Shown here piece after piece: positions 1 to 64,000 of a DNA stretch of 64,000 nt (positions are counted from its first letter, which is position 1; each line of letters starts with the position of its first letter). The notes under the pieces were generated by a model, which was given only the letters and a program-made list of their open reading frames with translations, ran no database searches and was not told where the DNA came from. The translations under genes and the position numbers were made by a program. The stretch is from Dehalococcoidia bacterium (lineage in GTDB: Bacteria; Chloroflexota; Dehalococcoidia; Lucifugimonadales; UBA3495), in NCBI GenBank assembly GCA_034422655.1, contig DAOUJN010000039.1, forward strand, positions 80,937-144,936, read 5' to 3'.

Positions 1-65
1 TAAATTAGGCAAAGCAACGGGGTCACTCCCTCTAAGGGGTGTGTCATCCGACCAGGGAGATGTGT

Positions 66-1607
66 ATGAAGTACGACGTAATCATCATTGGGGCGGGTTC
101 GGCGGGCAGTGTGCTGGGTACGCGGTTGTCGGAGGAGCCGGACCGGTCGGTGCTGCTGCTGGAGGCGGGGCCCGATTACCCTGACTTTGACCAGATACCC
201 GACGATGTTAAGTACGGGTACAACACGGCCAGGGCCGTTGCGGGGCCGCACATGTGGGGTTACCGGGCCAAGGCGAGGCCGGAGCATGACAGTACCTTTC
301 ACCTGCCCCGGGGCAGGGTTATAGGCGGCAGCAGCGCGGTCAACGGGCAGGTATGGCTGCGGGCGGTGCCCGAGGACTTCGATAACTGGGTGGAATGGGG
401 GAATAACGAGTGGTCTTTTCAGGAGATAATGCCCTACCTGAACCGGATAGAGAACGACCTGGACTTCGGGGGCGACTTTCACGGGAACGATGGGCCCATT
501 CCGGTGCGGCGGCACAAGCGGGAGGAATGGCTGCCCACCCAGGAGGCCTTCTACCGGGCCTGCATCGAGGCGGGGTTGCCCCACTGCGACGATATGAACG
601 ATCCCGACTCCACCGGCGTGGGGCCCCGTCCCATGAACAACGTGGACGGCGTGCGGATGAGCGCGGCAATCACCTACCTGAGCCTGGCACGCCACCGCCT
701 GAACCTCACCATACGGGCGGGGGTGACGGTGCGGCGCATCCTGTTTGATGGGACTAAGGCCGTGGGCGTGGAGGTAAACAGCGGCGGCGACCGCTTCGTC
801 ATCGAGGGCGAGCGGATAATTCTGAGCGGCGGCGCCATTGCTTCGCCTCAACTCTTGATGCTTTCCGGCGTGGGGCCCCGGGAACACCTGGAGAGCCTGG
901 GCATTGCCGTGGTACATGACCTGCCCGGGGTGGGGCAGAACCTGCGCGACCATCCCCTGGTGGCCCTGCAGTTCCAGGTGCGGCAGGAGTACCTGGATGA
1001 CCCGGACACGCCCTGGAGCCAAGTGGCGCTGCGGTACACCTCGGAGGGTTCGCCAACCCGGAACGACATGCAGGTGCTGCCGGGCTGGTTTGCCGACGCC
1101 CGGGGCGGCGCGCCGGATGCCGCCGCCGGTATGCGCATGGCCCCGGCCCTGGAGAATGCTTCCACCGCCGGTGAACTGCGGCTGTCGGCCAACGATCCCT
1201 ACGTGCAGCCGGAACTGAGCTACAACTACCTGGACGACGCGGGCGACCGGGCCAGGATGAGGGAGGCGGTGCGCCTCTGCGTCCGGCTGTCCCAGTCCCC
1301 GGCCTTCTCGGGCATAATCACCGGCCGGGTAACGCCCACCGATGATGACCTGGCATCGGACGATGCGCTGGACGCCTGGATGCTGCGGAACGTCTCCACC
1401 CAGCAGCACTCATCAGGCACCTGCAAGATGGGGACGGCGGAGGACCCGATGGCGGTGGTTGACCAGTACTGCCAAGTGTACGGGGTAACGAACCTGAACG
1501 TGATCGACGCCTCGGTGATGCCCGACGTGGTGCGGGCCAACACCAACGTGACGACGTTGATGATTGCGGAGCGTCTGGCGGACTGGATAAAGGAGGGGAG
1601 GGCGTGA
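66..1607 (+). CDS. GMC-family FAD-dependent oxidoreductase (choline/alcohol dehydrogenase-like)
   Basis: ORF 39..1607. Has the dinucleotide-binding motif DVIIIGAGSAGS...LLLEAG, GGSSAVNG, and the C-terminal HSSGTCKMG...VIDASVMP typical of GMC enzymes. ATG at 66 is preferred because GGGAGA lies just upstream. Confidence 0.85.
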   Translation: MKYDVIIIGAGSAGSVLGTRLSEEPDRSVLLLEAGPDYPDFDQIPDDVKYGYNTARAVAGPHMWGYRAKARPEHDSTFHLPRGRVIGGSSAVNGQVWLRAVPEDFDNWVEWGNNEWSFQEIMPYLNRIENDLDFGGDFHGNDGPIPVRRHKREEWLPTQEAFYRACIEAGLPHCDDMNDPDSTGVGPRPMNNVDGVRMSAAITYLSLARHRLNLTIRAGVTVRRILFDGTKAVGVEVNSGGDRFVIEGERIILSGGAIASPQLLMLSGVGPREHLESLGIAVVHDLPGVGQNLRDHPLVALQFQVRQEYLDDPDTPWSQVALRYTSEGSPTRNDMQVLPGWFADARGGAPDAAAGMRMAPALENASTAGELRLSANDPYVQPELSYNYLDDAGDRARMREAVRLCVRLSQSPAFSGIITGRVTPTDDDLASDDALDAWMLRNVSTQQHSSGTCKMGTAEDPMAVVDQYCQVYGVTNLNVIDASVMPDVVRANTNVTTLMIAERLADWIKEGRA

Positions 1608-1643
1608 GGCGGAGCTTATGCGGAAAGGTGAGCACCCGGTAGC

Positions 1644-1695
1644 TTGACTGGGGACAAATTATGCGGTAGATTGTTGTCGCAATCGTTTGCAATAA
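1644..1695 (+). promoter_or_regulatory. Sigma70-like promoter TTGACT(1644)-N17-TAGATT(1667), followed by a possible Fur-family operator
   Basis: Hexamers and spacing read directly from the sequence. They are followed by the imperfect inverted repeat TTGTCGCAA-N4-TTGCAATAA (1674..1695). The operator role is inference. Confidence 0.4.
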
Positions 1696-1706
1696 CTGGT
1701 ATTGTT

Positions 1707-2189
1707 ATGACCAGCTATGAGCAGTTCTTACAGGTTTTAAGGGAACAGGGGCACCGGCTGACCCCGCAAAGGCTGATTGTCCTGCGGGTAGTAGCTGAGG
1801 GCAGCCAGCACATGGGCGTGGACGAGGTGTTCCGCGAGGCCCAGGCGGCTTATCCGTACATGGATTTGGCGACGGTGTACCGGACGCTGCGCCTGTTCAA
1901 GCAGGTGGGCCTGGTAACCGAGGTTGCTATCGGCGACCGGTTGCATTATGAGCTGACGGACCCGGGGCAGCGGCACCATCACATGGTATGCCGGATCTGT
2001 CACGGGGCCTTCAACCTGGGCCCCCACTACCTGGAAGAGTTTAACCGTACGCTGGTTGACGAGTTCGGATTTGTTCCGGACCTGGACCACTTCACCATCA
2101 CGGGCATTTGCGTTGACTGCCGGTCCAAGGGTGATGAGCCTTCGGACTTGACCCAGGAAGAAGCTGCTAATTATGGGGAAAATCAATAA
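1707..2189 (+). CDS. zur: Fur-family metal-responsive repressor (Zur-like)
   Basis: ATG at 1707 gives MTSYEQFLQVLREQGHRLTPQRL. HHHMVCRIC...CVDC supplies a His cluster plus two CxxC pairs typical of the Fur family. The stop overlaps the downstream metal-SBP gene by 17 nt. Confidence 0.75.
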   Translation: MTSYEQFLQVLREQGHRLTPQRLIVLRVVAEGSQHMGVDEVFREAQAAYPYMDLATVYRTLRLFKQVGLVTEVAIGDRLHYELTDPGQRHHHMVCRICHGAFNLGPHYLEEFNRTLVDEFGFVPDLDHFTITGICVDCRSKGDEPSDLTQEEAANYGENQ

Positions 2190-3231
2190 GGCGAAGCGTG
2201 GATTCATCGCGTCCGCGCTTCTTTGCTCCATAGTCCTGCTGCTGGCTGCAGCAGGTTGTTCATCGGCTCCGGCCGCATCCCAGGCAGTTGGGGAACCATC
2301 CGGCACGGAAGCCTCGACAAGGCTGAAAGTGGCCAGCACCGTGTCTCCCATCACCAGCCTGGCGGAGAACATCGGCGGCGACCGCATCCAACTGACCGGC
2401 ATAGTGCCCGAGGGGACCAACTCCCACACCTTTGAGCCGGCGCCCTCCGTGGCTGCCATTCTTGCGGAAGCCGACCTGTTCATCGCCAACGGGCTTTTCC
2501 TGGAGGAACCCACAATTGAGATGGCCGTGGCAAACAGGAAGGCCGGGGCCGTTCACCTGATACTTGGGCCGAAGACGGTAACCGAAGAGGAGTGGGTGTT
2601 CGACTTTTCCTTCCCGGAGGAGGATGGCCACCCCAATCCCCACCTGTGGACGGCGCCGCACCTGGCCCTGAAGTATGCCGAACTCATCCGGGACGAACTG
2701 ATGGGGCTGGACGCTGAAAACGCCGAGTATTACCAGGCCAATTACGACAAGCTGGCGACCAGCATCGAGGACCTGGACCGGAGAATAATCAGCGCGGTGG
2801 AGACCATACCCCCGGAGAACCGGAAGCTGCTGACCTATCACGATTCCTTCCCATACTTTGGCCCCAGGTATGGATTCGAGATTATCGGGGCCATCCAGCC
2901 CTCGGACTTCACGGAGCCATCGGCACGGGAAGTTGCGACGCTGATCGAGCAGGTCAGGGAGACCAGAGTGCCGGCCGTATTCGGTTCGGAAGTGTTCCCC
3001 AGCCCCGTCATGGAGCAGATCGCCCGGGAAGGCGGGGCCGAGTTCGTGGACCAACTGCGGGATGACGACCTGCCGGGTGTGCCGGGAGACCCGGACCACA
3101 CCTACATGGGGCTCATCCTGGAGGACGTCAGGATAATCACTACCGCCCTGGGGGGCGACTCGGCGGCGCTGGAGGGCTATGACCCCAGCCCGGTGTTCGA
3201 AGGGGACAGCGGCGCGGTCTATCCCCAGTAA
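2173..3231 (+). CDS. znuA: Metal ABC transporter substrate-binding lipoprotein (ZnuA/TroA cluster-9 family)
   Basis: Lipobox LLLAAAGC. Contains the motifs NSHTFEP, HPNPHLW and YHDSFPYF; the third ligand position is His, as in Zn-type members. Metal specificity is not proven. Confidence 0.7.
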   Translation: MGKINKAKRGFIASALLCSIVLLLAAAGCSSAPAASQAVGEPSGTEASTRLKVASTVSPITSLAENIGGDRIQLTGIVPEGTNSHTFEPAPSVAAILAEADLFIANGLFLEEPTIEMAVANRKAGAVHLILGPKTVTEEEWVFDFSFPEEDGHPNPHLWTAPHLALKYAELIRDELMGLDAENAEYYQANYDKLATSIEDLDRRIISAVETIPPENRKLLTYHDSFPYFGPRYGFEIIGAIQPSDFTEPSAREVATLIEQVRETRVPAVFGSEVFPSPVMEQIAREGGAEFVDQLRDDDLPGVPGDPDHTYMGLILEDVRIITTALGGDSAALEGYDPSPVFEGDSGAVYPQ

Positions 3232-3265
3232 ATCGTTATCCATTCAAGGGAATTAAGGGAAACCA

Positions 3266-4207
3266 ATGCTACATCCATTTCCCCACCAGCGTGGGGCGGG
3301 GCAGCCAATCGTAGAACTTGACAACGTAACCGCCGGTTACGAAGGCCAGGCGGTGCTTTCGGGAGTGGACCTGCGGATTATGCCCGGGGACTTTGTGGGC
3401 TTCCTGGGCCCCAGCGGCTCGGGCAAGACCACGCTGCTGCGGACAATCCTGGGGGCGACCAGGGTGTTCAGCGGGCAAGCCGTGGTCAACGGGCAGAAGG
3501 TGAACCGGCGGCGGTCCCAGGCCGGGTACGTGCCGCAACTGGAGACCATTGACTGGAACTTTCCGGTGACGGTGGAGGAGGTTGTGATGATGGGTTGCAC
3601 CCACCGCAATCCCTTCTTTCCCTGGCACCGGAGGGAGGACTGGCGGGCGGCCCGGGCGATAATGGAACGGCTGGGCATCGCTCACCTGGAGGGCCGCCAC
3701 ATCCGGCAGCTTTCCGGGGGGCAGCAGCAACGGGTCTTCCTGGCTCGGGCCCTGGTCAGCAATCCGTCGCTGCTGCTGCTGGACGAACCAACCAGCGGCG
3801 TTGACATGAAGACGCGGGACGAGGTGATGCACCTGCTCCACGAGCTTAACCACCAGGGCATCACCATTGCCATGACCACCCACGAAATAAACGCCGTAGC
3901 CGCCCACCTGCCCTGGCTGGTGTGCATCAAGGGACATATCCTGGCTGAAGGGCCGCCATCGGAGGTCATTTCGTCCGACGTTCTGCAAATGACCTACGGG
4001 GCGGAGATGCCGGTGATCGAGTACGAGGGAATGACCCTGGTGGCGGAGAGCCCCCACCACTTTGGCCGAAACGGGAACAGCAAGGCGTCGGTCAACGGGA
4101 GGAGCAAGACTCCGGGAGAGCCGGCCAGGCACGGCCACACCCACTTTGACAGGGCGGAAGGCCACGCGCACCCGGTGGCCGCCCCCGCGGCCGCTGGCGA
4201 CGATTAG
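3266..4207 (+). CDS. znuC: Metal ABC transporter ATP-binding protein with a His-rich C-terminal extension
   Basis: Walker A GPSGSGKTT, signature LSGGQQQRV and Walker B LLLLDEP. The extra C-terminal tail of about 60 aa contains 7 His (HHFG...HGHTHFDRAEGHAHP). Confidence 0.75.
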   Translation: MLHPFPHQRGAGQPIVELDNVTAGYEGQAVLSGVDLRIMPGDFVGFLGPSGSGKTTLLRTILGATRVFSGQAVVNGQKVNRRRSQAGYVPQLETIDWNFPVTVEEVVMMGCTHRNPFFPWHRREDWRAARAIMERLGIAHLEGRHIRQLSGGQQQRVFLARALVSNPSLLLLDEPTSGVDMKTRDEVMHLLHELNHQGITIAMTTHEINAVAAHLPWLVCIKGHILAEGPPSEVISSDVLQMTYGAEMPVIEYEGMTLVAESPHHFGRNGNSKASVNGRSKTPGEPARHGHTHFDRAEGHAHPVAAPAAAGDD

Positions 4208-4219
4208 GGAGTCCCGAAA

Positions 4220-5152
4220 GTGCTAGATCCCTTCAGCTACGAGTTTTTTGTCAACGGGGTAATAGCCGCTACCCTGGCCGGAGGCCTTTGCGGCCTGGTG
4301 GGGGTGTACGTGGTGCTGCGGCACATGTCGTACATTGGCCACGGGCTGGCCCACTCAGTCTTCGGCGGCGCGGTAGTCAGCCATTTCGTCGTGTTCAACA
4401 TTATCTTTGCCGGGGCGGCCGCGGGCTCGCTGGGGCGTGAGGGCCTGAGCGAGACCTACCTGTTCCTGGGGGCCATAACGTGGGGCTTTTTGACGGCGCT
4501 GGCCATAACCCTGATTACCCGGCTCAGGATTATCGGGGCCGATGCCGCCATAGGGATAATAACCACGGCCAGCTTTGCCCTGGGCATCGCCCTCATCAGT
4601 TACACACGGTCCTTCCGCGACTTTGAGGCCCAGCTTTTTGGCAACATACTGGGCGTAACGGGCGCGGACCTGGCTACCATACTGGTGGTGACGGTGGCAA
4701 CCGGGGCGGTGTTCCTGGTGTGGTACAAGCACTTCCTGTTTTCAGCCTTTGAGCCGGAGGTGGCGGGCTTCTACGGCGTGCCGACCTGGCTGACGGATAC
4801 CATATTTTCCCTGGTGCTGGCGGCTACCATCGTTGCTTCCCTGGACGTGCTGGGGGTGACCATGATTGCAGCGGCCATCGTAATCCCGCCCATCATTGCC
4901 CGCCTGCTGACCAACCGGTTCCGAACAATGATGGCGCTTTCTACTGTAACGGGCGCATTCTGCGGGTTCGGCGGGGTGTATGCCAGTTGGGCGCTGGACA
5001 TATCCACCGGCGCCAGCGTGGTCATTTTCTCCTCGGTCCTGTTCCTGATAACGCTGGTGTACAGCAATGTCCGGAGCCTGCTGCGCTCGGGGGCCGGCCG
5101 GGACGGGGCTGCAAAAGGACGGCCGCGAGGCCAGGCATCGGCGTTCGATTAA
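4220..5152 (+). CDS. znuB: Metal ABC transporter permease (ABC-3, ZnuB/TroC type)
   Basis: GTG start after AGGGAG. Polytopic hydrophobic protein in the expected operon position. Confidence 0.7.
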   Translation: MLDPFSYEFFVNGVIAATLAGGLCGLVGVYVVLRHMSYIGHGLAHSVFGGAVVSHFVVFNIIFAGAAAGSLGREGLSETYLFLGAITWGFLTALAITLITRLRIIGADAAIGIITTASFALGIALISYTRSFRDFEAQLFGNILGVTGADLATILVVTVATGAVFLVWYKHFLFSAFEPEVAGFYGVPTWLTDTIFSLVLAATIVASLDVLGVTMIAAAIVIPPIIARLLTNRFRTMMALSTVTGAFCGFGGVYASWALDISTGASVVIFSSVLFLITLVYSNVRSLLRSGAGRDGAAKGRPRGQASAFD

Positions 5153-5292
5153 CCCGCTTGCCGGGAGCGCAGGCCTGGCGATAGTGGCTTACCCTCGTCG
5201 GCGCAGCGTGTTAAACTTGGCGCAATCCTCTTCCCGAACCTACTGCAGGTCGGGAAAACGTCTTTAATCTGCCCAGGGGAGGAGGAACCACA

Positions 5293-6768
5293 ATGGCGCA
5301 TGCCCATCACCATCAAAGCCCTCTGCAGGTTTCGGAAGAGCACCGAGGCTTCCGCCGGGGCGCAGCATTCATCATTGGCGGCCTGACCAGCGGACACGGG
5401 GTGTTTCACTGGCTGACCCAGAGTTTCATTGTAGTGCTGCCGGAGGTGCGGGACCTGCTGCTGGGAGGCAGCGTCGTCGCCACCACCAGCATCCAGACCA
5501 CCAGGGAGGTGGCCTCGGGGGTAGTGTCCCTGCCCGGCGGGGTACTGACCGACGCGCTACGGCGCCACTGGGGTTGGGTGATGGCCGTGTGCATGGCCCT
5601 GTTCGGCGTGGGATGGATACTGATGGCCGCGGGCGGCTGGACGGTGCCGGGCAGCGCCTGGCTTACGGCCGACCAGTCCATGGCGGCGGGGCAGGGCTCA
5701 GGAGAATTGAACGTCCTGGGCTACCTGTTGCTGCTGTTCGGCATGGCTGTGGTGGGCATGGCGGCGTCCTTCTGGCACCTGCCGGCCGTGGCGGCCTTGT
5801 CGTCCCAGTTCAGCCACAGGCGGGCTTCCGTCCTTTCCTTCCACGGGGTGGGCGGCAACGTGGGCGACGTTATCGGGCCGGTGCTGACTGGCCTGCTGCT
5901 GTCCGTCCTGACATGGCAGGGCATCATCACCATTTACGGCGCGGTGCCCATTTTCCTGGCCTTCCTGGTCTTCTGGGCCTTCCGCGATATTGGGCAGCAC
6001 CGGCATGGCGAGGAGCAGGAGCGCCCCGCCAGCACCATGCGGCACCAGATAGATGAAACCAAAATCCTGATGCACAACGGGCGCATGTGGGGCATTACCG
6101 CAGTGGCCGGCCTGCGAGGGATGGCGTACATAGGATTCATAACGGTACTGCCGCTGTACCTGGCCGACGAACTGGGCCTGAGGCTTCAGGACGGCGAGGG
6201 CGGGTTTGAGAACCTGTTCTACCGGGGTTCGCTGATAGGTCTGCTGGTGCTGGTGGGGATTTTTGCCAGCCCGGTGATGGGTTACCTTTCGGACCGGTTT
6301 GGCCGGAAGCTGGTGCTGATACCGGGGATGGGCGTGCTGGCGGTATTGACCTTCCTGATGGCGTCTTTGGGAAACGACTTGCTGGGAATGACCATCCTGC
6401 TGGCGGGCCTGGGCCTGTTCCTGTATAGCGACCAGCCGATCCTGACGGCGACGGCCATGGACATTGTGCGGGAGGGAACGGCGGCCACCACCCTTGGGTT
6501 GATGTCCACGTCGCGGTTTATCTTCAGCGCCATCTCGCCGCTGATCGCCGGCGCGCTGTACACGATAAATCCCGATAACCTGTTCTACTACACGACGGCC
6601 CTCTACGTGGCGGCCATAGTCATACTGTTCTTCATCCGGCTGCCGCGGCCGGCGCCAGCGCCGGCGGGTGACGGTCACCACGACCACGGGCACCAGCATG
6701 CCCACGCTCCCCACGATGCGCCGGCCGAAGAGGAGGGACAGGGCCATGACCACGGCCACCGGCACTAG
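5293..6768 (+). CDS. MFS transporter with His-rich N- and C-terminal tails
   Basis: Strong RBS GGAGGAGG. Polytopic profile of about 12 TM with an MFS-like loop (DRFGRK). The N-terminus reads MAHAHHHQ. The last 33 aa contain 11 His. Confidence 0.7.
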   Translation: MAHAHHHQSPLQVSEEHRGFRRGAAFIIGGLTSGHGVFHWLTQSFIVVLPEVRDLLLGGSVVATTSIQTTREVASGVVSLPGGVLTDALRRHWGWVMAVCMALFGVGWILMAAGGWTVPGSAWLTADQSMAAGQGSGELNVLGYLLLLFGMAVVGMAASFWHLPAVAALSSQFSHRRASVLSFHGVGGNVGDVIGPVLTGLLLSVLTWQGIITIYGAVPIFLAFLVFWAFRDIGQHRHGEEQERPASTMRHQIDETKILMHNGRMWGITAVAGLRGMAYIGFITVLPLYLADELGLRLQDGEGGFENLFYRGSLIGLLVLVGIFASPVMGYLSDRFGRKLVLIPGMGVLAVLTFLMASLGNDLLGMTILLAGLGLFLYSDQPILTATAMDIVREGTAATTLGLMSTSRFIFSAISPLIAGALYTINPDNLFYYTTALYVAAIVILFFIRLPRPAPAPAGDGHHDHGHQHAHAPHDAPAEEEGQGHDHGHRH

Positions 6769-6823
6769 ACACTCGTAACGCAAGGGCGGCCGGCAGTTGC
6801 GAATACAGGGTAAATGCCTTTTT

Positions 6824-6856
6824 CCCGCACTCTGAACGGGTGCGGGATTTTTCTTT
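6824..6856 (+). terminator. Rho-independent terminator after the MFS gene
   Basis: CCCGCAC-loop-GTGCGGG hairpin followed by ATTTTTCTTT. Confidence 0.6.
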
Positions 6857-6899
6857 GCGGTGTTATGCTGGAATGCAGTAGCCGGGGAGGTGAGCGGGA

Positions 6900-8921
6900 G
6901 TGTATTGCGTCGCTTGCGGCAGGGAAATAGCTGATACAGCCAACTTTTGCCGGTACTGCGGGGCGGCGCAACCGGCCGGCTCACCTTCCGAGGCGGGCGC
7001 GCCGAGGTCGGAGCCGACGGGCACCCCGGAGGCAGCGGAGCCTCCTGAAGAACTGAGAGCGGCGGTAGCAGCGCTGCAATCCCAGGTCAGCCACCTGATT
7101 GAACGCGTGTCGGCGCTGGAGGGAACGCAGGCGGCCCAGCCGGCAGCGGTATCAAGCCCCCCCGCCGAGGGCGTTGCCCCTGACGCCTCGCTCGTTCCCC
7201 AGGGTACCGCCCCGGCGCCGGCCGTACCAGTTACGCCGGCCCGGGTTGCCCCGCCGTCTTCCACCGAAGCCGCCCATAGTGCGCCTCCGCCCCAATCGAC
7301 GGTCCTGCAAGTTGCGTCGTGGAACTGGGAATGGCTGGTGGGCGGCAACTGGCTGGCCCGCATCGGCATCCTGGCCGTCGTCATAGGCATCGGTTTCTTC
7401 CTCAAGCTGGCCTTTGACAACGACTGGATTGGGGAGACGGGCCGAGTGGCGCTGGGCCTGGCGGTGGGGCTGGGCCTGCTGGGGGCCGGCGAGTACTGGC
7501 GGAGAAAATATCCCATCTGGTCGCAGCCGGTCACCGGCGGCGGCATAGCCGTCCTGTACCTTTCCATCTTTGCGGCCTTTTCCCTCTATGAATTGATACC
7601 CGCCTGGACGGCACTGGGCTTTTCCCTGCTGGTGACGCTGACGGCGGCGGGGCTGGCCATTCGCTACGAGGCCCGGGCTATCGCCGTGCTGGGAATCCTG
7701 GGCGGTTTCGCCACTCCCCTGTTCCTGGCCGACAAACTGCCGCAGCAGGAGGCGCTTCTAGGCTACGTGCTGGCGCTGGACGTGGGTGTGCTGGCCCTGG
7801 CCACCTTCCGCAACTGGCGCTGGTTCACCCTGCTGGCCCTGGTGGGCTCCTTGGTCCTGTTCCTGTTCTGGCAGGAGGAACTGGACCCGGCGCTGGCCGT
7901 GGCCCAAATCGGGATAACCGTAATCTTCCTCATCTTCGTGGCGGCCACCACACTGTTCCACCTTGTCTGGCGGCGAGCGCCCCGGTCCTTTGACCAGGTG
8001 TTGATTGTCGTGAATGCCGCGGCCTACCTGGGTATCAGCTACCTGCTGCTGTGGGATGATTTCCGGGTCTGGATGGGGGGATTCACTTTGCTGCTGGCCC
8101 TGTTCTACGGGCTGCTGGCCTACGGCATTCTGATGCGGCACCGGGAGCAGGTAAACCTGAGCATGTTTGCCGTGGGGGTAGCCCTGGTACTGCTGTCCAT
8201 CGCCGTGCCGGTGCAGCTGGAGGGCCCATGGATTGCGCCTGCGTGGGCGGTGGAAGGGACTGTACTGGTGTGGCTGTCCTTCTTCGTCCGGATGCCGCAA
8301 CTGCGCGGGTTCGCCATAGCAGCCTTTGTGGTGGCCTTCGGGTGGTTGCTGATCGGTGATTTTCTCTGGAACCTGTTTGACAGCTATGTGTTTGGAAGCG
8401 GTATGGACGGGGAAAGGCCGGTGCTGAACGTGCGGTTCCTTTCCCACTGTATTATGATAGCCGCCGCTTACGTTGCCGCCTACCTGTGGTGGCGGGGCCG
8501 CGATGAGCTTTTGGAAGAAAGCGAGAGGTTTGCCCCGGCAGTTTTGGCGGTGGCGGCCAACCTGATCACCCTGTGGGCGTTGAGCGCCCAGGTGGTTGAG
8601 GGCGTGTACTTCCTGGCGGATGACCGGGGCAGGAACGTCTATGACCTGGGCAACATAATCAGCCTGTCGCTCAGCGGCCTTTGGACCGTGTATGCCGCCG
8701 CGCTGATAGTTGTGGGAATAGTCCGGCAGGAACGGTGGCTCAGGCTGGGTGGGCTGGCGCTGCTGGCAGTGCCGGTGCTCAAGCTGTTCCTTTACGACTC
8801 GTTTGAACTGGAACAGGGGTACCGGGTAGCGGCCTTCATCGGCCTGGGCGTGTTGCTGCTGGCCGGCGGGCTGCTGTACCAGCGTTACAGCCGGCAGATT
8901 CGGGGGTTCCTGCTTGATTAG
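6900..8921 (+). CDS. DUF2339-type polytopic membrane protein with an N-terminal zinc ribbon
   Basis: GTG start after GGGGAGGTG. N-terminal CVACG...CRYCG ribbon, a short coiled-coil-like and P/A-rich linker, then roughly 17 TM segments resembling DUF2339. Confidence 0.6.
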   Translation: MYCVACGREIADTANFCRYCGAAQPAGSPSEAGAPRSEPTGTPEAAEPPEELRAAVAALQSQVSHLIERVSALEGTQAAQPAAVSSPPAEGVAPDASLVPQGTAPAPAVPVTPARVAPPSSTEAAHSAPPPQSTVLQVASWNWEWLVGGNWLARIGILAVVIGIGFFLKLAFDNDWIGETGRVALGLAVGLGLLGAGEYWRRKYPIWSQPVTGGGIAVLYLSIFAAFSLYELIPAWTALGFSLLVTLTAAGLAIRYEARAIAVLGILGGFATPLFLADKLPQQEALLGYVLALDVGVLALATFRNWRWFTLLALVGSLVLFLFWQEELDPALAVAQIGITVIFLIFVAATTLFHLVWRRAPRSFDQVLIVVNAAAYLGISYLLLWDDFRVWMGGFTLLLALFYGLLAYGILMRHREQVNLSMFAVGVALVLLSIAVPVQLEGPWIAPAWAVEGTVLVWLSFFVRMPQLRGFAIAAFVVAFGWLLIGDFLWNLFDSYVFGSGMDGERPVLNVRFLSHCIMIAAAYVAAYLWWRGRDELLEESERFAPAVLAVAANLITLWALSAQVVEGVYFLADDRGRNVYDLGNIISLSLSGLWTVYAAALIVVGIVRQERWLRLGGLALLAVPVLKLFLYDSFELEQGYRVAAFIGLGVLLLAGGLLYQRYSRQIRGFLLD

Positions 8922-10275
8922 GCGGAGTGGTCTGTTCAGTTCCGCAGGGCGGCGCACGGCCATTGGGGCCCTTGCGGCGGGAACGATTGCGTTGCTGGCC
9001 CTGTGGGGCGTGGCGGGAATGACAGCGGTTGTCTCCGCCGATTTTGCCCTGGCCCACTGGCAATTCTACAAGTCGGTAACCCTGCCGCCGGACGTGGAGC
9101 AGGGCCAGTTGGTGGAACTGACCCTGGACAGGGAGGTGTTTCTGGAATCCAACCACGGGGAAACCGACCTGCGCCTGGTGGCCGGGCGGGACCAGGAGGT
9201 GCCCTACCAACTGGTGACGCTGGGCAAGAGGAAAAGCAGGGAGCCGGTGGCGGTGGAAGTGCGGGATCTGGGCTACGTGGAGGGCGAGTACAGCACCTTC
9301 GTGGCCGACGTAGGTGAGGGCGGCAACCTGCACAGCGAGGTGGTGATTGACACGGGGGACGAGAACTTCCGGCGCGTCGTGGTGGTGGAAGCCAGCGCTG
9401 ATGGGGAAACCTGGGCAGTGGTGCAGGACGAGGGGGAGATATACGACTTTACCTCTTCCGACAAACAGTTCAACGTCCGGGACACTGGCGTGAAGTATTC
9501 GGAAAGCGCTGCCAGATATATTCGGGTCAAAGTCCTGGAATCGGAAGGCCAATCACTCAAGATAGCTGGGGCGTCGGTTTATCTCACTGAGGAGACTCCG
9601 GCAATTGAGACTGCTTATTTGCCAGTGAATGCAAGCAATGTCGCGGACCCGCTAAGCGGCGTCTCTATGCACGAGTTGGAAATGGAGGCGTCGGGGATTC
9701 CCCTGGTCAGGCTATCCTTTGAAACCGAATCCGTGAACTTCTACCGGCGCGTGGTGATTGAGGGCAGCGAAGACGGCGTCAACTGGGTGATGCTGGTGAA
9801 TGACGACATCTACTCCTTCTACACGCCCAGGTTCACGGGCAGCAAGACTGAAGTGGACTTCCCAGAAGGTCGCTTCCGACATTACCGTTTTACCGTGATG
9901 AATGAGGACGATTCACCATTGTCGCTGACCGGGTTCACTTTCCACGGGGTGGACCGGAAGCTGTTGTTCTATCCCGAACCTGGAACAGACCACTTCCTGT
10001 ACTACGGAAATCCTATGGCGGAAGCCCCGGTCTACGACCTGGATCATATAGTGCCCTACCTGGAAACGGAGGACTTGCCCGTGGCCGCGCTGGGCACCCG
10101 GCGATCAAATGAGGCCTTTACCGGGCCCGACGTCCCGCTGACGGAACGGCTGCCCTGGCTGATGCCGACCGGGGTGGCCCTGGCGGCGCTGATAGTGGCG
10201 GCCCTGCTGTACGGTGTTGTCCGGCAGGCGAAGAAGGTGCTGCCGCCGCCTGATAGTTCGGCAAGTTCGCAATGA
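8914..10275 (+). CDS. DUF3999-like exported protein with a C-terminal TM anchor
   Basis: TTG start overlapping the upstream stop by 8 nt. N-terminal signal/TM. Two discoidin-like segments (RYIRVKVL..., FRHYRFTVMNEDD...). C-terminal TM LPWLMPTGVALAALIVAALLYGVV. The family call is from memory. Confidence 0.45.
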   Translation: MIRRSGLFSSAGRRTAIGALAAGTIALLALWGVAGMTAVVSADFALAHWQFYKSVTLPPDVEQGQLVELTLDREVFLESNHGETDLRLVAGRDQEVPYQLVTLGKRKSREPVAVEVRDLGYVEGEYSTFVADVGEGGNLHSEVVIDTGDENFRRVVVVEASADGETWAVVQDEGEIYDFTSSDKQFNVRDTGVKYSESAARYIRVKVLESEGQSLKIAGASVYLTEETPAIETAYLPVNASNVADPLSGVSMHELEMEASGIPLVRLSFETESVNFYRRVVIEGSEDGVNWVMLVNDDIYSFYTPRFTGSKTEVDFPEGRFRHYRFTVMNEDDSPLSLTGFTFHGVDRKLLFYPEPGTDHFLYYGNPMAEAPVYDLDHIVPYLETEDLPVAALGTRRSNEAFTGPDVPLTERLPWLMPTGVALAALIVAALLYGVVRQAKKVLPPPDSSASSQ

Positions 10276-10294
10276 GGGAGAATTGAGCGGAGGG

Positions 10295-10612
10295 TCAAAT
10301 CTCCATCTCGCGATAATCTCCAGACTCCAGGCGATTCAGCTCTGTCAAAATGTCTGACGCCTTAAGGCGGACCGACGGCCAGTCGTTGTGCAGCAGCACG
10401 AGTATGGCAATTCGACGGTTTGACAGGTTTTGCTGGTACCTTATGCTGTGGTCCGAAGTGACCAAGACCTCGTAGCCGTTTCCCTCAGCTTGGTCCAGCA
10501 GGACTCCGTTGGCTAGAGCTTCCCAGCCCCTCTCCCGGGCAGTATCTATCTGGTGACCGGGAAGTAACCGTCTCAAGGGAGCCGGGGTGCCGTGGTCGAA
10601 GAGTATCCTCAA
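10295..10612 (-). CDS. PIN-like (DUF5615/COG4634-type) putative toxin
   Basis: TTG start overlaps the upstream TGA (TTGA). LRILFDHGTP...VLVTSDHSIRYQQNL resembles the partner of DUF433 proteins. The long ORF 10295..10777 has no plausible upstream start. Confidence 0.55.
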   Translation of the reverse strand: MRILFDHGTPAPLRRLLPGHQIDTARERGWEALANGVLLDQAEGNGYEVLVTSDHSIRYQQNLSNRRIAILVLLHNDWPSVRLKASDILTELNRLESGDYREMEI

Positions 10613-10836
10613 GCATGCACTTTTAATGAAAGAGAGTCTATTTCGTGCTGAAGCACCTCTTCCACCTGGGAAAGTTCCACACCGGGATACCACTCGACAA
10701 ACTCCGTTACGGTTGCCCCTGCCTTGAGGTTCCGAAACAGGGTGGCGAGGCTTAGGCGAGTCCCGGTGAATACCCATGCCCCGCCCAGCTTGTCAGGGTG
10801 ACTCTCAACAGCAGGGCACTTGGCCCAATCCGTCAT
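10609..10836 (-). CDS. DUF433 (COG2442) putative antitoxin
   Basis: MTDWAKCPAVESHPDKLGGAWVFTGTRLSLATLFRNLKAGATVTEFVEWYPGV matches the DUF433 pattern. It sits directly upstream of, and overlaps, the PIN-like gene. Confidence 0.6.
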   Translation of the reverse strand: MTDWAKCPAVESHPDKLGGAWVFTGTRLSLATLFRNLKAGATVTEFVEWYPGVELSQVEEVLQHEIDSLSLKVHA

Positions 10837-10952
10837 TGTCCGCGCCTCCTGGATGTAAGATTGCCCGCCCAAAACAAAGAGAAACACGGAGAGAATCCAC
10901 CTTTCCGAGATGCTATATCCTCTCCGTGTTTCTTTGTTGCAAGAAGGCCTTC

Positions 10953-11777
10953 CTAGTAAAACACCGCGGAGCCTACGCCGCCGCCGGCGGCGATTACCTC
11001 GCCGGTTACGGCCCAGGCCTTGTCGGAGGCCAGGAAGGCGGTGACGAAGCCGATTTCCTCGGCGTCCACCATGCGGCAGATGGCGTTGCCTCGGCCGGAG
11101 CCGGGAGCGAAGTCCTGCTGTTCCACGTCGGCGGCAGTGGTGCCCTGCTGGGCGGCCCGAGACTCGAGCATGCCGGCGGTGCGCTCGGTGCGGGTGGTGC
11201 CCGGGTGGATGCAGTTGACGGTGATGCCGTAGCGGCCCAGGTCGTTGGACAGGGTCTTGGTCATGTGGACCATGGAGACGTTGCGGGCGCCGCCGCTGAG
11301 GTTGCCGGCGTTGCGGGCGTTGCCGCCGCTGATGTTGATGATGCGGCCGTAGCCCTGCTCCTTCAGGTGGGGGATGGCGGCCTTGGAGCAGCGCAGCGCG
11401 CCCACGAACTTGACGTCGAAGTCGGCCATCAGGGATTCCTCGTTGACCGTTTCCACGTAGCCCACGGCGTCTTCGGAGCCGCCGGGCAGAGAGGCGCTGT
11501 TGACCATGATGTGCAGGCCGCCCAGTTGCTCGACGGCGGCGTTGACTACGCTGTTAACCTGGTCGGTCTGGGTGGCGTCCATCTGCATGGGAATGACGGT
11601 GCGGCCGGTGGCGTCGGAGATTTCCCGGGCCGCGGCCTCAAGCTGGTCCAGGGAGCGGGAGGCGATAACCACGTCGCACCCTTCCTGGGCCAGCACCCTG
11701 GCGATGGCCTTGCCGATGCCTCGTCCCCCGCCGGCGACGAAGGCCTTCTTGCCTTCAAGTCCAAAATCCATATCCAA
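10953..11777 (-). CDS. Short-chain dehydrogenase/reductase (SDR)
   Basis: GGGRGIGKAI cofactor motif, NSAS, and classical SDR length. Confidence 0.8.
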   Translation of the reverse strand: MDMDFGLEGKKAFVAGGGRGIGKAIARVLAQEGCDVVIASRSLDQLEAAAREISDATGRTVIPMQMDATQTDQVNSVVNAAVEQLGGLHIMVNSASLPGGSEDAVGYVETVNEESLMADFDVKFVGALRCSKAAIPHLKEQGYGRIINISGGNARNAGNLSGGARNVSMVHMTKTLSNDLGRYGITVNCIHPGTTRTERTAGMLESRAAQQGTTAADVEQQDFAPGSGRGNAICRMVDAEEIGFVTAFLASDKAWAVTGEVIAAGGGVGSAVFY

Positions 11778-11897
11778 TCCTCCTGTGCGGACCCTTCTGT
11801 CGCGATGGGCCGGCCTTTTCTACCAAGTTTCTGGATTCTACACAAAGGCAGGTTTGGGGGCAAGCTGGGTTAGAGTGACATCAGAGCTCGTTAATCC

Positions 11898-12260
11898 TCA
11901 CCGACGGTGTCGGCCGTGGTCGTTCAGCCACCCCATTCGCGCCTCGTGCTGGCGCTGGTCTATGGTCATTTCCTGCAGATGGGGCTGCTCTTCGGACCGC
12001 CTCTTGTGGGAACGTTTTCCCACCTTATAGGCAAAGAACATGCCGCCCACGAATGCTGCGACCGCCGCTACCCCGGAGACCCATGAATGGCCCACCAGGA
12101 AGCACATCGGCCCCATCCCAAACGCGCAAGCGTTGATGATAACCGCCAGGAGTAAAATGGGGAGAAGCACGGCGCAAAACAACCCCACTACGACTATAAC
12201 AATCCAGCCGCCGACCCCCGGCTTGAATTTGACCTCGCGTTGCTCTGCCGTCTCTTCCAT
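11898..12260 (-). CDS. Hypothetical small membrane protein
   Basis: Three hydrophobic segments and a basic C-terminal tail. No family recognised. Confidence 0.4.
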   Translation of the reverse strand: MEETAEQREVKFKPGVGGWIVIVVVGLFCAVLLPILLLAVIINACAFGMGPMCFLVGHSWVSGVAAVAAFVGGMFFAYKVGKRSHKRRSEEQPHLQEMTIDQRQHEARMGWLNDHGRHRR

Positions 12261-12379
12261 ATCATCCTCCGTCCGCTAATTTTGCCTTCGGCCAACAATA
12301 TCCTTGCCTGCAGGCGTTTCACCACCCGGGACGCGCGCCTAAGGCTCGGGTTCGTGTCTACAGGGGAAGTAACCTGGGA

Positions 12380-13258
12380 CTACCGGAGCGACTCCAACAC
12401 CCGGATTGCCTCATCCTTGGACAAGAGACCAACCAGATTGACCCACATACCCTTGTTGGGGTCTTCCCAATCCGCAATAATTACGGTTCGCCCGTCCAGG
12501 TTCTGACTTTCCCAAACGATGGCCGGATAACCATTAACGTCCTCTTCAGTCTTGACCGCTTCATCGACTTCCATACCGAGCGGCATTGAGCCAAGCTGCT
12601 GCTCAAGCAGGATAGTCGGGGAACCGCCGTCCGGGAAAGGCTGTCCCCGGAAGGTCATGGCGACTCCCTTGACTTCGTTTCCGTAAGGAATTCCCTCCAA
12701 CATCCTCACAAAGTCCCTGGGGGAGCGAGGTTCAAACCCATCGGGCAAGTATTCGGGCATCAGAATGGGAAAGGGAACCTCCAGCTGGGCGGCCTCCTGC
12801 GTCAGATGTCTGGGCTCCCTGCTGGCCACCGCCGTAGCCAGGGTGGGCCAGTCCAGGGTCGGTCTGGGGGTGGGCTGAACAGTGGGGGAAGGCTCCGGCG
12901 GTGCCGGTGTAGCTGACGGCAAGGCAACCGGGGCCGGCGGTGTTGGAGGAGCGGGCGTTGCGGTTGCCGGCGCCGCAGTTGGGGCGACGACAGCAGTCGG
13001 CTGAGCAAGGGTCGGCACGGGCGTTGCGGCTGCCCGCGCCGTGGTCGGGGGGAGGGCAGTAGGCGGGTCAGCAGGTGTCGGCGCGGGCGTTGCGGTTCGT
13101 GGGCCGGAGTCGCTGGTACTCGCCACTTCCGTGCCCCCGCCCTGGCTGTCCTCACCTGACTGCCAGGGGTTCACCAACCAGAAGGCGATAACGATAAGGA
13201 GAACAATTCCCGCGGCTGTTGCGGCTAATTTTAGTGTGAAGGACATGGATTCGCCCAC
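12380..13258 (-). CDS. Membrane-anchored protein with a P/T/A-rich spacer and a DUF4367-like C-terminal domain
   Basis: N-terminal TM LAATAAGIVLLIVIAFWLV, a P/A/T low-complexity stretch of about 120 aa, and a C-terminal domain with the PEYLPDGF motif. Confidence 0.5.
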   Translation of the reverse strand: MGESMSFTLKLAATAAGIVLLIVIAFWLVNPWQSGEDSQGGGTEVASTSDSGPRTATPAPTPADPPTALPPTTARAAATPVPTLAQPTAVVAPTAAPATATPAPPTPPAPVALPSATPAPPEPSPTVQPTPRPTLDWPTLATAVASREPRHLTQEAAQLEVPFPILMPEYLPDGFEPRSPRDFVRMLEGIPYGNEVKGVAMTFRGQPFPDGGSPTILLEQQLGSMPLGMEVDEAVKTEEDVNGYPAIVWESQNLDGRTVIIADWEDPNKGMWVNLVGLLSKDEAIRVLESLR

Positions 13259-13313
13259 CTCTGGTCGGGCTGCCCGTAGGGTATATGCTGTTTATTTGAA
13301 CCTGAGGATAGCT

Positions 13314-13340
13314 TTTATACTGATTCCACCCAAATGTCAA
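13314..13340 (-). promoter_or_regulatory. Candidate promoter TTGACA-N15-TATAAA for the 12380..13258 gene
   Basis: Hexamers read on the minus strand. The spacer is short. Confidence 0.3.
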
Positions 13341-13651
13341 ATAGATGGCAATAACAATCTGAGACATAAGCTTATCATGGTACTGCCATATCCGGGAGAT
13401 GGTGGGCTGGCCTGCTGAACTTGCATTGGCAGGGTCGGGGGCAATATGCCCTTGCGAAAGGTGAAAGTGGCGCTACCGCGACTGGTGTTCCTACTGGAAA
13501 TTGTTGCGGGATTCAGGCAGAATGTTGACGAAAGCTGGTAGAGTCATCGTCGGTTCTTTGCGGAATAGAGGCTCAGAGCATCAAGATTGAGGTTGCGGCA
13601 TGGCCGGATCAGGTCAGGGGTGTCCGCAGGCAGGGGTAAGAAAAGGGGAGA

Positions 13652-15502
13652 ATGCATAACTCAAGCAACGGGAATATTCGTAACCTGGCAATTATCGCCC
13701 ACGTTGACCACGGGAAGACCACCCTGGTAGACGCCCTGTTGAAACAGGGCAGGGTGTTTCGGGAACACCAGGACGTGGGCGAACTGATTATGGACAGCGA
13801 CCCGCTGGAACGGGAGCGGGGCATCACCATCCTGGCCAAGAACACGGCGGTGGAGTACCGGGGCGTCAAGATTAACATCATCGACACGCCGGGCCACGCC
13901 GACTTCAGCGGCGAGGTGGAGCGGGTGATGAACATGGCCGACGGGTGCCTGCTGCTGGTGGACGCGGTGGACGGCCCCATGCCCCAGACCCGCTACGTTC
14001 TGCAGCAGGCCCTGCAGCGGCAGGTAACGCCCATGGTGGTCATCAACAAGATCGACCGGCCCGAAGCAAGGGTCGCGGAAGTGGAAGAATTGGTCCAGGA
14101 CCTTTTCCTGGAACTGGCGACTCTCCCCGAACAACTGGACTACCCGGTCCTGTACGCCTCGGCCAAGCAGGGGTTCGCCGCCACGGAACCGGACGCCACG
14201 GACGGGGATATGCAGCCCCTGTTCGACGCGATCCTGGAGGTAATACCGCCTCCGTCGGGCGATGCCGACGGGCCGCTGCAGATGCTGGTGGCAGCGCTGG
14301 ACTACGACAATTACCTGGGCCAGATCGCCATTGGACGCGTTTTCCAGGGGACTATCCACTTCCGGGAGCCCGTGGCGGTCCTGGGGCGGGACGGTGAACC
14401 CCGGGCGGAGAGCCTGGAGAACGTGTTCGTGTTCCGGGGACTGGAACGGCTGCAAACCCCGGAAGCCGTGGCCGGAGACATTGTGGCCGTGTCGGGCATT
14501 GCCAGCATATCTATAGGGGATACCATTGCGGCGCCGGACTGTCCCGATGCCCTGCCCGCCATTGACATTGAGGAACCGACGGTGATGATGACCTTCGGGG
14601 TCAACACGTCGCCGTTCATGGGCAAGGAGGGGTCGCGCTGCACCTCGCGGATGCTGCGGGAACGCCTGTACCGGGAACTGCGGACTAACGTCAGCCTGCG
14701 AGTCGAGGAAACGGCCAGCGCCGACGAGTTTCTCGTGTCGGGCCGGGGCGAACTGCACCTGGCGATCCTGGTGGAGAACATGCGGCGGGAGGGCTATGAG
14801 TTCCAGGTGTCCCGTCCGGTGCCGGTTACCAGGATTGTGGATGGGAAAGTCCACGAACCCTACGAGCAGCTGACCGTCCACACCCGTGAGGAGTTCATCG
14901 GGCCGCTGTCGGAGAGCCTGGCGAACCGCCTGGCCCAGATGACCGACATGGACAACGACGGCGCCGGCAACGTACGGATGGAATTCCTGGCGCCCACCAG
15001 GGGCCTGATCGGGTTCCGGTCCTTCTTCCTGCGCACCACCCGGGGCAACGGGGTAACCAACAGCCGCTTTGTTGAGTACCGGCCAATGACGGGGGAGATG
15101 AAGCACGCCAGCAGCCAGTCCCTGGTGGCATCGGAACCGGGGGTGGCCGTCACCTACGGCCTGCTGAACGCCCAGGGCCGGGGTTCCACCTTCGTCGAGC
15201 CGGGGACACAAGTGTACGAAGGCATGATTGTGGGGATGCACCCCAAGGAAGACGACATTGTCATCAACGTGTGCCGCGAAAAGAAGCTGACCAACATGCG
15301 CTCCTCCACCGCCGACGTGGCCAAGCGGCTGAGCCCGCCGGTCAAGTTGAGTCTGGAGGAGGCGCTGGAGTTCATCGCCAACGATGAACTGGTGGAAGTC
15401 ACGCCGCAGAACTACCGGTTGCGGAAGAAGGTGCTGGCTTCGGGAGAACGGCAGAAACAGAGGAACCGGAGAAGGGAGGCGGTTGCGGCGGCGGTGGAAT
15501 AG
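13652..15502 (+). CDS. typA: Translational GTPase TypA/BipA
   Basis: [27 protein letters not shown] and NKID G-motifs, with full-length TypA architecture. Confidence 0.92.
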
Positions 15503-15526
15503 GGGCGGTACGGGGACACTCGGATG

Positions 15527-15546
15527 CCGATGTGTTGACACATCGG
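15527..15546 (+). terminator. Perfect 8-bp hairpin downstream of typA (no T-tract)
   Basis: CCGATGTG-ttga-CACATCGG. Confidence 0.35.
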
Positions 15547-15602
15547 TTGAAAGCAAACAGAATCGTCGATAGAAGGAGACCGTTCAGGCGGATTGAGGTG
15601 TT

Positions 15603-15974
15603 GTGAACCGGGAACTCAATGCAGCGGACCTAATCTCGAGGTATATTCTAGTAGCGGCCTGCATGCTCGGCATATTCATGCTGGCAGCGGCCATTTATGA
15701 AATAGCCATCAAAGTCGCTGATTCCAGGCTGGAAACCTGGCTGGCAATTGTGAAGTGGACGGGGCCTGCGCTAGGGGTTACGACGATAGTCCTCATTTAC
15801 TGGGAGGTTCTTAACATGATCCTGAAGTGGCTCTACAAGAGTCAGGCCCGGCGGGAGGTGGAACGAGAGTGGGTAGAGTGGAACCGCCGACGGGAGAGCG
15901 CGCAATCCGAGGGCAGGGAATTTAACGAACCTACCCCTGCTGAAAAACAACGGCAGGGCACGAACGGGAGGTAG
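15603..15974 (+). CDS. Hypothetical membrane protein
   Basis: GTG start, two TM segments and a charged C-terminus. No family recognised. Confidence 0.4.
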   Translation: MNRELNAADLISRYILVAACMLGIFMLAAAIYEIAIKVADSRLETWLAIVKWTGPALGVTTIVLIYWEVLNMILKWLYKSQARREVEREWVEWNRRRESAQSEGREFNEPTPAEKQRQGTNGR

Positions 15975-16015
15975 GCCAAGTTACTTTGCCGGACAGTTGT
16001 GCTTCCTTACGCTGA

Positions 16016-16039
16016 GGCTGGCAGCAATGCCAGCCTTTT
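16016..16039 (+). terminator. Rho-independent terminator
   Basis: GGCTGGCA-gcaa-TGCCAGCC followed by TTTT. Confidence 0.6.
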
Positions 16040-16072
16040 GCCGTTGATCGATAGCATTCTCCGAATGAAAGG

Positions 16073-16100
16073 AAACGGGCCGAGTCCACTCGGCCCGTTT
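16073..16100 (-). terminator. Terminator hairpin downstream of the VOC gene
   Basis: 12-bp stem AAACGGGCCGAG/CTCGGCCCGTTT. On the minus strand it is followed by CCTTTCATT. Confidence 0.55.
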
Positions 16101-16132
16101 TGCAGGTTACCGTTTTTCAGGGAAAGTGTGGG

Positions 16133-16702
16133 CTAGTCTCCCATCGTCCTGACCGTGCCGCGGTGGTAGCGGTCCACGGTGGTGTCGGGGTCCCAGTCGG
16201 CGGGGACTTCGGAGGCCCAGGGGGGAACCGGGTCTTCGAAGGTGAAGACGAAGTCGCGGTCGCCGCGGCCCCGCTTGAACAGTTCCTTGGAAGTGGGGTA
16301 TTCGAAGTAGATTTCCAGGCGGTTGCCCTCTGAGTCGGCGAAGTACATGCTGCGCTGGTTGGCGTGCTCCACCAGGCGGTCGACGGTTACCCCGCTGCTG
16401 ACCAAGTGGTCGTAGGCGTCCTTCATGTCCTGGTGGGTGTCCACCTTGATGGCGATATGGGCAACGCCTACCTGGTTGCGCTCGGGGGCGTCCAGGGCGT
16501 TGTCGGGGTCTTCCACGGGGGACAGGTCAAAAACGTGGCCTTCGTGGGTGTCGTCACGGCCCAGGCTCATGAACACGCCGCCGTGTTCCGGGTCCTCTTC
16601 CTCAATGACGAAACCCAGGACTTCGGTGTAAAACTTCTTGGCCCGCTCGATGTCGCGCACTCGGACGGCGGCATGGCCAATGCGGGAAAGGTTGATGGGC
16701 AT
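16133..16702 (-). CDS. VOC-family (glyoxalase/extradiol dioxygenase fold) protein with a C-terminal extension
   Basis: IGHAAVRVRDIERAKKFYTEVLGF... and HIAIKV... motifs. Confidence 0.7.
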   Translation of the reverse strand: MPINLSRIGHAAVRVRDIERAKKFYTEVLGFVIEEEDPEHGGVFMSLGRDDTHEGHVFDLSPVEDPDNALDAPERNQVGVAHIAIKVDTHQDMKDAYDHLVSSGVTVDRLVEHANQRSMYFADSEGNRLEIYFEYPTSKELFKRGRGDRDFVFTFEDPVPPWASEVPADWDPDTTVDRYHRGTVRTMGD

Positions 16703-16844
16703 GGGTGCTTCCTCCTGCTAACAGCGTAGTCTAAACATCGGCCCACACTTTATAGGAAAATATTCGGGATAGTCAACATTGTGTGCTATCATGCACGCGC
16801 ATCGGAATGAACATGCCATAGAGTGATATAGGAGACTAATAGGC

Positions 16845-16994
16845 ATGAGAAATCGTCTAACGCTTCGGGCAATCATTGCCCGAACTGCAAGCGGTAGCTG
16901 GTTTACCACGAAGTCCTCTACAGCGATGAATTCTGCAATGGCTGGCACATTTAAAAATAGGGAGCAAATATCCAAGAAAGAGAGGAGTGAATGA
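16845..16994 (+). CDS. Possible 49-aa basic peptide
   Basis: Too short for the supplied ORF track. AGGAG lies 10 nt upstream, and the TGA overlaps the ATG of the next ORF (ATGA). Confidence 0.2.
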   Translation: MRNRLTLRAIIARTASGSWFTTKSSTAMNSAMAGTFKNREQISKKERSE

Positions 16995-17296
16995 AATTTT
17001 ATTGGGACTTTGCCCGGGAAATACTCATAGCGCTAGAGGACCATCCCAAGTCCGTGGTAAACGGGCTGGATGAAATCAGGGAGACGATGAGCGTCGATAT
17101 TGACGAACACGGTAGCGATGGTCAAGACGGGGAGTTTTCAGGAGGAGATTTCGCATATCACTGCATGATGCTCTGCGAAGCTGGATTCATCCTCATAATA
17201 CCACCCCCCACATTTGATGAACTGAATCCATATTTGCGGCTAGCCTTGACTTACAAGGGGCACGAATATCTGGCCTCCATCCGCGAGAATGGGTAA
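16991..17296 (+). CDS. DUF2513-like small protein
   Basis: MKFYWDFAREILIALEDHP resembles the DUF2513 N-terminus. RBS GAGAGGAG. Located in an AT-rich islet. Confidence 0.35.
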   Translation: MKFYWDFAREILIALEDHPKSVVNGLDEIRETMSVDIDEHGSDGQDGEFSGGDFAYHCMMLCEAGFILIIPPPTFDELNPYLRLALTYKGHEYLASIRENG

Positions 17297-17508
17297 TGCA
17301 ACGAGGTTGGATTCACATATCTAACGAGCAGACCCTTGCCATAGCGAGGAGGGCCAGTGGTCGCCCCAGCTTAGCTCATGGGGAACCAGACCAGTACGTA
17401 CCCACTAATTGCGGAGAACGAGTGCATTATAGCAGGGCAGTAACGGAAAAGGACCGCCATCATCCCATGCTAACCGGACGTCGGCTCTGTCCCAAGTGTT
17501 TCGTCTAG
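17296..17508 (+). CDS. Hypothetical 70-aa protein
   Basis: ATG overlaps the upstream TAA (TAATG). Contains NCGERVH...CPKC, a possible metal knuckle. Confidence 0.3.
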   Translation: MQRGWIHISNEQTLAIARRASGRPSLAHGEPDQYVPTNCGERVHYSRAVTEKDRHHPMLTGRRLCPKCFV

Positions 17509-17570
17509 TTGCGGACAGTTGGTTCAGCCCCCTAGCCATTTCCAGGGCGGGTGTGTGTGAGCCCTGCCCG

Positions 17571-17599
17571 TTGAAAACTCTTGGTTAATTTCGTATATA
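17571..17599 (+). promoter_or_regulatory. Promoter TTGAAA-N17-TATATA upstream of the molybdo-enzyme gene
   Basis: Hexamers and spacing read directly from the sequence. Confidence 0.5.
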
Positions 17600-17660
17600 A
17601 TTCCCTAAATTAGGCGCAGATACCGTCCAGCCAGACGGCCGGGCGACAGGGGAGGAAGAG

Positions 17661-26607: not shown

Positions 26608-27882
26608 TTAGGCGGGCAATTCATCCCAGCTTTCCGCCGCCATGAGTTCGGCCCAGCGGCGGTAAAACTGGCGGTGGTTGCTTTCGCTGAGCCGATAGTC
26701 GCTGGCCCAGCCGCCCAGGTCGGGGCGGTACTGCTCGTGGCCCAGGCCCATCTGCATGTTCAGGTCGAAGCGGCGGGAGACCACGCCCCGGGAGGTGTGG
26801 GTGCATTCCTGCCAGTTGTCCATGTCGTCCTGCTCGAAGGTGCCGGAAGGGCCGAAACCACGCAACCCGTTGACCCGCAGGGCGTCTTTAACCTGGGGCG
26901 GGGCCGCCTTGTCCACGAAAATCCAGGCCCAGATTTCGATTTCGCCGGGGCCCTTGGGGTGCCAGACGCGGAAGGAATGGGACGTGGAGCGAATTATGGA
27001 AAGGTTGGGGAAGACGGTGGCGACAATGGGGCTGACCTGCTCGGCCCGGGGGCCCAGGCGGTTGACGGTTTCAGGGCGGGTTTCCTGCTCGTAGGCGATG
27101 AGTTCCGGTTCCGGGGCTTCGGCAATGTCGCCGCCGCCCAGGGTAATGACGCAGTGGCCACCGCCCGGCGAAACAAGGGTACCTCCCGTGCTGGAACGGA
27201 GGCGGAAGTCGCCCGCGAAGCCGGCGCGGATGGCGGACAGGTGGCTCCAGGAGACGTGGTAGGCATCGCCGCCGAAATTTTCGGCTGGCAGCTTCCAGTT
27301 GCAGGGCACCACCCACTTGTGGACGCCGCCTACTACCTCTACGCCGCCCTCTCGCCGGTCGAAGAAGCTGTCCAGGTACCAGGCCATCTCGCCCAAGTAC
27401 TCCCGCAGGGCCGGCGCGTCGGGGTCGAAGGTGGCGAAAATCATGCCCCGGTAGCTGTCCAACTGGGCTACGGGGATCAGGTTCCACTGGTCCAGGTCCA
27501 GTTCGCCGAAGTAGGCATCCTGCAGGTTGGGGACGGCCACCAGCTTGCCGTTGTTTGCGAAGGTCCAGCCGTGGTAGGCGCAGGTGATGGTGGCGGCGTT
27601 GCCGAAGTCGGCGCGGCACAGGCGGTTGCCCCGGTGGCGGCAGACGTTCAGGAAGGCGTTGACGGCCCCGCCGCTGTCCCGCATGACCAGCACCGGGTCT
27701 TCGCCCATGTAGGTGGTGAAGTAGTCGCCGGGGTTGGGAATCTGGCTGTCGTGGCACAGGAACAGCCAGCAGCGGGCGAAGATGCGTTCCAGTTCCTGCT
27801 GGTAGATGTCGGGCTCGATGAAAATGCGGCGGCTTACCAGGCCGCGCTCCGAATCAACCAGGCCCTGCGTTTCGGCAACCAT
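26608..27882 (-). CDS. Rieske-type aromatic ring-hydroxylating dioxygenase alpha subunit
   Basis: Rieske motif CRHRGNRLC...CAYHGW, with a catalytic domain carrying His/Asp ligand regions. Confidence 0.88.
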
Positions 27883-27897
27883 TTTCTACCTCTTTTT

Positions 27898-27989
27898 TCC
27901 ACGAATCCGCCGCGGCGGACGAATGGGCACGAATGAATGGCTGGCTTTAAGCCAAGCATAATTAGTGACTATTCGTGGGTATTCGTGGA
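27898..27989. repeat. CACGAAT-iteron element, copy 2 (in the leader of the oxygenase alpha gene)
   Basis: Contains the identical 27-mer. Direct copies are CACGAAT at 27900 and 27928 and GACGAAT at 27918. Inverted copies ATTCGTG lie at 27971 and 27981. Within each pair the spacing is 10 bp. Confidence 0.7.
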
Positions 27990-28002
27990 TAGAATCACTG
28001 CG

Positions 28003-28755
28003 CTACGTGGCGGTGTAGCCGCCGTCTATGACCAGTTCGCTGCCGGTGACGAAGGATGACTCGTCGGAGGCCAGGTACAGGACGCCGTAGGCGATGTCTT
28101 CGGACTGGCCCACCCGGCCCAGGGGGATGCGGGCCTCGCTCTGGCGCAGGACTTCCGGGTCGGACTGGCGTTCGGCGGTCATGGGTGTGGCGACTGAGCC
28201 GGGATGGACGGAGTTGGCGCGAATGCCGTCGGCGGCATACTGGATGGCGGTGGTCTTGGTCAGCAGCCGCACGGCGCCCTTGGAGGCGTTGTAGGCCGCC
28301 GTCACGGTGTCCTGGCCCACCAGGCCGGAAATGGACGAAATGTTGATAATGGAGCCGCCGCCGGCCCGCTTCATCTCCGGTATGGCGGCCAGGGTGCCCA
28401 GGAAAACGCCCTTGCCGTTGACGTCCATAATCCGGTCCCACTCCTCGCCGCTGGAGTCTTCCAGCTTGCCCCAGTTGCAGATGCCGGCGTTGTTGACCAG
28501 GATGTCCAGCTTGCCGTAGCGGTCCACTGCCGTCTGCACTGCCGCTTCCCACTCCGCCTCGCTGGTAACGTCCAGGTGCACGTAGGTGGCCTCGCAGCCC
28601 AGTTCGCGGATTTCCGCTTCCACCTGCTGGCCCAGGTCGTCGAGAATGTCGCCGAAGACTACGCTGGCGCCCTCGGCGGCGAACATGCGGGCCTCGCAGG
28701 CGCCCTGGCCCCGGGCGCCGCCGCTGATTAGAGCTACTTTACCTTCCAGTCGCAT
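28003..28755 (-). CDS. SDR-family dehydrogenase (dihydrodiol/hydroxysteroid dehydrogenase-like)
   Basis: GGARGQG, NNAG, and YxxxK (YNASK). Confidence 0.85.
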   Translation of the reverse strand: MRLEGKVALISGGARGQGACEARMFAAEGASVVFGDILDDLGQQVEAEIRELGCEATYVHLDVTSEAEWEAAVQTAVDRYGKLDILVNNAGICNWGKLEDSSGEEWDRIMDVNGKGVFLGTLAAIPEMKRAGGGSIINISSISGLVGQDTVTAAYNASKGAVRLLTKTTAIQYAADGIRANSVHPGSVATPMTAERQSDPEVLRQSEARIPLGRVGQSEDIAYGVLYLASDESSFVTGSELVIDGGYTAT

Positions 28756-28790
28756 GGTTTTCCTCCAGAAGGGGGGTTGATGATGGGGCC

Positions 28791-28877
28791 TTCACCCCCA
28801 TCCTAACCTTCCCCCGTCAAGGGGGAAGGGACTAAGTCACCGTCTTCTAACCTTCCCCCGTCAAGGGGAAAGGGATT
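28791..28877. repeat. REP-like hairpin elements (2 units)
   Basis: TTCACCCCCATCCTAACCTTCCCCC-gtcaa-GGGGGAAGG, followed by a second unit. Confidence 0.75.
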
Positions 28878-28890
28878 ATTTGTTCAATGG

Positions 28891-29442
28891 CTAAACAGGC
28901 AATACCGGTTCCGTAGTCCCCTCCGGCAGTTCCACCTCGAAGGCGTTGAGGACGAAGGCGGTCTGGGCGTATCCGCCCATTAGCGTTGTCAACTCCACCA
29001 GGTGCTGGGGGCCGAACTGGTCCAGCGCCGCCTGGAAGGTGTCCGGGCTGACGCGGTGATTGGCGTAGAACTCGTTGACGTAGTTGATGACGGCCTGCTC
29101 GTCGGCGCCGATGTCGGGCAGCGGTTGCTTCTCCCGCAGCGCGTCGATCAGGGCGTCGCTGACCCCCTCGCGCCGAGCGGCCGGGGCGTGGGCGTTCCAA
29201 ACGTAGGGGCAGTCCATGGCCCGGGCGGTGGCGATGATAGCCAGTTCCAGGATGCGGCGAGGGAAGGTGGTCTCGTAGCGCAGGTAGGCCGTCAATCCGG
29301 CGCGGCGGCGGGCCATTTCGGGGCTGTTGATAGTAATGGAGCCGGGGCCGCCGGTGATGACGTTTCCGCCGGTTACTTCGTCGTAGGCTTCGCGAAATTC
29401 TTCAGGAACCATGTCGCGGGTTACGTTGGGCAGTCGGGCCAT
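28891..29442 (-). CDS. Carboxymuconolactone decarboxylase (CMD/AhpD-like) family protein, paralog 1
   Basis: 183 aa with an AhpD-like helical pattern. About 85% identical by eye to the adjacent paralog (28 differences in 183). Confidence 0.65.
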   Translation of the reverse strand: MARLPNVTRDMVPEEFREAYDEVTGGNVITGGPGSITINSPEMARRRAGLTAYLRYETTFPRRILELAIIATARAMDCPYVWNAHAPAARREGVSDALIDALREKQPLPDIGADEQAVINYVNEFYANHRVSPDTFQAALDQFGPQHLVELTTLMGGYAQTAFVLNAFEVELPEGTTEPVLPV

Positions 29443-29525
29443 GCTGAACCTCCTTTTGGGTGAGGGTTGGGGGAGCAGTTATTCATTCGTCATACGTTCC
29501 AACCCTTCGGCAAGCTCAGGGCAGG

Positions 29526-29554
29526 CTCTTCCCCCGTCAAGGGGGAAGGGGCTA
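29526..29554. repeat. REP-like hairpin element (core only)
   Basis: CTCTTCCCCC-gtcaa-GGGGGAAGGGG. Confidence 0.7.
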
Positions 29555-29566
29555 TATGACCATGTT

Positions 29567-30118
29567 CTAAACGGGCAATACCGTCTCGTCAATCCCTTCC
29601 CGCAGTTCCACTTCAAAGGCGTTGAGCACAAAGGCAGTCTGGGCATAGCTGCCCATGAGTGCCGTCAACTCCACCAGGTGCTGGGGGCCGAACTGGTCCA
29701 GTGCCGCCTGGAAGGTTTCCGGGCTGACCCGGTGGCTGGTGTAGAACTCGTTGATGTAGTTGATTACGGCCCGTTCGTCGTCGCTAATGTCGGGCAGAGG
29801 CTGCTTATCCCGCAGGGCGTTAATCAGGGCATCGCTGACCCCTTCGTTTCGGGCCGCCGTAACATGGTCGTTCCAGATGAAGGGGCAGTCCATGGCCCTG
29901 GCGGTGGCGATGATGGTGAGTTCCAGAATGCGGCGGGGGAAGGTGGTCTCGTAGCGCAGGTATGCTGTCAATCCGGCGCGGCGGCGGGCCATTTCGGGGC
30001 TGTAGATGGTCATGGAGCCGGGGCCAACGGTGATGACTTCGCCGCCGGTTACTTCGTCGTAGGCTTCCTGGAATTCCTCGGGAACCATGTCACGGGTTAC
30101 GTAGGGCAGTCGGGCCAT
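29567..30118 (-). CDS. CMD/AhpD-like family protein, paralog 2
   Basis: Tandem duplicate of 28891..29442, with a 676-bp register. Confidence 0.65.
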   Translation of the reverse strand: MARLPYVTRDMVPEEFQEAYDEVTGGEVITVGPGSMTIYSPEMARRRAGLTAYLRYETTFPRRILELTIIATARAMDCPFIWNDHVTAARNEGVSDALINALRDKQPLPDISDDERAVINYINEFYTSHRVSPETFQAALDQFGPQHLVELTALMGSYAQTAFVLNAFEVELREGIDETVLPV

Positions 30119-30119
30119 G

Positions 30120-30458
30120 TTAATCCTCCTTGTGGTTGGGGGAGCAGTTATTCATTATGAAGCCGGATTCATCGTCCCGCGGACTTTCCGGTTCCAATAT
30201 GGTTACCCCGTTTTCGGACAAATAATCGCAAATGCTGGTCAGACTCTCTATGCCATTCAACCGGAGCAAAATGAGGTCTTTAAGTATCTCTTTGGTTTCA
30301 TCCAGTGAAGCCGCATTGGCGGCGATTCCCAGTTGATTGCAGACTCCTACCCATTCGTCTTCCTCAGTACCGTAGTCCAGCAACAACTCAATGGTGAAGT
30401 CGTGCTTATTGCCGGTCCGGTGGGTAAGTATTACTCGTTCACTGGCAGTAGCGGTCAT
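30120..30458 (-). CDS. HicB/UPF0150-like small protein
   Basis: ATG at 30458 follows GGGAGGAA. EDEWVGVCNQLGIAANAASLDETKEILKDLI resembles the HicB N-domain. Lies in an AT-richer segment with no HicA partner visible. Confidence 0.35.
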   Translation of the reverse strand: MTATASERVILTHRTGNKHDFTIELLLDYGTEEDEWVGVCNQLGIAANAASLDETKEILKDLILLRLNGIESLTSICDYLSENGVTILEPESPRDDESGFIMNNCSPNHKED

Positions 30459-30595
30459 CTCATATTCCTCCCGGCTTTGGTGGGAACACACCGGGGACTG
30501 CCTTCGCAGCCTTTGTGAAGCGCCTGTTCAGCGTAGTGTCGGCGCTTGCGGTTGTCAACAATCCCCCATTCAAGCGCTTGCTGAGGGTGGGCCGG

Positions 30596-31825
30596 TCACG
30601 CCCGCCTTAGCTGGGGGGTGAACACGGCCAGGCCCAGGGTCAGGGCCGCGCCGGTCATGCCGATGATCATGGCGGCGGCGGGGGCGCCCCAGACGCCGGC
30701 CAGGAAACCGGCGCCGGCCCCGCCGAAGGCATAGGCGTAGATGGCCAGCACCCGCAGGCCCAGGACGCGGCCCCGGTAGTCGGCCTGGGTCGTGCGCAGC
30801 ATGGCGGTGAGCATCATTACCTGGGTGGACGAGAAGGCCGCGCCCGTGACCAGCAGGATGGACAGGGAGAGGTACAGATTGGTGGACAGGGCAAATACCA
30901 GCATGCTGCCGTGCCAGATTACGACGGACAATATCATGAGCTTGCCGATGTGGCGCAGGTTGCGGAAGGAGGCCCAGGCGATGGAACCGCACAGCGCGCC
31001 AATGCCGAAGGAAGCGGTCAGCAAGCCCAGGCCGTCGGGACCGGTCCCGAGGACATTGCCGGCGAAGATGGCCAGCAATGCGGTATGGAAGGGCCAGCCG
31101 GTCAGATTGATGACCACGGCGATAGCCAGCGTTGCCCAGAGGACCTGCTGACTCTTCACGTACCGCAGGCCCTCCGCGACGGAGCGCAGGACGGAGCCAC
31201 GCTGGGGTGTTTCGGATACCCGTATCGGCCTGACGAAGGATGCGCAAATGGCGCTGATGAAGTAGAGGAGCGCCACGGCGGTATAACCGCCCTCCGGCCC
31301 CCAGGTCTTGTAGAGCAGGCCGCCGACGAAGGGGCCCAGGATGGTGGACAGGTTCTGGGCCATGCTGCTGAGGGCTGCCCCGTTGCTGATCTTGTCCGGG
31401 GGGAGGGTGTCGCCAATCAATGCCTGGGCCGTGGGCATCTGGAATATGCGGACCAACCCGGCGCTCAGGGTAATGGCAAACAGGTGCCAAACCTCCAGGA
31501 ACCCGGTGAGCATCAGGGCCAGAATCGACAGGCCCAGGCAGGTCATTACCAGTTCTATTACGGTCAGCAACCGGTGGCGGGGAAGCCGGTCGGCTATGGC
31601 TCCGGAGAAGAGGGCCAGGAAGTTCAGGCCCATCCGGGCAGAGGCGATCAGCCCGACCAGGAAGGGACTGCCCGTAACCTCCAGCACATACCACGCCAGG
31701 ATGAGGGCTTCCATCTGGTTGCCGGTCTGGACTGTCCATACAGAGGACCAGACCAGGGCAAAATTGCGTTGACCCAGAATGGCTACGGGATAGGTGGCCT
31801 GGCGAATGGAGTGGTTTAGTCTCAT
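30596..31825 (-). CDS. MFS transporter (MFS_3/EntS-like)
   Basis: ATG at 31825 gives MRLNHSIRQ...RNFALVW. About 12 TM with the ADRLPRHRLL loop motif. Confidence 0.7.
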   Translation of the reverse strand: MRLNHSIRQATYPVAILGQRNFALVWSSVWTVQTGNQMEALILAWYVLEVTGSPFLVGLIASARMGLNFLALFSGAIADRLPRHRLLTVIELVMTCLGLSILALMLTGFLEVWHLFAITLSAGLVRIFQMPTAQALIGDTLPPDKISNGAALSSMAQNLSTILGPFVGGLLYKTWGPEGGYTAVALLYFISAICASFVRPIRVSETPQRGSVLRSVAEGLRYVKSQQVLWATLAIAVVINLTGWPFHTALLAIFAGNVLGTGPDGLGLLTASFGIGALCGSIAWASFRNLRHIGKLMILSVVIWHGSMLVFALSTNLYLSLSILLVTGAAFSSTQVMMLTAMLRTTQADYRGRVLGLRVLAIYAYAFGGAGAGFLAGVWGAPAAAMIIGMTGAALTLGLAVFTPQLRRA

Positions 31826-31973
31826 TGAGTCCGGGTTTGGTAAAGGTCTGGATTGGCGCCCGCGCCATGTGCGTTGGGAACGGCCTCTGCCGACTTCGGG
31901 CGCGCTAAATTGTCGGGATGCCCCCGGAGCCCGGGAAGCCCCGCCCGGATGGGCAGTGGCAAGCAAGAAGAAA

Positions 31974-32016
31974 GGGAAGGCCGGAGCGAGTGGGATAACC
32001 CTCGTCCGGCCTTCCC
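31974..32016 (-). terminator. 12-bp perfect hairpin terminator after the ABC permease genes
   Basis: GGGAAGGCCGGA-N19-TCCGGCCTTCCC. On the minus strand it is followed by TTTCTTCTTGC. Confidence 0.55.
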
Positions 32017-32065
32017 TCTTTTGCCCGGGTCAGCGTTGAGCGAAATCTGTTTCGGCGCTTCCAGC

Positions 32066-32968
32066 CTAGACGTTGCGCAGCTTGGGGTCAAGTCTGTCCC
32101 TGAGCCAGTCACCCAGGAGGTTCATGGAGAGCACCGTCAGCAGAATGGCAACCCCCGGGAAGAAGGACACCCACCAGGCGTTGATCACCAGGGCCCGACC
32201 ATCGGACACCATGAGGCCCCAGGCCGGGTTCGGCGGGGGAATGCCGGCGCCCAGGAAGCTGAGCGAGGCTTCCAGGATGATTACCACGCCAACTTCCAAA
32301 GTAGCCAGCACGATTATGGTGTTGACCACGTTGGGTAATAGATGACGAGTTATGATTCGGCTGGTAGATGCCCCGGATACCTTGGCCCGGGAAATAAAGT
32401 CCTGGCTGCGCAGGCTGAGAACCTGGCCCCGGACCAGGCGGGCGTACTGGGTCCACAGTGTCAGGGCCACCACTATGATTACGGTCAAATAACTGGGGCC
32501 CAGCGCCGCCGCTAAAATCAGCGCCAATAATATGGATGGTATAGAAATCTTGATGTCCACCAGGCGCATGATGACGTGGTCCCACAAGCCGCCCCAATAG
32601 CCTGCGATCAGTCCCAGAGTGGTTCCGACGATTCCTCCGCAGACGATAGCTATAGCGGCGATGGTGAGGGAAATTCGCGCGCCAAATATTATACGGCTAA
32701 GCATGTCGCGCCCCAGCTTGTCAGTACCCAGGGGGTGTTCCCAGGAGCCTCCCTCCAACCAGGCCGGGGGCTGAAGCCGGTTGAGGATGTCGCCCTTGGT
32801 GGGTTCGTGGGGGGCCACCTGGTCGGCGAAAAAGGCCGGGATAATGAGCACGAAGCAGAGGACAACCATGGTAATCAATGGGAATTGGCGCGCCCATTTA
32901 ATGCCCCGTTGCACCCGGTCGGCGGTACTGCTAATTGGCCCCGGCAATGCCTCAGCTAGGTTTGCCAT
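32066..32968 (-). CDS. ABC transporter permease (DppC/OppC-like)
   Basis: ATG at 32968. N-terminal FADQVAPHEP...LGTDKLGRD motif and a BPD_transp_1 core. Confidence 0.85.
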   Translation of the reverse strand: MANLAEALPGPISSTADRVQRGIKWARQFPLITMVVLCFVLIIPAFFADQVAPHEPTKGDILNRLQPPAWLEGGSWEHPLGTDKLGRDMLSRIIFGARISLTIAAIAIVCGGIVGTTLGLIAGYWGGLWDHVIMRLVDIKISIPSILLALILAAALGPSYLTVIIVVALTLWTQYARLVRGQVLSLRSQDFISRAKVSGASTSRIITRHLLPNVVNTIIVLATLEVGVVIILEASLSFLGAGIPPPNPAWGLMVSDGRALVINAWWVSFFPGVAILLTVLSMNLLGDWLRDRLDPKLRNV

Positions 32969-33002
32969 GTTGTTGCCTCTGCCATACGGTTGGCACGCCC
33001 CG

Positions 33003-33926
33003 TTAATCGGTGTACCTGATCCTTGGGTCCAGGTATGCGTAAAGGATATCCACCAGTAAATTGCTGGCAATGTAAATGACGCCAAAGAAGAGCACCACGC
33101 TCTGCACTACCTGGAAGTCCCGGGCGCGCAGAGCATCAATAGCGAGAAGGCCGACACCGGGCCAGGCGAAAACCGTTTCGGTGACCACCGAGCCGGTGAG
33201 GAATCCACCTATAATAAATCCGAAATAGGTCAGGGGGGCGATGGCGGCGTTGCGCAGACAGTGCTTCCAGATGACCTTCCAGTTGGGTATGCCCTTGATG
33301 CGGGCCAGCTTGACGTACTCGCTGTCCAGCACTTCCAGCATGGAGGAGCGGGTCAGGCGCATCACCGCCGCCACCTGAAACCAGCCCAGCGCGAAGGCCG
33401 GCAGGATTAAGCTGGTCAATCCGCCTCTCCCTGAGGCCGGAAGCCACTCCAGGGTAACGGCGAATATCCAGATGAGCACAATTCCCACCCAGAAAGAGGG
33501 AGCAGCCTGGCCCAACAGGGCGACAACCTTGCCCGCGTAGTCAATGCCCGTGTCTTTCTTGACAGCGACCATCACGCCCAGGGGCAGGGCAAGCATGGCG
33601 GCCACGATCAACGCCAGGAAAGACAGTTCGAGGGTGGCCGGCAACCGGGCAAATATCAGGTCGCGGGTGGAGCGGCCGGGCCATTTTATTGAGGTTCCGA
33701 AGTCGCCACTAAGGACATTGCCCACATACACCAGGTATTGCATGTGCAGGGGTTTGTCCAGGCCCCAGCGTTCGCTCATGATTTCAAAGTCCTGCACGGT
33801 GGCGTCTTCCGGCAGAAGCACGTCCATTGGATTGCCGGAAATCCGCGCCAGGGAGAAGACAATGATGCTCATGGCGAAGAGCGCCAGGAAAGCGTGGAAA
33901 AGTCGGACGATGATGTATCGCTGCAC
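33003..33926 (-). CDS. ABC transporter permease (DppB/OppB-like)
   Basis: MQRYIIVRLFHAFLALF start, EYVKLARIKG, and DPRIRY end. Confidence 0.85.
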   Translation of the reverse strand: MQRYIIVRLFHAFLALFAMSIIVFSLARISGNPMDVLLPEDATVQDFEIMSERWGLDKPLHMQYLVYVGNVLSGDFGTSIKWPGRSTRDLIFARLPATLELSFLALIVAAMLALPLGVMVAVKKDTGIDYAGKVVALLGQAAPSFWVGIVLIWIFAVTLEWLPASGRGGLTSLILPAFALGWFQVAAVMRLTRSSMLEVLDSEYVKLARIKGIPNWKVIWKHCLRNAAIAPLTYFGFIIGGFLTGSVVTETVFAWPGVGLLAIDALRARDFQVVQSVVLFFGVIYIASNLLVDILYAYLDPRIRYTD

Positions 33927-33984
33927 TTCTTAACCTCCCGGACTCACCAGGACAGATTCGACGTGAATTGCAGCCTCGTGTGGC

Positions 33985-34037
33985 CGAAAAAAGCAATGCG
34001 CCTCATACCGCCGTTTGGTTGTCGGAGTGAGGCGCAC
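33985..34037 (-). terminator. Intra-operon attenuator/terminator between the SBP and permease genes
   Basis: 10-bp stem GTGCGCCTCA/TGAGGCGCAT followed by TGCTTTTTTCGG on the minus strand. Confidence 0.5.
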
Positions 34038-34068
34038 TCAATCCTTTAAGGGTTAGCCTTGCCGATGG

Positions 34069-35976
34069 CTATTGTGGCACGGTCTTTATGTATTCCAGGT
34101 GGGTGTAGAAACCGCTGATGAAACCGGGGAACACATAGCTCTCAATGTACTTGGGGTTTATCGCAATGTCGGGCGCTACGTCGAACATGGGCAGGGCGCA
34201 GAAATTGTCGTAACAGAAGTCGCCCATGTCGCGCATGATGCGGGTGCGTTCGGTTGGGTTAATCGTTACGTTCAACTCTTCGATCTTGGAGTCCAGGAAC
34301 GGATCCACATAGGTGCGCACGGAGCCGCAGGTGCAGTAGTAGGTCTCCAGGTGGTAGACGGTGTAGCTGTAGCCTGCGGAACCGGACAGGGTGTTGTGAA
34401 TGTCCCAGGCCCTCCTTTGGGAACGAATCTTGCTCCCTTCGATGTTCGCCAGGGTAGGCTTCAAGCCAATGGCTTCAAAGTCAAGCGCGATAGCCTGTCC
34501 AATGTCCATTATCTCGGGCAGAGCGGGGTTGGAATCCAGGGCCAGCGTGAACTCGAAGCCGTCGGGGTAGCCGGCCGCTGCCAGCAATTGCTGGGCCGCT
34601 TCGGGGTCGTACCCGTACATGGCGTCCCAGCGCTCCGCCCATTCGGGATTTATCAGGCCGGGCCAGACCACCTCGTCCAGGGCGGTGAACTTCACGTAGG
34701 AGGGTATCTGCACCTTGGCTCCGGGCAGCAATGCCTGGGCTATGGCTTCCCGGTTGACGGCCTTGGACATGGCCTGGCGGACTTCCTTAATCAGCATCGG
34801 GTTAGTGGGGTCAAGGTCGTCCGGCCTGGTATGGAAATTGCCCCAGAAGGTCCAGTGGTGCTGGATACCCGGAAATTCGCCATTCGCAAACTCGAAGCCG
34901 CGGCTGGTTACTTCATCACGTATGGCGCGCTCGATGACCGACAGGTGCACCTGTTCGGTCAGCAGGGAGGCCAGCCTGGTTTGGGACTCGGCGATGGCGC
35001 GGAACTCAAGCTGGTGGTATTCGGGCACCACGCGCCAGTGCTCGTCTGCGGCGTCATACAAAACGTGAGAGCCTTCCACCCGCTCCACGTACGACATGGG
35101 GCCGGTGCCGACAATCTTCTCGCCCATGCCTTCGTCACCCACCGCGTCCCAGCGGGCCTTGCTTTCCATGGGGAGGTTGCGGCGCTTGCCCAGGTTGAAC
35201 AGGGCCTCAGGCAGGACGATGCCGAGGTGGATAATCACCTCGTGGTCGTCGACAATTTCAACTACCTCTTCAGCGCGGGCGAGGGTGGTTGCCTCGTCGT
35301 CGCCCCGGCTGGTTCCCATAATCTTGCGCCAGGTGCTGGCGCCGCTGGGGGCGGCCGTGGGCTGCACCAGCAGCCACATGGAATGTCTCACGTCCTCGGC
35401 GGTGAACTCGCCCCAGCCGTCTTGCCACTGGATGTCCTCGCGGAGCTTGAAAGTCCAGTCTTTGCCGTTATCCGCGATGGCCCACTCGGTGGCCAGCTCG
35501 GCCGTGTAGCCGCCCGACTCATTGTCCACGCCCACCAGGTACTCAAGCACGGGCCACTTGTCCAGGAAACCGCTGATGTTGACTTTGTAGGAATAGTTGG
35601 AATCCCAGGACTGGCCGCCGACGGCAACGGCTACCTTGTCCAGGCGCTCCGAGACGGCCTTGGCTTCCACCACTTGTACCGGAATGGGAGTGGGGATGAC
35701 CACCCGCTCAACGATTTTCTCGGAAGGAATCTCCTTGATGATTTCCTTCTCTACCGTGACCTCTACGGGGACTTCCCGGATTATTTCCTTTTCAATCTCG
35801 ACAGGAACTTCCCTTACGACCTCTCTTTGCACTTCCACCTCAAGAGGGACTTCCCGGATTACCTCCTTTTCCACGACCTGTGGGGCGGCAGAACCGCAGC
35901 CTACTATAAGAGTAAGGATAAGAGCTAACGAGACGCTTAGAAGAAACCTGCTTTTTCCAGATAATTTGCTGACCAA
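34069..35976 (-). CDS. Family-5 (DppA/OppA/NikA-like) ABC substrate-binding lipoprotein with a repeat tether
   Basis: TTG start at 35976 after GGAGGTG. Lipobox LIVGC, then an EVPVEV-type repeat tether of about 75 aa, then an SBP_bac_5 core. Confidence 0.8.
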   Translation of the reverse strand: MVSKLSGKSRFLLSVSLALILTLIVGCGSAAPQVVEKEVIREVPLEVEVQREVVREVPVEIEKEIIREVPVEVTVEKEIIKEIPSEKIVERVVIPTPIPVQVVEAKAVSERLDKVAVAVGGQSWDSNYSYKVNISGFLDKWPVLEYLVGVDNESGGYTAELATEWAIADNGKDWTFKLREDIQWQDGWGEFTAEDVRHSMWLLVQPTAAPSGASTWRKIMGTSRGDDEATTLARAEEVVEIVDDHEVIIHLGIVLPEALFNLGKRRNLPMESKARWDAVGDEGMGEKIVGTGPMSYVERVEGSHVLYDAADEHWRVVPEYHQLEFRAIAESQTRLASLLTEQVHLSVIERAIRDEVTSRGFEFANGEFPGIQHHWTFWGNFHTRPDDLDPTNPMLIKEVRQAMSKAVNREAIAQALLPGAKVQIPSYVKFTALDEVVWPGLINPEWAERWDAMYGYDPEAAQQLLAAAGYPDGFEFTLALDSNPALPEIMDIGQAIALDFEAIGLKPTLANIEGSKIRSQRRAWDIHNTLSGSAGYSYTVYHLETYYCTCGSVRTYVDPFLDSKIEELNVTINPTERTRIMRDMGDFCYDNFCALPMFDVAPDIAINPKYIESYVFPGFISGFYTHLEYIKTVPQ

Positions 35977-36246
35977 GTAACACCTCCGGATGAAGCGCCC
36001 TGTTTGGGCCGATTGGGGAAGACTGAATCGGCGCCCTGAGTACCAAATACAAGGCAGATGCCAGTGTCCCCCTTCCGCATGGGAGCAACTTCGGCAGAGT
36101 ATAGATTTCACATAATGCGATGTCAAACCGAATGTAAATGCGTTTGCACCGGCAGCCATGGTTACGATACCGGGCAAATTAAAGGGCCCGAGGGGATAAA
36201 ATCCTGCTCGGGCCTTGCACTTTCCGGTTGCCGGGAGGAGCTATTT

Positions 36247-36588
36247 CTAAAGGTCTTCCGCCGGCGTTACCTGCAGGGTGATGTTGTAGCCGTCGGGGTA
36301 GGTGGTGGTGTGGCCCTTGCCCGTCAGGTCCTCGATGAGGCGGACGTCGCCGGGGTTGAAGGTCTGGGAAGTGCCGTCGCTGAGGCCGATGATGGTGCGC
36401 CCCACAATGCCCACCTGCCAGCGGCGGCGCGGGGCCGGATGATAGTCCGAGAAATGCCCCGGTTCCCGCTGGGAAACGCTGAACTCCATCCTCGCCCCTT
36501 CCAGGCGGATTCCCTTGATGGCATCTTCGGACAGTTCGTCGATATGGGTCTCGCCGTCGTCGCCCGTGTACATCCTGTAAACGCCCAT
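36247..36588 (-). CDS. Small cupin-like protein
   Basis: ATG at 36588 after AGGAG. 113 aa and beta-rich; the family call is weak. Confidence 0.4.
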   Translation of the reverse strand: MGVYRMYTGDDGETHIDELSEDAIKGIRLEGARMEFSVSQREPGHFSDYHPAPRRRWQVGIVGRTIIGLSDGTSQTFNPGDVRLIEDLTGKGHTTTYPDGYNITLQVTPAEDL

Positions 36589-36713
36589 TATTTCCGCTCC
36601 TGTTAGGTGGTGTATGTGTTCTGCCGTCGAAGGGGCCGGAGCGCAAGGCTGTTGCTGATGGACAATCCACTCCGGTCCAGGGCCGGAACACCGCTGGCAG
36701 TGTACCACAAGGG

Positions 36714-37721
36714 TCAGGGGGCGAACTGCCGCCGGTACAGGTCATCCAGTTGGCGCAGGATGTCCTCGGGAATTCTGAGCAAGTCGGAGCAGGTCGCCGC
36801 CTCTGCCACCTCTGCCGTGGACTTGAAGCCCGGCGCCACCGTGGCGATGGCGGGGTTGTCCAGGCAGAAGCGCAGGGCAGCACCGGAGAGGGTTGAGTAC
36901 ATATTCGCCAGCAGCGGCCGGAGGGTCATGGCCCGGGCGTGGTCCCGCGCTAACTCGGTGCCCGGGGCCGTTTCCCGGTCCAGCCGGTCGGCCAGCGCGC
37001 CGGCGGCGTGGGAGCGTATGCCTATCACGCCGACGTTGTGGGCCAGGGCGACGGGCAGGGCCTGGCCCTGGTCCAGGTCGTCAAAGCCCGGAGGCGGGGC
37101 CGAAAGGGCCGTGCGGTTAAGCAGGTTGTAGAGAACCTGGGCGGTGTCAAATACGCCGCTGGCCATGATTTCCTCAATGGCCTCGCGGTCGCCGTCCCAG
37201 GCGGTGATGCCGATGAACCTGGCCTTGCCCTCGGCAACAACCTGCCGCATGGCATCGCCCAGGGCCAGGCAGTCTTCCCTGTCAAGCAGCAGCGCGTACC
37301 GCGGCGGCGGGCCCACAGCGGCCACGTACTGCCCCCGCTGGGCGCCCACCTGGTGGTGCACCTGGAGGATGTCAACGTAATCGGTCCCCAGCCTGGCCAG
37401 GCTTTGTTCCACCGAGTTGCGGAGAGCGGCGACCATGCTTTCGGCGCTGGCCCGGTCGTCCTCGGTTTGCAGTCTTACCTTGGTGGCGATGATGGCGTCC
37501 TGGCGCCGGCCGGCCAGGCCCCGGCCCAGGTTTTCCTCGGACCTGCCGCCGCCGTACATGGGCGACGTGTCAAAAAAGTTGATGCCCAGTTCCAGGGCCC
37601 GTCGGACGGCGCTGATGCACTCTTCGTCCGTCGTGGGGCCCCAGACGTGGCCGATGCCGGCGCCGCCGAAGCCCACCTCCGATACTTGCAGGCCGGTGCG
37701 GCCCAGGGTTCGATATTTCAC
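36714..37721 (-). CDS. Aldo/keto reductase
   Basis: MKYRTLGRTGLQVSEVGFG...INFFDTSPMYG... AKR signature. Confidence 0.88.
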   Translation of the reverse strand: MKYRTLGRTGLQVSEVGFGGAGIGHVWGPTTDEECISAVRRALELGINFFDTSPMYGGGRSEENLGRGLAGRRQDAIIATKVRLQTEDDRASAESMVAALRNSVEQSLARLGTDYVDILQVHHQVGAQRGQYVAAVGPPPRYALLLDREDCLALGDAMRQVVAEGKARFIGITAWDGDREAIEEIMASGVFDTAQVLYNLLNRTALSAPPPGFDDLDQGQALPVALAHNVGVIGIRSHAAGALADRLDRETAPGTELARDHARAMTLRPLLANMYSTLSGAALRFCLDNPAIATVAPGFKSTAEVAEAATCSDLLRIPEDILRQLDDLYRRQFAP

Positions 37722-37823
37722 GGTTGCTCCATGTTGCAGGTGTGGCAGAAGGTTGAACTGTCCGGCGGCAGTTGTCCCCGAAATGCTGCGGGGCGCCGAA
37801 TGATGCCGGTCCGGGCAGCAGAA

Positions 37824-37848
37824 AGCGCTTGCTAGACCGGCAAGCGCT
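37824..37848 (-). terminator. Perfect 9-bp hairpin downstream of the aldolase gene
   Basis: AGCGCTTGC-N7-GCAAGCGCT with a weak T-tract. Confidence 0.35.
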
Positions 37849-37876
37849 GACGTGGGGTTCCTTATTATATATGGCT

Positions 37877-38659
37877 TTACATGCCCGTTTCGGCGGCCGA
37901 AGAGCGCATGGCGTTCAGGTAGTCGACGCTGGACGTCTGGAGCAGGGTGCCCACGTTACCGTGGAAGTACTGGACGCCCATGCCCAGGAACTTGGGCACC
38001 AGGTTGTCGGGGCAGCTTACGCCGGCGACACGGCCCGCGTCGCGGATAATCTTGACTCCCTTCTCCATCTGGGCCTGGACCTCCGGGTGGGTATTCTGCC
38101 CGGGGTAACCCATGGACTGGGAGAGGTCTCCGGAGCCAATGAAAAAGACGTCCACGCCGTCCACGGTAACCAGTTCCTCCAGGTTATCGATGGCTTCCAC
38201 CTCTTCCAGCATCAGGCATACCAAGGTGTTGGCGTTGGCGTCCTTTACGTAATCGGAGGTGGAACCGACGAACCCGTAACCCGCGGGACGCCCCCGGCTG
38301 AAGATGCCCCGGTGGCCTTCGGGATAGTACTTGACGGCATCCACGGCGGCCCTGGCCTCGTCGGCGGTGTTGACGTGGGGCACCTGCACGCCCCACGCTC
38401 CCCGGTCCAGGAAGGGGGCGATGATCTCGGGCTTGTTGGCCACCGGGCGGACTATTGGCGCAATGCCGCTGAGTTCGGCGGCGCGCACCATGTCCTCGGA
38501 GTTGTCCACGGTGATGGAGCCGTGCTCGTTATCGATGAGCACCCAGTCAAAGCCCAGGGCGCCCAGCATCTCCACGACGGGGGCAGAGGGAAAGGTAATC
38601 ATTACGCCGAAAACGGCCTTGCCCGCCTCCAGCTTGCTTTTAAGGGTGTTCTCCCGCAT
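37877..38659 (-). CDS. HpcH/HpaI-family aldolase
   Basis: ATG at 38659 after GAGAGGAG. GVMITFPSAPVVEMLGALGFDWVLIDNEHG motif. Confidence 0.85.
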   Translation of the reverse strand: MRENTLKSKLEAGKAVFGVMITFPSAPVVEMLGALGFDWVLIDNEHGSITVDNSEDMVRAAELSGIAPIVRPVANKPEIIAPFLDRGAWGVQVPHVNTADEARAAVDAVKYYPEGHRGIFSRGRPAGYGFVGSTSDYVKDANANTLVCLMLEEVEAIDNLEELVTVDGVDVFFIGSGDLSQSMGYPGQNTHPEVQAQMEKGVKIIRDAGRVAGVSCPDNLVPKFLGMGVQYFHGNVGTLLQTSSVDYLNAMRSSAAETGM

Positions 38660-38660
38660 G

Positions 38661-39209
38661 TTAGCTCCTCTCGCGCAGGCTGCGGCGGGCGCCGGTTGCG
38701 TCTTCGTCGTTAAAGGTGATTCGGCTGGGTTCCGTTTCGGGCAGCCGGTAAAGTCCGACGACATAGCGCCGCAAAAACGTGCCGGCAATGATGCCCGCAA
38801 TAGTTGATAAACCGGCCGACGTGGCCCCCGCCAGGACGGCCAACGGCTTAGTCTCCATCGCCTGGCCGTCCACGCTGTCCATCTGGATGATGGCGAAGAA
38901 AATACCCAGAGCAATGCCCGCTACTATAGCAATGATGGCGCCGATGATCAGGCCCCGGTACTTGGTCCACAGGCTCCGTTCGTGGTGCCAGATCATGGAT
39001 TCCGTGATTATTACCACCGCGGCTCCGGTCAATATTCCAATGACGCCCCAGCCGACCGCTTCGCCCATAAGGACGGGGGGCAGGTGCCGGGGATTGGGTT
39101 CGATGTAAAGCCAAAGCAGGCTGACCAGGGCCGCTATGGGTACCACGGCGATGCAGATGGCCACAATCGCCAGGACGAACAGGCCCGCTACCAACTTGTT
39201 GTCGTTCAA
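38661..39209 (-). CDS. Hypothetical polytopic membrane protein
   Basis: 5-6 TM. The stop lies 1 nt before the aldolase ATG. No family recognised. Confidence 0.45.
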   Translation of the reverse strand: MNDNKLVAGLFVLAIVAICIAVVPIAALVSLLWLYIEPNPRHLPPVLMGEAVGWGVIGILTGAAVVIITESMIWHHERSLWTKYRGLIIGAIIAIVAGIALGIFFAIIQMDSVDGQAMETKPLAVLAGATSAGLSTIAGIIAGTFLRRYVVGLYRLPETEPSRITFNDEDATGARRSLRERS

Positions 39210-39468
39210 TTTCCCTCCCGCTGTGATATCAATTGCCTGGTATTAATGTTGCTAAGGGATGTTCTGTATCTGTAATCTTAAACGACGTTTCACCATTTCA
39301 CCAATAGAATCTTAATATGAACACAATCACGGGTCAATTATCAAAGTGCCAAATGATGAAGGTGTCACACAATAACAGTTTCTGACAAGAGACAGAATGC
39401 GGTGGACAGTACGTTTTCCTGCCAGCGCAAGTCCAGTTCATGGCCAATGTAAGACCGCCAAAAACCTA

Positions 39469-39497
39469 TTGACATGCCCCGGTCGAGTGTATATATT
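39469..39497 (+). promoter_or_regulatory. Near-consensus promoter TTGACA-N17-TATATT
   Basis: Read directly from the sequence. Lies about 190 nt upstream of the SBP start, in an AT-rich divergent intergenic region. Confidence 0.6.
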
Positions 39498-39689
39498 GCT
39501 GTGGATTAAATTCGGCGGCAGTTTGCGAAGCCGTTTTCTATGCGTTTGGAACGCATTGGGAATGTCGTAAGTTTGTTATAGGAGGTGGTTTGCCTAAAGT
39601 ATGGGATATTATGAATAGTCCCTTGTCAGCCACTTCGCTGAATTTTGGACTACGAAGATCTGTTCCGATAGATTTGGAGGTTTTTGGAA

Positions 39690-41567
39690 ATGTCCAACCA
39701 TTGGTTTAAGGGATCTAAAGGACTTGTAATAGCGCCGATTCTGGTGATAGCGCTTCTGGCTGCTGTTGCCTGCGGTGCCGCCGCCACTGCGACGCCCGTG
39801 CCCACTGTGGCACCTACGGAGGCCCCGGCCCCCGAGCCTGCGCCGGCCGAAACGATGGCGGAGCCCACCGCGATGCCGGAAGCCATGCCCGAGCCTGCGG
39901 ATGACATGATGGCCGGTGCTAAAACCGCCCCGACCTTCGCGGAGTATTGGACGCCGGACACGGATTTCTATGGCGAACCCGTTTACGGCGGCACGCTCCG
40001 GATTAACTATGAAGACCCGCTGGAGCACGCCAACACCTGGGGCGCTTCCACCGGCGCCGCAACTCGTTTGCGGGGCGCCACTCACAACCGCATCGTTTCC
40101 GACAGCCCGTATGACAATACAAAGATCATTCCCGACCTGGCCAAGGGCTGGACCATTGACGACGATGTGGCCGGCGCCACCTTCTATTTCCACGATAATA
40201 TTACCTGGCATAACGGCGACCCATTCGTCTGCGAAGATGCTCGTTTCACCTTCGAGACGTGGATAACCGGCAAGGGCGTTACCGCCAGTTCCAATAAAGC
40301 AAACTTCAGCTTCATCGACATGGATAATTCCAGCTGCCTGGACGACCATACCCTGTACCTGAAGTACGAGGGTCCCACGGCGCCGGCGATGCTGGCTCTG
40401 ACCCGCTCCAATGCGCTCATGTTCAACAAGAACTGGTTCCTGGAGAACGGCGAGGATGCCATGTTCCAGGACCTTTCCATGGGGACCGGCCCCTACGTCT
40501 GGCAGGAAGGCCAGAGCGTTGGCATCGATGAGCAGAATTTCGACAGGAACCCCAACTACTTCAAGGGCAACGGCGCGCTGCCCTACGTGGACCATCTGGT
40601 CCTCTTCGGCATCCTGGACGAGACGACCCAGCAGGCCACCATGCTGGCCCACCAGACCGACTGGCACTGGGTCCGGAACTGGGGCCAGTACCGGGAGTAC
40701 GTTGACCACGAACAGATAATGACGGTGGTCCGGGCCACCCGCGGCCACTTCGAGATCTGGCTGAACGCCCGTAACGCTCCCTGGGACAACGTTCGCGTCC
40801 GCCAGGCCGTGTTCATGGGTATGGACCGCGAGGCTGGCATCCAGGTGCTGCAGGACGGCCACGGCGCCCAGGGCTTCGTCATGGTTCCCGGCGGCGCCTG
40901 GGCCTTGAGTGAGGAGCAAGGGTGCGCGGTTCCCGGCTGGTGCCAGGCCGCCGACATGGAAGCCCAGCGCCAGGAAGCCATCCAGATTCTGAACGAAGAG
41001 AACTTCGATTTCGACAAGACCTACCTGTTCACCGTTGAGTCCGACGCCCAGGTAGTGGCCCGCGCCACCTTCGTGCAGGAGCAGTTGCGCCTGTTGGGCA
41101 TCAAGACCGACTTCGACCAGGTGGAGACCGTAGCCTACCGGGAACAGGAAGCCAAGGGAACCTGGGGCGACTTCCTCCCCGGCAACGCCACAATGCCCAC
41201 CGACGATCCGGCCCTGGGCATGGGCTACTACTTCCGGTGCGACTCAGTGTCCAATCTCTGGACGCCGGGCGGCGTATGCGACGACGAAATGGAGTCACTG
41301 CTGGACCAGGCGCTGAGCGAAGGCGACCATGCCAGGCGGCAGGAAATCTCCGCCCAGATTCAGTTGAAGGCCATGAGGGAATACTGGAAGTACCCCTTGT
41401 ACTGGGAGCAGGAAGCCGTGGCTTTCTGGCCCGAGGTACGAGGCTACTTCCACCACCCGCAGCCTTCCGGCTCTCACACCCAGTACGAGCAGATGTGGAT
41501 TAACCCGGCCCACAAGGACGACCGGGACAACAGCGGCCAGACCACCGGCGTACCTGGAGGGGGCTAA
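39690..41567 (+). CDS. Family-5 ABC substrate-binding lipoprotein
   Basis: ATG at 39690 after GGAGG. Lipobox LAAVAC, a P/A/E/T tether, and an SBP_bac_5 core. Confidence 0.85.
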   Translation: MSNHWFKGSKGLVIAPILVIALLAAVACGAAATATPVPTVAPTEAPAPEPAPAETMAEPTAMPEAMPEPADDMMAGAKTAPTFAEYWTPDTDFYGEPVYGGTLRINYEDPLEHANTWGASTGAATRLRGATHNRIVSDSPYDNTKIIPDLAKGWTIDDDVAGATFYFHDNITWHNGDPFVCEDARFTFETWITGKGVTASSNKANFSFIDMDNSSCLDDHTLYLKYEGPTAPAMLALTRSNALMFNKNWFLENGEDAMFQDLSMGTGPYVWQEGQSVGIDEQNFDRNPNYFKGNGALPYVDHLVLFGILDETTQQATMLAHQTDWHWVRNWGQYREYVDHEQIMTVVRATRGHFEIWLNARNAPWDNVRVRQAVFMGMDREAGIQVLQDGHGAQGFVMVPGGAWALSEEQGCAVPGWCQAADMEAQRQEAIQILNEENFDFDKTYLFTVESDAQVVARATFVQEQLRLLGIKTDFDQVETVAYREQEAKGTWGDFLPGNATMPTDDPALGMGYYFRCDSVSNLWTPGGVCDDEMESLLDQALSEGDHARRQEISAQIQLKAMREYWKYPLYWEQEAVAFWPEVRGYFHHPQPSGSHTQYEQMWINPAHKDDRDNSGQTTGVPGGG

Positions 41568-41604
41568 CCCACCGGCTCATCAAATGAGTCAATTAGCATA
41601 AATG

Positions 41605-41640
41605 CAGGCCACTCACTTTCATGTGGGTGGCCTGTGTTAT
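41605..41640 (+). terminator. Hairpin attenuator between the SBP and permease genes
   Basis: CAGGCCAC-N14-GTGGCCTG followed by TGTTATAT. Confidence 0.4.
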
Positions 41641-41840
41641 ATCAGCAAATCTCTGTTGTGAAAAACCGATTTAGTAGCTGGATGTTGGTAATTCTTGAAG
41701 ATTGCCACCAAAATTAGGAAATTCCCCCCGAAATCAGAACTTTTCTCTTGTTTTTGTCGTATAATCTGACAACGGAAACCCTGGATTGACCCTGGACGGT
41801 CAGACATCAATTCCGGCAGGTTACCGGGGAGGTGCAGTAA

Positions 41841-42803
41841 ATGAGAACCTATCTGATTAAGCGGCTGCTTCTATTTGTTCCCACCGCTTTGTTGGTATCC
41901 GTCGTGATTTTCGGCGGGCTCCACATCATTCCCGGCGACTATGCCACGGTCCTTTTCCTGGGCAACGTAGAGGAGGCAGTTCAGGCCACTCCGGAGGAGA
42001 TTGAAGCCGTACGCGAGAAGCTGGGCCTCAATGGTTCTCCGCCTGAGCAATATGCCCGGTGGCTTGTCGAGTTTTTCAAGGGCGACTTTGGCACTTCCTG
42101 GACTAACCGAAAGCCGGTACTCGAGCGAATGGCGCCCCGTATTGCCCTTAGTGTCGAATTAGGCGCCCTGGCAATCGCCCTCGCCTGTATCCTGGGCACG
42201 GTGGGTGGAGTCATCTCCGCGGTGCGCCAGGATACCTGGATCGACTATATCCTGCGGGGTTGCAGCATGACCTTGCAGGCAATGCCCAGCTTCTGGCTGG
42301 CCCTCATGGTGATAATGGGGCTGGTTATAATATTCGGCTGGAAACCATCGATTGAATATCGTCACATCTGGGTAGACCCCGTGCGCAACCTCTCGGTGCT
42401 GTTGCTCCCAGCCTTCCTGGTAGGGCTGCGCAGTTCGGCCGAGATTTTACGGATGACCCGTTCCTCCGTACTGGAGGTGCTGCGGGAAGACTACGTGCGC
42501 ACTGCTGAGGCCAAGGGTCTGTACCGCTCCAAGGTGTTGGGAAGGCACGTGCTGCGTAATGCGCTGCTTCCGGTAACCACTTTGGCCGGATTTGAGATTG
42601 TGTTCGCGATGAGTGGCTCGGTAATCATCGAGTCGGTGTTCAACCTGCACGGCCTGGGCAAGCTCTTTATACAAGCGGTAGGCTCCAGGGACTACCCAGT
42701 GGTTCAGGCCATCGTCATGTTCGTGGCCATGGTGGTGCTTGTGGCCAACCTGGTGGTCGACATCATGTACGCCTGGCTGGACCCCAGAATCCGGTACACC
42801 TAG
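41841..42803 (+). CDS. ABC transporter permease (DppB-like)
   Basis: RBS GGAGGTG. MRTYLIKRLLLFVP start, EDYVRTAEAKG, and DPRIRY end. Confidence 0.85.
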   Translation: MRTYLIKRLLLFVPTALLVSVVIFGGLHIIPGDYATVLFLGNVEEAVQATPEEIEAVREKLGLNGSPPEQYARWLVEFFKGDFGTSWTNRKPVLERMAPRIALSVELGALAIALACILGTVGGVISAVRQDTWIDYILRGCSMTLQAMPSFWLALMVIMGLVIIFGWKPSIEYRHIWVDPVRNLSVLLLPAFLVGLRSSAEILRMTRSSVLEVLREDYVRTAEAKGLYRSKVLGRHVLRNALLPVTTLAGFEIVFAMSGSVIIESVFNLHGLGKLFIQAVGSRDYPVVQAIVMFVAMVVLVANLVVDIMYAWLDPRIRYT

Positions 42804-42935
42804 AGATGTGACACATTCTCGGAAGGGGGTTCCGCTTTACATTGGGGCCTCCCTCCGGCGAATAATCCAATGGCTGACCCGGGATTCAGCCCTTTCCGGT
42901 TGCCGAATTCGGCATTTTCGCGATGAGGAAATGAA

Positions 42936-43856
42936 ATGGCTACTCCAAATGAGACTACCAACGCCGAAACGATAAGAGAGAATCTGATTGCCTCAGAGCC
43001 GCCCCGGCGCCCTGGCATGTTCAAGTACATGCTCTATTACTTCAGGCACAAGCTGCTTGGCACGGTGGGCCTGATTATTTGTACGGTAATGATTCTCACG
43101 GCGATTTTCGCCGACGTAATCGCCCCTTATACCTACCAGGAGCAGAACTACGAGGCGGTGCTGGCCGCCCCGAGTACTGATTTCTTCTTCGGCACCGACA
43201 ACTTCGGCAGGGACATCTTCTCCCGGGTGGTGCATGGCGCCAGGATATCCATGCTGGTGGGATTTTTGGCCGTGATTGTGGGCACAGGAGTTGGCGCGAT
43301 TATCGGCCTGATTTCCGGGTTTTTCATGGGCAAGATCGACGCTATCGTTCAGAGAATTGTGGATGCGTGGATGTCCTTTCCGGACCTGATTCTGGCCCTG
43401 ACCATTGTGGCGGTGCTGGGAAACACCGTGCCCAACGTGATTTTCGCCATTGCCGCGACTATTTTGCCCCGCGGCGTACGGGTAATCCGGTCTTCCACCA
43501 TAGCGATCCGAGAAATGGACTACACCATGGCGGCCCGTTCCATCGGCGCCTCCGACTTGAGGACCATGGTGCGTCATATCATGCCCAATACTGTGGCGCC
43601 CTTCCTGATTATCATGTCGTCAATGTTTGGGACGGCGATTTTGACGGAGGCTGGTTTGAGCTACCTGGGCCTGGGTATTTCCGAGCCTACTCCCTCGTGG
43701 GGTAGGATGCTCACTGGACAAGCTGCCCAGTACGCGCCGTCAGCTCCCTGGATTCTCGCCTTCCCCGGCTTCTTCATTACCATAACGGTGATGGGCTTCG
43801 CCTTTTTCGGCGACGCGCTGCGGGACCTGTTTGACCCACGGCTGCGGGGGCGTTAG
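42936..43856 (+). CDS. ABC transporter permease (DppC-like)
   Basis: FADVIAPY...FGTDNFGRD motif and a BPD_transp_1 core. Confidence 0.85.
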   Translation: MATPNETTNAETIRENLIASEPPRRPGMFKYMLYYFRHKLLGTVGLIICTVMILTAIFADVIAPYTYQEQNYEAVLAAPSTDFFFGTDNFGRDIFSRVVHGARISMLVGFLAVIVGTGVGAIIGLISGFFMGKIDAIVQRIVDAWMSFPDLILALTIVAVLGNTVPNVIFAIAATILPRGVRVIRSSTIAIREMDYTMAARSIGASDLRTMVRHIMPNTVAPFLIIMSSMFGTAILTEAGLSYLGLGISEPTPSWGRMLTGQAAQYAPSAPWILAFPGFFITITVMGFAFFGDALRDLFDPRLRGR

Positions 43857-43896
43857 TCCTTTGCTTAAATCCCGGACCAGGTTCCAGGAAGTGATT

Positions 43897-43928
43897 ATCT
43901 CCCCCGATTCGGGGGAGATTCCTTTTTT
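43897..43928 (+). terminator. Canonical rho-independent terminator
   Basis: ATCTCCCCCG-att-CGGGGGAGAT followed by TCCTTTTTTG. Confidence 0.8.
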
Positions 43929-44034
43929 GATACGCCGTGCCATTACTATGAGCGGGGTGTCCGGCTATACCATCCGCGGGCTCATTTAACTAAAATTGCC
44001 CCGCCATTCAAACTGACCGCATTCGGAGGTAAAG

Positions 44035-44994
44035 GTGCGAAGCATAGACATTCATGCTCACGTCACACCGCAGTCCTATTTGAGCGCAATGAAGGAAGGA
44101 CGGGGGTGGCACGGGGTTGAACCCGAACCCCTGGATATTGAACCCCAGTTGGAATGGACGCCCGAACAGCGAATCAGGGACATGGACTCCCTGGGCGTGG
44201 ACGTTCAGGTGGCCTCCACGGGCGCCCAGTTTTACTACTACGGTAGGGACGGCCGGGAAATCGCCGCCATGCACCGGGAGTGCAACGACGAAGTCCACCA
44301 GATGACCATCGACCATCCGGACCGGTTCAAGGGCCTGGCCCAGATTCCCATGCAGGACGTGGACCTGGCCATTGCTGAGCTGGACCGCTGCGTCAACCGG
44401 CTGGGCATGGTGGGGGCGATGATCGACGACAAGGTAAACGGCAAGACCTTTGACGAGCCCGAGTTCCTGCCCCTGTGGAAGGCGGCGGAACAGATGGGCG
44501 CGGTCTTCCTGATCCACCAGGGCGGCGGAACGCTGGTTGCGCCCCGCACACGCAAATACCACCTGCCCAATACCATCGGCAACCTGGTGGACCGGGCCGT
44601 AACCTTCGCCTCCTTCGTAATGGGCGGCGTGATGGATGCCTGTCCTGATTTGAAGATTTGCCTGGCCCACGGCGGCGGCTACGCCTGCTACGGCGTTGGC
44701 CGCATGGACCGAAGCTGGGACGTGGGCCGCCTGCCCCAGATACCCCAGCCTCCCAGCGCCTACCTGAGCCGCTTCTATTACGATTGTCTGACCCACAGCG
44801 AATCGGCCCTGCGGATGCTCATCGACATGGCCGGCATCGACAAGGTGGTCTTCGGCACCGACTGGCCCTTCGACATGCAGATTGACTGGCCCGTTTCCTG
44901 GGTGCTGAGCCTGGAGAGCCTGACCCAGGACGAGAAGGAAGCCATCCTGTGGAAGAACATGGAGAAGCTGCTGGGAATAAGCAGCGACGATTAA
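44035..44994 (+). CDS. Amidohydrolase_2 (ACMSD/decarboxylase-type) family protein, paralog 1
   Basis: GTG start after GGAGG. MRSIDIHAH (HxH), IHQ, AHGGG, and GTDWPFD. Confidence 0.8.
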   Translation: MRSIDIHAHVTPQSYLSAMKEGRGWHGVEPEPLDIEPQLEWTPEQRIRDMDSLGVDVQVASTGAQFYYYGRDGREIAAMHRECNDEVHQMTIDHPDRFKGLAQIPMQDVDLAIAELDRCVNRLGMVGAMIDDKVNGKTFDEPEFLPLWKAAEQMGAVFLIHQGGGTLVAPRTRKYHLPNTIGNLVDRAVTFASFVMGGVMDACPDLKICLAHGGGYACYGVGRMDRSWDVGRLPQIPQPPSAYLSRFYYDCLTHSESALRMLIDMAGIDKVVFGTDWPFDMQIDWPVSWVLSLESLTQDEKEAILWKNMEKLLGISSDD

Positions 44995-45010
44995 GGAACT
45001 GGAGGTACCA

Positions 45011-45967
45011 GTGCGCAGCATAGATATACACGCCCACCTGACACCGCAGTGCTTCATCCATGCCATGCGGGAGGGACGCGAGTGGCACGGGGTCAAGCCC
45101 GGCGAAATGGGGATCGGCCCCCGTAACTCCTGGACTCCGGAGCAGCGCATCGACGACATGAACTCCCTGGGCGTTGACGTTCACGTGGTGTCCACCTTCA
45201 GCTTTTATTACTACTACGAACGGGACCCGCAGATAATCCTGCCCATGCACCGGGAGTGCAACGACGAGGTCTACCAGATGACGGTGGACTATCCCGACCG
45301 GTTCAAGGGAATGGCCATTATCCCCATGCAGGACGTAAAGCTGGCCGTCGGGGAACTGGACCGGTGCGTCAACGAAATGGGCTTCGTGGGCGCCATGATC
45401 GACGACCACGTCAACGGCAAGACCTACGACGAGCCGGAATTCATGCCCCTGTGGAAAGCCGCCGAGGAAATGGGCGCCGTACTGCTGGTCCACCAGCAGG
45501 GCGGGCGGACTCTGGTGCGGGACCGCAACCCCAACTATCACCTGCACAACACCATCGGCAACCTGGTGGACCGGGCGGTGACCTTCGCGTCCTTTGTCTT
45601 TGGCGGCGTCATGGACGCCTGCCCCGATTTGCGGGTCTGCCTGTGCCACGGCGGCGGTTACACCTGTTTCGGCGCCGGCCGCATGGACCGGGGCTGGCAG
45701 GTGCGGCCCGAGGCCCGGGTGAACATCAGCAACCCGCCCAGTTCCTACCTGAGCAAGTTTTACTACGACTGCCTGACCCACAGCGAGCCGGCCCTGCGGA
45801 TGCTGATTGACACCGTGGGCATCGACAAGGTCATTTTCGGAACGGACTGGCCGGCGGACATGATGATAGACTGGCCCGTGTCCTGGGTCCTGGGGCTGGA
45901 AAGCCTGACCCAGGAAGAGAAGGAAGCCATTCTCTACAAGAACCTGGAAAACCTGCTGGGCATCTGA
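45011..45967 (+). CDS. Amidohydrolase_2 family protein, paralog 2
   Basis: GTG start after GGAGG. Same ligand motifs. About 67% identical to paralog 1 over the first 60 aa by eye. Confidence 0.8.
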   Translation: MRSIDIHAHLTPQCFIHAMREGREWHGVKPGEMGIGPRNSWTPEQRIDDMNSLGVDVHVVSTFSFYYYYERDPQIILPMHRECNDEVYQMTVDYPDRFKGMAIIPMQDVKLAVGELDRCVNEMGFVGAMIDDHVNGKTYDEPEFMPLWKAAEEMGAVLLVHQQGGRTLVRDRNPNYHLHNTIGNLVDRAVTFASFVFGGVMDACPDLRVCLCHGGGYTCFGAGRMDRGWQVRPEARVNISNPPSSYLSKFYYDCLTHSEPALRMLIDTVGIDKVIFGTDWPADMMIDWPVSWVLGLESLTQEEKEAILYKNLENLLGI

Positions 45968-46022
45968 CCAGCGCCCAATCCACCGTGAATCCTGGCGCCT
46001 CCAAATTTCACAAGGGAACCCC

Positions 46023-46979
46023 ATGCGAAGCATAGATATTCACGCACATTCGACCCCCCAGTGCTTTCAGCGGGCGGTGCTGTCCGGCAACGACTGGCAC
46101 GGAATGACCGCCGCTGACGGCGAGCTTTTCAATCCCCGCAACGCCTGGACGCCCGACCAGCGCATCGCCGACATGGACTCCATCGGCGTGGACATCCAGG
46201 TGGTTTCCACCAACGCCGGTTTCTACCAGTACGGCAGGGACGTGGCGGTAACCGCCGCCATTTGCCGCGACTGCAACGACGAAATCCACCAGATGACCAT
46301 GGACTACCCTGATCGTTTGGCGGGCCTGGCCAACATTCCTATGCAGGATGCCAACGCGGCCATCGCCGAACTGGACCGGGCCGTCCACCAGCTTGGTTTC
46401 AAGGGCGCCATGATCGGCGACCAGGTCAACGGCAAGACCCATGACGAGCCCGAGTTTATGCCCATCTGGAAAGCGGCAGAGCAGATGGGGGCGGTCATCT
46501 TCATCCACCAGGGCGGCGGCACCATCGGTGCGAGACGGCAGCCCAGGTATCACGTTCTCAATACCATTGGCAACCCTTCCGACCGCGCCGTTACTTTCGC
46601 GTCCTTCACCTTCGGCGGCGTGATGGACAAGTGCCCCGACCTGAAGGTTATCCTGGCCCACGGCGGCGGCTACGCCTGCTTCGGCATCGGCCGCATGGAC
46701 CGGGGCTGGCAGGTGCGTTCCGAGGCCCGAGAGCACATCAACCGCCCGCCCAGCAGCTATCTCGACAAGTTCTACTACGACTGCCTCACCCACAGCGAAC
46801 CGGCCCTGCGAATGCTCATAGACTCGGTGGGCATCGACCGTGTGGTCCTGGGCAGCGACTGGCCTGCCGACATGAAGATTGACTGGCCCGTGTCCTGGGT
46901 GATGGGGCTGAAGAGCCTTACCCTGGACGAGAAGGAAGCCATTCTCTGGAAGAATTTGGAGAAGATGCTGGGGTTGTAG
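46023..46979 (+). CDS. Amidohydrolase_2 family protein, paralog 3
   Basis: MRSIDIHAH, IHQ, AHGGG, and GSDWPAD. Confidence 0.8.
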   Translation: MRSIDIHAHSTPQCFQRAVLSGNDWHGMTAADGELFNPRNAWTPDQRIADMDSIGVDIQVVSTNAGFYQYGRDVAVTAAICRDCNDEIHQMTMDYPDRLAGLANIPMQDANAAIAELDRAVHQLGFKGAMIGDQVNGKTHDEPEFMPIWKAAEQMGAVIFIHQGGGTIGARRQPRYHVLNTIGNPSDRAVTFASFTFGGVMDKCPDLKVILAHGGGYACFGIGRMDRGWQVRSEAREHINRPPSSYLDKFYYDCLTHSEPALRMLIDSVGIDRVVLGSDWPADMKIDWPVSWVMGLKSLTLDEKEAILWKNLEKMLGL

Positions 46980-47015
46980 CCCCACCGACACCGACCAAAC
47001 AGGAGCTTGAAATCC

Positions 47016-47978
47016 ATGCGTTCCATCGACATTCACGCCCATATCAGCCCCGAGGGTTACATTCGCGCGGTGGAGGCCGGAAGGGAGTGGTATGGCATCA
47101 GCGGCATGTCCCATGAGTTTCACATGGCGGTGCCGCGCACCATGTGGACTCCGGAGCAGCGGCTTACCGACATGGACTCCCTGGGCGTGGACGTCCACGT
47201 TCTGTCCACCAACGCCGTCTTGTATTGCTACGACCGGGACGCCAACACCGTTGCCGCCATGGACCGGGAGTGCAATGACTACGTGTCACAGCTGACCAAA
47301 GACCATCCCGACCGGTTCGCCGGCCTGGCCAACCTGCCCATGCAGGACGTGCCCGCCGCCGCCACCGAACTGGAACGGGCCATGACCCAGCTGGGGCTGA
47401 AGGGCGCGATGATTGACGACAGCGTCAACGGCAAGACCTACGACAATCCCGAGTTCTTCCCCGTCTGGGAGGTGGCCGAGCAGACCGGCGCGGTCATCCT
47501 GATTCACCAGGGCATGCAGACCGTGGTGGGGGACCGCTCCACCCGCTACCACCTGCCCAACACCATCGGCAACCTGGTGGAGCGGGCCATTACCTACGCC
47601 TCATTCGTATTCGGCGGGGTGATGGACAGGTACCCGGGGCTGCGGGTATGCCTGTCCCACGGCGGCGGTTACACCTGCTTCGGCGCCGGGCGCATGGACC
47701 GGGGCTGGCAGGTGCGGTCGGAGGCGCGGGTCAACATAAACAGGCCCCCCAGCGCCTACCTGGACCGCTTCTGGTACGACTGCCTTACCCACAGCGAACC
47801 GGCCCTGCGGATGCTCATCGACTCGGTGGGTATCGACAAGGTAATCTTCGGCACCGACTGGCCCTTCGACATGCAAATCGACTGGCCCGTGTCCTGGGTG
47901 CTGGGCCTGGAAAGCCTGACCCAGGACGAAAAGGAAGCGATACTTTATCGGAACCTGGAAAACCTGTTGGGGATTTAA
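47016..47978 (+). CDS. Amidohydrolase_2 family protein, paralog 4
   Basis: ATG at 47016 after AGGAG (the ORF opens at 47007). Same motifs. Confidence 0.8.
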   Translation: MRSIDIHAHISPEGYIRAVEAGREWYGISGMSHEFHMAVPRTMWTPEQRLTDMDSLGVDVHVLSTNAVLYCYDRDANTVAAMDRECNDYVSQLTKDHPDRFAGLANLPMQDVPAAATELERAMTQLGLKGAMIDDSVNGKTYDNPEFFPVWEVAEQTGAVILIHQGMQTVVGDRSTRYHLPNTIGNLVERAITYASFVFGGVMDRYPGLRVCLSHGGGYTCFGAGRMDRGWQVRSEARVNINRPPSAYLDRFWYDCLTHSEPALRMLIDSVGIDKVIFGTDWPFDMQIDWPVSWVLGLESLTQDEKEAILYRNLENLLGI

Positions 47979-48047
47979 GGTAAGAGCAAGTGACGGCAGC
48001 TCGAATGAGCGAATCCGATAATTTGGCAAGTTACGTTCCATTTCTAC

Positions 48048-48415
48048 CGTCATTCCGGCGAAAGCCGGAATCCAGAAGGCGGTACCGATGAAACAACCTT
48101 GCGTTTACATCCTCGCGAGCAAGCGGAACGGCACGCTTTACGTGGGTGTGACTTCTGATCCAGTCAAAAGGATCTGTCAACACAAGAATAACTTTGCGCC
48201 AGGATTCAGCAGCAGGTACGGTACCCACCTGTTGGTGTGGTACGAACTTCACGAAAACATGGAAAGCGCAATTACCCGCGAAAAGAGGCTTAAGGACTGG
48301 AATCGCCCCTGGAAGCTGGTGTTGATAGAGAAGGACAACCCCACATGGCGGGATTTGTACCCTGACATTGTCGGGACTTAAGCATTCCTGGATTCCGGCT
48401 TTCGCCGGAATGACG
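48048..48415 (+). mobile_element. GIY-YIG nuclease cassette bounded by perfect 28-bp inverted repeats
   Basis: Left end CGTCATTCCGGCGAAAGCCGGAATCCAG (48048..48075). The right end (48388..48415) is its exact reverse complement. Each end is itself a hairpin (ATTCCGGC-gaaa-GCCGGAAT). AT-richer than its flanks. Confidence 0.6.
48088..48381 (+). CDS. GIY-YIG (URI-domain, COG2827/UPF0213-type) nuclease
   Basis: CVYILASKRNGTLYVGVTSD...R...H...E..LK pattern of the small GIY-YIG family. Confidence 0.8.
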   Translation: MKQPCVYILASKRNGTLYVGVTSDPVKRICQHKNNFAPGFSSRYGTHLLVWYELHENMESAITREKRLKDWNRPWKLVLIEKDNPTWRDLYPDIVGT

Positions 48416-48486
48416 CTAAATGTTTGGTGGTTTGAGTCCGGTTTTCAAGAAATTATCCTTGTAATGCAAATACAGGAGACATGCAA

Positions 48487-49482
48487 ATGCGCAGCATAGA
48501 CATCCACGCCCACATTGCGCCGCTGGCGGCGGCCCAACTGCCCGAGGGGCAGACCTGGCACGGTTTCACCCGCCGGGAAATGAACGGGCGGCAATTCCTG
48601 GTGCAGGGCGACAAACGCCAGTGGCTCCATCCCGCCTACTCCCTCACCGCCGATGAGCGCATCGCCTACATGGACTCGGTGAACGTGGACATACACGTCC
48701 TCACCACCTGGGTGGGCATGTACAACTACGACCTGCCCGGCGACGTGGGCGCGGGGATCGCCCGGGAGTGCAACGACTACGTGGCGGGATTGACGCGCTC
48801 CCATCCCGACCGGTTTGCCGGCATGGCCACCCTGCCCATGCAGGACGTGGGCGCCGCCGTCGCGGAACTGGAGCGTTCCGTCAACCAACTGGGCCTGAAG
48901 GGGGCGCAGATTGCCGACCACGTCAACAACAAGACCCTGGACCACGAGGACTTCATCCCCTTCTGGTCGGCAGCGGAGCAGCTTGGGGCGTTGATTTTCT
49001 TCCACCAGGAGGGCGACGATACCATCGTCAAGCCCCGGGACACCAAGGGCTGGGCCATCGACAACTCCATCGGCAACCTCTCCGACCGTGTGGTTACCTT
49101 CGGCACCCTGGTATTCGGCGGGGTGCTGGACCGCTTCCCCGACCTGAAGGTGTGCCTGGCCCACGGCGGCGGGTTCACCTGCTTCGGCGCCGGCCGCCTG
49201 GACCGGGGCTGGCAGGTGCGCTCGGAAGCCCGGGAACTGGGCGCCAACATTCCCAGCACCTATCTCAACAAGGTCTACTATGACTGCCTGACCCACAGCG
49301 AAGCGGTGCTGCGGTACATGATCGACTCGGCGGGCATCGACCGCATCTTCCTGGGCAGCGACTACCCCTACGACATGGGCATTGACGAACCCACCGCCTG
49401 GGTGAACAGCCTGGAGAGCCTTACCCAGGACGAGAAGGACGCCATTCTCTGGAAGAACCTGGAAAGGGTGTTGGGTGTCTAG
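48487..49482 (+). CDS. Amidohydrolase_2 family protein, paralog 5 (most divergent)
   Basis: MRSIDIHAH, FHQ, AHGGG, and GSDYPYD. The ORF opens at 48481 (MQM...). Confidence 0.8.
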   Translation: MRSIDIHAHIAPLAAAQLPEGQTWHGFTRREMNGRQFLVQGDKRQWLHPAYSLTADERIAYMDSVNVDIHVLTTWVGMYNYDLPGDVGAGIARECNDYVAGLTRSHPDRFAGMATLPMQDVGAAVAELERSVNQLGLKGAQIADHVNNKTLDHEDFIPFWSAAEQLGALIFFHQEGDDTIVKPRDTKGWAIDNSIGNLSDRVVTFGTLVFGGVLDRFPDLKVCLAHGGGFTCFGAGRLDRGWQVRSEARELGANIPSTYLNKVYYDCLTHSEAVLRYMIDSAGIDRIFLGSDYPYDMGIDEPTAWVNSLESLTQDEKDAILWKNLERVLGV

Positions 49483-49519
49483 AAGAGAGATTCCTGCGAG
49501 GTAATACGGTGAGAAATGC

Positions 49520-49557
49520 GGGGCAGCCAATACGGTTGCCCCGGCGTGTTTCTATTT
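49520..49557 (+). terminator. Terminator after the amidohydrolase array
   Basis: GGGGCAGCC-aatac-GGTTGCCCC followed by a T-rich run. Confidence 0.5.
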
Positions 49558-49575
49558 GGTTTGGCGGGCGGATGC

Positions 49576-49584
49576 TGGTATGAT
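49576..49584 (+). promoter_or_regulatory. Extended -10 element TGgTATGAT
   Basis: Read directly from the sequence, about 40 nt upstream of the VOC gene. Confidence 0.35.
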
Positions 49585-49622
49585 AGCGCCATACTCAAAA
49601 CACGGAAAAACGGAGGAAGCCC

Positions 49623-50012
49623 ATGCTTGATGATCCCATTAGGCTCAAGAACATAAACCACATAACCTATAACGTGAAGGACAAGGACGCCGCCCTGAAG
49701 TGGTACGAGGATTACCTGGGCCTGAAGCAGATTCCCAAGATGGTCAACAGCGACCACCTGTACTGGCTGCAACTTCCCAGCGGCGCCATGGTCCACATCA
49801 TCGAAAACCCGGAAGCCCCGTCTGCGCCTTCCCACCACACCGCCTTTGAGGTTGACGACATCGAGGCTTCCCACAAGTACTTCAACAACCGGGGCATCGA
49901 GACCACGGACATCCAGACCCGCAACGACGGCCAGCGGGCCTTCTACATCAACGACCTGGACGGCAACCGCATAGAGCTTTGCACCGTTTCGGGCTTCGGG
50001 GTGCTGGTTTAG
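49623..50012 (+). CDS. VOC-family (glyoxalase-like) protein
   Basis: INHITYNVKDKDAALKWYEDYLG...HTAFEVDD...DLDGNRIEL. Confidence 0.75.
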   Translation: MLDDPIRLKNINHITYNVKDKDAALKWYEDYLGLKQIPKMVNSDHLYWLQLPSGAMVHIIENPEAPSAPSHHTAFEVDDIEASHKYFNNRGIETTDIQTRNDGQRAFYINDLDGNRIELCTVSGFGVLV

Positions 50013-50079
50013 TTCGACCTGGCGCCGCCGCAGACAGTTCGCTAATCACTGAACCGACCTTCATAAAGGAGGAAAGCAC

Positions 50080-51003
50080 ATGAAGCTGGCCTTTTTTGAC
50101 GATTACAGGCTGGGCGTGGTCAAGGGTGACAACCTGGTGGACGTTTCGTCCGCCGTCAGCGGTGTTGCCCACACCTCGCCGCAGGACCTGATAAACCGGG
50201 TAATCGAGGGGTTTGACGGGCACCGCGCCGCCATTGAAGCCATCGTAAATGCGGAAGACGGGTTGCCCATCAGTTCGGTGCACGTGCGACCGCCCCTGCC
50301 CAAGCCCTACACCATCGTCTGCATGGCGGTCAACTACATGGAGGACGGGACCAGGGACGAACCGGCCCCCATCAACGCCTTCCAGAAGTCGCCCCACTGC
50401 GTTGTCGGCCCCGACGAAACCATAATCCTGCCCGACATTCCCGCCACCATCTTTGAGTTCGAGGCGGAGATGGCCTTCGTCATCGGCAAGCGGGCGGAGT
50501 TCGTGAAGCCGGAAGACGCCTACGATTACATCTTTGGCTACCTGAACTTCATTGACGGCTCGGCCCGCGGGGTGCTGCCCCCGGGCAACACCTTCTACCA
50601 GATGAAGTCCAGGGCAACCTTCGCGCCCATCGGGCCCTACATCGTTACCGCCGACGAGTACACCGACCCCCTGAACCGGCAGGTGGTGCTGAAGGTCAAC
50701 GGGGAAGTCAAGCAGAACTACAACACCAGCGACATGGCCCACCAGATTCCCAGGATTATGGAGTGGGTTACATCCATTCATCCCCTGGAGCCCGGCGACA
50801 TCGTGGCCACCGGCACCAACCACCGGGGCCTGAGCGCCCTGATGGACGGGGACGTGATCGACCTGGAGTGCGAGGGCCTTGGCAACCTGCACCTCAACGT
50901 CCGGGACGACCTGAAGCGCACCTGGGCGCGGGAGACCCGCCTGGACCGCCAGAACCAGGGCTTTGACACGACCACCCCGCAGTTGACGGGCAAATACAGC
51001 TAG
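50080..51003 (+). CDS. Fumarylacetoacetate hydrolase (FAH) family protein
   Basis: RBS AAGGAGG. CMAVNY...FEAEMAFVIGK...TGT FAH-fold motifs. Confidence 0.85.
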   Translation: MKLAFFDDYRLGVVKGDNLVDVSSAVSGVAHTSPQDLINRVIEGFDGHRAAIEAIVNAEDGLPISSVHVRPPLPKPYTIVCMAVNYMEDGTRDEPAPINAFQKSPHCVVGPDETIILPDIPATIFEFEAEMAFVIGKRAEFVKPEDAYDYIFGYLNFIDGSARGVLPPGNTFYQMKSRATFAPIGPYIVTADEYTDPLNRQVVLKVNGEVKQNYNTSDMAHQIPRIMEWVTSIHPLEPGDIVATGTNHRGLSALMDGDVIDLECEGLGNLHLNVRDDLKRTWARETRLDRQNQGFDTTTPQLTGKYS

Positions 51004-51158
51004 GCGCACGGCGCCCGTCCGACAGCAGGAATGACGGCTTGGCCAAGGGGCTCCCGGACCGCATGGCCGGGAGCCCCTTCATTGGAGCCGGTTGTCGCCG
51101 CCGGTCGCTCACAGCAGTCACTCTTACATAGGGCAAGACCACCCTTTGGAGGCATTTC

Positions 51159-52526
51159 GTGGACATTACCAGCCGTATCGCGGAGTACGTTACCGACCTC
51201 GGAATCGAGGACTTCCCGCCCGAAGCGGTGGAGGCTGCCAGGGGAGCGATCATGGACTGCCTGGCCTGCATGCTGGCCGGCAGCAGGGAAGACCTGGCCG
51301 ACATACTCTGCCGCTACGTCGCCGCCGAGAGCGCCGCCCCCGTTGCCGGCGTGGTGGGCAGAGGCTTCAAGACTTCGGCGGCCAACGCGGCCCTGGTTAA
51401 CGGGGCTATGGCCCACGCGCTGGACTACGACGACATTACCCAGGTTACGAAGACGCACCCCACGGCCGTCCTGCTGCCGGCCGCGCTGGGCGTGGCGGAG
51501 GAAGCGGGGGCTTCCTGCCGGGAACTGCTGCTCGGCTATATGACCGGCTTCGAGGTGGCCTGCGCCGTGGGCGAGTCCTTGAGCGAAGCCTATTACGATG
51601 ACCTGGGCTGGCATCCCACCGGCCCGCTGGGCGCTGTCGGGGCAGCGGCGACGGCCAGCAAGATTATGGGCCTGGACGCAGAGCGCACGGCTATGGCCAT
51701 TTCCCTGGCGGCTTCCCAGGCATCGGGGCTGCGGCAGAACTTCGGCACCATGACCAAGCCCTTCCACGCCGGCGACGCCGCCCGGGCCGGGGTGGCTGCG
51801 GCCCGGCTGGTGCGGGCGGGCTTTACCGCCAGTCCGGACGCGCTGGAGGGCCGGTTCGGGTTCATCCGTGCCTTCTCAGGCGGGCAGGGTTTCGACGCCG
51901 CGGAGGTTGTGCAAAACCTGTCTAGCAAATGCTACCTGGTCGAATCGGGCATCGAAATCAAGAAGTACCCCTGCTGCGGCAGCGCCCACCTGGCCCTGGA
52001 CGCCACCTTCAGCCTGCTGTCCCACGGCGACATTGACCCCCGAGCGGTGGACAGAATAGAAGTGATGGTGGACTTCGACCCGCCTCGCTCGCTGATACAC
52101 TCCCGCCCCACGTCGTCGCTGGAGGGCAAGTTCAGCATGCAGTACTGCCTGGCCGCCGCCCTGCTGGATCGCCGGGTGGGGCTGCAGTCCTTTTCCGACG
52201 AGCAGGTACTGAGGCCCGAGGCCCAGGCGCTGATTCCGCGCATAGATATGCAGCGCATTCCGGGGAACGAGGGCAAACCCAGCTGGACCGAGGGCTACCA
52301 CCAGGTTGACGTATACCTGAAGGACGGCGCCGTGCTAAGGGGGGAGGCCCATCGAGCCAGCAGCGGCGCCCTGAGGGGTGTAACCATGGACGACATCCGG
52401 GAGAAGTTCCAGGACTGCGCCTTGCAGAATCTGCCCGATGCAACGGTGGCGATGCTACTGGACTGCCTGGGCCGGCTGGACGAAGCGGAACCGGTCAGCG
52501 AACTGGCGGACCTGCTCCGGGGCTGA
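51159..52526 (+). CDS. MmgE/PrpD family protein
   Basis: GTG start after GGAGG. AxxAIMDCLACMLAG, ALDYDD, HP motif, and full length of 455 aa. Confidence 0.85.
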   Translation: MDITSRIAEYVTDLGIEDFPPEAVEAARGAIMDCLACMLAGSREDLADILCRYVAAESAAPVAGVVGRGFKTSAANAALVNGAMAHALDYDDITQVTKTHPTAVLLPAALGVAEEAGASCRELLLGYMTGFEVACAVGESLSEAYYDDLGWHPTGPLGAVGAAATASKIMGLDAERTAMAISLAASQASGLRQNFGTMTKPFHAGDAARAGVAAARLVRAGFTASPDALEGRFGFIRAFSGGQGFDAAEVVQNLSSKCYLVESGIEIKKYPCCGSAHLALDATFSLLSHGDIDPRAVDRIEVMVDFDPPRSLIHSRPTSSLEGKFSMQYCLAAALLDRRVGLQSFSDEQVLRPEAQALIPRIDMQRIPGNEGKPSWTEGYHQVDVYLKDGAVLRGEAHRASSGALRGVTMDDIREKFQDCALQNLPDATVAMLLDCLGRLDEAEPVSELADLLRG

Positions 52527-52578
52527 GATTCTCGAATACGCCCCCGTACCCGTGGCCGCAGCGCCGCCGTAAACTATT

Positions 52579-53364
52579 TCAGCCGCTGGCGAAAATCTCG
52601 TTGGCGATGTCCATGGCCTCCCGGGCAAAGGGTATGCCGGCATAGAGCGTCATGTGCCCGAACACCTCAATTACCTGGTCTTTGGTCAGGCCGATGTTAA
52701 GGGCGCCGCGGATGTGGCCCCGCAGGGGACCGTGGCGGCCCAGGGTCGCCAGGCAGGTCATGGTGCAGAGGCAGCGGCTGGTAACGTCCAGGCCCGGCCG
52801 GGTCCAGGTTGCTCCCCAGTAGTATTCCCCGGTGGTGCGGCCCAGTTCCCTCTCCGCATCCGTGGGCGGGGCCGGTCGCGACGTGGCGCCGCCACCCATG
52901 TAGTTGCGGCGGTACTCGTCGCCCCGCTGGAACAGGCTGTCCGGGTCTTCGTTTGAGTCGTGGATGCGGGCCGGCGTGAAGTCTATGCCGCGCTCCTCGA
53001 ACACCTGCTTGCACAGCGACAGCGCCTGGATGCCGGCCGGTGCCCCGCTGTACCAGGTGTCGTGGATAATCAACTCCACCACCTGCTCCGGCGTCAGGCC
53101 GATGTTGAGGGCGTTGCCCAGGTGCCGCTTCAACTGGACTTCCCGGTTGGTAACTATGAGGCATGACAGCGTGATCATCTCCCGCTGCATGGGTGTCAGC
53201 GCGGGACGCCGCCAGATGGTGCCGAACAGCGCCTCCCCCAGGATTCGCTCCAGGTCGGGCGCAATCTCCCATGCCCCCGGCGCGGACCAGCCGGTGATTT
53301 CACCGCCGCCAAACATTCGCCGCGTTTCCCTGCCGCGTTCATACCGGTCGTCCAGTTCACTCAT
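52579..53364 (-). CDS. Double-domain carboxymuconolactone decarboxylase (CMD) family protein
   Basis: ATG at 53364. Two CMD-like halves, each with a (L)xRE..T..CL....R..QL.(G/R)H..GALN(I)GLT pattern. Confidence 0.7.
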   Translation of the reverse strand: MSELDDRYERGRETRRMFGGGEITGWSAPGAWEIAPDLERILGEALFGTIWRRPALTPMQREMITLSCLIVTNREVQLKRHLGNALNIGLTPEQVVELIIHDTWYSGAPAGIQALSLCKQVFEERGIDFTPARIHDSNEDPDSLFQRGDEYRRNYMGGGATSRPAPPTDAERELGRTTGEYYWGATWTRPGLDVTSRCLCTMTCLATLGRHGPLRGHIRGALNIGLTKDQVIEVFGHMTLYAGIPFAREAMDIANEIFASG

Positions 53365-53513
53365 AGCGTACCTCCATACCTGGCGATGCCAAAGCTCGAA
53401 TGCTGACAGTCTAAGTCGGCACTTCCCAATACGCAACGCCGAGAGTACAGGAACAGGCCGGGGCGCAAAGGCACTCGGGGGAACCGACATGGCTACTTGA
53501 AAGCGGAAGGGAA

Positions 53514-53589
53514 TGGCGTCCCAGGCAGGATTCGAACCCGCGACCCGCTGCTTAGAAGGCAGCCGCTCTATCCACTGAGCTACTGGGAC
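53514..53589 (-). tRNA. tRNA-Arg (anticodon UCU) with encoded CCA
   Basis: Manual cloverleaf: acceptor GTCCCAG/CTGGGAC, D stem GCTC/GAGC, anticodon stem GCTGC/GCAGC with loop CTTCTAA, T arm GCGGG-TTCGAAT-CCTGC, discriminator G, and CCA. Confidence 0.9.
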
Positions 53590-53637
53590 TTTCGTGAAGC
53601 GGTTGACCGGGGATTGCCAGCCGAAGCTCGCAATTAA

Positions 53638-53666
53638 ATCTTAAGGAGCGGGCAATTGGGTGTCAA
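53638..53666 (-). promoter_or_regulatory. Promoter TTGACA-N17-TAAGAT for the tRNA
   Basis: Read on the minus strand, about 40 nt upstream of the tRNA 5' end. Confidence 0.5.
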
Positions 53667-53745
53667 GGCGGCCCCCTTTGGGATAAAATGGTCAGGTTAA
53701 TTGCTTCGCCATTCCACTGAACTCGTCAATGAGGGGACACCACAG

Positions 53746-54162
53746 ATGGTCCAGGACAACCGCCCGATTCGAGTGCTGGTAGCCAAGCCGGGGCTGGACG
53801 GCCACGACCGGGGCGCGAAGGTTATTGCCCGCGCCCTCCGCGATGCCGGCATGGAGGTCATATATACGGGCATCCGCCAGACGCCGGAGATGATTGTCCG
53901 GGCGGCGGTGCAGGAAGACGTGGAAGTGCTGGGCTTGAGCATTCTGTCGGGCGCCCACATGGAACTCATGCCGGAGATAATGCGGGGGCTGCAGGACCAG
54001 GACATGGATGACGTGCTGGTTGTTCTGGGCGGTATCATCCCGGAAGAGGACCGCCAGCCATTGTCGGATATGGGAATTGACGCGGTATTCGGGCCCGGGG
54101 CCTCGACCCAGCAGATTGTCGAGTACATACGGTCAAACAGGGGTGGAGCGCCGGCGGCGTAA
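53746..54162 (+). CDS. Cobalamin-binding domain protein (methylmalonyl-CoA mutase small/C-terminal domain-like)
   Basis: [19 protein letters not shown] carries the DxHxxG B12 motif. 138 aa. Confidence 0.8.
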
Positions 54163-54285
54163 GGTTCTTGCTTGCCGCCATCGCCTTCGGAAATGTGGAG
54201 ACAGGGTTTATGCCCTTGGGGGCCGTGCGCAGACTCCGGTAACGATAAACGGCGGAGTTTTGCCTCAATTTCAGATAGCACGCTA

Positions 54286-54316
54286 TTGACACCAACCCAC
54301 GTCTGGCACGTATAAT
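54286..54316 (+). promoter_or_regulatory. Promoter with consensus hexamers TTGACA-N19-TATAAT
   Basis: Both hexamers are perfect, but the spacer is long. Confidence 0.4.
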
Positions 54317-54408
54317 CTATGCCAATTTATCCGGCCAGCACTCTTGGTGGCTGTAGTTATTTGTTGCCTGTAAAGGGTACGGCCTCCATTGCGGCGCCTT
54401 AAAAATCG

Positions 54409-54930
54409 ATGCAATACAACGTAGCCCAATTGCTCAAGGAACCTACCGGCGCCACTCGCAGGGTGAGTGTGGAAGGGGACCTGGACGTTTCAGGCGATTT
54501 GCTTGCCGCCTGCGCGGGCAACGTGGAGATTGTGAGGACTCACCAGGGTCTGCTGGTCCGGGGCGTGGTCAACGCCAGCGTGGTCGCAACCTGTGGCAGG
54601 TGCCTGGGAGAGTTTGCCAGTCCCGCGCCCCTGGAAGTGGAAGAAGAGTACTTCCCGCAGGTGGACGTCAATACCGGCAAAAGGCTGGAATTGCCGTGGG
54701 ACTACGACGGGACAATTATTGACGCGACGCATGTGCTGGACCTGACCGACCTGCTGCGGCAGTGCGCGTTGGCGGCACAGCCGATAAAGCCCCTGTGCCG
54801 GCAGGACTGCCAGGGGTTATGCCAGGAATGCGGAGCGGACCTGAACGGAGAAAATTGCGTGTGCAGCGGGACTGCCATTGACCCCAGGTGGGGCGCCTTG
54901 GCGGCCTTGCTGGAAGAATCCGAAGCTTAA
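54409..54930 (+). CDS. yceD: YceD/DUF177 family protein
   Basis: Sits immediately upstream of rpmF. C-terminal CxxxCxGLCxxCGxxLN cluster. Confidence 0.8.
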   Translation: MQYNVAQLLKEPTGATRRVSVEGDLDVSGDLLAACAGNVEIVRTHQGLLVRGVVNASVVATCGRCLGEFASPAPLEVEEEYFPQVDVNTGKRLELPWDYDGTIIDATHVLDLTDLLRQCALAAQPIKPLCRQDCQGLCQECGADLNGENCVCSGTAIDPRWGALAALLEESEA

Positions 54931-54944
54931 GGGGATACTTGACC

Positions 54945-55127
54945 ATGGGCGCAGTACCAAATAAGAAAGTTACGCGGGCCAGGCGAGGGCGAAGGCTCAC
55001 TTCATACAAAATCAGGCCGTTTCATCCCGCCCGCTGTCCGCGCTGCAATGCCGCAAAATTGCCCCACGCCGCATGTCCGCAATGCGGCTACTACCGCGGA
55101 CGCCAGATAGTCGGCGTCGGAGCGTAG
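54945..55127 (+). CDS. rpmF: 50S ribosomal protein L32
   Basis: MGAVPNKKVTRARRGRR...CPRC...CPQCGYYRGRQ. Confidence 0.9.
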   Translation: MGAVPNKKVTRARRGRRLTSYKIRPFHPARCPRCNAAKLPHAACPQCGYYRGRQIVGVGA

Positions 55128-55253
55128 GTCCCGATTCCTGTGGTCGCAAGCCCCCTTCACTTCAGGAAGGTCCTGGTTGGCTTGCGGCCCTTGCTTTATG
55201 GTCGTTGGCTGATTGGTATTGGTGAACAGGGCTGAGGGTAGAGGCTAGAGGCT

Positions 55254-56201
55254 ATGACGATGACGCAGGATAGTAAAGAGTTTTCTTACGTGTTTCCCGG
55301 CCAGGGTTCCCAGAGCGTGGGAATGGGGCTGGAATTGTTCCAGTCCTCACCGGCGGCCAGGGAAGTATTCGACGAAGCTGACGACAGCCTGGGCTTTTCC
55401 TTGTCCAGGCTGATTTTTGAGGGACCTTCCAGGGACCTGCAGGACACGGTTAACTCCCAGCCGGCCATCATGGTGGTGAGCATTGCCTGCTGGAAAGCAT
55501 GGGAAGAGTACCTGGGGGACCAGAGCCCCAGGCCCATTTCCGTAGCGGGCCACAGCCTGGGCGAATATACCTCCCTTGTTGTCGCCGGAGTGCTCAGGTT
55601 CTCGGACGGCGTCAGGCTGGTGCGGGAAAGGGGCAGGCTGATGCATGAAGCATCGGAACTGCGCCCCGGCGGAATGGCCGCCATTATTGGCCTGGAAGAG
55701 TTGGCCTTTGAGCATATCTGCGCCGAAACCGGCGTGGAACTGGCCAACGTCAACAGCGATGACCAGGTGGTCATCAGCGGCGACAAGATTGCCGTGGCCC
55801 GGGCAATGGACCTGGCAACGGCCCGGGGGGCAAAGAAGACCGTACCGTTGAAAGTCAGCGGGGCCTTCCATTCATCCCTGATGGGGCACGCGCAACAGGG
55901 ACTGGCCGAAGCCATATCCGGACTTGAGATGGCCGACCCGCAGGTTCCCATTGTGGCAAATTCCATGGCTGCGCCCGTCACCACCGCCGACGGCGTCCGC
56001 AGCGAATTAATCGAAGGCCTGTGCCACTGCGTAAAGTGGAAGCAATCGGTCCGCTGCATGGTGGACTCGGGCGCATCCCATTTCGTTGAGTTCGGGCCCA
56101 GCCGGGTGTTGTCCAGCCTTATCAAGAGAATTGACCGAGATGTTGAGGCGTACACCCTTTCCGACCCCGCTTCCATAGAAAAGACGGTTTCCGACATTTA
56201 A
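55254..56201 (+). CDS. fabD: ACP S-malonyltransferase
   Basis: FPGQGSQ, GHSLGEY, and the SGAFHS motif. Confidence 0.9.
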   Translation: MTMTQDSKEFSYVFPGQGSQSVGMGLELFQSSPAAREVFDEADDSLGFSLSRLIFEGPSRDLQDTVNSQPAIMVVSIACWKAWEEYLGDQSPRPISVAGHSLGEYTSLVVAGVLRFSDGVRLVRERGRLMHEASELRPGGMAAIIGLEELAFEHICAETGVELANVNSDDQVVISGDKIAVARAMDLATARGAKKTVPLKVSGAFHSSLMGHAQQGLAEAISGLEMADPQVPIVANSMAAPVTTADGVRSELIEGLCHCVKWKQSVRCMVDSGASHFVEFGPSRVLSSLIKRIDRDVEAYTLSDPASIEKTVSDI

Positions 56202-56237
56202 CGGAAAACCCGAAGCGGGCGGGCATTTCCTTTTCTG

Positions 56238-56723
56238 GTGACTATGCCGAAGGTATTGACCAGGGACCCGAGAAGACTGGCGCGTACCATGGCCCTGCAG
56301 GCCGGGTTCGCCAGCGACTTGCGTGGGGGCTTTGACGAACACTCAGGCATTGAATGGCTGGTTGAAGAGAATATGCTCCGCGCCAGCGACACCGGGAATG
56401 TTCTTGTCCTGTCCCGGGCGCTGCTGGAGGGTCTGCAGGAGAGGCAACAGGAACTGGACGACTTGATACAAACTTACGCCCCGGCCTGGCCGGTCAACCT
56501 GTTGTCGCCTGTGGACCGCAACATATTGCGCATTGCTCTTTACGAATTGCTTTACCACCCCGTTACTCCCGCCAAGACAGCCGTCAATGAGGCCGTTGAA
56601 CTGGCCAAGATGTTCGGCAGCGAAAGTTCAGCCCGTTTCGTTAACGGCGTGCTGGGCACGGCCATGTCCGCATTGTCTCGGGGAGAACTGATTCAGGAAA
56701 AACTCGCTTCCGAAGGGAGATGA
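56238..56723 (+). CDS. nusB: Transcription antitermination factor NusB
   Basis: [15 protein letters not shown]...[12 protein letters not shown]...FVNGVLG. Confidence 0.85.
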
Positions 56724-56727
56724 CCTT

Positions 56728-56988
56728 TTGGCCACCGTCATTGAACGCGTACGATCAATAGTAGTAGACAAGCTGGGAGTAGAAGAAGGGGATGTAGCGG
56801 AAACGTCCTCCTTTGTGGATGACCTCAACGCCGACTCCCTGGACCTGGTTGAGCTTATCATGGCTTTCGAGGAAGAATTTTCCACCGAAGGCAACCAGGT
56901 AGAAATTTCCGACGATGATGCCGCCAACATTCAGACCGTAGGAGATGCCGTAGCCTACCTGGTTGAACACGGTGTCTCCGACGAGTAA
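56728..56988 (+). CDS. acpP: Acyl carrier protein
   Basis: TTG start. [20 protein letters not shown] carries the phosphopantetheine Ser motif. Confidence 0.9.
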
Positions 56989-57126
56989 CCTTGCCGGGTT
57001 GCTCCCCCAGGCCTCCGGTGGCCGGGCCATCGCCTCCGCCGATGTTTCCGTCATGTCAGAAGGCATTGCCGATGGGAAGCATTGGCCCGCCCGTCGTATG
57101 ACTGGGCCGCCGCCCCTGACAACGCA

Positions 57127-57747
57127 ATGAACAGCCTGGAAGAGATAGACCAACTGGTATCCCGCTGTACCCAGTGCGAACTGCACCGGGGGCGGACCAA
57201 CGCCGTTCCCGGCGAAGGCGCCCCAGATGCCCAGGTAATGTTCATCGGGGAGGGCCCCGGGGTCCAGGAAGACCGCCAGGGCCGGCCCTTTGTGGGTCCC
57301 GCCGGCCAGTTTCTCGAAGAACTGCTGTCGTCCATTGGGCTTACCAGGCGGCAGGTGTACATCGCCAACATGGTGAAGTGCCGCCCGCCCCAGAACCGGG
57401 ACCCGCTGCCGGCGGAAATCGGCGCCTGCAGCGTGTACCTGAACCGGCAGATAGAGCTAATTGACCCCGCTTTGATCGTCACCCTGGGCCGTTTCTCCCT
57501 GGCCAGATTCTTCCCCGGGGAAAGCATCAGCCGCGCCCGGGGCAGGGTGCGGGAGAAGGACGGCCGGCGCATCTATCCCATCATGCACCCGGCGGCGGCC
57601 CTGTACCGCCAGGAGATGCGCGGCGCCATCATGGAGGACTTCCGTCGTATCCCGGAAATTCTGGCCCAGGCCAGCCAGCAGCCCCTGGTCCCGGAGGCGG
57701 CGCAGGAAGACCAGGCGCCGCCGCCCGAACAACTGTCCCTGTTCTGA
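57127..57747 (+). CDS. Uracil-DNA glycosylase, family 4
   Basis: CTQCELHRGRTNAVPGEG...MFIGEGPG..ED..GRPFVG.AG. Confidence 0.85.
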   Translation: MNSLEEIDQLVSRCTQCELHRGRTNAVPGEGAPDAQVMFIGEGPGVQEDRQGRPFVGPAGQFLEELLSSIGLTRRQVYIANMVKCRPPQNRDPLPAEIGACSVYLNRQIELIDPALIVTLGRFSLARFFPGESISRARGRVREKDGRRIYPIMHPAAALYRQEMRGAIMEDFRRIPEILAQASQQPLVPEAAQEDQAPPPEQLSLF

Positions 57748-57778
57748 TTATTGACTTCATTTTGGAAATGGAACCGGT

Positions 57779-59437
57779 TTGAACCATACCTTACGCATCA
57801 TTCCCCTTGGTGGTCTCGGTGAAATCGGCAAAAACATGATGGCCATGGAGTGCGGCGACGACATTGTGGTCGTCGACTGCGGCGTCCAGTTTCCCTCCGA
57901 GGATATGCTGGGCGTGGACCTGATAATACCCGACGCGTCCTACCTGGTGGAGCGCAGCGACCGGGTTCGGGGAATCCTGATTACCCACGGCCACGAAGAC
58001 CACATCGGAGCCCTGCCCTATATCCTTCCCAAGCTCGACGTCCCGGTTTTCGCCCCCAAGCTGGCCCACGGCCTGATTTCGGTGAAGCTGCGGGAGAATC
58101 GGGCCACCCGGGGGAAAACGGTTGATACCATTGAACCCGATGTCGATTACCGGTTCGGGACCAACTTCAGCGCCCGCTGGTTCCGGGTTTGCCACAGCAT
58201 CCCCGACTCCATGGGCATTGCCATCACCACGCCCCTGGGCACCGTAATCCATACCGGCGATTTCAAAATTGACCACACGCCGGTGGACGGCCATACCATA
58301 GACCTGACCACCCTGGCCCGGTACGGTGAAGAAGGGGTGCTGCTGCTGTGCTCCGATTCCACCTACGCCGAGGTCCCAGGGTACACCCCGTCCGAGTCCA
58401 TCCTGGGCGACGCCCTGGAACGGGCCATTGCCGATGCGCCGGGCCGCGTTATGGTGGCGACCTTCGCCTCCCTCATTGCCCGCGTTCAGCAGGTTATAGA
58501 CGCCGCGGCGCGTCATGGCCGGAAGGTGGCTATTGTGGGCCGCAGCATGGCTGACAACGTCAACATGGCGGCGGAGATGGGCTACCTCACGTTGCCCGCA
58601 GGCACCCTGGTCGGCCTCAGCGAAATCCGCGGCTACGAACCGGACCAGACCGTCCTCATAACCACCGGCAGCCAGGGAGAGCCGACCTCCGCCCTGGTGC
58701 GCATCGCCAATGGCGACCACCGGGACGTGTCGGTGATGGAAGGCGATACCGTGGTAATCTCCGCCACTCCCATTCCCGGCAATGAACTGCTGGTAAGCCG
58801 CACCATCGACAAACTGCTCAGGCAGGGCGCGCGGGTCCTGTACGACCGAATAGCCCTGGTCCACGTCCACGGCCACGCCAGCCAGGAAGAGCTCAAGATG
58901 ATGCTCAGCCTGACCCGGCCCCGCTACTTCGTGCCGGTGCATGGCGAATACCGCCACCTGATGGCCCACGCCAGGATCGCCTGGGATATGGGCCTGGCCG
59001 AGTCCGGCATCTTTGTGCTGGAGGATGGCGACGTGCTGGAGTTAAGCGAGGAGGGAGGCCGGGTCGTGGAGACCGTGCCCGCCAGCCCCATCCTGATTGA
59101 CGGGCCCAGCGCCCGCGGCATGGGCAGCGAAGTGCTGCGGGAGCGGCGCGCCCTGGCAAGGGACGGCGTGGTGGTTATTGTTGTTTCCGTGGATGCCGGA
59201 ACCGGTCTGCCGGCCTACCCCACAAAGGTGCTGGCCAGCGGCTTCATGGAGACGGAAGAGACCAGCGACCTGTTCCCCAAGCTGTCTGCGACTATCGACG
59301 ACCTGCTCCACGAAAAGCAGGAATTGATTGACGAACCCGACCGCGTCAAGAACCTGGTTCGGGAAGCCGCCGGCCGGTTCATTCAGACCGAGGCGCGGCG
59401 TCGCCCCACCATCGTTCCCGTGTTCCTGGAAGTTTAG
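57779..59437 (+). CDS. rnj: Ribonuclease J
   Basis: TTG start. LRIIPLGGLGEIGKNM, HGHEDHIG, and beta-CASP architecture. Confidence 0.9.
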   Translation: MNHTLRIIPLGGLGEIGKNMMAMECGDDIVVVDCGVQFPSEDMLGVDLIIPDASYLVERSDRVRGILITHGHEDHIGALPYILPKLDVPVFAPKLAHGLISVKLRENRATRGKTVDTIEPDVDYRFGTNFSARWFRVCHSIPDSMGIAITTPLGTVIHTGDFKIDHTPVDGHTIDLTTLARYGEEGVLLLCSDSTYAEVPGYTPSESILGDALERAIADAPGRVMVATFASLIARVQQVIDAAARHGRKVAIVGRSMADNVNMAAEMGYLTLPAGTLVGLSEIRGYEPDQTVLITTGSQGEPTSALVRIANGDHRDVSVMEGDTVVISATPIPGNELLVSRTIDKLLRQGARVLYDRIALVHVHGHASQEELKMMLSLTRPRYFVPVHGEYRHLMAHARIAWDMGLAESGIFVLEDGDVLELSEEGGRVVETVPASPILIDGPSARGMGSEVLRERRALARDGVVVIVVSVDAGTGLPAYPTKVLASGFMETEETSDLFPKLSATIDDLLHEKQELIDEPDRVKNLVREAAGRFIQTEARRRPTIVPVFLEV

Positions 59438-59474
59438 CAATTCAGCAGCATTGCAATGACGGGTTGGCTTTAAC

Positions 59475-59502
59475 CGTCATGCCGGCGAAAGCCGGTATCC
59501 AG
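59475..59502 (+). repeat. Solo copy of the GIY-YIG-cassette terminal hairpin
   Basis: CGTCATgCCGGCGAAAGCCGGtATCCAG matches the 48048 repeat at 26/28 positions. The two changes fall on opposite arms of one stem pair (T:A becomes G:T). Confidence 0.65.
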
Positions 59503-59690
59503 GACTCATCGCACCCCATACGCCGGACTGGGCCGAAGGCGACACCCGGAATCTGAACAGTTGCCACGGTGAACTCCCTGCTACCAGCCTCCAAACTGCC
59601 CAAAACTCACTGCCGTTTGTCTTCAACTCCCCATCTTTTATCGGGTACTCTATATTTGTCCTTTTAGCTTTTGTTATGTTGGGGGAATCT

Positions 59691-61865
59691 ATGGCAGGCA
59701 CAGCCCGCCCCTTGCGCGGATCCCCTGCGGCAGCGGGTGACTCAATAATCTGGCGCCGCCTTTTCCTGGCGCTGGACTTCGCCATTATCATTTCCGTCCT
59801 GGCAACGGCCTTGGTGGTGTTCCGGTTCTACCCGGAAGCGTGGGAAAGCGCATACACCGCCCTGGGCTACGGCTGGATTCCGGCGCTGCTTTGGGTTTCC
59901 GCCGCCCTGGCAACCCTCCGTTACCGCGCCCTGTGGTTGTTCCGTTACTGGAACCTTTGGCTGGCCGGGGCCTGCGCTACGGCCCTTGCCGTGGGCGTAC
60001 TGTCGTTCATTGAGGCCGGCTATGGGCAGCTGGCCTTTGTGGGACTGGGGGGGCGGTGGGGCCGGCTTGCCATGGGCGATTCACTGCTCCTGGGAATTGC
60101 CCGGCTGGCGCCCCTGGCCCTGCTCATTCCCATAATGCTCCTGCCGCGCAAGGCCGGCCGGGGCTACTGGCTGGGCCTGTGTTATGCCGCGAGGGGACTG
60201 TGGGCCGTGGCACGCCTTGTTGCGGTCATGGCCGTCGCCATTGGCCGGGGAGTCGCGTCCCTCTTTGGCCGGGACACCCGGCCTGGTTGGCTCAGTGCCG
60301 TATTCGGCTTCCCTGGTCGCGTATTCTCTGCATTGTTCCGCCGCTCGGGCGGGCCGGAGCGGACTCGCGCGGTTCCAGACCTCATGGAACTGCCCGACAA
60401 CGGGGATGAGGCCGGCGAGCCTGTGGAGACGGCCGCCCCGTCTGCCGCTCAGCCCCTGTTCGCCAGCGGTTCCAAGTGGAAACTGCCTTCCCTGGACCTG
60501 CTGGAGCCGGCTGAGGTCCATTCCACGGACGACAAACCCCTGAAGAAGATGGCCGAGGACATTGAGAGCGCCCTGGCCGACCACGGTGTCAACGTCGAGG
60601 TTGCGGACATCAAGTCGGGCCCCCGCATCGTACGGTTTGGCCTCATGCCGGGGTGGACGGAAAAGCGGGGTGCCGGCAAGGAGGGGGCGGCCGCCCCCGA
60701 TCGTAGCCGGGTGAAGGTTCAAAACATCCTGGCCCGGGAAAGAGACCTTTCCCTGGCTATCAGCACTCCCAGCCTGCGCTTTGAGCAGGTGCCGGGGGAG
60801 GCCCTGCTGGGGCTGGAGGTACCCTCGCCCTCTCCCAGCAAGGTAACCATGCGGGAGGTAATGGACTCGGCGGACTTCCGGAAAATTGCCGGCAAGGGAG
60901 GACTGCCCGTCGCCCTGGGCGCGGACGCCGGCGGCGCTTCGGTGGCCGTTGACCTTACCGGCCTGCCCCACATGATGATCGCCGGCGCCACCGGCAGCGG
61001 CAAGAGCGTCTGCATCAATTCCATAGTCGCGTCCATGATGCTGACCAAGCCGCCCGACCAGCTTCGCATGATGATGGTGGACCCCAAGCAGGTGGAATTG
61101 ACCCCCTTCAACGGTATTCCCCACCTGGTGCTGCCCGTGATAACCGAGGTGGACGACGTCAGCCCCATGCTGCGCGGCCTCATCCGGGAAATGACCCGGC
61201 GCTACAAGGCCATGGCCGAAATCGGCACTCGCAACATCAGCGGTTACAACGCCAAGGCAAAGGACCCCATGCCCTACCTGGTGTTGATCGTGGATGAACT
61301 GGCGGACCTGATGCTGGTAGGGGGCTTTGAGATCGAACAGTCCCTGGTGCGGCTGGCCCAGCTGGGCCGGGCCGCTGGCATCCACCTGGTGCTGGCCACC
61401 CAGCGGCCCTCGGTCAAGGTAGTTACCGGCCTGCTCAAGGCCAACATTCCCTGCCGCATCGCCTTCGCGGTGGCGTCCCAGGTGGACGCCCGCGTCATCC
61501 TGGACTCGGTGGGCGCTGAAAAGCTGCTGGGCAAGGGCGACATGCTGCTGCTCAACAACGACGCCCCCAAGCCCCGACGCGTTCAGGGCACCCTGGTACT
61601 GGATGATGAAACCGAAAAGCTGGTGGACTTCTGGCTGGGCCAGAAGGGGCCGCCGCTGCCGCCCATTAACCTGGAAGACGACGGCGAGGACGGGGAGGAC
61701 GGCGAGGGCCTCGACGAGAGCCTGGTGGACAAGGCCCGCGAACTGGCCCTGCGCAACCCCAACCTCAGCGCCTCGGCCCTGGAACGCCGCCTGAAAGTTG
61801 GGGGCAGCCGCGCCGAGCAGATCGTAGAGGTGCTGGAAGACGAGGGGCTGCTGGTTCCCCGGTAA
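59691..61865 (+). CDS. ftsK: DNA translocase FtsK
   Basis: N-terminal TM region, Walker A GATGSGKS, and a C-terminal gamma (winged-helix) domain. The ORF opens at 59676. Confidence 0.9.
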   Translation: MAGTARPLRGSPAAAGDSIIWRRLFLALDFAIIISVLATALVVFRFYPEAWESAYTALGYGWIPALLWVSAALATLRYRALWLFRYWNLWLAGACATALAVGVLSFIEAGYGQLAFVGLGGRWGRLAMGDSLLLGIARLAPLALLIPIMLLPRKAGRGYWLGLCYAARGLWAVARLVAVMAVAIGRGVASLFGRDTRPGWLSAVFGFPGRVFSALFRRSGGPERTRAVPDLMELPDNGDEAGEPVETAAPSAAQPLFASGSKWKLPSLDLLEPAEVHSTDDKPLKKMAEDIESALADHGVNVEVADIKSGPRIVRFGLMPGWTEKRGAGKEGAAAPDRSRVKVQNILARERDLSLAISTPSLRFEQVPGEALLGLEVPSPSPSKVTMREVMDSADFRKIAGKGGLPVALGADAGGASVAVDLTGLPHMMIAGATGSGKSVCINSIVASMMLTKPPDQLRMMMVDPKQVELTPFNGIPHLVLPVITEVDDVSPMLRGLIREMTRRYKAMAEIGTRNISGYNAKAKDPMPYLVLIVDELADLMLVGGFEIEQSLVRLAQLGRAAGIHLVLATQRPSVKVVTGLLKANIPCRIAFAVASQVDARVILDSVGAEKLLGKGDMLLLNNDAPKPRRVQGTLVLDDETEKLVDFWLGQKGPPLPPINLEDDGEDGEDGEGLDESLVDKARELALRNPNLSASALERRLKVGGSRAEQIVEVLEDEGLLVPR

Positions 61866-61914
61866 CGCTCCCCGGGGCGCCTGCACTCCGGTCACGGGGA
61901 TCCTTTGTGGTATC

Positions 61915-62622
61915 ATGGGGTCTGCTGCGGTTTCTCGCCGGGCAGACCCCATTTCGTTCCGGGGCCGATTATTTCCCTTGCTGATTGACCTGCACACTCA
62001 CAGCTACCCCAAGTCCGACGACAGCTTTGTCAGCGTAGATGAACTTATAGCCGGGGCCAAAGCCCTGGGCCTGGACGGTATCTGTCTCACTGAACACGAT
62101 GCCTTCTGGAGTCCGGATGATATAAAGACCCTCTGCCGCCGGCACGATTTCCTGGTCCTTCCGGGTTGCGAAGTCAACACCGACGCGGGCCACATCCTGG
62201 TTTTCGGGTTGCATGAGTATGTGTTCGGCTTTCACAAGCCCGCCTTTCTGCGCCGGAAGGCTAACGAGGCCGGCGGAGTTTTAATCCCCGCCCACCCCTA
62301 CCGGCGCCGTTACCTGTCCGACCCCGGCAGAGACCCGGACTCCCGGGCCGAGATGCTGCAGCGGGCGGTGGCCGAGGATGTTTTCCTGATGTGCGACGCC
62401 ATCGAGGGCTGGAACGGCCGGGGCAAACCCGACGAGAACGAGTTTGCCAGGGACCTGGGAAATGCCTTTGCCCTGACATCCACCGGCGGCAGCGACGCTC
62501 ATCGCCTGGAGCAACTGGGGACGGTGGCCACCCGCTTTGACCGGCGAATAACCGGCCTGGACGACATGATTCAGGAAATAAAGGCCGGACGCTTCCGACC
62601 CGAGGCCCTGCGGCAAACCTAG
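61915..62622 (+). CDS. PHP-domain metal-dependent phosphoesterase
   Basis: IDLHTHS...LTEHD...GCEV...AHP pattern. The start codon is uncertain. Confidence 0.7.
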   Translation: MGSAAVSRRADPISFRGRLFPLLIDLHTHSYPKSDDSFVSVDELIAGAKALGLDGICLTEHDAFWSPDDIKTLCRRHDFLVLPGCEVNTDAGHILVFGLHEYVFGFHKPAFLRRKANEAGGVLIPAHPYRRRYLSDPGRDPDSRAEMLQRAVAEDVFLMCDAIEGWNGRGKPDENEFARDLGNAFALTSTGGSDAHRLEQLGTVATRFDRRITGLDDMIQEIKAGRFRPEALRQT

Positions 62623-62697
62623 CCACGGGTGGAGCCGGGGAGAGGCGTACTCAATGCTGCGGCGGTTCACTTCAAGGAATCAGGCACGGTTGAGCAA

Positions 62698-63672
62698 ATG
62701 AGCGAGATACTGAGAGTGGAAAACCTGCGGGTGGAGTTCGAGACCAACGCCGGCCAGGTGAAGGCCCTGAACGGCGTCAGCTTCTCCCAGGAGCAGGGCC
62801 AAATCTACTGCATAGTCGGCGAGAGCGGCGCCGGCAAGAGTACGCTGGCCCTGGCGATTATGGGCCTGCTGCCCGCGTCCGCCACCCTGGTCGAAGGCAG
62901 CGTGTACTTCAACGGCGTTGACCTGATGCGGGCCAGCCAGGACTACATGCGGGGCATACGGGGCAGCGAAATCACCATGGTTTTCCAGGATGCCCAGACG
63001 GCTCTCAACCCGGTGCAGACCGTGGGAACCCAGCTGGAAGAGGTCATCCTGAACCACAGCAACCTCTCCACCCGCCAGGCTAACCGCATGGCCCAGGATG
63101 TGTTGAGGGAACTGGGGCTGCCCGACCCCCGCCGCATTCTTGGCGAATATCCCTTCAACCTCAGCGGCGGCATGTGCCAGCGGGTGATGATCGGCATTGC
63201 CCTGGTGATGCAGCCCAAGCTGCTTATTGCCGACGAGGCCACCTCGGGCCTGGACGTTACGCTTCAGGCTGAAATCCTGGCTCGGCTGAAGAGCCTTTGC
63301 CGCGACCTGAACTCTGCAATCCTGCTCATTACCCACGACCTGGGCATTGTGGCCCACATGGGCAACCGGGTGGCGGTGATGTACGCCGGCAGCCTGGCCG
63401 AGACCGCCGATGTCATCCCCCTGTTCAAGGACCCGCGCCACCCCTACACCTGGTCGCTAATCCAGTCGCTGCCCCGCCTGGACGATGCCAACCGGAGGCT
63501 GCAACCCTTGCGGGGTACGCCACCGGACATGGTGAACCTCCCGGAGGAGTGCGCCTTTCTGCCTCGCTGTCACAAGGCAGTCAGTCAATGCCGGGTCAGC
63601 CCCAGGCCATCCCTGCAAGAGCTTGACGACAACCACTGGGCGGCCTGCTTCAATCCCATGTCGCCCCAGTGA
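62698..63672 (+). CDS. Oligopeptide/dipeptide-type ABC transporter ATP-binding protein (DppD/OppD-like)
   Basis: Walker A GESGAGKST, LSGGMCQRV, LLIADEATSGLD, and a C-terminal oligo_HPY region (HPYTWSL...C.F..RC). Confidence 0.85.
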   Translation: MSEILRVENLRVEFETNAGQVKALNGVSFSQEQGQIYCIVGESGAGKSTLALAIMGLLPASATLVEGSVYFNGVDLMRASQDYMRGIRGSEITMVFQDAQTALNPVQTVGTQLEEVILNHSNLSTRQANRMAQDVLRELGLPDPRRILGEYPFNLSGGMCQRVMIGIALVMQPKLLIADEATSGLDVTLQAEILARLKSLCRDLNSAILLITHDLGIVAHMGNRVAVMYAGSLAETADVIPLFKDPRHPYTWSLIQSLPRLDDANRRLQPLRGTPPDMVNLPEECAFLPRCHKAVSQCRVSPRPSLQELDDNHWAACFNPMSPQ

Positions 63673-63700
63673 ATTGAGAAGACCGGGGCCCGGCGCGCCA

Positions 63701-64000
63701 TTATCTTCGGCGCTGACCCCGGCCCCCGTCCCGGGATGCGGGGGCGGCCAGGTCAACCACCAGCATTTCCAGGGCCAGGTCTTCAGAGTCCACCCTTCCG
63801 GTCTTGAAGGCCAGGTCGGCTTCCAGCAGGCGCTGGTAACGCCGGTCCAGGTCTGGCCAGGCGTTGCGGCGGGCCTGTTCCGCCGTCTTACGGGCCACGA
63901 AGGGGGGCACCCCCAGCTTGGAAGGCAAGTCCTGCGGCGAGACCCGCTGCTCGGTCCAGTAGCGGGCCAGGCACACCAACCGTAGCTGCCGCTCCACCAT
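63701..64000 (-). CDS. holA: DNA polymerase III delta subunit, C-terminal part (runs off the window)
   Basis: LGVPPFVARKTAEQARR...LLEADLAFKTG pattern. The gene continues beyond 64000. Confidence 0.55.
   Translation of the reverse strand: MVERQLRLVCLARYWTEQRVSPQDLPSKLGVPPFVARKTAEQARRNAWPDLDRRYQRLLEADLAFKTGRVDSEDLALEMLVVDLAAPASRDGGRGQRRR

Follow-up and report, generated by a model that had tools for sequence, protein, structure and literature searches.

An ordered array of five ACMSD-like amidohydrolase genes beside a family-5 ABC importer in a marine SAR202 bacterium

The nearest described relative, in both sequence and fold, of the five tandem enzymes reported here is ACMSD (EC 4.1.1.45; human 4ofc/4igm, Pseudomonas fluorescens 2hbv), which is of similar length. 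The COG2159 decarboxylases LigW, gamma-resorcylate decarboxylase (gamma-RSD), 2,3-DHB decarboxylase, IDCase and PicC share with them the Pfam family, the TIM barrel and the His/His/Asp core (PicC: 10.1101/457895) but, at E 1e-31 to 1e-20, stand much further away. These show that the family acts on aromatic and N-heteroaromatic carboxylates, and gamma-RSD and PicC carry EEH, and LigW EEA, in place of the HxH retained in the array (10.1101/457895). At the level of the organismal group, paralog expansions are described in SAR202 for COG4948 enolases, COG2141 FMNOs, COG3618, COG3836 and COG0667 (Saw et al. 2020 PMC6946804; Lim et al. 2023 PMC10444878), and the multiplied catabolic enzymes are thought to broaden the range of usable organic compounds. 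The list of most abundant COG categories in SAR202 includes COG2159, COG0747, COG0601, COG1173, COG0346, COG3836 and COG0667, which cover nearly all gene types of the array locus. That SAR202 genomes have multiplied COG2159 is thus on record at the count level, and the array is only moderately novel because COG2159 is among these abundant COGs. In the literature searched, the described SAR202 expansions are copy-number counts and not arrays; COG2159 is not discussed in the SAR202 main texts searched and is missing from two supplement sets, and nowhere in this literature did we find a tandem array described that has five members in fixed order and 1:1 orthologs, or its linkage to an SBP5 importer.

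The homoprotocatechuate and gentisate lower pathways provide the nearest matches to two neighbouring genes. The FAH-family enzyme has maleylpyruvate hydrolase as its best PDB match (6jvv, matched along the full length at E 1e-42), followed by HpaG (1e-38), and the aldolase is closest to HpaI, both as the best NCBIfam match (E 8e-51, under the curated cut-off) and, together with YfaU, as a top PDB match (about 5e-42). However, the NCBIfam matches of the locus are all under curated cut-offs, and the conserved unit is without the ring-cleavage dioxygenase (none is evident), dehydrogenase or isomerase set. We know of no characterised hpa or gentisate cluster with this gene order. The preliminary description had recognised no characterised pathway in it either, and the literature and databases searched yielded no array of orthologs to which a pathway has been assigned.

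The window, the whole 64,000-nucleotide stretch of DNA that was analysed, derives from a marine SAR202 (Chloroflexota) bacterium that is probably sponge-associated. Positions 44035-49482 are occupied by five PF04909 (Amidohydro_2) genes, A1 to A5, all on the forward strand (Table 1), and the Pfam domain covers each of the 318-331 aa products end to end (E 3e-34 to 4e-46). The architecture reported from first inspection is borne out: all five proteins begin M/V-RSIDIHAH (A1 and A2 having GTG starts), the first four genes are separated by 16, 55 and 36 nt, and all five products contain the HxH, (I/V/F)HQ, (A/C/S)HGGG and (T/S)D(W/Y)P motifs. Each gene has a Shine-Dalgarno-like GGAG(G)/AGGGA sequence of its own 5-10 nt upstream. 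Pairwise identities are 54-74% for protein and 63-85% for DNA, with no long identical stretch among the five genes, and A5 is the most divergent copy (54% identity to A1).

Table 1. Features of the array locus, in order of position in the window.
Feature	Coordinates	Strand	Remarks
Aldo/keto reductase (AKR), last gene of divergent unit	36714-37721	-	PF00248 E 1e-42
HpcH/HpaI-type class II aldolase	37877-38659	-	PF03328 E 3e-29; likely start MRENT...; mechanical ORF extends to 38914
Conserved predicted membrane protein, 182 aa, first gene of divergent unit	38661-39209	-	Hydrophobic segments
Sigma-70-like promoter match TTGACA-17-TATATT	39469-39497	+	11/12 positions; consensus match only
Family-5 solute-binding protein (SBP5; Dpp/Opp/Nik type)	39684-41567	+	PF00496 E 2e-46
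ABC permease 1 (DppB-like)	41841-42803	+	PF00528 + PF19300; 76-92% identity in five-copy loci
ABC permease 2 (DppC-like)	42936-43856	+	PF00528 + PF12911; 83-94% identity in five-copy loci
Intrinsic-terminator hairpin and U tract	43897-43919	+	10-bp stem; dG -22.7 kcal/mol, z -4.2
Paralog A1	44035-44994	+	GTG start, 319 aa; PF04909 E 4e-46; dN/dS 0.062
Paralog A2	45011-45967	+	GTG start, 318 aa; PF04909 E 3e-40; dN/dS 0.061
Paralog A3	46023-46979	+	ATG start, 318 aa; PF04909 E 1e-45; dN/dS 0.065
Paralog A4	47016-47978	+	ATG start (mechanical ORF start TTG 47007), 320 aa; PF04909 E 2e-44; dN/dS 0.094
Inserted cassette between A4 and A5	48045-48418	+	GIY-YIG ORF between 31-nt inverted repeats
Paralog A5	48487-49482	+	ATG start (mechanical ORF start ATG 48481), 331 aa; PF04909 E 3e-34; dN/dS 0.086
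Terminator-like hairpin after A5	49519-49543	+	10-bp stem, 8 GC pairs; dG -26 kcal/mol, z -3.9
Single-module VOC/glyoxalase-fold protein, 129 aa	49623-50012	+	PF00903 E 1e-14
FAH-family enzyme, 307 aa	50080-51003	+	PF01557 E 8e-46
MmgE/PrpD-family protein, variable accessory	51159-52526	+	PF03972 + PF19305
Double-CMD (PcaC-like) protein, variable accessory	52579-53490	-	PF02627, two stretches
tRNA-Arg(TCT)	53514-53589	-	ARAGORN + Rfam, 70 bits; borders variable PrpD/CMD segment

The 502-nt gap between A4 and A5 contains a cassette that was not mentioned in the preliminary description. A 97 aa GIY-YIG ORF (48088-48381; PF01541 E 2e-16) is bordered by inverted repeats that are 97% complementary, and the cassette is present at this junction in only three related loci. 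It does not belong to the enzyme system.

A close relationship to ACMSD is seen at several levels. Profile comparison with the PDB places human ACMSD (E 3e-61) and Pseudomonas ACMSD (2e-44) at the top ranks, with LigW (1e-31), LigY (3e-18), LigJ (6e-15), gamma-RSD and IDCase well below. An AF2 model of A3 (pLDDT 80, pTM 0.84), in which pLDDT falls below 50 precisely in the two active-site loops (166-185 and 215-239), has human ACMSD as its best fold match (TM 0.81, about 31% identity). The four shared motifs are the counterparts of the metal ligands and the catalytic His of ACMSD, and H6, H8, H174, D291, H224 and R235* (human numbering, the asterisk marking the neighbouring subunit) are invariant in the five orthogroups across 22 arrays, such that the initial assignment to ACMSD-type amidohydrolase_2 paralogs stands with the catalytic residues intact. 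The A5 insertion is full-length and aligns with the insertion domain of ACMSD, which is about 14 residues longer than that of A1-A4.

The array proteins nonetheless differ from ACMSD at positions that matter for its substrate. ACMSD Arg47 (human)/Arg51 (Pseudomonas) and Trp191/194 are not kept, the Trp position being an invariant Asn, and the ACMSD HPWD is replaced by HQGG plus 2-3 residues; these replacements suggest that the substrate, and possibly the reaction, differ from those of ACMSD. A phylogeny with characterised members, as first proposed, resolves five orthogroups and sets the A1-A5 clade apart from both ACMSDs, on a long branch whose bootstrap support is 100/100. No NCBIfam model matches A1-A5, and the clade contains no characterised member, the closest homologs from cultured bacteria (plasmid records only) being about 37% identical and without assigned function. 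There are no 3-hydroxyanthranilate dioxygenase, aminomuconate-pathway or kynurenine-pathway genes among the scanned neighbours. Judged by their sequences, A1-A5 are ACMSD-like COG2159 enzymes of one uncharacterised clade and not ACMSD proper.

Comparison with related genomes, another of the proposed checks, shows that 19 species-representative SAR202/Dehalococcoidia genomes have 1:1 orthologs of A1-A5 arranged in the same order, and the five-copy array is found across many independent assemblies, complete long-read chromosomes among them. Orthologs are 79-98% identical whereas paralogs are 54-74% identical, every orthogroup has a neighbour-joining bootstrap of 100/100, and dN/dS is 0.06-0.09 for each copy. 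The array copies are old, and each has been conserved separately, under purifying selection. Remoter genomes carry one or two to four copies after the same SBP5-permease-permease module, and where a single copy is present behind this importer it is of the A4 type; the occurrence of one to four copies behind the same importer implies that each copy is useful alone. Locus L013, a relative with a five-copy-type array, has no A3 but retains the other copies intact.

The differences between orthogroups are not evenly placed. Nine alignment columns are fixed inside orthogroups but have at least three states between them, and seven of the nine are within three residues of an ACMSD active-site residue (1.4 expected, P = 4.5e-5), where the test measures proximity in sequence and not 3D distance and the ±3 window is the analyst's choice. 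Two-state columns show no such enrichment in the same test. The lid (insertion) domain also varies in length and sequence between copies. This placement of orthogroup-distinguishing positions beside active-site residues fits a substrate-diversified battery. The original proposal of such a battery acting on aromatic or heteroaromatic carboxylates is supported as regards diversification; the substrate class is conjectural, and the partner SBP5 importer weighs against it. To our knowledge, aromatic acids do not usually enter through SBP5 importers (peptide-, opine- or nickel-type).

The SBP-permease-permease importer upstream of the array and the strong terminator between them are both present as first described. 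SBP5 is always 5' of the arrays and the importer adjoins every array type. No ABC ATPase gene adjoins the importer or array, and matches of the SBP to peptide, opine and nickel binders are weak. The hairpin separating importer from array is conserved in its stem, with varying loops, in 9 of 20 five-copy loci (window included). The sigma-70-like match lies in the AT-rich divergent intergenic region, where promoter-like sites are not above the chance number. Of the divergently transcribed genes, the membrane protein matches no Pfam or NCBIfam family, has about four hydrophobic segments (judged by eye from the translation), and is syntenic in almost all SBP-linked loci; the aldolase is syntenic in related loci (74-92% identity) and the AKR in most five-copy loci (66-84%). 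An unrelated bacterium (locus L025) has a 79% identical copy of the aldolase directly 3' of an array-family member. Genes for both subunits (alpha and beta) of a Rieske dioxygenase and for an SDR are located 16 kb upstream.

The VOC, FAH, MmgE/PrpD and double-CMD genes listed earlier are all present downstream, although the CMD gene is on the opposite strand and both it and PrpD are variable accessories. VOC, whose FosB/glyoxalase matches are weak and none specific, is 3' of the array in every five-copy locus reaching that far (86-99% identity), and FAH follows VOC without exception in those extending far enough. PrpD, with iminodisuccinate epimerase (1e-62) and IRG1/cis-aconitate decarboxylase (1e-57 to 1e-44) as its best PDB matches, occurs in the window and in only three other five-copy loci. 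The CMD protein falls just under the curated PcaC cut-off (149 bits versus 155.7; PDB 4g9q, E 1e-28) and is in no other five-copy locus examined, but is present 3' of three distant arrays. The conserved partners are SBP-permease-permease, VOC and FAH and, divergently, the membrane protein, HpaI-like aldolase and AKR.

A plausible scenario, and one we consider reasonably probable, is that A1-A5 are substrate-diversified, independent metal-dependent lyases, most likely decarboxylases, whose products would pass to FAH and the HpaI-like aldolase. Each would be a TIM barrel in which HxH, His161 and Asp276 (A1 numbering) bind a single divalent metal, Zn or Mn, with His212 as the probable catalytic base and Arg223, contributed by the other subunit of a homodimer, holding the substrate carboxylate. 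The likeliest reaction would be a non-oxidative decarboxylation in which the carboxylate is borne by an sp2 carbon beside an enol, hydroxyl or amino group and the route, hydration or protonation, is that of ACMSD; the chief alternative chemistry is a hydration as in LigJ. The array may have arisen by old tandem duplications within a locus that started as the importer and one enzyme, the copies then diverging at a few pocket-proximal residues and in the lid domain so as jointly to cover several related substrates, presumably taken up by the adjacent importer. Products could then be processed by VOC and FAH (acylpyruvate-hydrolase-like) and by the divergent aldolase and AKR, ending in pyruvate and small aldehydes or acids. 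Counting against this scenario are the replaced substrate-binding residues of ACMSD, the strong terminator between importer and array, and the conserved unit's lack of an evident ring-cleaving dioxygenase.

It is unlikely that A1-A5 are instead LigJ- or LigY-type hydratases or C-C hydrolases acting on 2-oxo-3-enoate or meta-cleavage-type intermediates to supply 4-hydroxy-2-oxo acids to the aldolase. LigJ and LigY are detected relatives in the same Pfam family, a hydratase-aldolase pairing would account for both the amidohydrolase-HpcH pair of L025 and the conserved divergent aldolase, and the substrate-binding Arg and Trp of ACMSD are missing; however, similarity to ACMSD in sequence and fold is far above that to LigJ/LigY, and HxH, His, Asp, His and Arg* form the ACMSD set. 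We would give little credence to the five enzymes catalysing successive steps on one scaffold, such as regiospecific decarboxylations of a polycarboxylated aromatic or alicyclic molecule, rather than acting on five parallel substrates. The gene order fixed across the 19 genomes would suit such a series, as would polycarboxylate-handling accessories in some genomes (PrpD, near iminodisuccinate epimerase and cis-aconitate decarboxylase, and PcaC-like CMD). But an ACMSD-type decarboxylation, as far as is known, depends every time on an activating group adjacent to it, which counts against such a series, as do the stand-alone usefulness implied by arrays of one to four copies and the otherwise intact array of L013.

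Because an Arg of the neighbouring subunit completes the ACMSD active site, mixed dimers could create combinatorial active sites, and A1-A5 might be subunits of hetero-oligomers. The invariance of this trans-subunit Arg (R235*/R239*) in all five proteins, the tight packing of co-directional genes and the precedent of the heteromeric PF04909 enzyme AibH1H2 (PMC10811679) speak for this, but the catalytic set is complete in each protein, relatives of the AibH1H2 type are distant (E 1e-10 or weaker), copy number ranges from one to five and A3 can be lost, and we regard it as very improbable. That the copies are redundant and serve gene dosage, or are an artefact of assembly collapse or expansion, is supported only by their tandem co-directional arrangement and is refuted by the DNA identity of only 63-85% without long identical stretches, the recurrence of the order in independent assemblies, the 100/100 bootstraps and the fixed orthogroup-specific residues.

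Diversified, independently acting lyases are the reading we prefer, and the array is a real and testable case of catabolic gene-family expansion in SAR202 rather than a new kind of system.

The array comprises five co-directional genes (A1 to A5) encoding ACMSD-like amidohydrolases of 318-331 residues, each of which opens with M/V-RSIDIHAH and has a Shine-Dalgarno-like sequence of its own. For A4 and A5 the properly spaced ATG is the one giving MRSIDIHAH, in agreement with the orthologs. The gaps from A1 to A4 are just 16, 55 and 36 nt, and the 502 nt between A4 and A5 contain a 97-aa GIY-YIG ORF. Protein identity to A1 is 54-74%, pairwise DNA identity among the five genes is 63-85% with no long identical stretch, and no sixth copy is found in the window. 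All five proteins match PF04909 (Amidohydro_2) at 119-158 bits (cut-off 26.4) over profile positions 1 to 288 or 289, and are full-length members of PF04909/COG2159; an NCBIfam scan of the five returns no family, even at an E of 0.01. The ORFs, ribosome sites, gaps, full-profile matches and identities thus bear out the preliminary description, which had reported five co-directional MRSIDIHAH ORFs with these short gaps.

Coordinates of the array and of other features of the window
Feature	Coordinates	Strand	Remark
917-aa ankyrin-repeat protein gene and arylsulfotransferase-family gene	21022-24916	-	adjoining
Aromatic-oxidation gene set	24913-28755	-	16 kb upstream of array
Luciferase-like monooxygenase	24913-25761	-	
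Rieske dioxygenase beta subunit	25875-26486	-	
Rieske ring-hydroxylating dioxygenase alpha subunit	26608-27882	-	
SDR	28003-28755	-	
SBP-permease-permease module	32066-36177	-	Dpp/Opp-type
Membrane protein	38661-39209	-	182 aa, predicted
SBP-permease-permease module	39684-43856	+	Dpp/Opp-type
SBP	39684-41567	+	
A1	44035-44994	+	GTG start
A2	45011-45967	+	GTG start
A3	46023-46979	+	
A4	47016-47978	+	
GIY-YIG cassette	48045-48418		
GIY-YIG ORF	48088-48381	+	97 aa
A5	48487-49482	+	
PrpD/CMD variable segment	51159-53589		
tRNA-Arg(TCT)	53514-53589	-	border of variable segment
Third copy of hairpin motif	59478-59500		2 mismatches

A scan of one genome per species yields 445 relatives, nearly all in metagenome-assembled genomes of Dehalococcoidia/SAR202 and including 'SAR202 cluster bacterium bin22'. 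Many of these genomes carry the labels RHO, IRC or SB, which from the names would be sponge sample codes. Searches with tblastn and the fetched loci show that A1 to A5 are present in identical order, with one clear ortholog each (79-98% identity), in 19 species-representative genomes, and the complete chromosome L001 also has the five-gene array; several further arrays are interrupted at contig ends. In a neighbour-joining tree each orthogroup (the orthologs of one paralog across loci) has bootstrap support of 100/100, and the clade as a whole stands apart from the human and Pseudomonas ACMSDs on a long branch, also supported at 100/100. The internal branches among the paralogs are very short, and A5 branches first in only 56/100 replicates, too few to set an order of duplication. 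When each window gene is compared with an ortholog, dN/dS is 0.06-0.09 for all five at a dS of about 0.85. The conserved orthologs, the fully supported orthogroups and the low dN/dS together exclude an assembly collapse or expansion, a recent amplification and pseudogenes. The 445 relatives, and several genomes that combine an array with an unlinked sixth copy, place these genes in a multi-copy family of SAR202.

The AF2 model of A3 (pLDDT 80 and pTM 0.84, with two active-site loops weak) retrieves only family members among its top 50 Foldseek matches (TM 0.70-0.81), the best of which is human ACMSD (TM 0.81, 31% identity). This predicted fold, with HxH, His and Asp invariant, agrees with a (beta/alpha)8 barrel that has its metal ligands at the ends of strands 1, 5(6) and 8. 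A profile of the five proteins searched against the PDB also finds human ACMSD first (3e-61) and Pseudomonas ACMSD next (2e-44), followed by LigW, gamma-resorcylate decarboxylase, IDCase, LigY, PtmU3 and LigJ, from 1e-31 down to 1e-15.

Aligning the human and Pseudomonas ACMSDs with 22 arrays shows where the two groups agree and where they part. The zinc ligands His9, His11, His177 and Asp294 and the catalytic His228 (Pseudomonas fluorescens numbering, Pf) are invariant in all five orthogroups, as is the Arg contributed by the neighbouring subunit (Arg239* in Pf, R235 in the human enzyme, Hs). In contrast, Arg51 (Pf; human counterpart Arg47), an insertion-domain residue described as essential for catalysis in the titles of PDB entries 4ifk and 4ign, falls in a poorly aligned region where the window A1 to A5 have D, G, a gap, H and W, respectively. 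Its placement varies among three alignment methods, none of which gives a conserved Arg; Arg is the weakly conserved majority residue in the A2 orthogroup, and A2 to A4 have a conserved Arg, in a 'PR' motif, a few residues downstream. The column of the active-site Trp (Trp194 in Pf, Trp191 in Hs) is an invariant Asn in all five orthogroups, the Ala of the Pseudomonas chain used here (8yt2) being the W194A mutation. HPWD is replaced by HQGG plus a short insertion in the window clade, and, relative to ACMSD, A1 to A4 lack about 14 residues of the insertion domain, which A5 has at full length. No genes for 3-hydroxyanthranilate 3,4-dioxygenase or the 2-aminomuconate pathway are present among the scanned ORFs of the window (about 21-59 kb) or in the syntenic loci. 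The invariant metal, His and Arg core and the loss of Arg51/47 and Trp191/194 thus identify A1 to A5, at the level of sequence, as members of the ACMSD-like branch of COG2159 that have a competent catalytic core but are not ACMSD, and whose substrate must differ from that of ACMSD.

Two other identities were considered. The amidohydrolase-related dinuclear oxygenases (AROs) AibH2, PtmU3 and SfbO, whose metal site has six ligands (three His and three carboxylates), would be recognised by an adjacent small Rieske or reductase partner (PMC10811679). No small Rieske gene occurs in the conserved unit, and similarity of the window profile to PtmU3 (3e-17) and to SfbO-type chains (1e-8 to 8e-17) is far weaker than to ACMSD, so an oxygenase of this kind is unlikely. 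The SAR202 fucose and rhamnose pathways employ COG3618 amidohydrolases with HpcH aldolases, AKRs and FAH hydrolases, and the FAH, aldolase and AKR neighbours of the array would by themselves be compatible with a sugar-lactonase pathway. The five enzymes are COG2159/ACMSD-like, and no COG3618 chain (LigI, the 2-pyrone-4,6-dicarboxylate lactonase, or fuconolactonase) is named among the 51 PDB matches of the five-protein profile at E <= 1e-3; a sugar-lactonase identity is therefore rejected.

The preliminary description had also proposed that the copies are diversified for substrate, and differences between the orthogroups go some way towards this. Just nine alignment columns reach at least 85% fixation in each orthogroup while taking three or more states among orthogroups, and seven of them are no more than three residues from an ACMSD active-site residue (1.4 of nine expected by chance; P = 4.5e-5), with distance taken along the sequence, not in 3D, and the three-residue span chosen by the analyst. 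These seven directly follow HxH, adjoin the Arg47 position, come just ahead of the Trp191 position, precede the catalytic His or follow the metal-binding Asp. In A1 numbering the orthogroup-specific residues are 10, 11, 33, 39, 177, 178, 211 and 279. Columns with two states, mostly separating A5 from the rest, show no enrichment near the active site. We regard this comparison of columns as supportive of diversification, not decisive.

The five-copy loci, which carry A1 to A5 in order, share a constant set of neighbours: an SBP gene and two permease genes upstream on the same strand, genes for a 129-aa VOC protein and an FAH-family protein downstream, and a divergent unit encoding a 182-aa membrane protein, an HpcH/HpaI aldolase and an AKR. 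The VOC and FAH genes of the context first described after the array are therefore constant, whereas PrpD and CMD are variable: PrpD is shared by the window and three related five-copy loci, and CMD is in no other five-copy locus, recurring after three distant arrays. The double-CMD gene is present as described, but it is coded on the minus strand. In most related genomes there are only small ORFs between FAH and a B12-binding gene where the window has PrpD and CMD, a segment bordered by a tRNA-Arg gene. The closest solved relatives are maleylpyruvate hydrolase (1e-42, full length) and then HpaG for FAH, HpaI and YfaU for the aldolase, and 4-carboxymuconolactone decarboxylase for CMD. For the PrpD-like protein they are iminodisuccinate epimerase and cis-aconitate decarboxylase rather than 2-methylcitrate dehydratase, VOC has no specific match among solved structures, and no neighbour match reaches a curated NCBIfam cut-off.

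Promoter and terminator counts overall are not above chance, and of the predicted elements we used just the two strongest hairpins, one of which lies 3' of A5. The other is an intrinsic terminator between permease 2 and A1 (-22.7 kcal/mol, z -4.2), whose stem recurs with different loops in 9 of 20 five-copy loci, the window counted among them; given this terminator, separate transcription of the array and the importer, or attenuation, is probable. An Rfam scan for a riboswitch or leader finds only a tRNA.

Peptide, agropinic-acid and nickel binders match the SBP only weakly, and the persistent linkage of the enzymes to a peptide/opine-type importer is not accounted for by the earlier idea of aromatic carboxylate substrates. 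The window SBP is only about 57-62% identical to those of most syntenic five-copy loci (L003-L039), rising to 81-83% in L017 and 93% in L012, whereas across the same loci the neighbouring permeases are 76-94% and the enzymes 79-98% identical. By this comparison the SBP appears to have been exchanged or to be diversifying faster than the rest of the locus; L017 and L020 have two tandem SBP genes. The window has two Dpp/Opp-type modules within 12 kb, neither with an ABC ATPase gene beside it, and the related locus L082 has two oligo_HPY-type ATPase genes on the opposite strand, at a distance of about 8 kb; ATPases may be shared between importer modules. The predicted membrane protein, which has no family assignment, is conserved at the head of the divergent unit, where its stop codon and the start codon of the aldolase gene are 1 nt apart. 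Nearly every importer-linked locus has it, even where there is just one copy of the enzyme.

In remoter Dehalococcoidia an SBP5-permease-permease module of the same kind precedes a smaller number of copies. Some have two copies, one A2-like and one A3-like, others have three or four, and six loci combine the same divergent membrane-protein/aldolase unit and importer with a single A4-like copy. Many genomes have an extra unlinked copy elsewhere, which in the one locus scanned (L064) is near an AKR, a nucleoside hydrolase and MFS transporters. In a few loci a single member of the array has been lost or damaged: L013 lacks A3 (12011-13048), A3 is split by a frameshift in L017 (13193-14135), possibly through sequencing error, and an A5-like copy in L058 (11414-12400) has an internal stop. 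Copies 75-77% identical to A2/A3 are found in Entotheonellaceae, an unclassified bacterium and a Nitrospinota MAG (L023; L025, 4573-6435; L049, 10059-12030). In the unclassified bacterium (L025) an HpcH aldolase 79% identical to that of the window is directly 3' of the enzyme gene, and these two observations suggest that the enzyme-aldolase pair moved horizontally between phyla. Among plasmids, the best relatives are about 37% identical 'amidohydrolase family' proteins of Burkholderia/Paraburkholderia, which cluster with monooxygenases and a Mo-hydroxylase, an arrangement suggestive of N-heteroaromatic catabolism.

On either side of the GIY-YIG ORF between A4 and A5 is a 31-nt inverted repeat, the two arms being 97% complementary and each containing a CCGGC-GAAA-GCCGG hairpin, and a third copy of the hairpin motif is present 11 kb away. 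The ORF is at the same junction in only three related genomes (L017, L026 and L037), and the element looks like a small mobile or selfish cassette. Other selfish genes lie between or just after the paralogs elsewhere (L001, 7039-8752 and 11053-14444; L002, 11020-12218; L052, 12323-14067), namely two Uma2 endonucleases, an N6_N4 methylase-HNH fusion, HTH_73, and an SfiI-type restriction enzyme with its methylase. These insertions leave the paralogs in order, and the intergenic regions of the array seem to be recurrent insertion sites. Upstream of the array in the window there is a set of aromatic-oxidation genes, and an ankyrin-repeat gene adjoins one of the arylsulfotransferase family. Eukaryote-like repeat proteins are reported among the symbiosis-related features of sponge Chloroflexi (PMC6306507), and the ankyrin-repeat gene thus fits a sponge-symbiont origin of the window.

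On balance we favour the interpretation that A1 to A5 are five ACMSD-like lyases, most likely decarboxylases, which have a mononuclear metal site, work independently, are diversified in substrate and are fed by the importer. The adjacent importer would bring in related compounds on which the five enzymes act, and their products would pass through VOC, FAH, the aldolase and the AKR to yield pyruvate and small fragments. As an alternative, hydratase or C-C hydrolase chemistry is unlikely. It is distinctly improbable that the five act sequentially on one polycarboxylated scaffold, and the variation in copy number and the loss of single members argue against an obligate sequence. Hetero-oligomeric enzymes formed by A1 to A5 are more doubtful still, the same variation and losses arguing against obligate complexes, and redundancy or artefact is scarcely credible. 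A bolder proposal, which we hold to be improbable, is that the array is a 'decarboxylation battery' for recalcitrant organic matter rich in carboxyl groups or for polycarboxylated metabolites from sponges, working by removal of different carboxyl groups one after another from a single imported scaffold or through mixed dimers with trans-Arg. If so, the SBP5 importer would represent a hitherto unrecognised way of taking up such compounds, and with mixed dimers the shared trans-Arg active sites would provide more specificities than genes.

Paralog expansions are known in SAR202 (PMC6946804; PMC10444878), and COG2159 and the COGs of nearly every other gene of the locus are listed among the most abundant SAR202 COGs (Saw 2020, PMC6946804). 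COG2159 is not discussed in the searchable SAR202 texts or mentioned in the supplements of Bayer 2018 and Lim 2023, and the literature on SAR202 amidohydrolases, on COG2159/PF04909 and on ACMSD in Chloroflexi or sponges has no account of the array. In the literature searched we find no earlier description of its fixed order, its clade-specific residues or its linkage to an importer.

The locus offers a compact test case, with five small soluble enzymes that have an intact, well-understood core and fall into clearly separated orthogroups, one importer binding protein open to ligand screening, and downstream enzymes that point to pyruvate-yielding cleavage. SAR202 bacteria, an abundant group in sponges and the deep ocean, are thought to oxidise organic matter left over by other microbes by means of multiplied enzyme families; to our knowledge, the substrate is known for almost none of these families. 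The decarboxylase family is used for the reversible carboxylation of phenols and heteroaromatics. The array thus provides a clean, experimentally tractable way into the substrate range of SAR202. Identification of its substrates would reveal which compounds these symbionts take up, would bring new specificities to a decarboxylase family that is of interest for biocatalysis, and would give a dated example of a catabolic locus growing from one to five enzymes by tandem duplication.

Follow-up and report, generated by a model that had tools for sequence, protein, structure and literature searches.

The Ssn proteins are site-specific nucleases of single-stranded DNA (ssDNA) that act with NTS/SRM hairpins (Chenal et al., Nat Commun 2025, PMC11893778). 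The SsnA protein of Neisseria meningitidis is 94 aa long, the family label is CDD cd10448 (GIY-YIG_unchar_3), and ssn homologs are found mainly in Pseudomonadati. Binding and cleavage of the motif were demonstrated for four Ssn proteins, with no interaction with RNA, and the characterised enzymes (Neisseria, Wolbachia) cut only ssDNA beside the hairpin and not double-stranded DNA (PMC11893778). Cleavage was abolished by mutation of Y6, Y17 or E64 of SsnA. The GTC and the post-palindrome C of the motif were reported to be critical for cleavage and binding in Neisseria, and the activity of the Neisseria enzyme was lost when the palindrome was altered with the hairpin kept (PMC11893778). The search pattern used for the SRM was HGTCWYN(0-2)YYVSBRHN(0-5)WNVSBRGN(0-2)RNCYNB, and a motif-gene-motif layout was found in 42% of homologs. 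The same study described the NTS-ssn-NTS layout, raised an analogy with insertion sequences and left the mobility of NTS-ssn-NTS units as a hypothesis (PMC11893778).

The locus described here lies in a 64-kb window, which is the whole stretch of DNA that was analysed. It is a new example of the published Ssn system. Its membership of that system, as a single-domain GIY-YIG nuclease gene between two inverted SRM/NTS hairpins, is given a probability of roughly 85%. The preliminary description of this DNA had proposed a compact nuclease cassette with a mechanism of transposition or homing that is not described. The unit itself is not undescribed, as it has the published NTS-ssn-NTS arrangement of the Ssn family (PMC11893778). 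The system, published in 2025, was re-discovered from raw sequence, and no new category is opened.

Layout of the cassette and its nuclease gene

The cassette is intergenic within a chromosomal amidohydrolase operon. It is preceded by amidohydrolase paralog 4 (320 aa; 47016-47978, + strand) and followed by paralog 5 (331 aa; 48487-49482, + strand). Paralog 5 is the most divergent, with 50-56% identity to the others compared with 65-73% among paralogs 1-4. The non-coding spacers between these genes and the cassette are AT-rich. The left spacer (47979-48047, 46% GC), from the paralog-4 stop to the left hairpin, is 52 nt longer in the window than in loci L002-L005, and the stretch they have in common is poorly conserved. 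The right spacer (48416-48486, 37% GC), from the right hairpin to the paralog-5 ATG, is 71 nt long in the window and in L002-L005.

The cassette is bounded by a perfect inverted 28-mer, CGTCATTCCGGCGAAAGCCGGAATCCAG, at 48048-48075 on the + strand, with its exact reverse complement at 48388-48415 (- strand). The number of matches expected for a 28-mer inverted repeat in shuffled sequence is 0.00, and with a repeat finder the arms can be lengthened to 31 nt (97% complementarity). Each arm holds ATTCCGGC-GAAA-GCCGGAAT (48052-48071 in the left arm), which gives an 8-bp stem and a 4-nt loop. This hairpin is the centroid structure in ssDNA folding (with 50 nt of context, the left arm has z = -4.4 and the right arm z = -2.9). 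The CGTCAT end faces outward in both arms. In the left arm, the GTC at 48049-48051 and the C at 48072 that follows the palindrome correspond to the positions reported to be critical in Neisseria.

The 28-mer and the NTS consensus have 26 of their 28 positions in common. The two differences are at paired positions 10 and 19, where C:G is replaced by G:C. The published SRM pattern fits both flanking 28-mers and one solitary copy elsewhere, with four matches in the window compared with 0.63 in shuffles. As the Neisseria enzyme lost its activity when the palindrome was altered, it is an assumption, based on the co-occurrence of the two, that the window protein is specific for the CCGGC stem.

The GC content of the cassette is 52.4%, compared with 63-65% in the flanking genes and 61.6% in the window. 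The left arm is separated from the ATG by a 12-nt leader (48076-48087, + strand) with a putative Shine-Dalgarno-like AAGG/GGCGG, and the stop codon is 6 nt from the right arm. Neither a sigma-70-like promoter nor an intrinsic terminator is found around the cassette, and no T-run follows the hairpins. An Rfam scan of 47500-49000 at a permissive threshold returns snoRNA and psbNH matches at chance level only. A target-site duplication is absent. Direct repeats at the cassette ends reach 3 nt at most, which is no better than in mismatched-flank controls, and a systematic search at offsets 0-3 in the window and 32 other cassettes finds nothing above control. The preliminary description had recorded the inverted 28-mer around a 97-aa GIY-YIG open reading frame, the 8-bp-stem hairpin in each repeat, the AT-richness of the cassette, its position between paralog 4 and the most divergent paralog 5 and the lack of a target-site duplication. 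All of these are correct, and the coordinates of the repeats are reproduced.

The gene at 48088-48381 (+ strand) is assigned by homology to the ssn family and is predicted to encode a 97-aa, single-domain GIY-YIG nuclease. Its product matches Pfam GIY-YIG (PF01541) over residues 4-76 with an E value of 1.7e-16 and has no second domain. The reference protein was the 94-aa ortholog from Neisseria gonorrhoeae DSM 9188 (L052:2998-3282), in which the length and the positions of Y6, Y17 and E64 are the same as in N. meningitidis SsnA. In BLASTP, 62 of 93 residues (67%) are identical between the two (E 7e-48). The homology criterion of the published survey is E < 1e-10 (PMC11893778), and the window protein falls within it via the N. 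gonorrhoeae ortholog. Residues Y7, Y18 and E65 align with SsnA Y6, Y17 and E64 and are invariant across an alignment of 22 family members. AlphaFold2 predicts a single compact domain (pLDDT 87), for which the best PDB matches are GIY-YIG proteins, namely the UPF0213 structures 1ZG2 and 1YWL and the Slx1 nuclease domain. When the PDB is searched by sequence, no solved Ssn structure is found, and the only matches, to Slx1, are weak. No NCBIfam family is matched, and the PADLOC match is marginal (E 0.0014). The dN/dS of the ssn gene is 0.05-0.12, and the gene is, as judged from its sequence, under purifying selection and functional.

The paralog-4/5 site in close relatives

The five closest homologs (82-88% identity in a database of 5.8 billion proteins) are all found at the same syntenic paralog-4/5 site. 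Close relatives without the cassette have clean paralog-4/5 spacers of 41-48 nt, and such empty sites are present in L006, L007, L009-11, L212 and L213-215. The hairpins are kept and the gene is absent in L216 and L217, and a tblastn search of the 309-nt L216 gap for a decayed ssn gene returns nothing even at E 100. L008 contains a degraded hairpin remnant that matches at 20 of 28 positions, a score reached by 0 of 300 shuffles. The cassette is an insertion/deletion polymorphism among close Chloroflexota relatives.

Candidate hairpin remnants in L006, L007, L009, L212 and L213, either as excision footprints or as a pre-existing target, were rejected as shuffle-like (p > 0.17). One orthologous spacer is found in four states: with the complete cassette, with hairpins and no gene, with a degraded hairpin, and clean and empty.

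Within a star-like group of close relatives, the filled lineages are not recovered as one clade (3.5% bootstrap). The presence of filled, empty and hairpin-only sites in such a group calls for two or more events of gain or loss. The loop variant is the same in both arms of a genome, with GAAA in the window and GAAG in L002-L005. Silent-site divergence of the window cassette and its spacers is approximately threefold that of the flanking genes (dS 1.1-1.5 versus 0.36-0.60). Between L002 and L003, the cassette has no such excess. Simple vertical descent does not explain the silent-site excess of the window cassette.

The empty, hairpin-only and filled versions of one site place the entry of the unit into the paralog-4/5 spacer in an ancestor of this Chloroflexota group. 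The unit has since been kept at this site under purifying selection. The preliminary description had held that fixation at one site with no other copies would speak against a mobile element. The five closest homologs do share the site, but empty sites exist. It had also proposed that loci with and without the cassette be compared to define its exact ends and target. This comparison establishes an insertion relative to the relatives but does not give the ends or the target. The stop-to-RBS spacers share no alignable sequence, so the insertion boundary and target are not placeable by alignment of filled and empty sites, and the cassette ends are not placeable from the paralog-4/5 locus alone. 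Approximately 70 nt of extra spacer on each side of the cassette has no counterpart in the empty sites.

Hairpin distribution, proposed activity and mobility

The hairpins beside ssn genes were surveyed at 80 homolog loci from many phyla. An SRM is present within 200 nt upstream at 48 of these loci, downstream at 55 and on both sides at 39, and the outward polarity of the window is found at 32. The distance from the end of the upstream hairpin to the gene is typically 13-20 nt. SRM density is 4.09 per kb beside the ssn gene and 0.093 per kb in the remaining flanks, a 44-fold enrichment. Near-identical hairpins flank homologs in distant phyla. Across 33 cassettes, conservation ends at the outer hairpin end, except for a pyrimidine at position -1.

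Copies without a gene are also common. The exact 28-mer occurs 83 times in metagenome loci: 3 occurrences are next to an ssn gene, 52 lack one in the sequence at hand and 28 are too near a contig end for an adjacent GIY-YIG gene to be judged. A tail-to-tail partner with the polarity of the cassette is present for 26 of the 70 evaluable copies, usually 12-25 nt away, and the other doublets are head-to-head (2) or direct (3). The preliminary description had named repeats without any GIY-YIG association as evidence against its reading. Such copies do predominate, as only 3 of 83 adjoin the gene, but the motif is enriched 44-fold beside ssn genes. The within-genome motif census, which covers the 64-kb window, finds one solitary copy, CGTCATGCCGGCGAAAGCCGGTATCCAG, at 59475-59502 (+ strand). 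It has two mismatches at paired stem positions 7 and 22 (a G-T pair). This copy is intergenic, 38 nt past the stop of a 552-aa open reading frame, with no GIY-YIG gene nearby. It is a third copy that is absent from the preliminary description.

By homology with the Neisseria and Wolbachia enzymes, the 97-aa protein would bind the motif only when the motif strand is single-stranded and folded. It would cut a few nt 5' of CGTCAT, a position taken from the text of PMC11893778, and would not be expected to act on duplex DNA, RNA or the complementary strand. The outward polarity of the arms puts the predicted cuts just outside the cassette. The + strand would be cut left of 48048, in the last few bases of the left spacer, and the - strand right of 48415, in the first few bases of the right spacer. 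The enzyme would also be expected to act on the solitary copy at 59475. The most likely role is the processing of motif-bearing ssDNA, for example incoming or replicating DNA, and the same activity may serve the upkeep or spread of the hairpin repeats.

The best-surviving alternative is that the hairpin-to-hairpin unit is an autonomous insertion sequence. The GIY-YIG ssDNA nuclease would act as its transposase, opposite-strand nicks outside the hairpins would release or copy the unit, and the doublets would be non-autonomous derivatives. This reading is possible but doubtful. The filled, empty and hairpin-only versions of one site in star-like relatives, with the two or more events that they need, are consistent with it, as are the end of conservation at the outer hairpin ends across the 33 cassettes, the near-identical hairpins around homologs in distant phyla and the frequent tail-to-tail doublets. 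The insertion-sequence analogy was itself raised in PMC11893778. Support also comes from L033 and L071, which are assigned to one MAG. They are approximately 90% identical exactly from the outer GTCAT to the outer end of the other hairpin, and their flanks are unrelated. However, two-copy genomes are MAG bins in which the copies might be from different strains, and in L019 and L041 the duplicated unit reaches past the hairpins to an outer inverted repeat.

Further observations are not congruent with an insertion sequence. The unit is found at one site across lineages in which flanking-gene dS is approximately 0.4-0.5, it is under purifying selection, and the exact 97-aa protein is on record on one contig only. 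There is neither a target-site duplication nor a conserved target, and the unmatched extra spacer on each side means that the boundary cannot be set at the hairpins from filled and empty sites. To our knowledge, GIY-YIG enzymes of this type have no strand-transfer or ligation activity, which counts against a transposase role. No transposition or homing mechanism for Ssn units has been demonstrated in the searchable literature, and the statement in the preliminary description that the mechanism is not described is borne out. Its proposal of a compact, possibly mobile GIY-YIG unit agrees with the hairpin-bounded insertion and the L033/L071 homology. A new class of autonomous bacterial transposon, with a ~95-aa GIY-YIG nuclease as its only enzyme, non-autonomous doublets and paralog-4/5 spacer states that are real insertion and excision events, is a tentative proposal that is unlikely to be correct.

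A regulatory reading fares considerably worse. The hairpins would be generic REP-like stabilisers or terminators, either incidental or acting as 5' and 3' RNA stem-loops that control mRNA expression or stability. Most 28-mer copies are not beside ssn genes, the solitary copy at 59475 is shortly after a stop codon, the upstream arm abuts the ribosome-binding site and the downstream arm is 6 nt past the stop, all of which would fit such a role. It is made very improbable by the 44-fold enrichment beside ssn genes with fixed polarity across phyla, and by the published finding that four Ssn proteins bind and cut the motif directly and do not interact with RNA (PMC11893778). The lack of a T-run or terminator-like site and the shared loop variant in both arms of each genome also argue against it.

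GIY-YIG is a homing-endonuclease fold and nuclease module. The preliminary description had framed the gene in these terms, and the fold, a weak match in PHROG to a family of homing endonucleases (E 2e-4), the presence/absence pattern at one site among relatives and the AT-richness of the cassette are compatible with that framing. A free-standing homing endonuclease that cuts the duplex empty paralog-4/5 site, with the gene copied in by repair, is nevertheless scarcely credible. The 97-aa single domain has no DNA-binding module and shares 67% identity with an ortholog of SsnA, which was shown not to cut duplex DNA (PMC11893778). A search of 50,697 phage records at E 1e-10 gives no homolog. The homologs are in unrelated contexts but always have the same hairpins, and their flanks have only a pyrimidine bias at -1 in common. 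In the empty sites of relatives, the stretch from the stop codon to the ribosome-binding site is not conserved.

Membership of the Ssn system is the preferred reading, and the behaviour of the unit is overall RAYT/REP-like. A single conserved nuclease gene, passed on mostly vertically, lies between its own hairpins, and gene-less single or doublet copies of the hairpin are scattered elsewhere. The locus is a clean natural example outside Pseudomonadati of one orthologous spacer in four states. These four states, together with the outward polarity, the hairpin-to-hairpin homology and the gene-less doublets, make the question of mobility directly testable. At issue is whether NTS-ssn-NTS units act, or have acted in the past, as mobile elements that disperse their own hairpins, in the way proposed for RAYTs and REPs. 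With its swapped stem base pair, this natural combination of protein and hairpin is also useful for mapping the sequence specificity of Ssn proteins, which is relevant to ssDNA tools.

Comparison with known systems

The best structural matches to the model are the UPF0213 proteins (Bacillus halodurans BH0048, PDB 1ZG2; Enterococcus faecalis EF2693, 1YWL) and the Slx1 domain. Both UPF0213 proteins are similar in size to the window protein, but sequence identity to the UPF0213/Slx1 proteins is only 21-28% and they belong to different subfamilies. We know of no association of UPF0213/Slx1 proteins with NTS-type hairpins. Homing endonucleases of the I-TevI type share the GIY-YIG catalytic fold and the presence/absence polymorphism of a small nuclease gene. 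They differ in having a separate DNA-binding domain, in cutting duplex DNA and in residing in introns or inteins or, as free-standing genes, in phage or organelle genomes, whereas the cassette encodes a single domain, is intergenic and has no phage homologs.

Classical insertion sequences have inverted repeats, as does the cassette, together with a target-site duplication and a DDE-type transposase domain, both of which are absent here. The 'peel and paste' elements of the IS200/IS605 family are closer, with an enzyme that acts on ssDNA, hairpins near the element ends, no target-site duplication and a very small size. Their TnpA is an HUH Y1 transposase, whereas the only domain of the cassette is GIY-YIG. 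Their subterminal hairpins are on the same strand at both ends, whereas those of the window and of 32 of the 80 homolog loci are inverted. IS200/IS605 elements have been demonstrated to transpose, which is not the case for Ssn cassettes.

RAYTs are REP-associated tyrosine transposases framed by inverted REP hairpins. The RAYT/REP (REPIN) systems were reportedly described by Nunvar in 2010 and Ton-Hoang in 2012, both as cited in PMC11893778. They resemble the cassette in having a conserved nuclease gene framed by inverted hairpin repeats that are also present without the gene, and in having many gene-less copies as inverted doublets. Mostly vertical inheritance, purifying selection and the lack of a target-site duplication are also shared. 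This likeness is in organisation only. The Ssn protein is a GIY-YIG nuclease with no homology to the HUH/Y1 transposases, a covalent DNA-protein intermediate would not be expected, and spread of the repeats by Ssn is a hypothesis.

The hairpins themselves resemble the dRS3 repeats and intergenic mosaic elements (NIMEs) of Neisseria. The palindromic core ATTCC...GGAAT is of the same repeat family, and the copies cluster in intergenic DNA. The dRS3 is defined in Neisseria as ATTCCC-N8-GGGAAT, whereas in the window copy one stem pair is swapped and the palindrome has the oriented flanks (CGTC..., ...CCAG) by which an NTS/SRM is defined.

The Ssn family is the closest of these systems. The differences are in the host, which is here a Chloroflexota MAG, and in the stem, which is CCGGC in the window and CCCGC in Neisseria (a compensatory change from C:G to G:C). 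The nearest motifs in N. gonorrhoeae are 80-110 nt from the gene and face inward, whereas those of the window abut the gene and face outward. The window protein is known from sequence, and the Neisseria role in natural transformation is not to be assumed for the Chloroflexota locus. Other features are shared. The protein has a single GIY-YIG domain of ~95 aa, 67% identity to the N. gonorrhoeae ortholog and the Tyr/Tyr/Glu catalytic residues. The 28-nt motif consists of CGTCAT, an 8-bp stem, a GNAN-type loop and CCAG. The motif-gene-motif layout is the same, and in both cases solitary copies of the motif are found elsewhere in the genome.

Structure and family of the cassette

In the window, the 28-mer CGTCATTCCGGCGAAAGCCGGAATCCAG (48048-48075, forward strand) and its exact reverse complement (48388-48415, reverse strand) form the left and right arms of the cassette. 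The arms enclose a single ORF of 97 aa, the ssn gene (48088-48381, forward strand; Pfam GIY-YIG, E 1.7e-16), with 12 nt between the left arm and the ATG and 6 nt between the stop and the right arm. No inverted 28-mer match appears in 100 dinucleotide-preserving shuffles, and the arms are the sole long inverted pair no more than 3 kb apart that the repeat finder returns for the whole window. When the strand is folded as DNA, the centroid structure of each arm is a hairpin with an 8-bp stem and a 4-nt loop (ATTCCGGC-GAAA-GCCGGAAT). The cassette has a GC content of 52%, versus 63-65% in the flanking genes, and lies between the fourth and fifth of five tandem Amidohydro_2 paralogs (47016-47978 and 48487-49482, both forward), the fifth being the most divergent. 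There is no target-site duplication at its ends. The repeats, hairpins, base composition, position and lack of a target-site duplication given in the preliminary description are all reproduced here. The surrounding region (44035-51003) encodes an oligopeptide-type ABC transporter, the five ACMSD-like paralogs, and then glyoxalase and FAA-hydrolase genes. This amidohydrolase operon is kept in many Chloroflexota assemblies, down to approximately 79% paralog 5 identity. The source is a 533-kb scaffold of a Chloroflexota MAG. Its ENA record (scaffold_30; L001) stops at the equivalent of approximately position 51999, and the window runs on for 12 kb more, so it must derive from another or a longer assembly version.

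The Ssn family comprises single-domain GIY-YIG proteins of approximately 94 aa (CDD cd10448) that bind a hairpin motif in single-stranded DNA only, cutting a few nt to its 5' side (Chenal et al., Nat Commun 2025, PMC11893778). The window 28-mer agrees with the Neisseria motif NTS, CGTCATTCCCGCGMAVGCGGGAATCYRG (PMC11893778), at 26 of 28 positions. Positions 10 and 19, the only ones that differ, form a base pair in the stem and are therefore a compensatory C:G to G:C swap. The published SRM search pattern, HGTCWYN(0-2)YYVSBRHN(0-5)WNVSBRGN(0-2)RNCYNB (PMC11893778), matches all three motif copies in the window; the whole window contains four matches, versus 0.63 in shuffled sequence. The third copy, CGTCATGCCGGCGAAAGCCGGTATCCAG, which the preliminary description overlooked, is solitary (59475-59502, forward strand) and occupies an intergenic spacer, 38 nt 3' of the stop of a 552-aa ORF. 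Both of its mismatches to the arms fall at paired stem positions, 7 and 22, giving a G-T pair, and it resembles the common ATACCGG...CCGGTAT variant plus a single additional mutation.

A scan with the family alignment against one genome per species returns 80 homolog loci, Neisseria gonorrhoeae among them. The N. gonorrhoeae ortholog (L052) is a 94-aa ORF with Y6, Y17 and E64, the residues mutated in SsnA (PMC11893778). The window protein is 67% identical to it (E 7e-48), and its counterparts of these residues, Y7, Y18 and E65, do not vary across the family alignment. Structure prediction gives, with confidence, one GIY-YIG domain, which among solved structures is closest to small UPF0213 proteins and Slx1; no solved Ssn structure was found in the PDB. 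The window locus has every family-defining feature examined from sequence and predicted structure. Judged on these, the cassette is an Ssn-family member, in Chloroflexota, with a swapped stem pair. Its family was already published in 2025, and the preliminary interpretation is supported in part.

Hairpins with and without the gene

Of the 80 homolog loci, 48 have an SRM in the 200 nt upstream of the gene, 55 have one in the 200 nt downstream, and 39 have both. Exactly the polarity of the window is found in 32 of the 80: the motif before the gene lies on the gene strand, the one after it is inverted, and both CGTCAT ends face outward. SRM density is 4.09/kb within 200 nt of the gene versus 0.093/kb in the remaining flanks of approximately 3 kb, a 44-fold enrichment. 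Conservation ends outside the outer CGTCAT, and the only enriched position beyond it is a pyrimidine at -1. In a Dehalococcoidia MAG (L020) and a deltaproteobacterial MAG (L037), the homologs have the very same 28-mer on their flanks. Motifs are reported on both sides of 42% of Ssn homologs, an architecture likened to an insertion sequence (PMC11893778). The motif-gene-motif layout is typical of the family. In N. gonorrhoeae, the motifs nearest the ssnA ortholog (L052:2998-3282) lie 110 nt upstream and 80 nt downstream and point inward, the opposite of the outward, abutting arrangement in the window and the 32 loci.

The exact 28-mer is common in JGI metagenomes (at least 120 stretches), from which 80 loci with 83 occurrences were retrieved. 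Among the matches listed, three of the 83 adjoin an ssn gene, 52 have at least 500 nt of sequence on both sides and lack one, and 28 are too near a contig end for a call. The proposed association of the repeats with GIY-YIG genes stands as an enrichment of the motif beside the gene, but among the matches listed the hairpins mostly exist without it. A tail-to-tail inverted partner, usually 12-25 nt away, accompanies 26 of the 70 evaluable copies among these matches; head-to-head (2) and direct (3) doublets are rare. The tail-to-tail doublet has the polarity of the cassette, minus the gene. Many of the gene-less 28-mers (metagenome loci L092, L093, L096, L099, L105, L111, L116, L128) have a conserved upstream block, TAAAAAGTC-N2-AAAA, at a distance of approximately 25 nt. 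Most block-bearing copies have a tail-to-tail partner of another stem variant, CTGGACCCCGG... or CTGGATGCCG..., and the shared block and partner suggest a longer composite repeat.

The paralog-4/5 spacer in related genomes

In the protein database, the five homologs of highest identity (82-88%) all occupy the same spacer in related assemblies. Both hairpins are conserved in the four retrieved as loci (L002-L005), where both arm loops are GAAG, versus GAAA in the window. Comparison of loci with and without the cassette, as the preliminary description proposed, recovers filled, clean, degraded-hairpin and hairpin-only spacers. The spacer is clean, at 41-48 nt, in L006, L007, L009-11, L212 and L213-215. 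In L008 (4899-5000), an otherwise "empty" orthologous spacer holds CCGTCATCCCGGCGAAGACCAATATGACGG, a degraded hairpin with 20 of 28 positions matching, a score that none of 300 shuffles reaches, with the half-site CGTCGTTCCG before it. This remnant is also similar to the outer halves of the two arms joined together, so it may be a deletion footprint. L216 (2692-3000) and L217 (1-239), from a lineage that includes a sample from the window's own study, have a 309-nt gap. In it, an SRM is followed after 17 nt by an SRM-like copy in inverse orientation, and a decayed right-arm hairpin lies approximately 70 nt before the paralog-5 ATG; in the window, the right arm ends 71 nt before this ATG. The gap has no detectable ssn trace and looks like a derivative of the cassette that lacks the gene.

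In the bootstrap tree of the two flanking genes, the window, L002/4/5, L003, L006 and L212 group with 100% support. Within this group the tree is star-like and the filled lineages are monophyletic in only 3.5% of replicates, so at least two gain or loss events are needed. The ssn gene is under purifying selection (dN/dS 0.05-0.12). The cassette is an insertion/deletion polymorphism at this site, conserved and constrained.

Between the window and L002 (5945-6399) or L003 (1594-2048), dS is 1.1-1.5 in the cassette versus 0.36-0.60 in the flanking genes. The cassette with both spacers (47979-48486) has approximately three times the silent-site divergence of the flanking amidohydrolase genes; L002 versus L003 has no such excess. 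The drop in identity is bounded by the paralog-4 stop and the paralog-5 start, and suggests that the spacer as a whole either was replaced through recombination with a more distantly related carrier or was acquired separately.

In L002, L004 and L005, other spacers of the five-paralog array contain small inserted genes absent from the window: Uma2 (PF05685), HEPN_Swt1 (PF18731) and unannotated 321-329-aa ORFs (L002:2324-3118, 4162-4950; L004:1614-2408, 3488-4477; L005:1796-2590, 3674-4639). A different SRM variant, CGTCATTCCCGCGTAGGCGGGAATCTCG, adjoins the Uma2 insertion (L004:1486-1513; L005:1668-1695). Small nuclease-type genes seem to accumulate in the spacers of this operon.

Mobility and comparison with RAYT/REP systems

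The suggestion that the compact cassette is mobile gains from the site polymorphism and from two contigs of one gammaproteobacterial MAG bin (L033, L071). Their sequences are approximately 90% identical over the stretch that begins at the outer GTCAT of the left hairpin and finishes at the outer end of the right one, and are unrelated beyond it. An autonomous GIY-YIG transposon would fit this hairpin-to-hairpin homology, the hairpin doublets and the filled and empty sites. It is nevertheless doubtful, given long residence at one site, no known joining activity, an insertion boundary that could not be located at the hairpins in this locus, and two-copy genomes that are MAG bins. No target-site duplication exceeds the control in any of 33 cassettes, and plasmid homologs are rare (33 records, mostly chromids or mislabelled chromosomes). 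In two loci of one deltaproteobacterial MAG (L019, L041), homology extends past the hairpins to an outer inverted repeat, CATAAGCGCTAACTTAA ... TTAAGTTAGCGCTTATG. L019 has an extra hairpin nested within the loop of one arm, and AAGCGCTAACTTA-like sequence also adjoins the cassettes of L018 and L037.

In L070, L073 and L085 (left flank) and L087 (both flanks), a half-site, GTCATTCCCGC, is repeated immediately outside the full arm. Corresponding to the 5' half of the hairpin, it begins approximately 20 nt from the outer end of the arm and stops approximately 9 nt from it; nested or aborted insertions could account for it. L046 (3866-3891) and L056 (3348-3373) contain fully symmetric palindromes, CGTCATTCC...GGAATGACG, with the CGTCAT end on both strands, one of them 69 nt downstream of an Ottowia ssn gene. 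In both, the C that follows the stem, which is reported to be critical for binding (PMC11893778), is missing. This form would be expected if the cassette arms recombined and the interior was deleted.

A homing endonuclease that cuts duplex DNA, the enzyme class to which the preliminary description linked the GIY-YIG domain, is unlikely: the protein has a single domain, its close relatives do not act on duplex DNA, 50,697 phage records contain no homolog, and empty sites and flanks yielded no conserved target. REP-like regulatory hairpins placed there incidentally are also unlikely, given the 44-fold enrichment beside ssn genes, the fixed polarity and the published direct binding of the motif (PMC11893778).

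By homology, the Ssn protein would bind the folded motif on single-stranded DNA and nick a few nt 5' of CGTCAT. The outward polarity would then place nicks just outside the cassette on opposite strands, and the solitary copy at 59475 would be a further target. The searched literature contains no demonstration of the nuclease moving a cassette or spreading hairpins, which agrees with the earlier statement that the mechanism is undescribed; this mechanism is the testable part of the locus. The arrangement resembles that of RAYT/REP systems, Y1-transposase-like genes framed by inverted REP hairpins: a single nuclease gene lies between inverted copies of its own hairpin, and gene-less singles and doublets are dispersed elsewhere. 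The same analogy is drawn in the discussion of the Ssn paper (PMC11893778).
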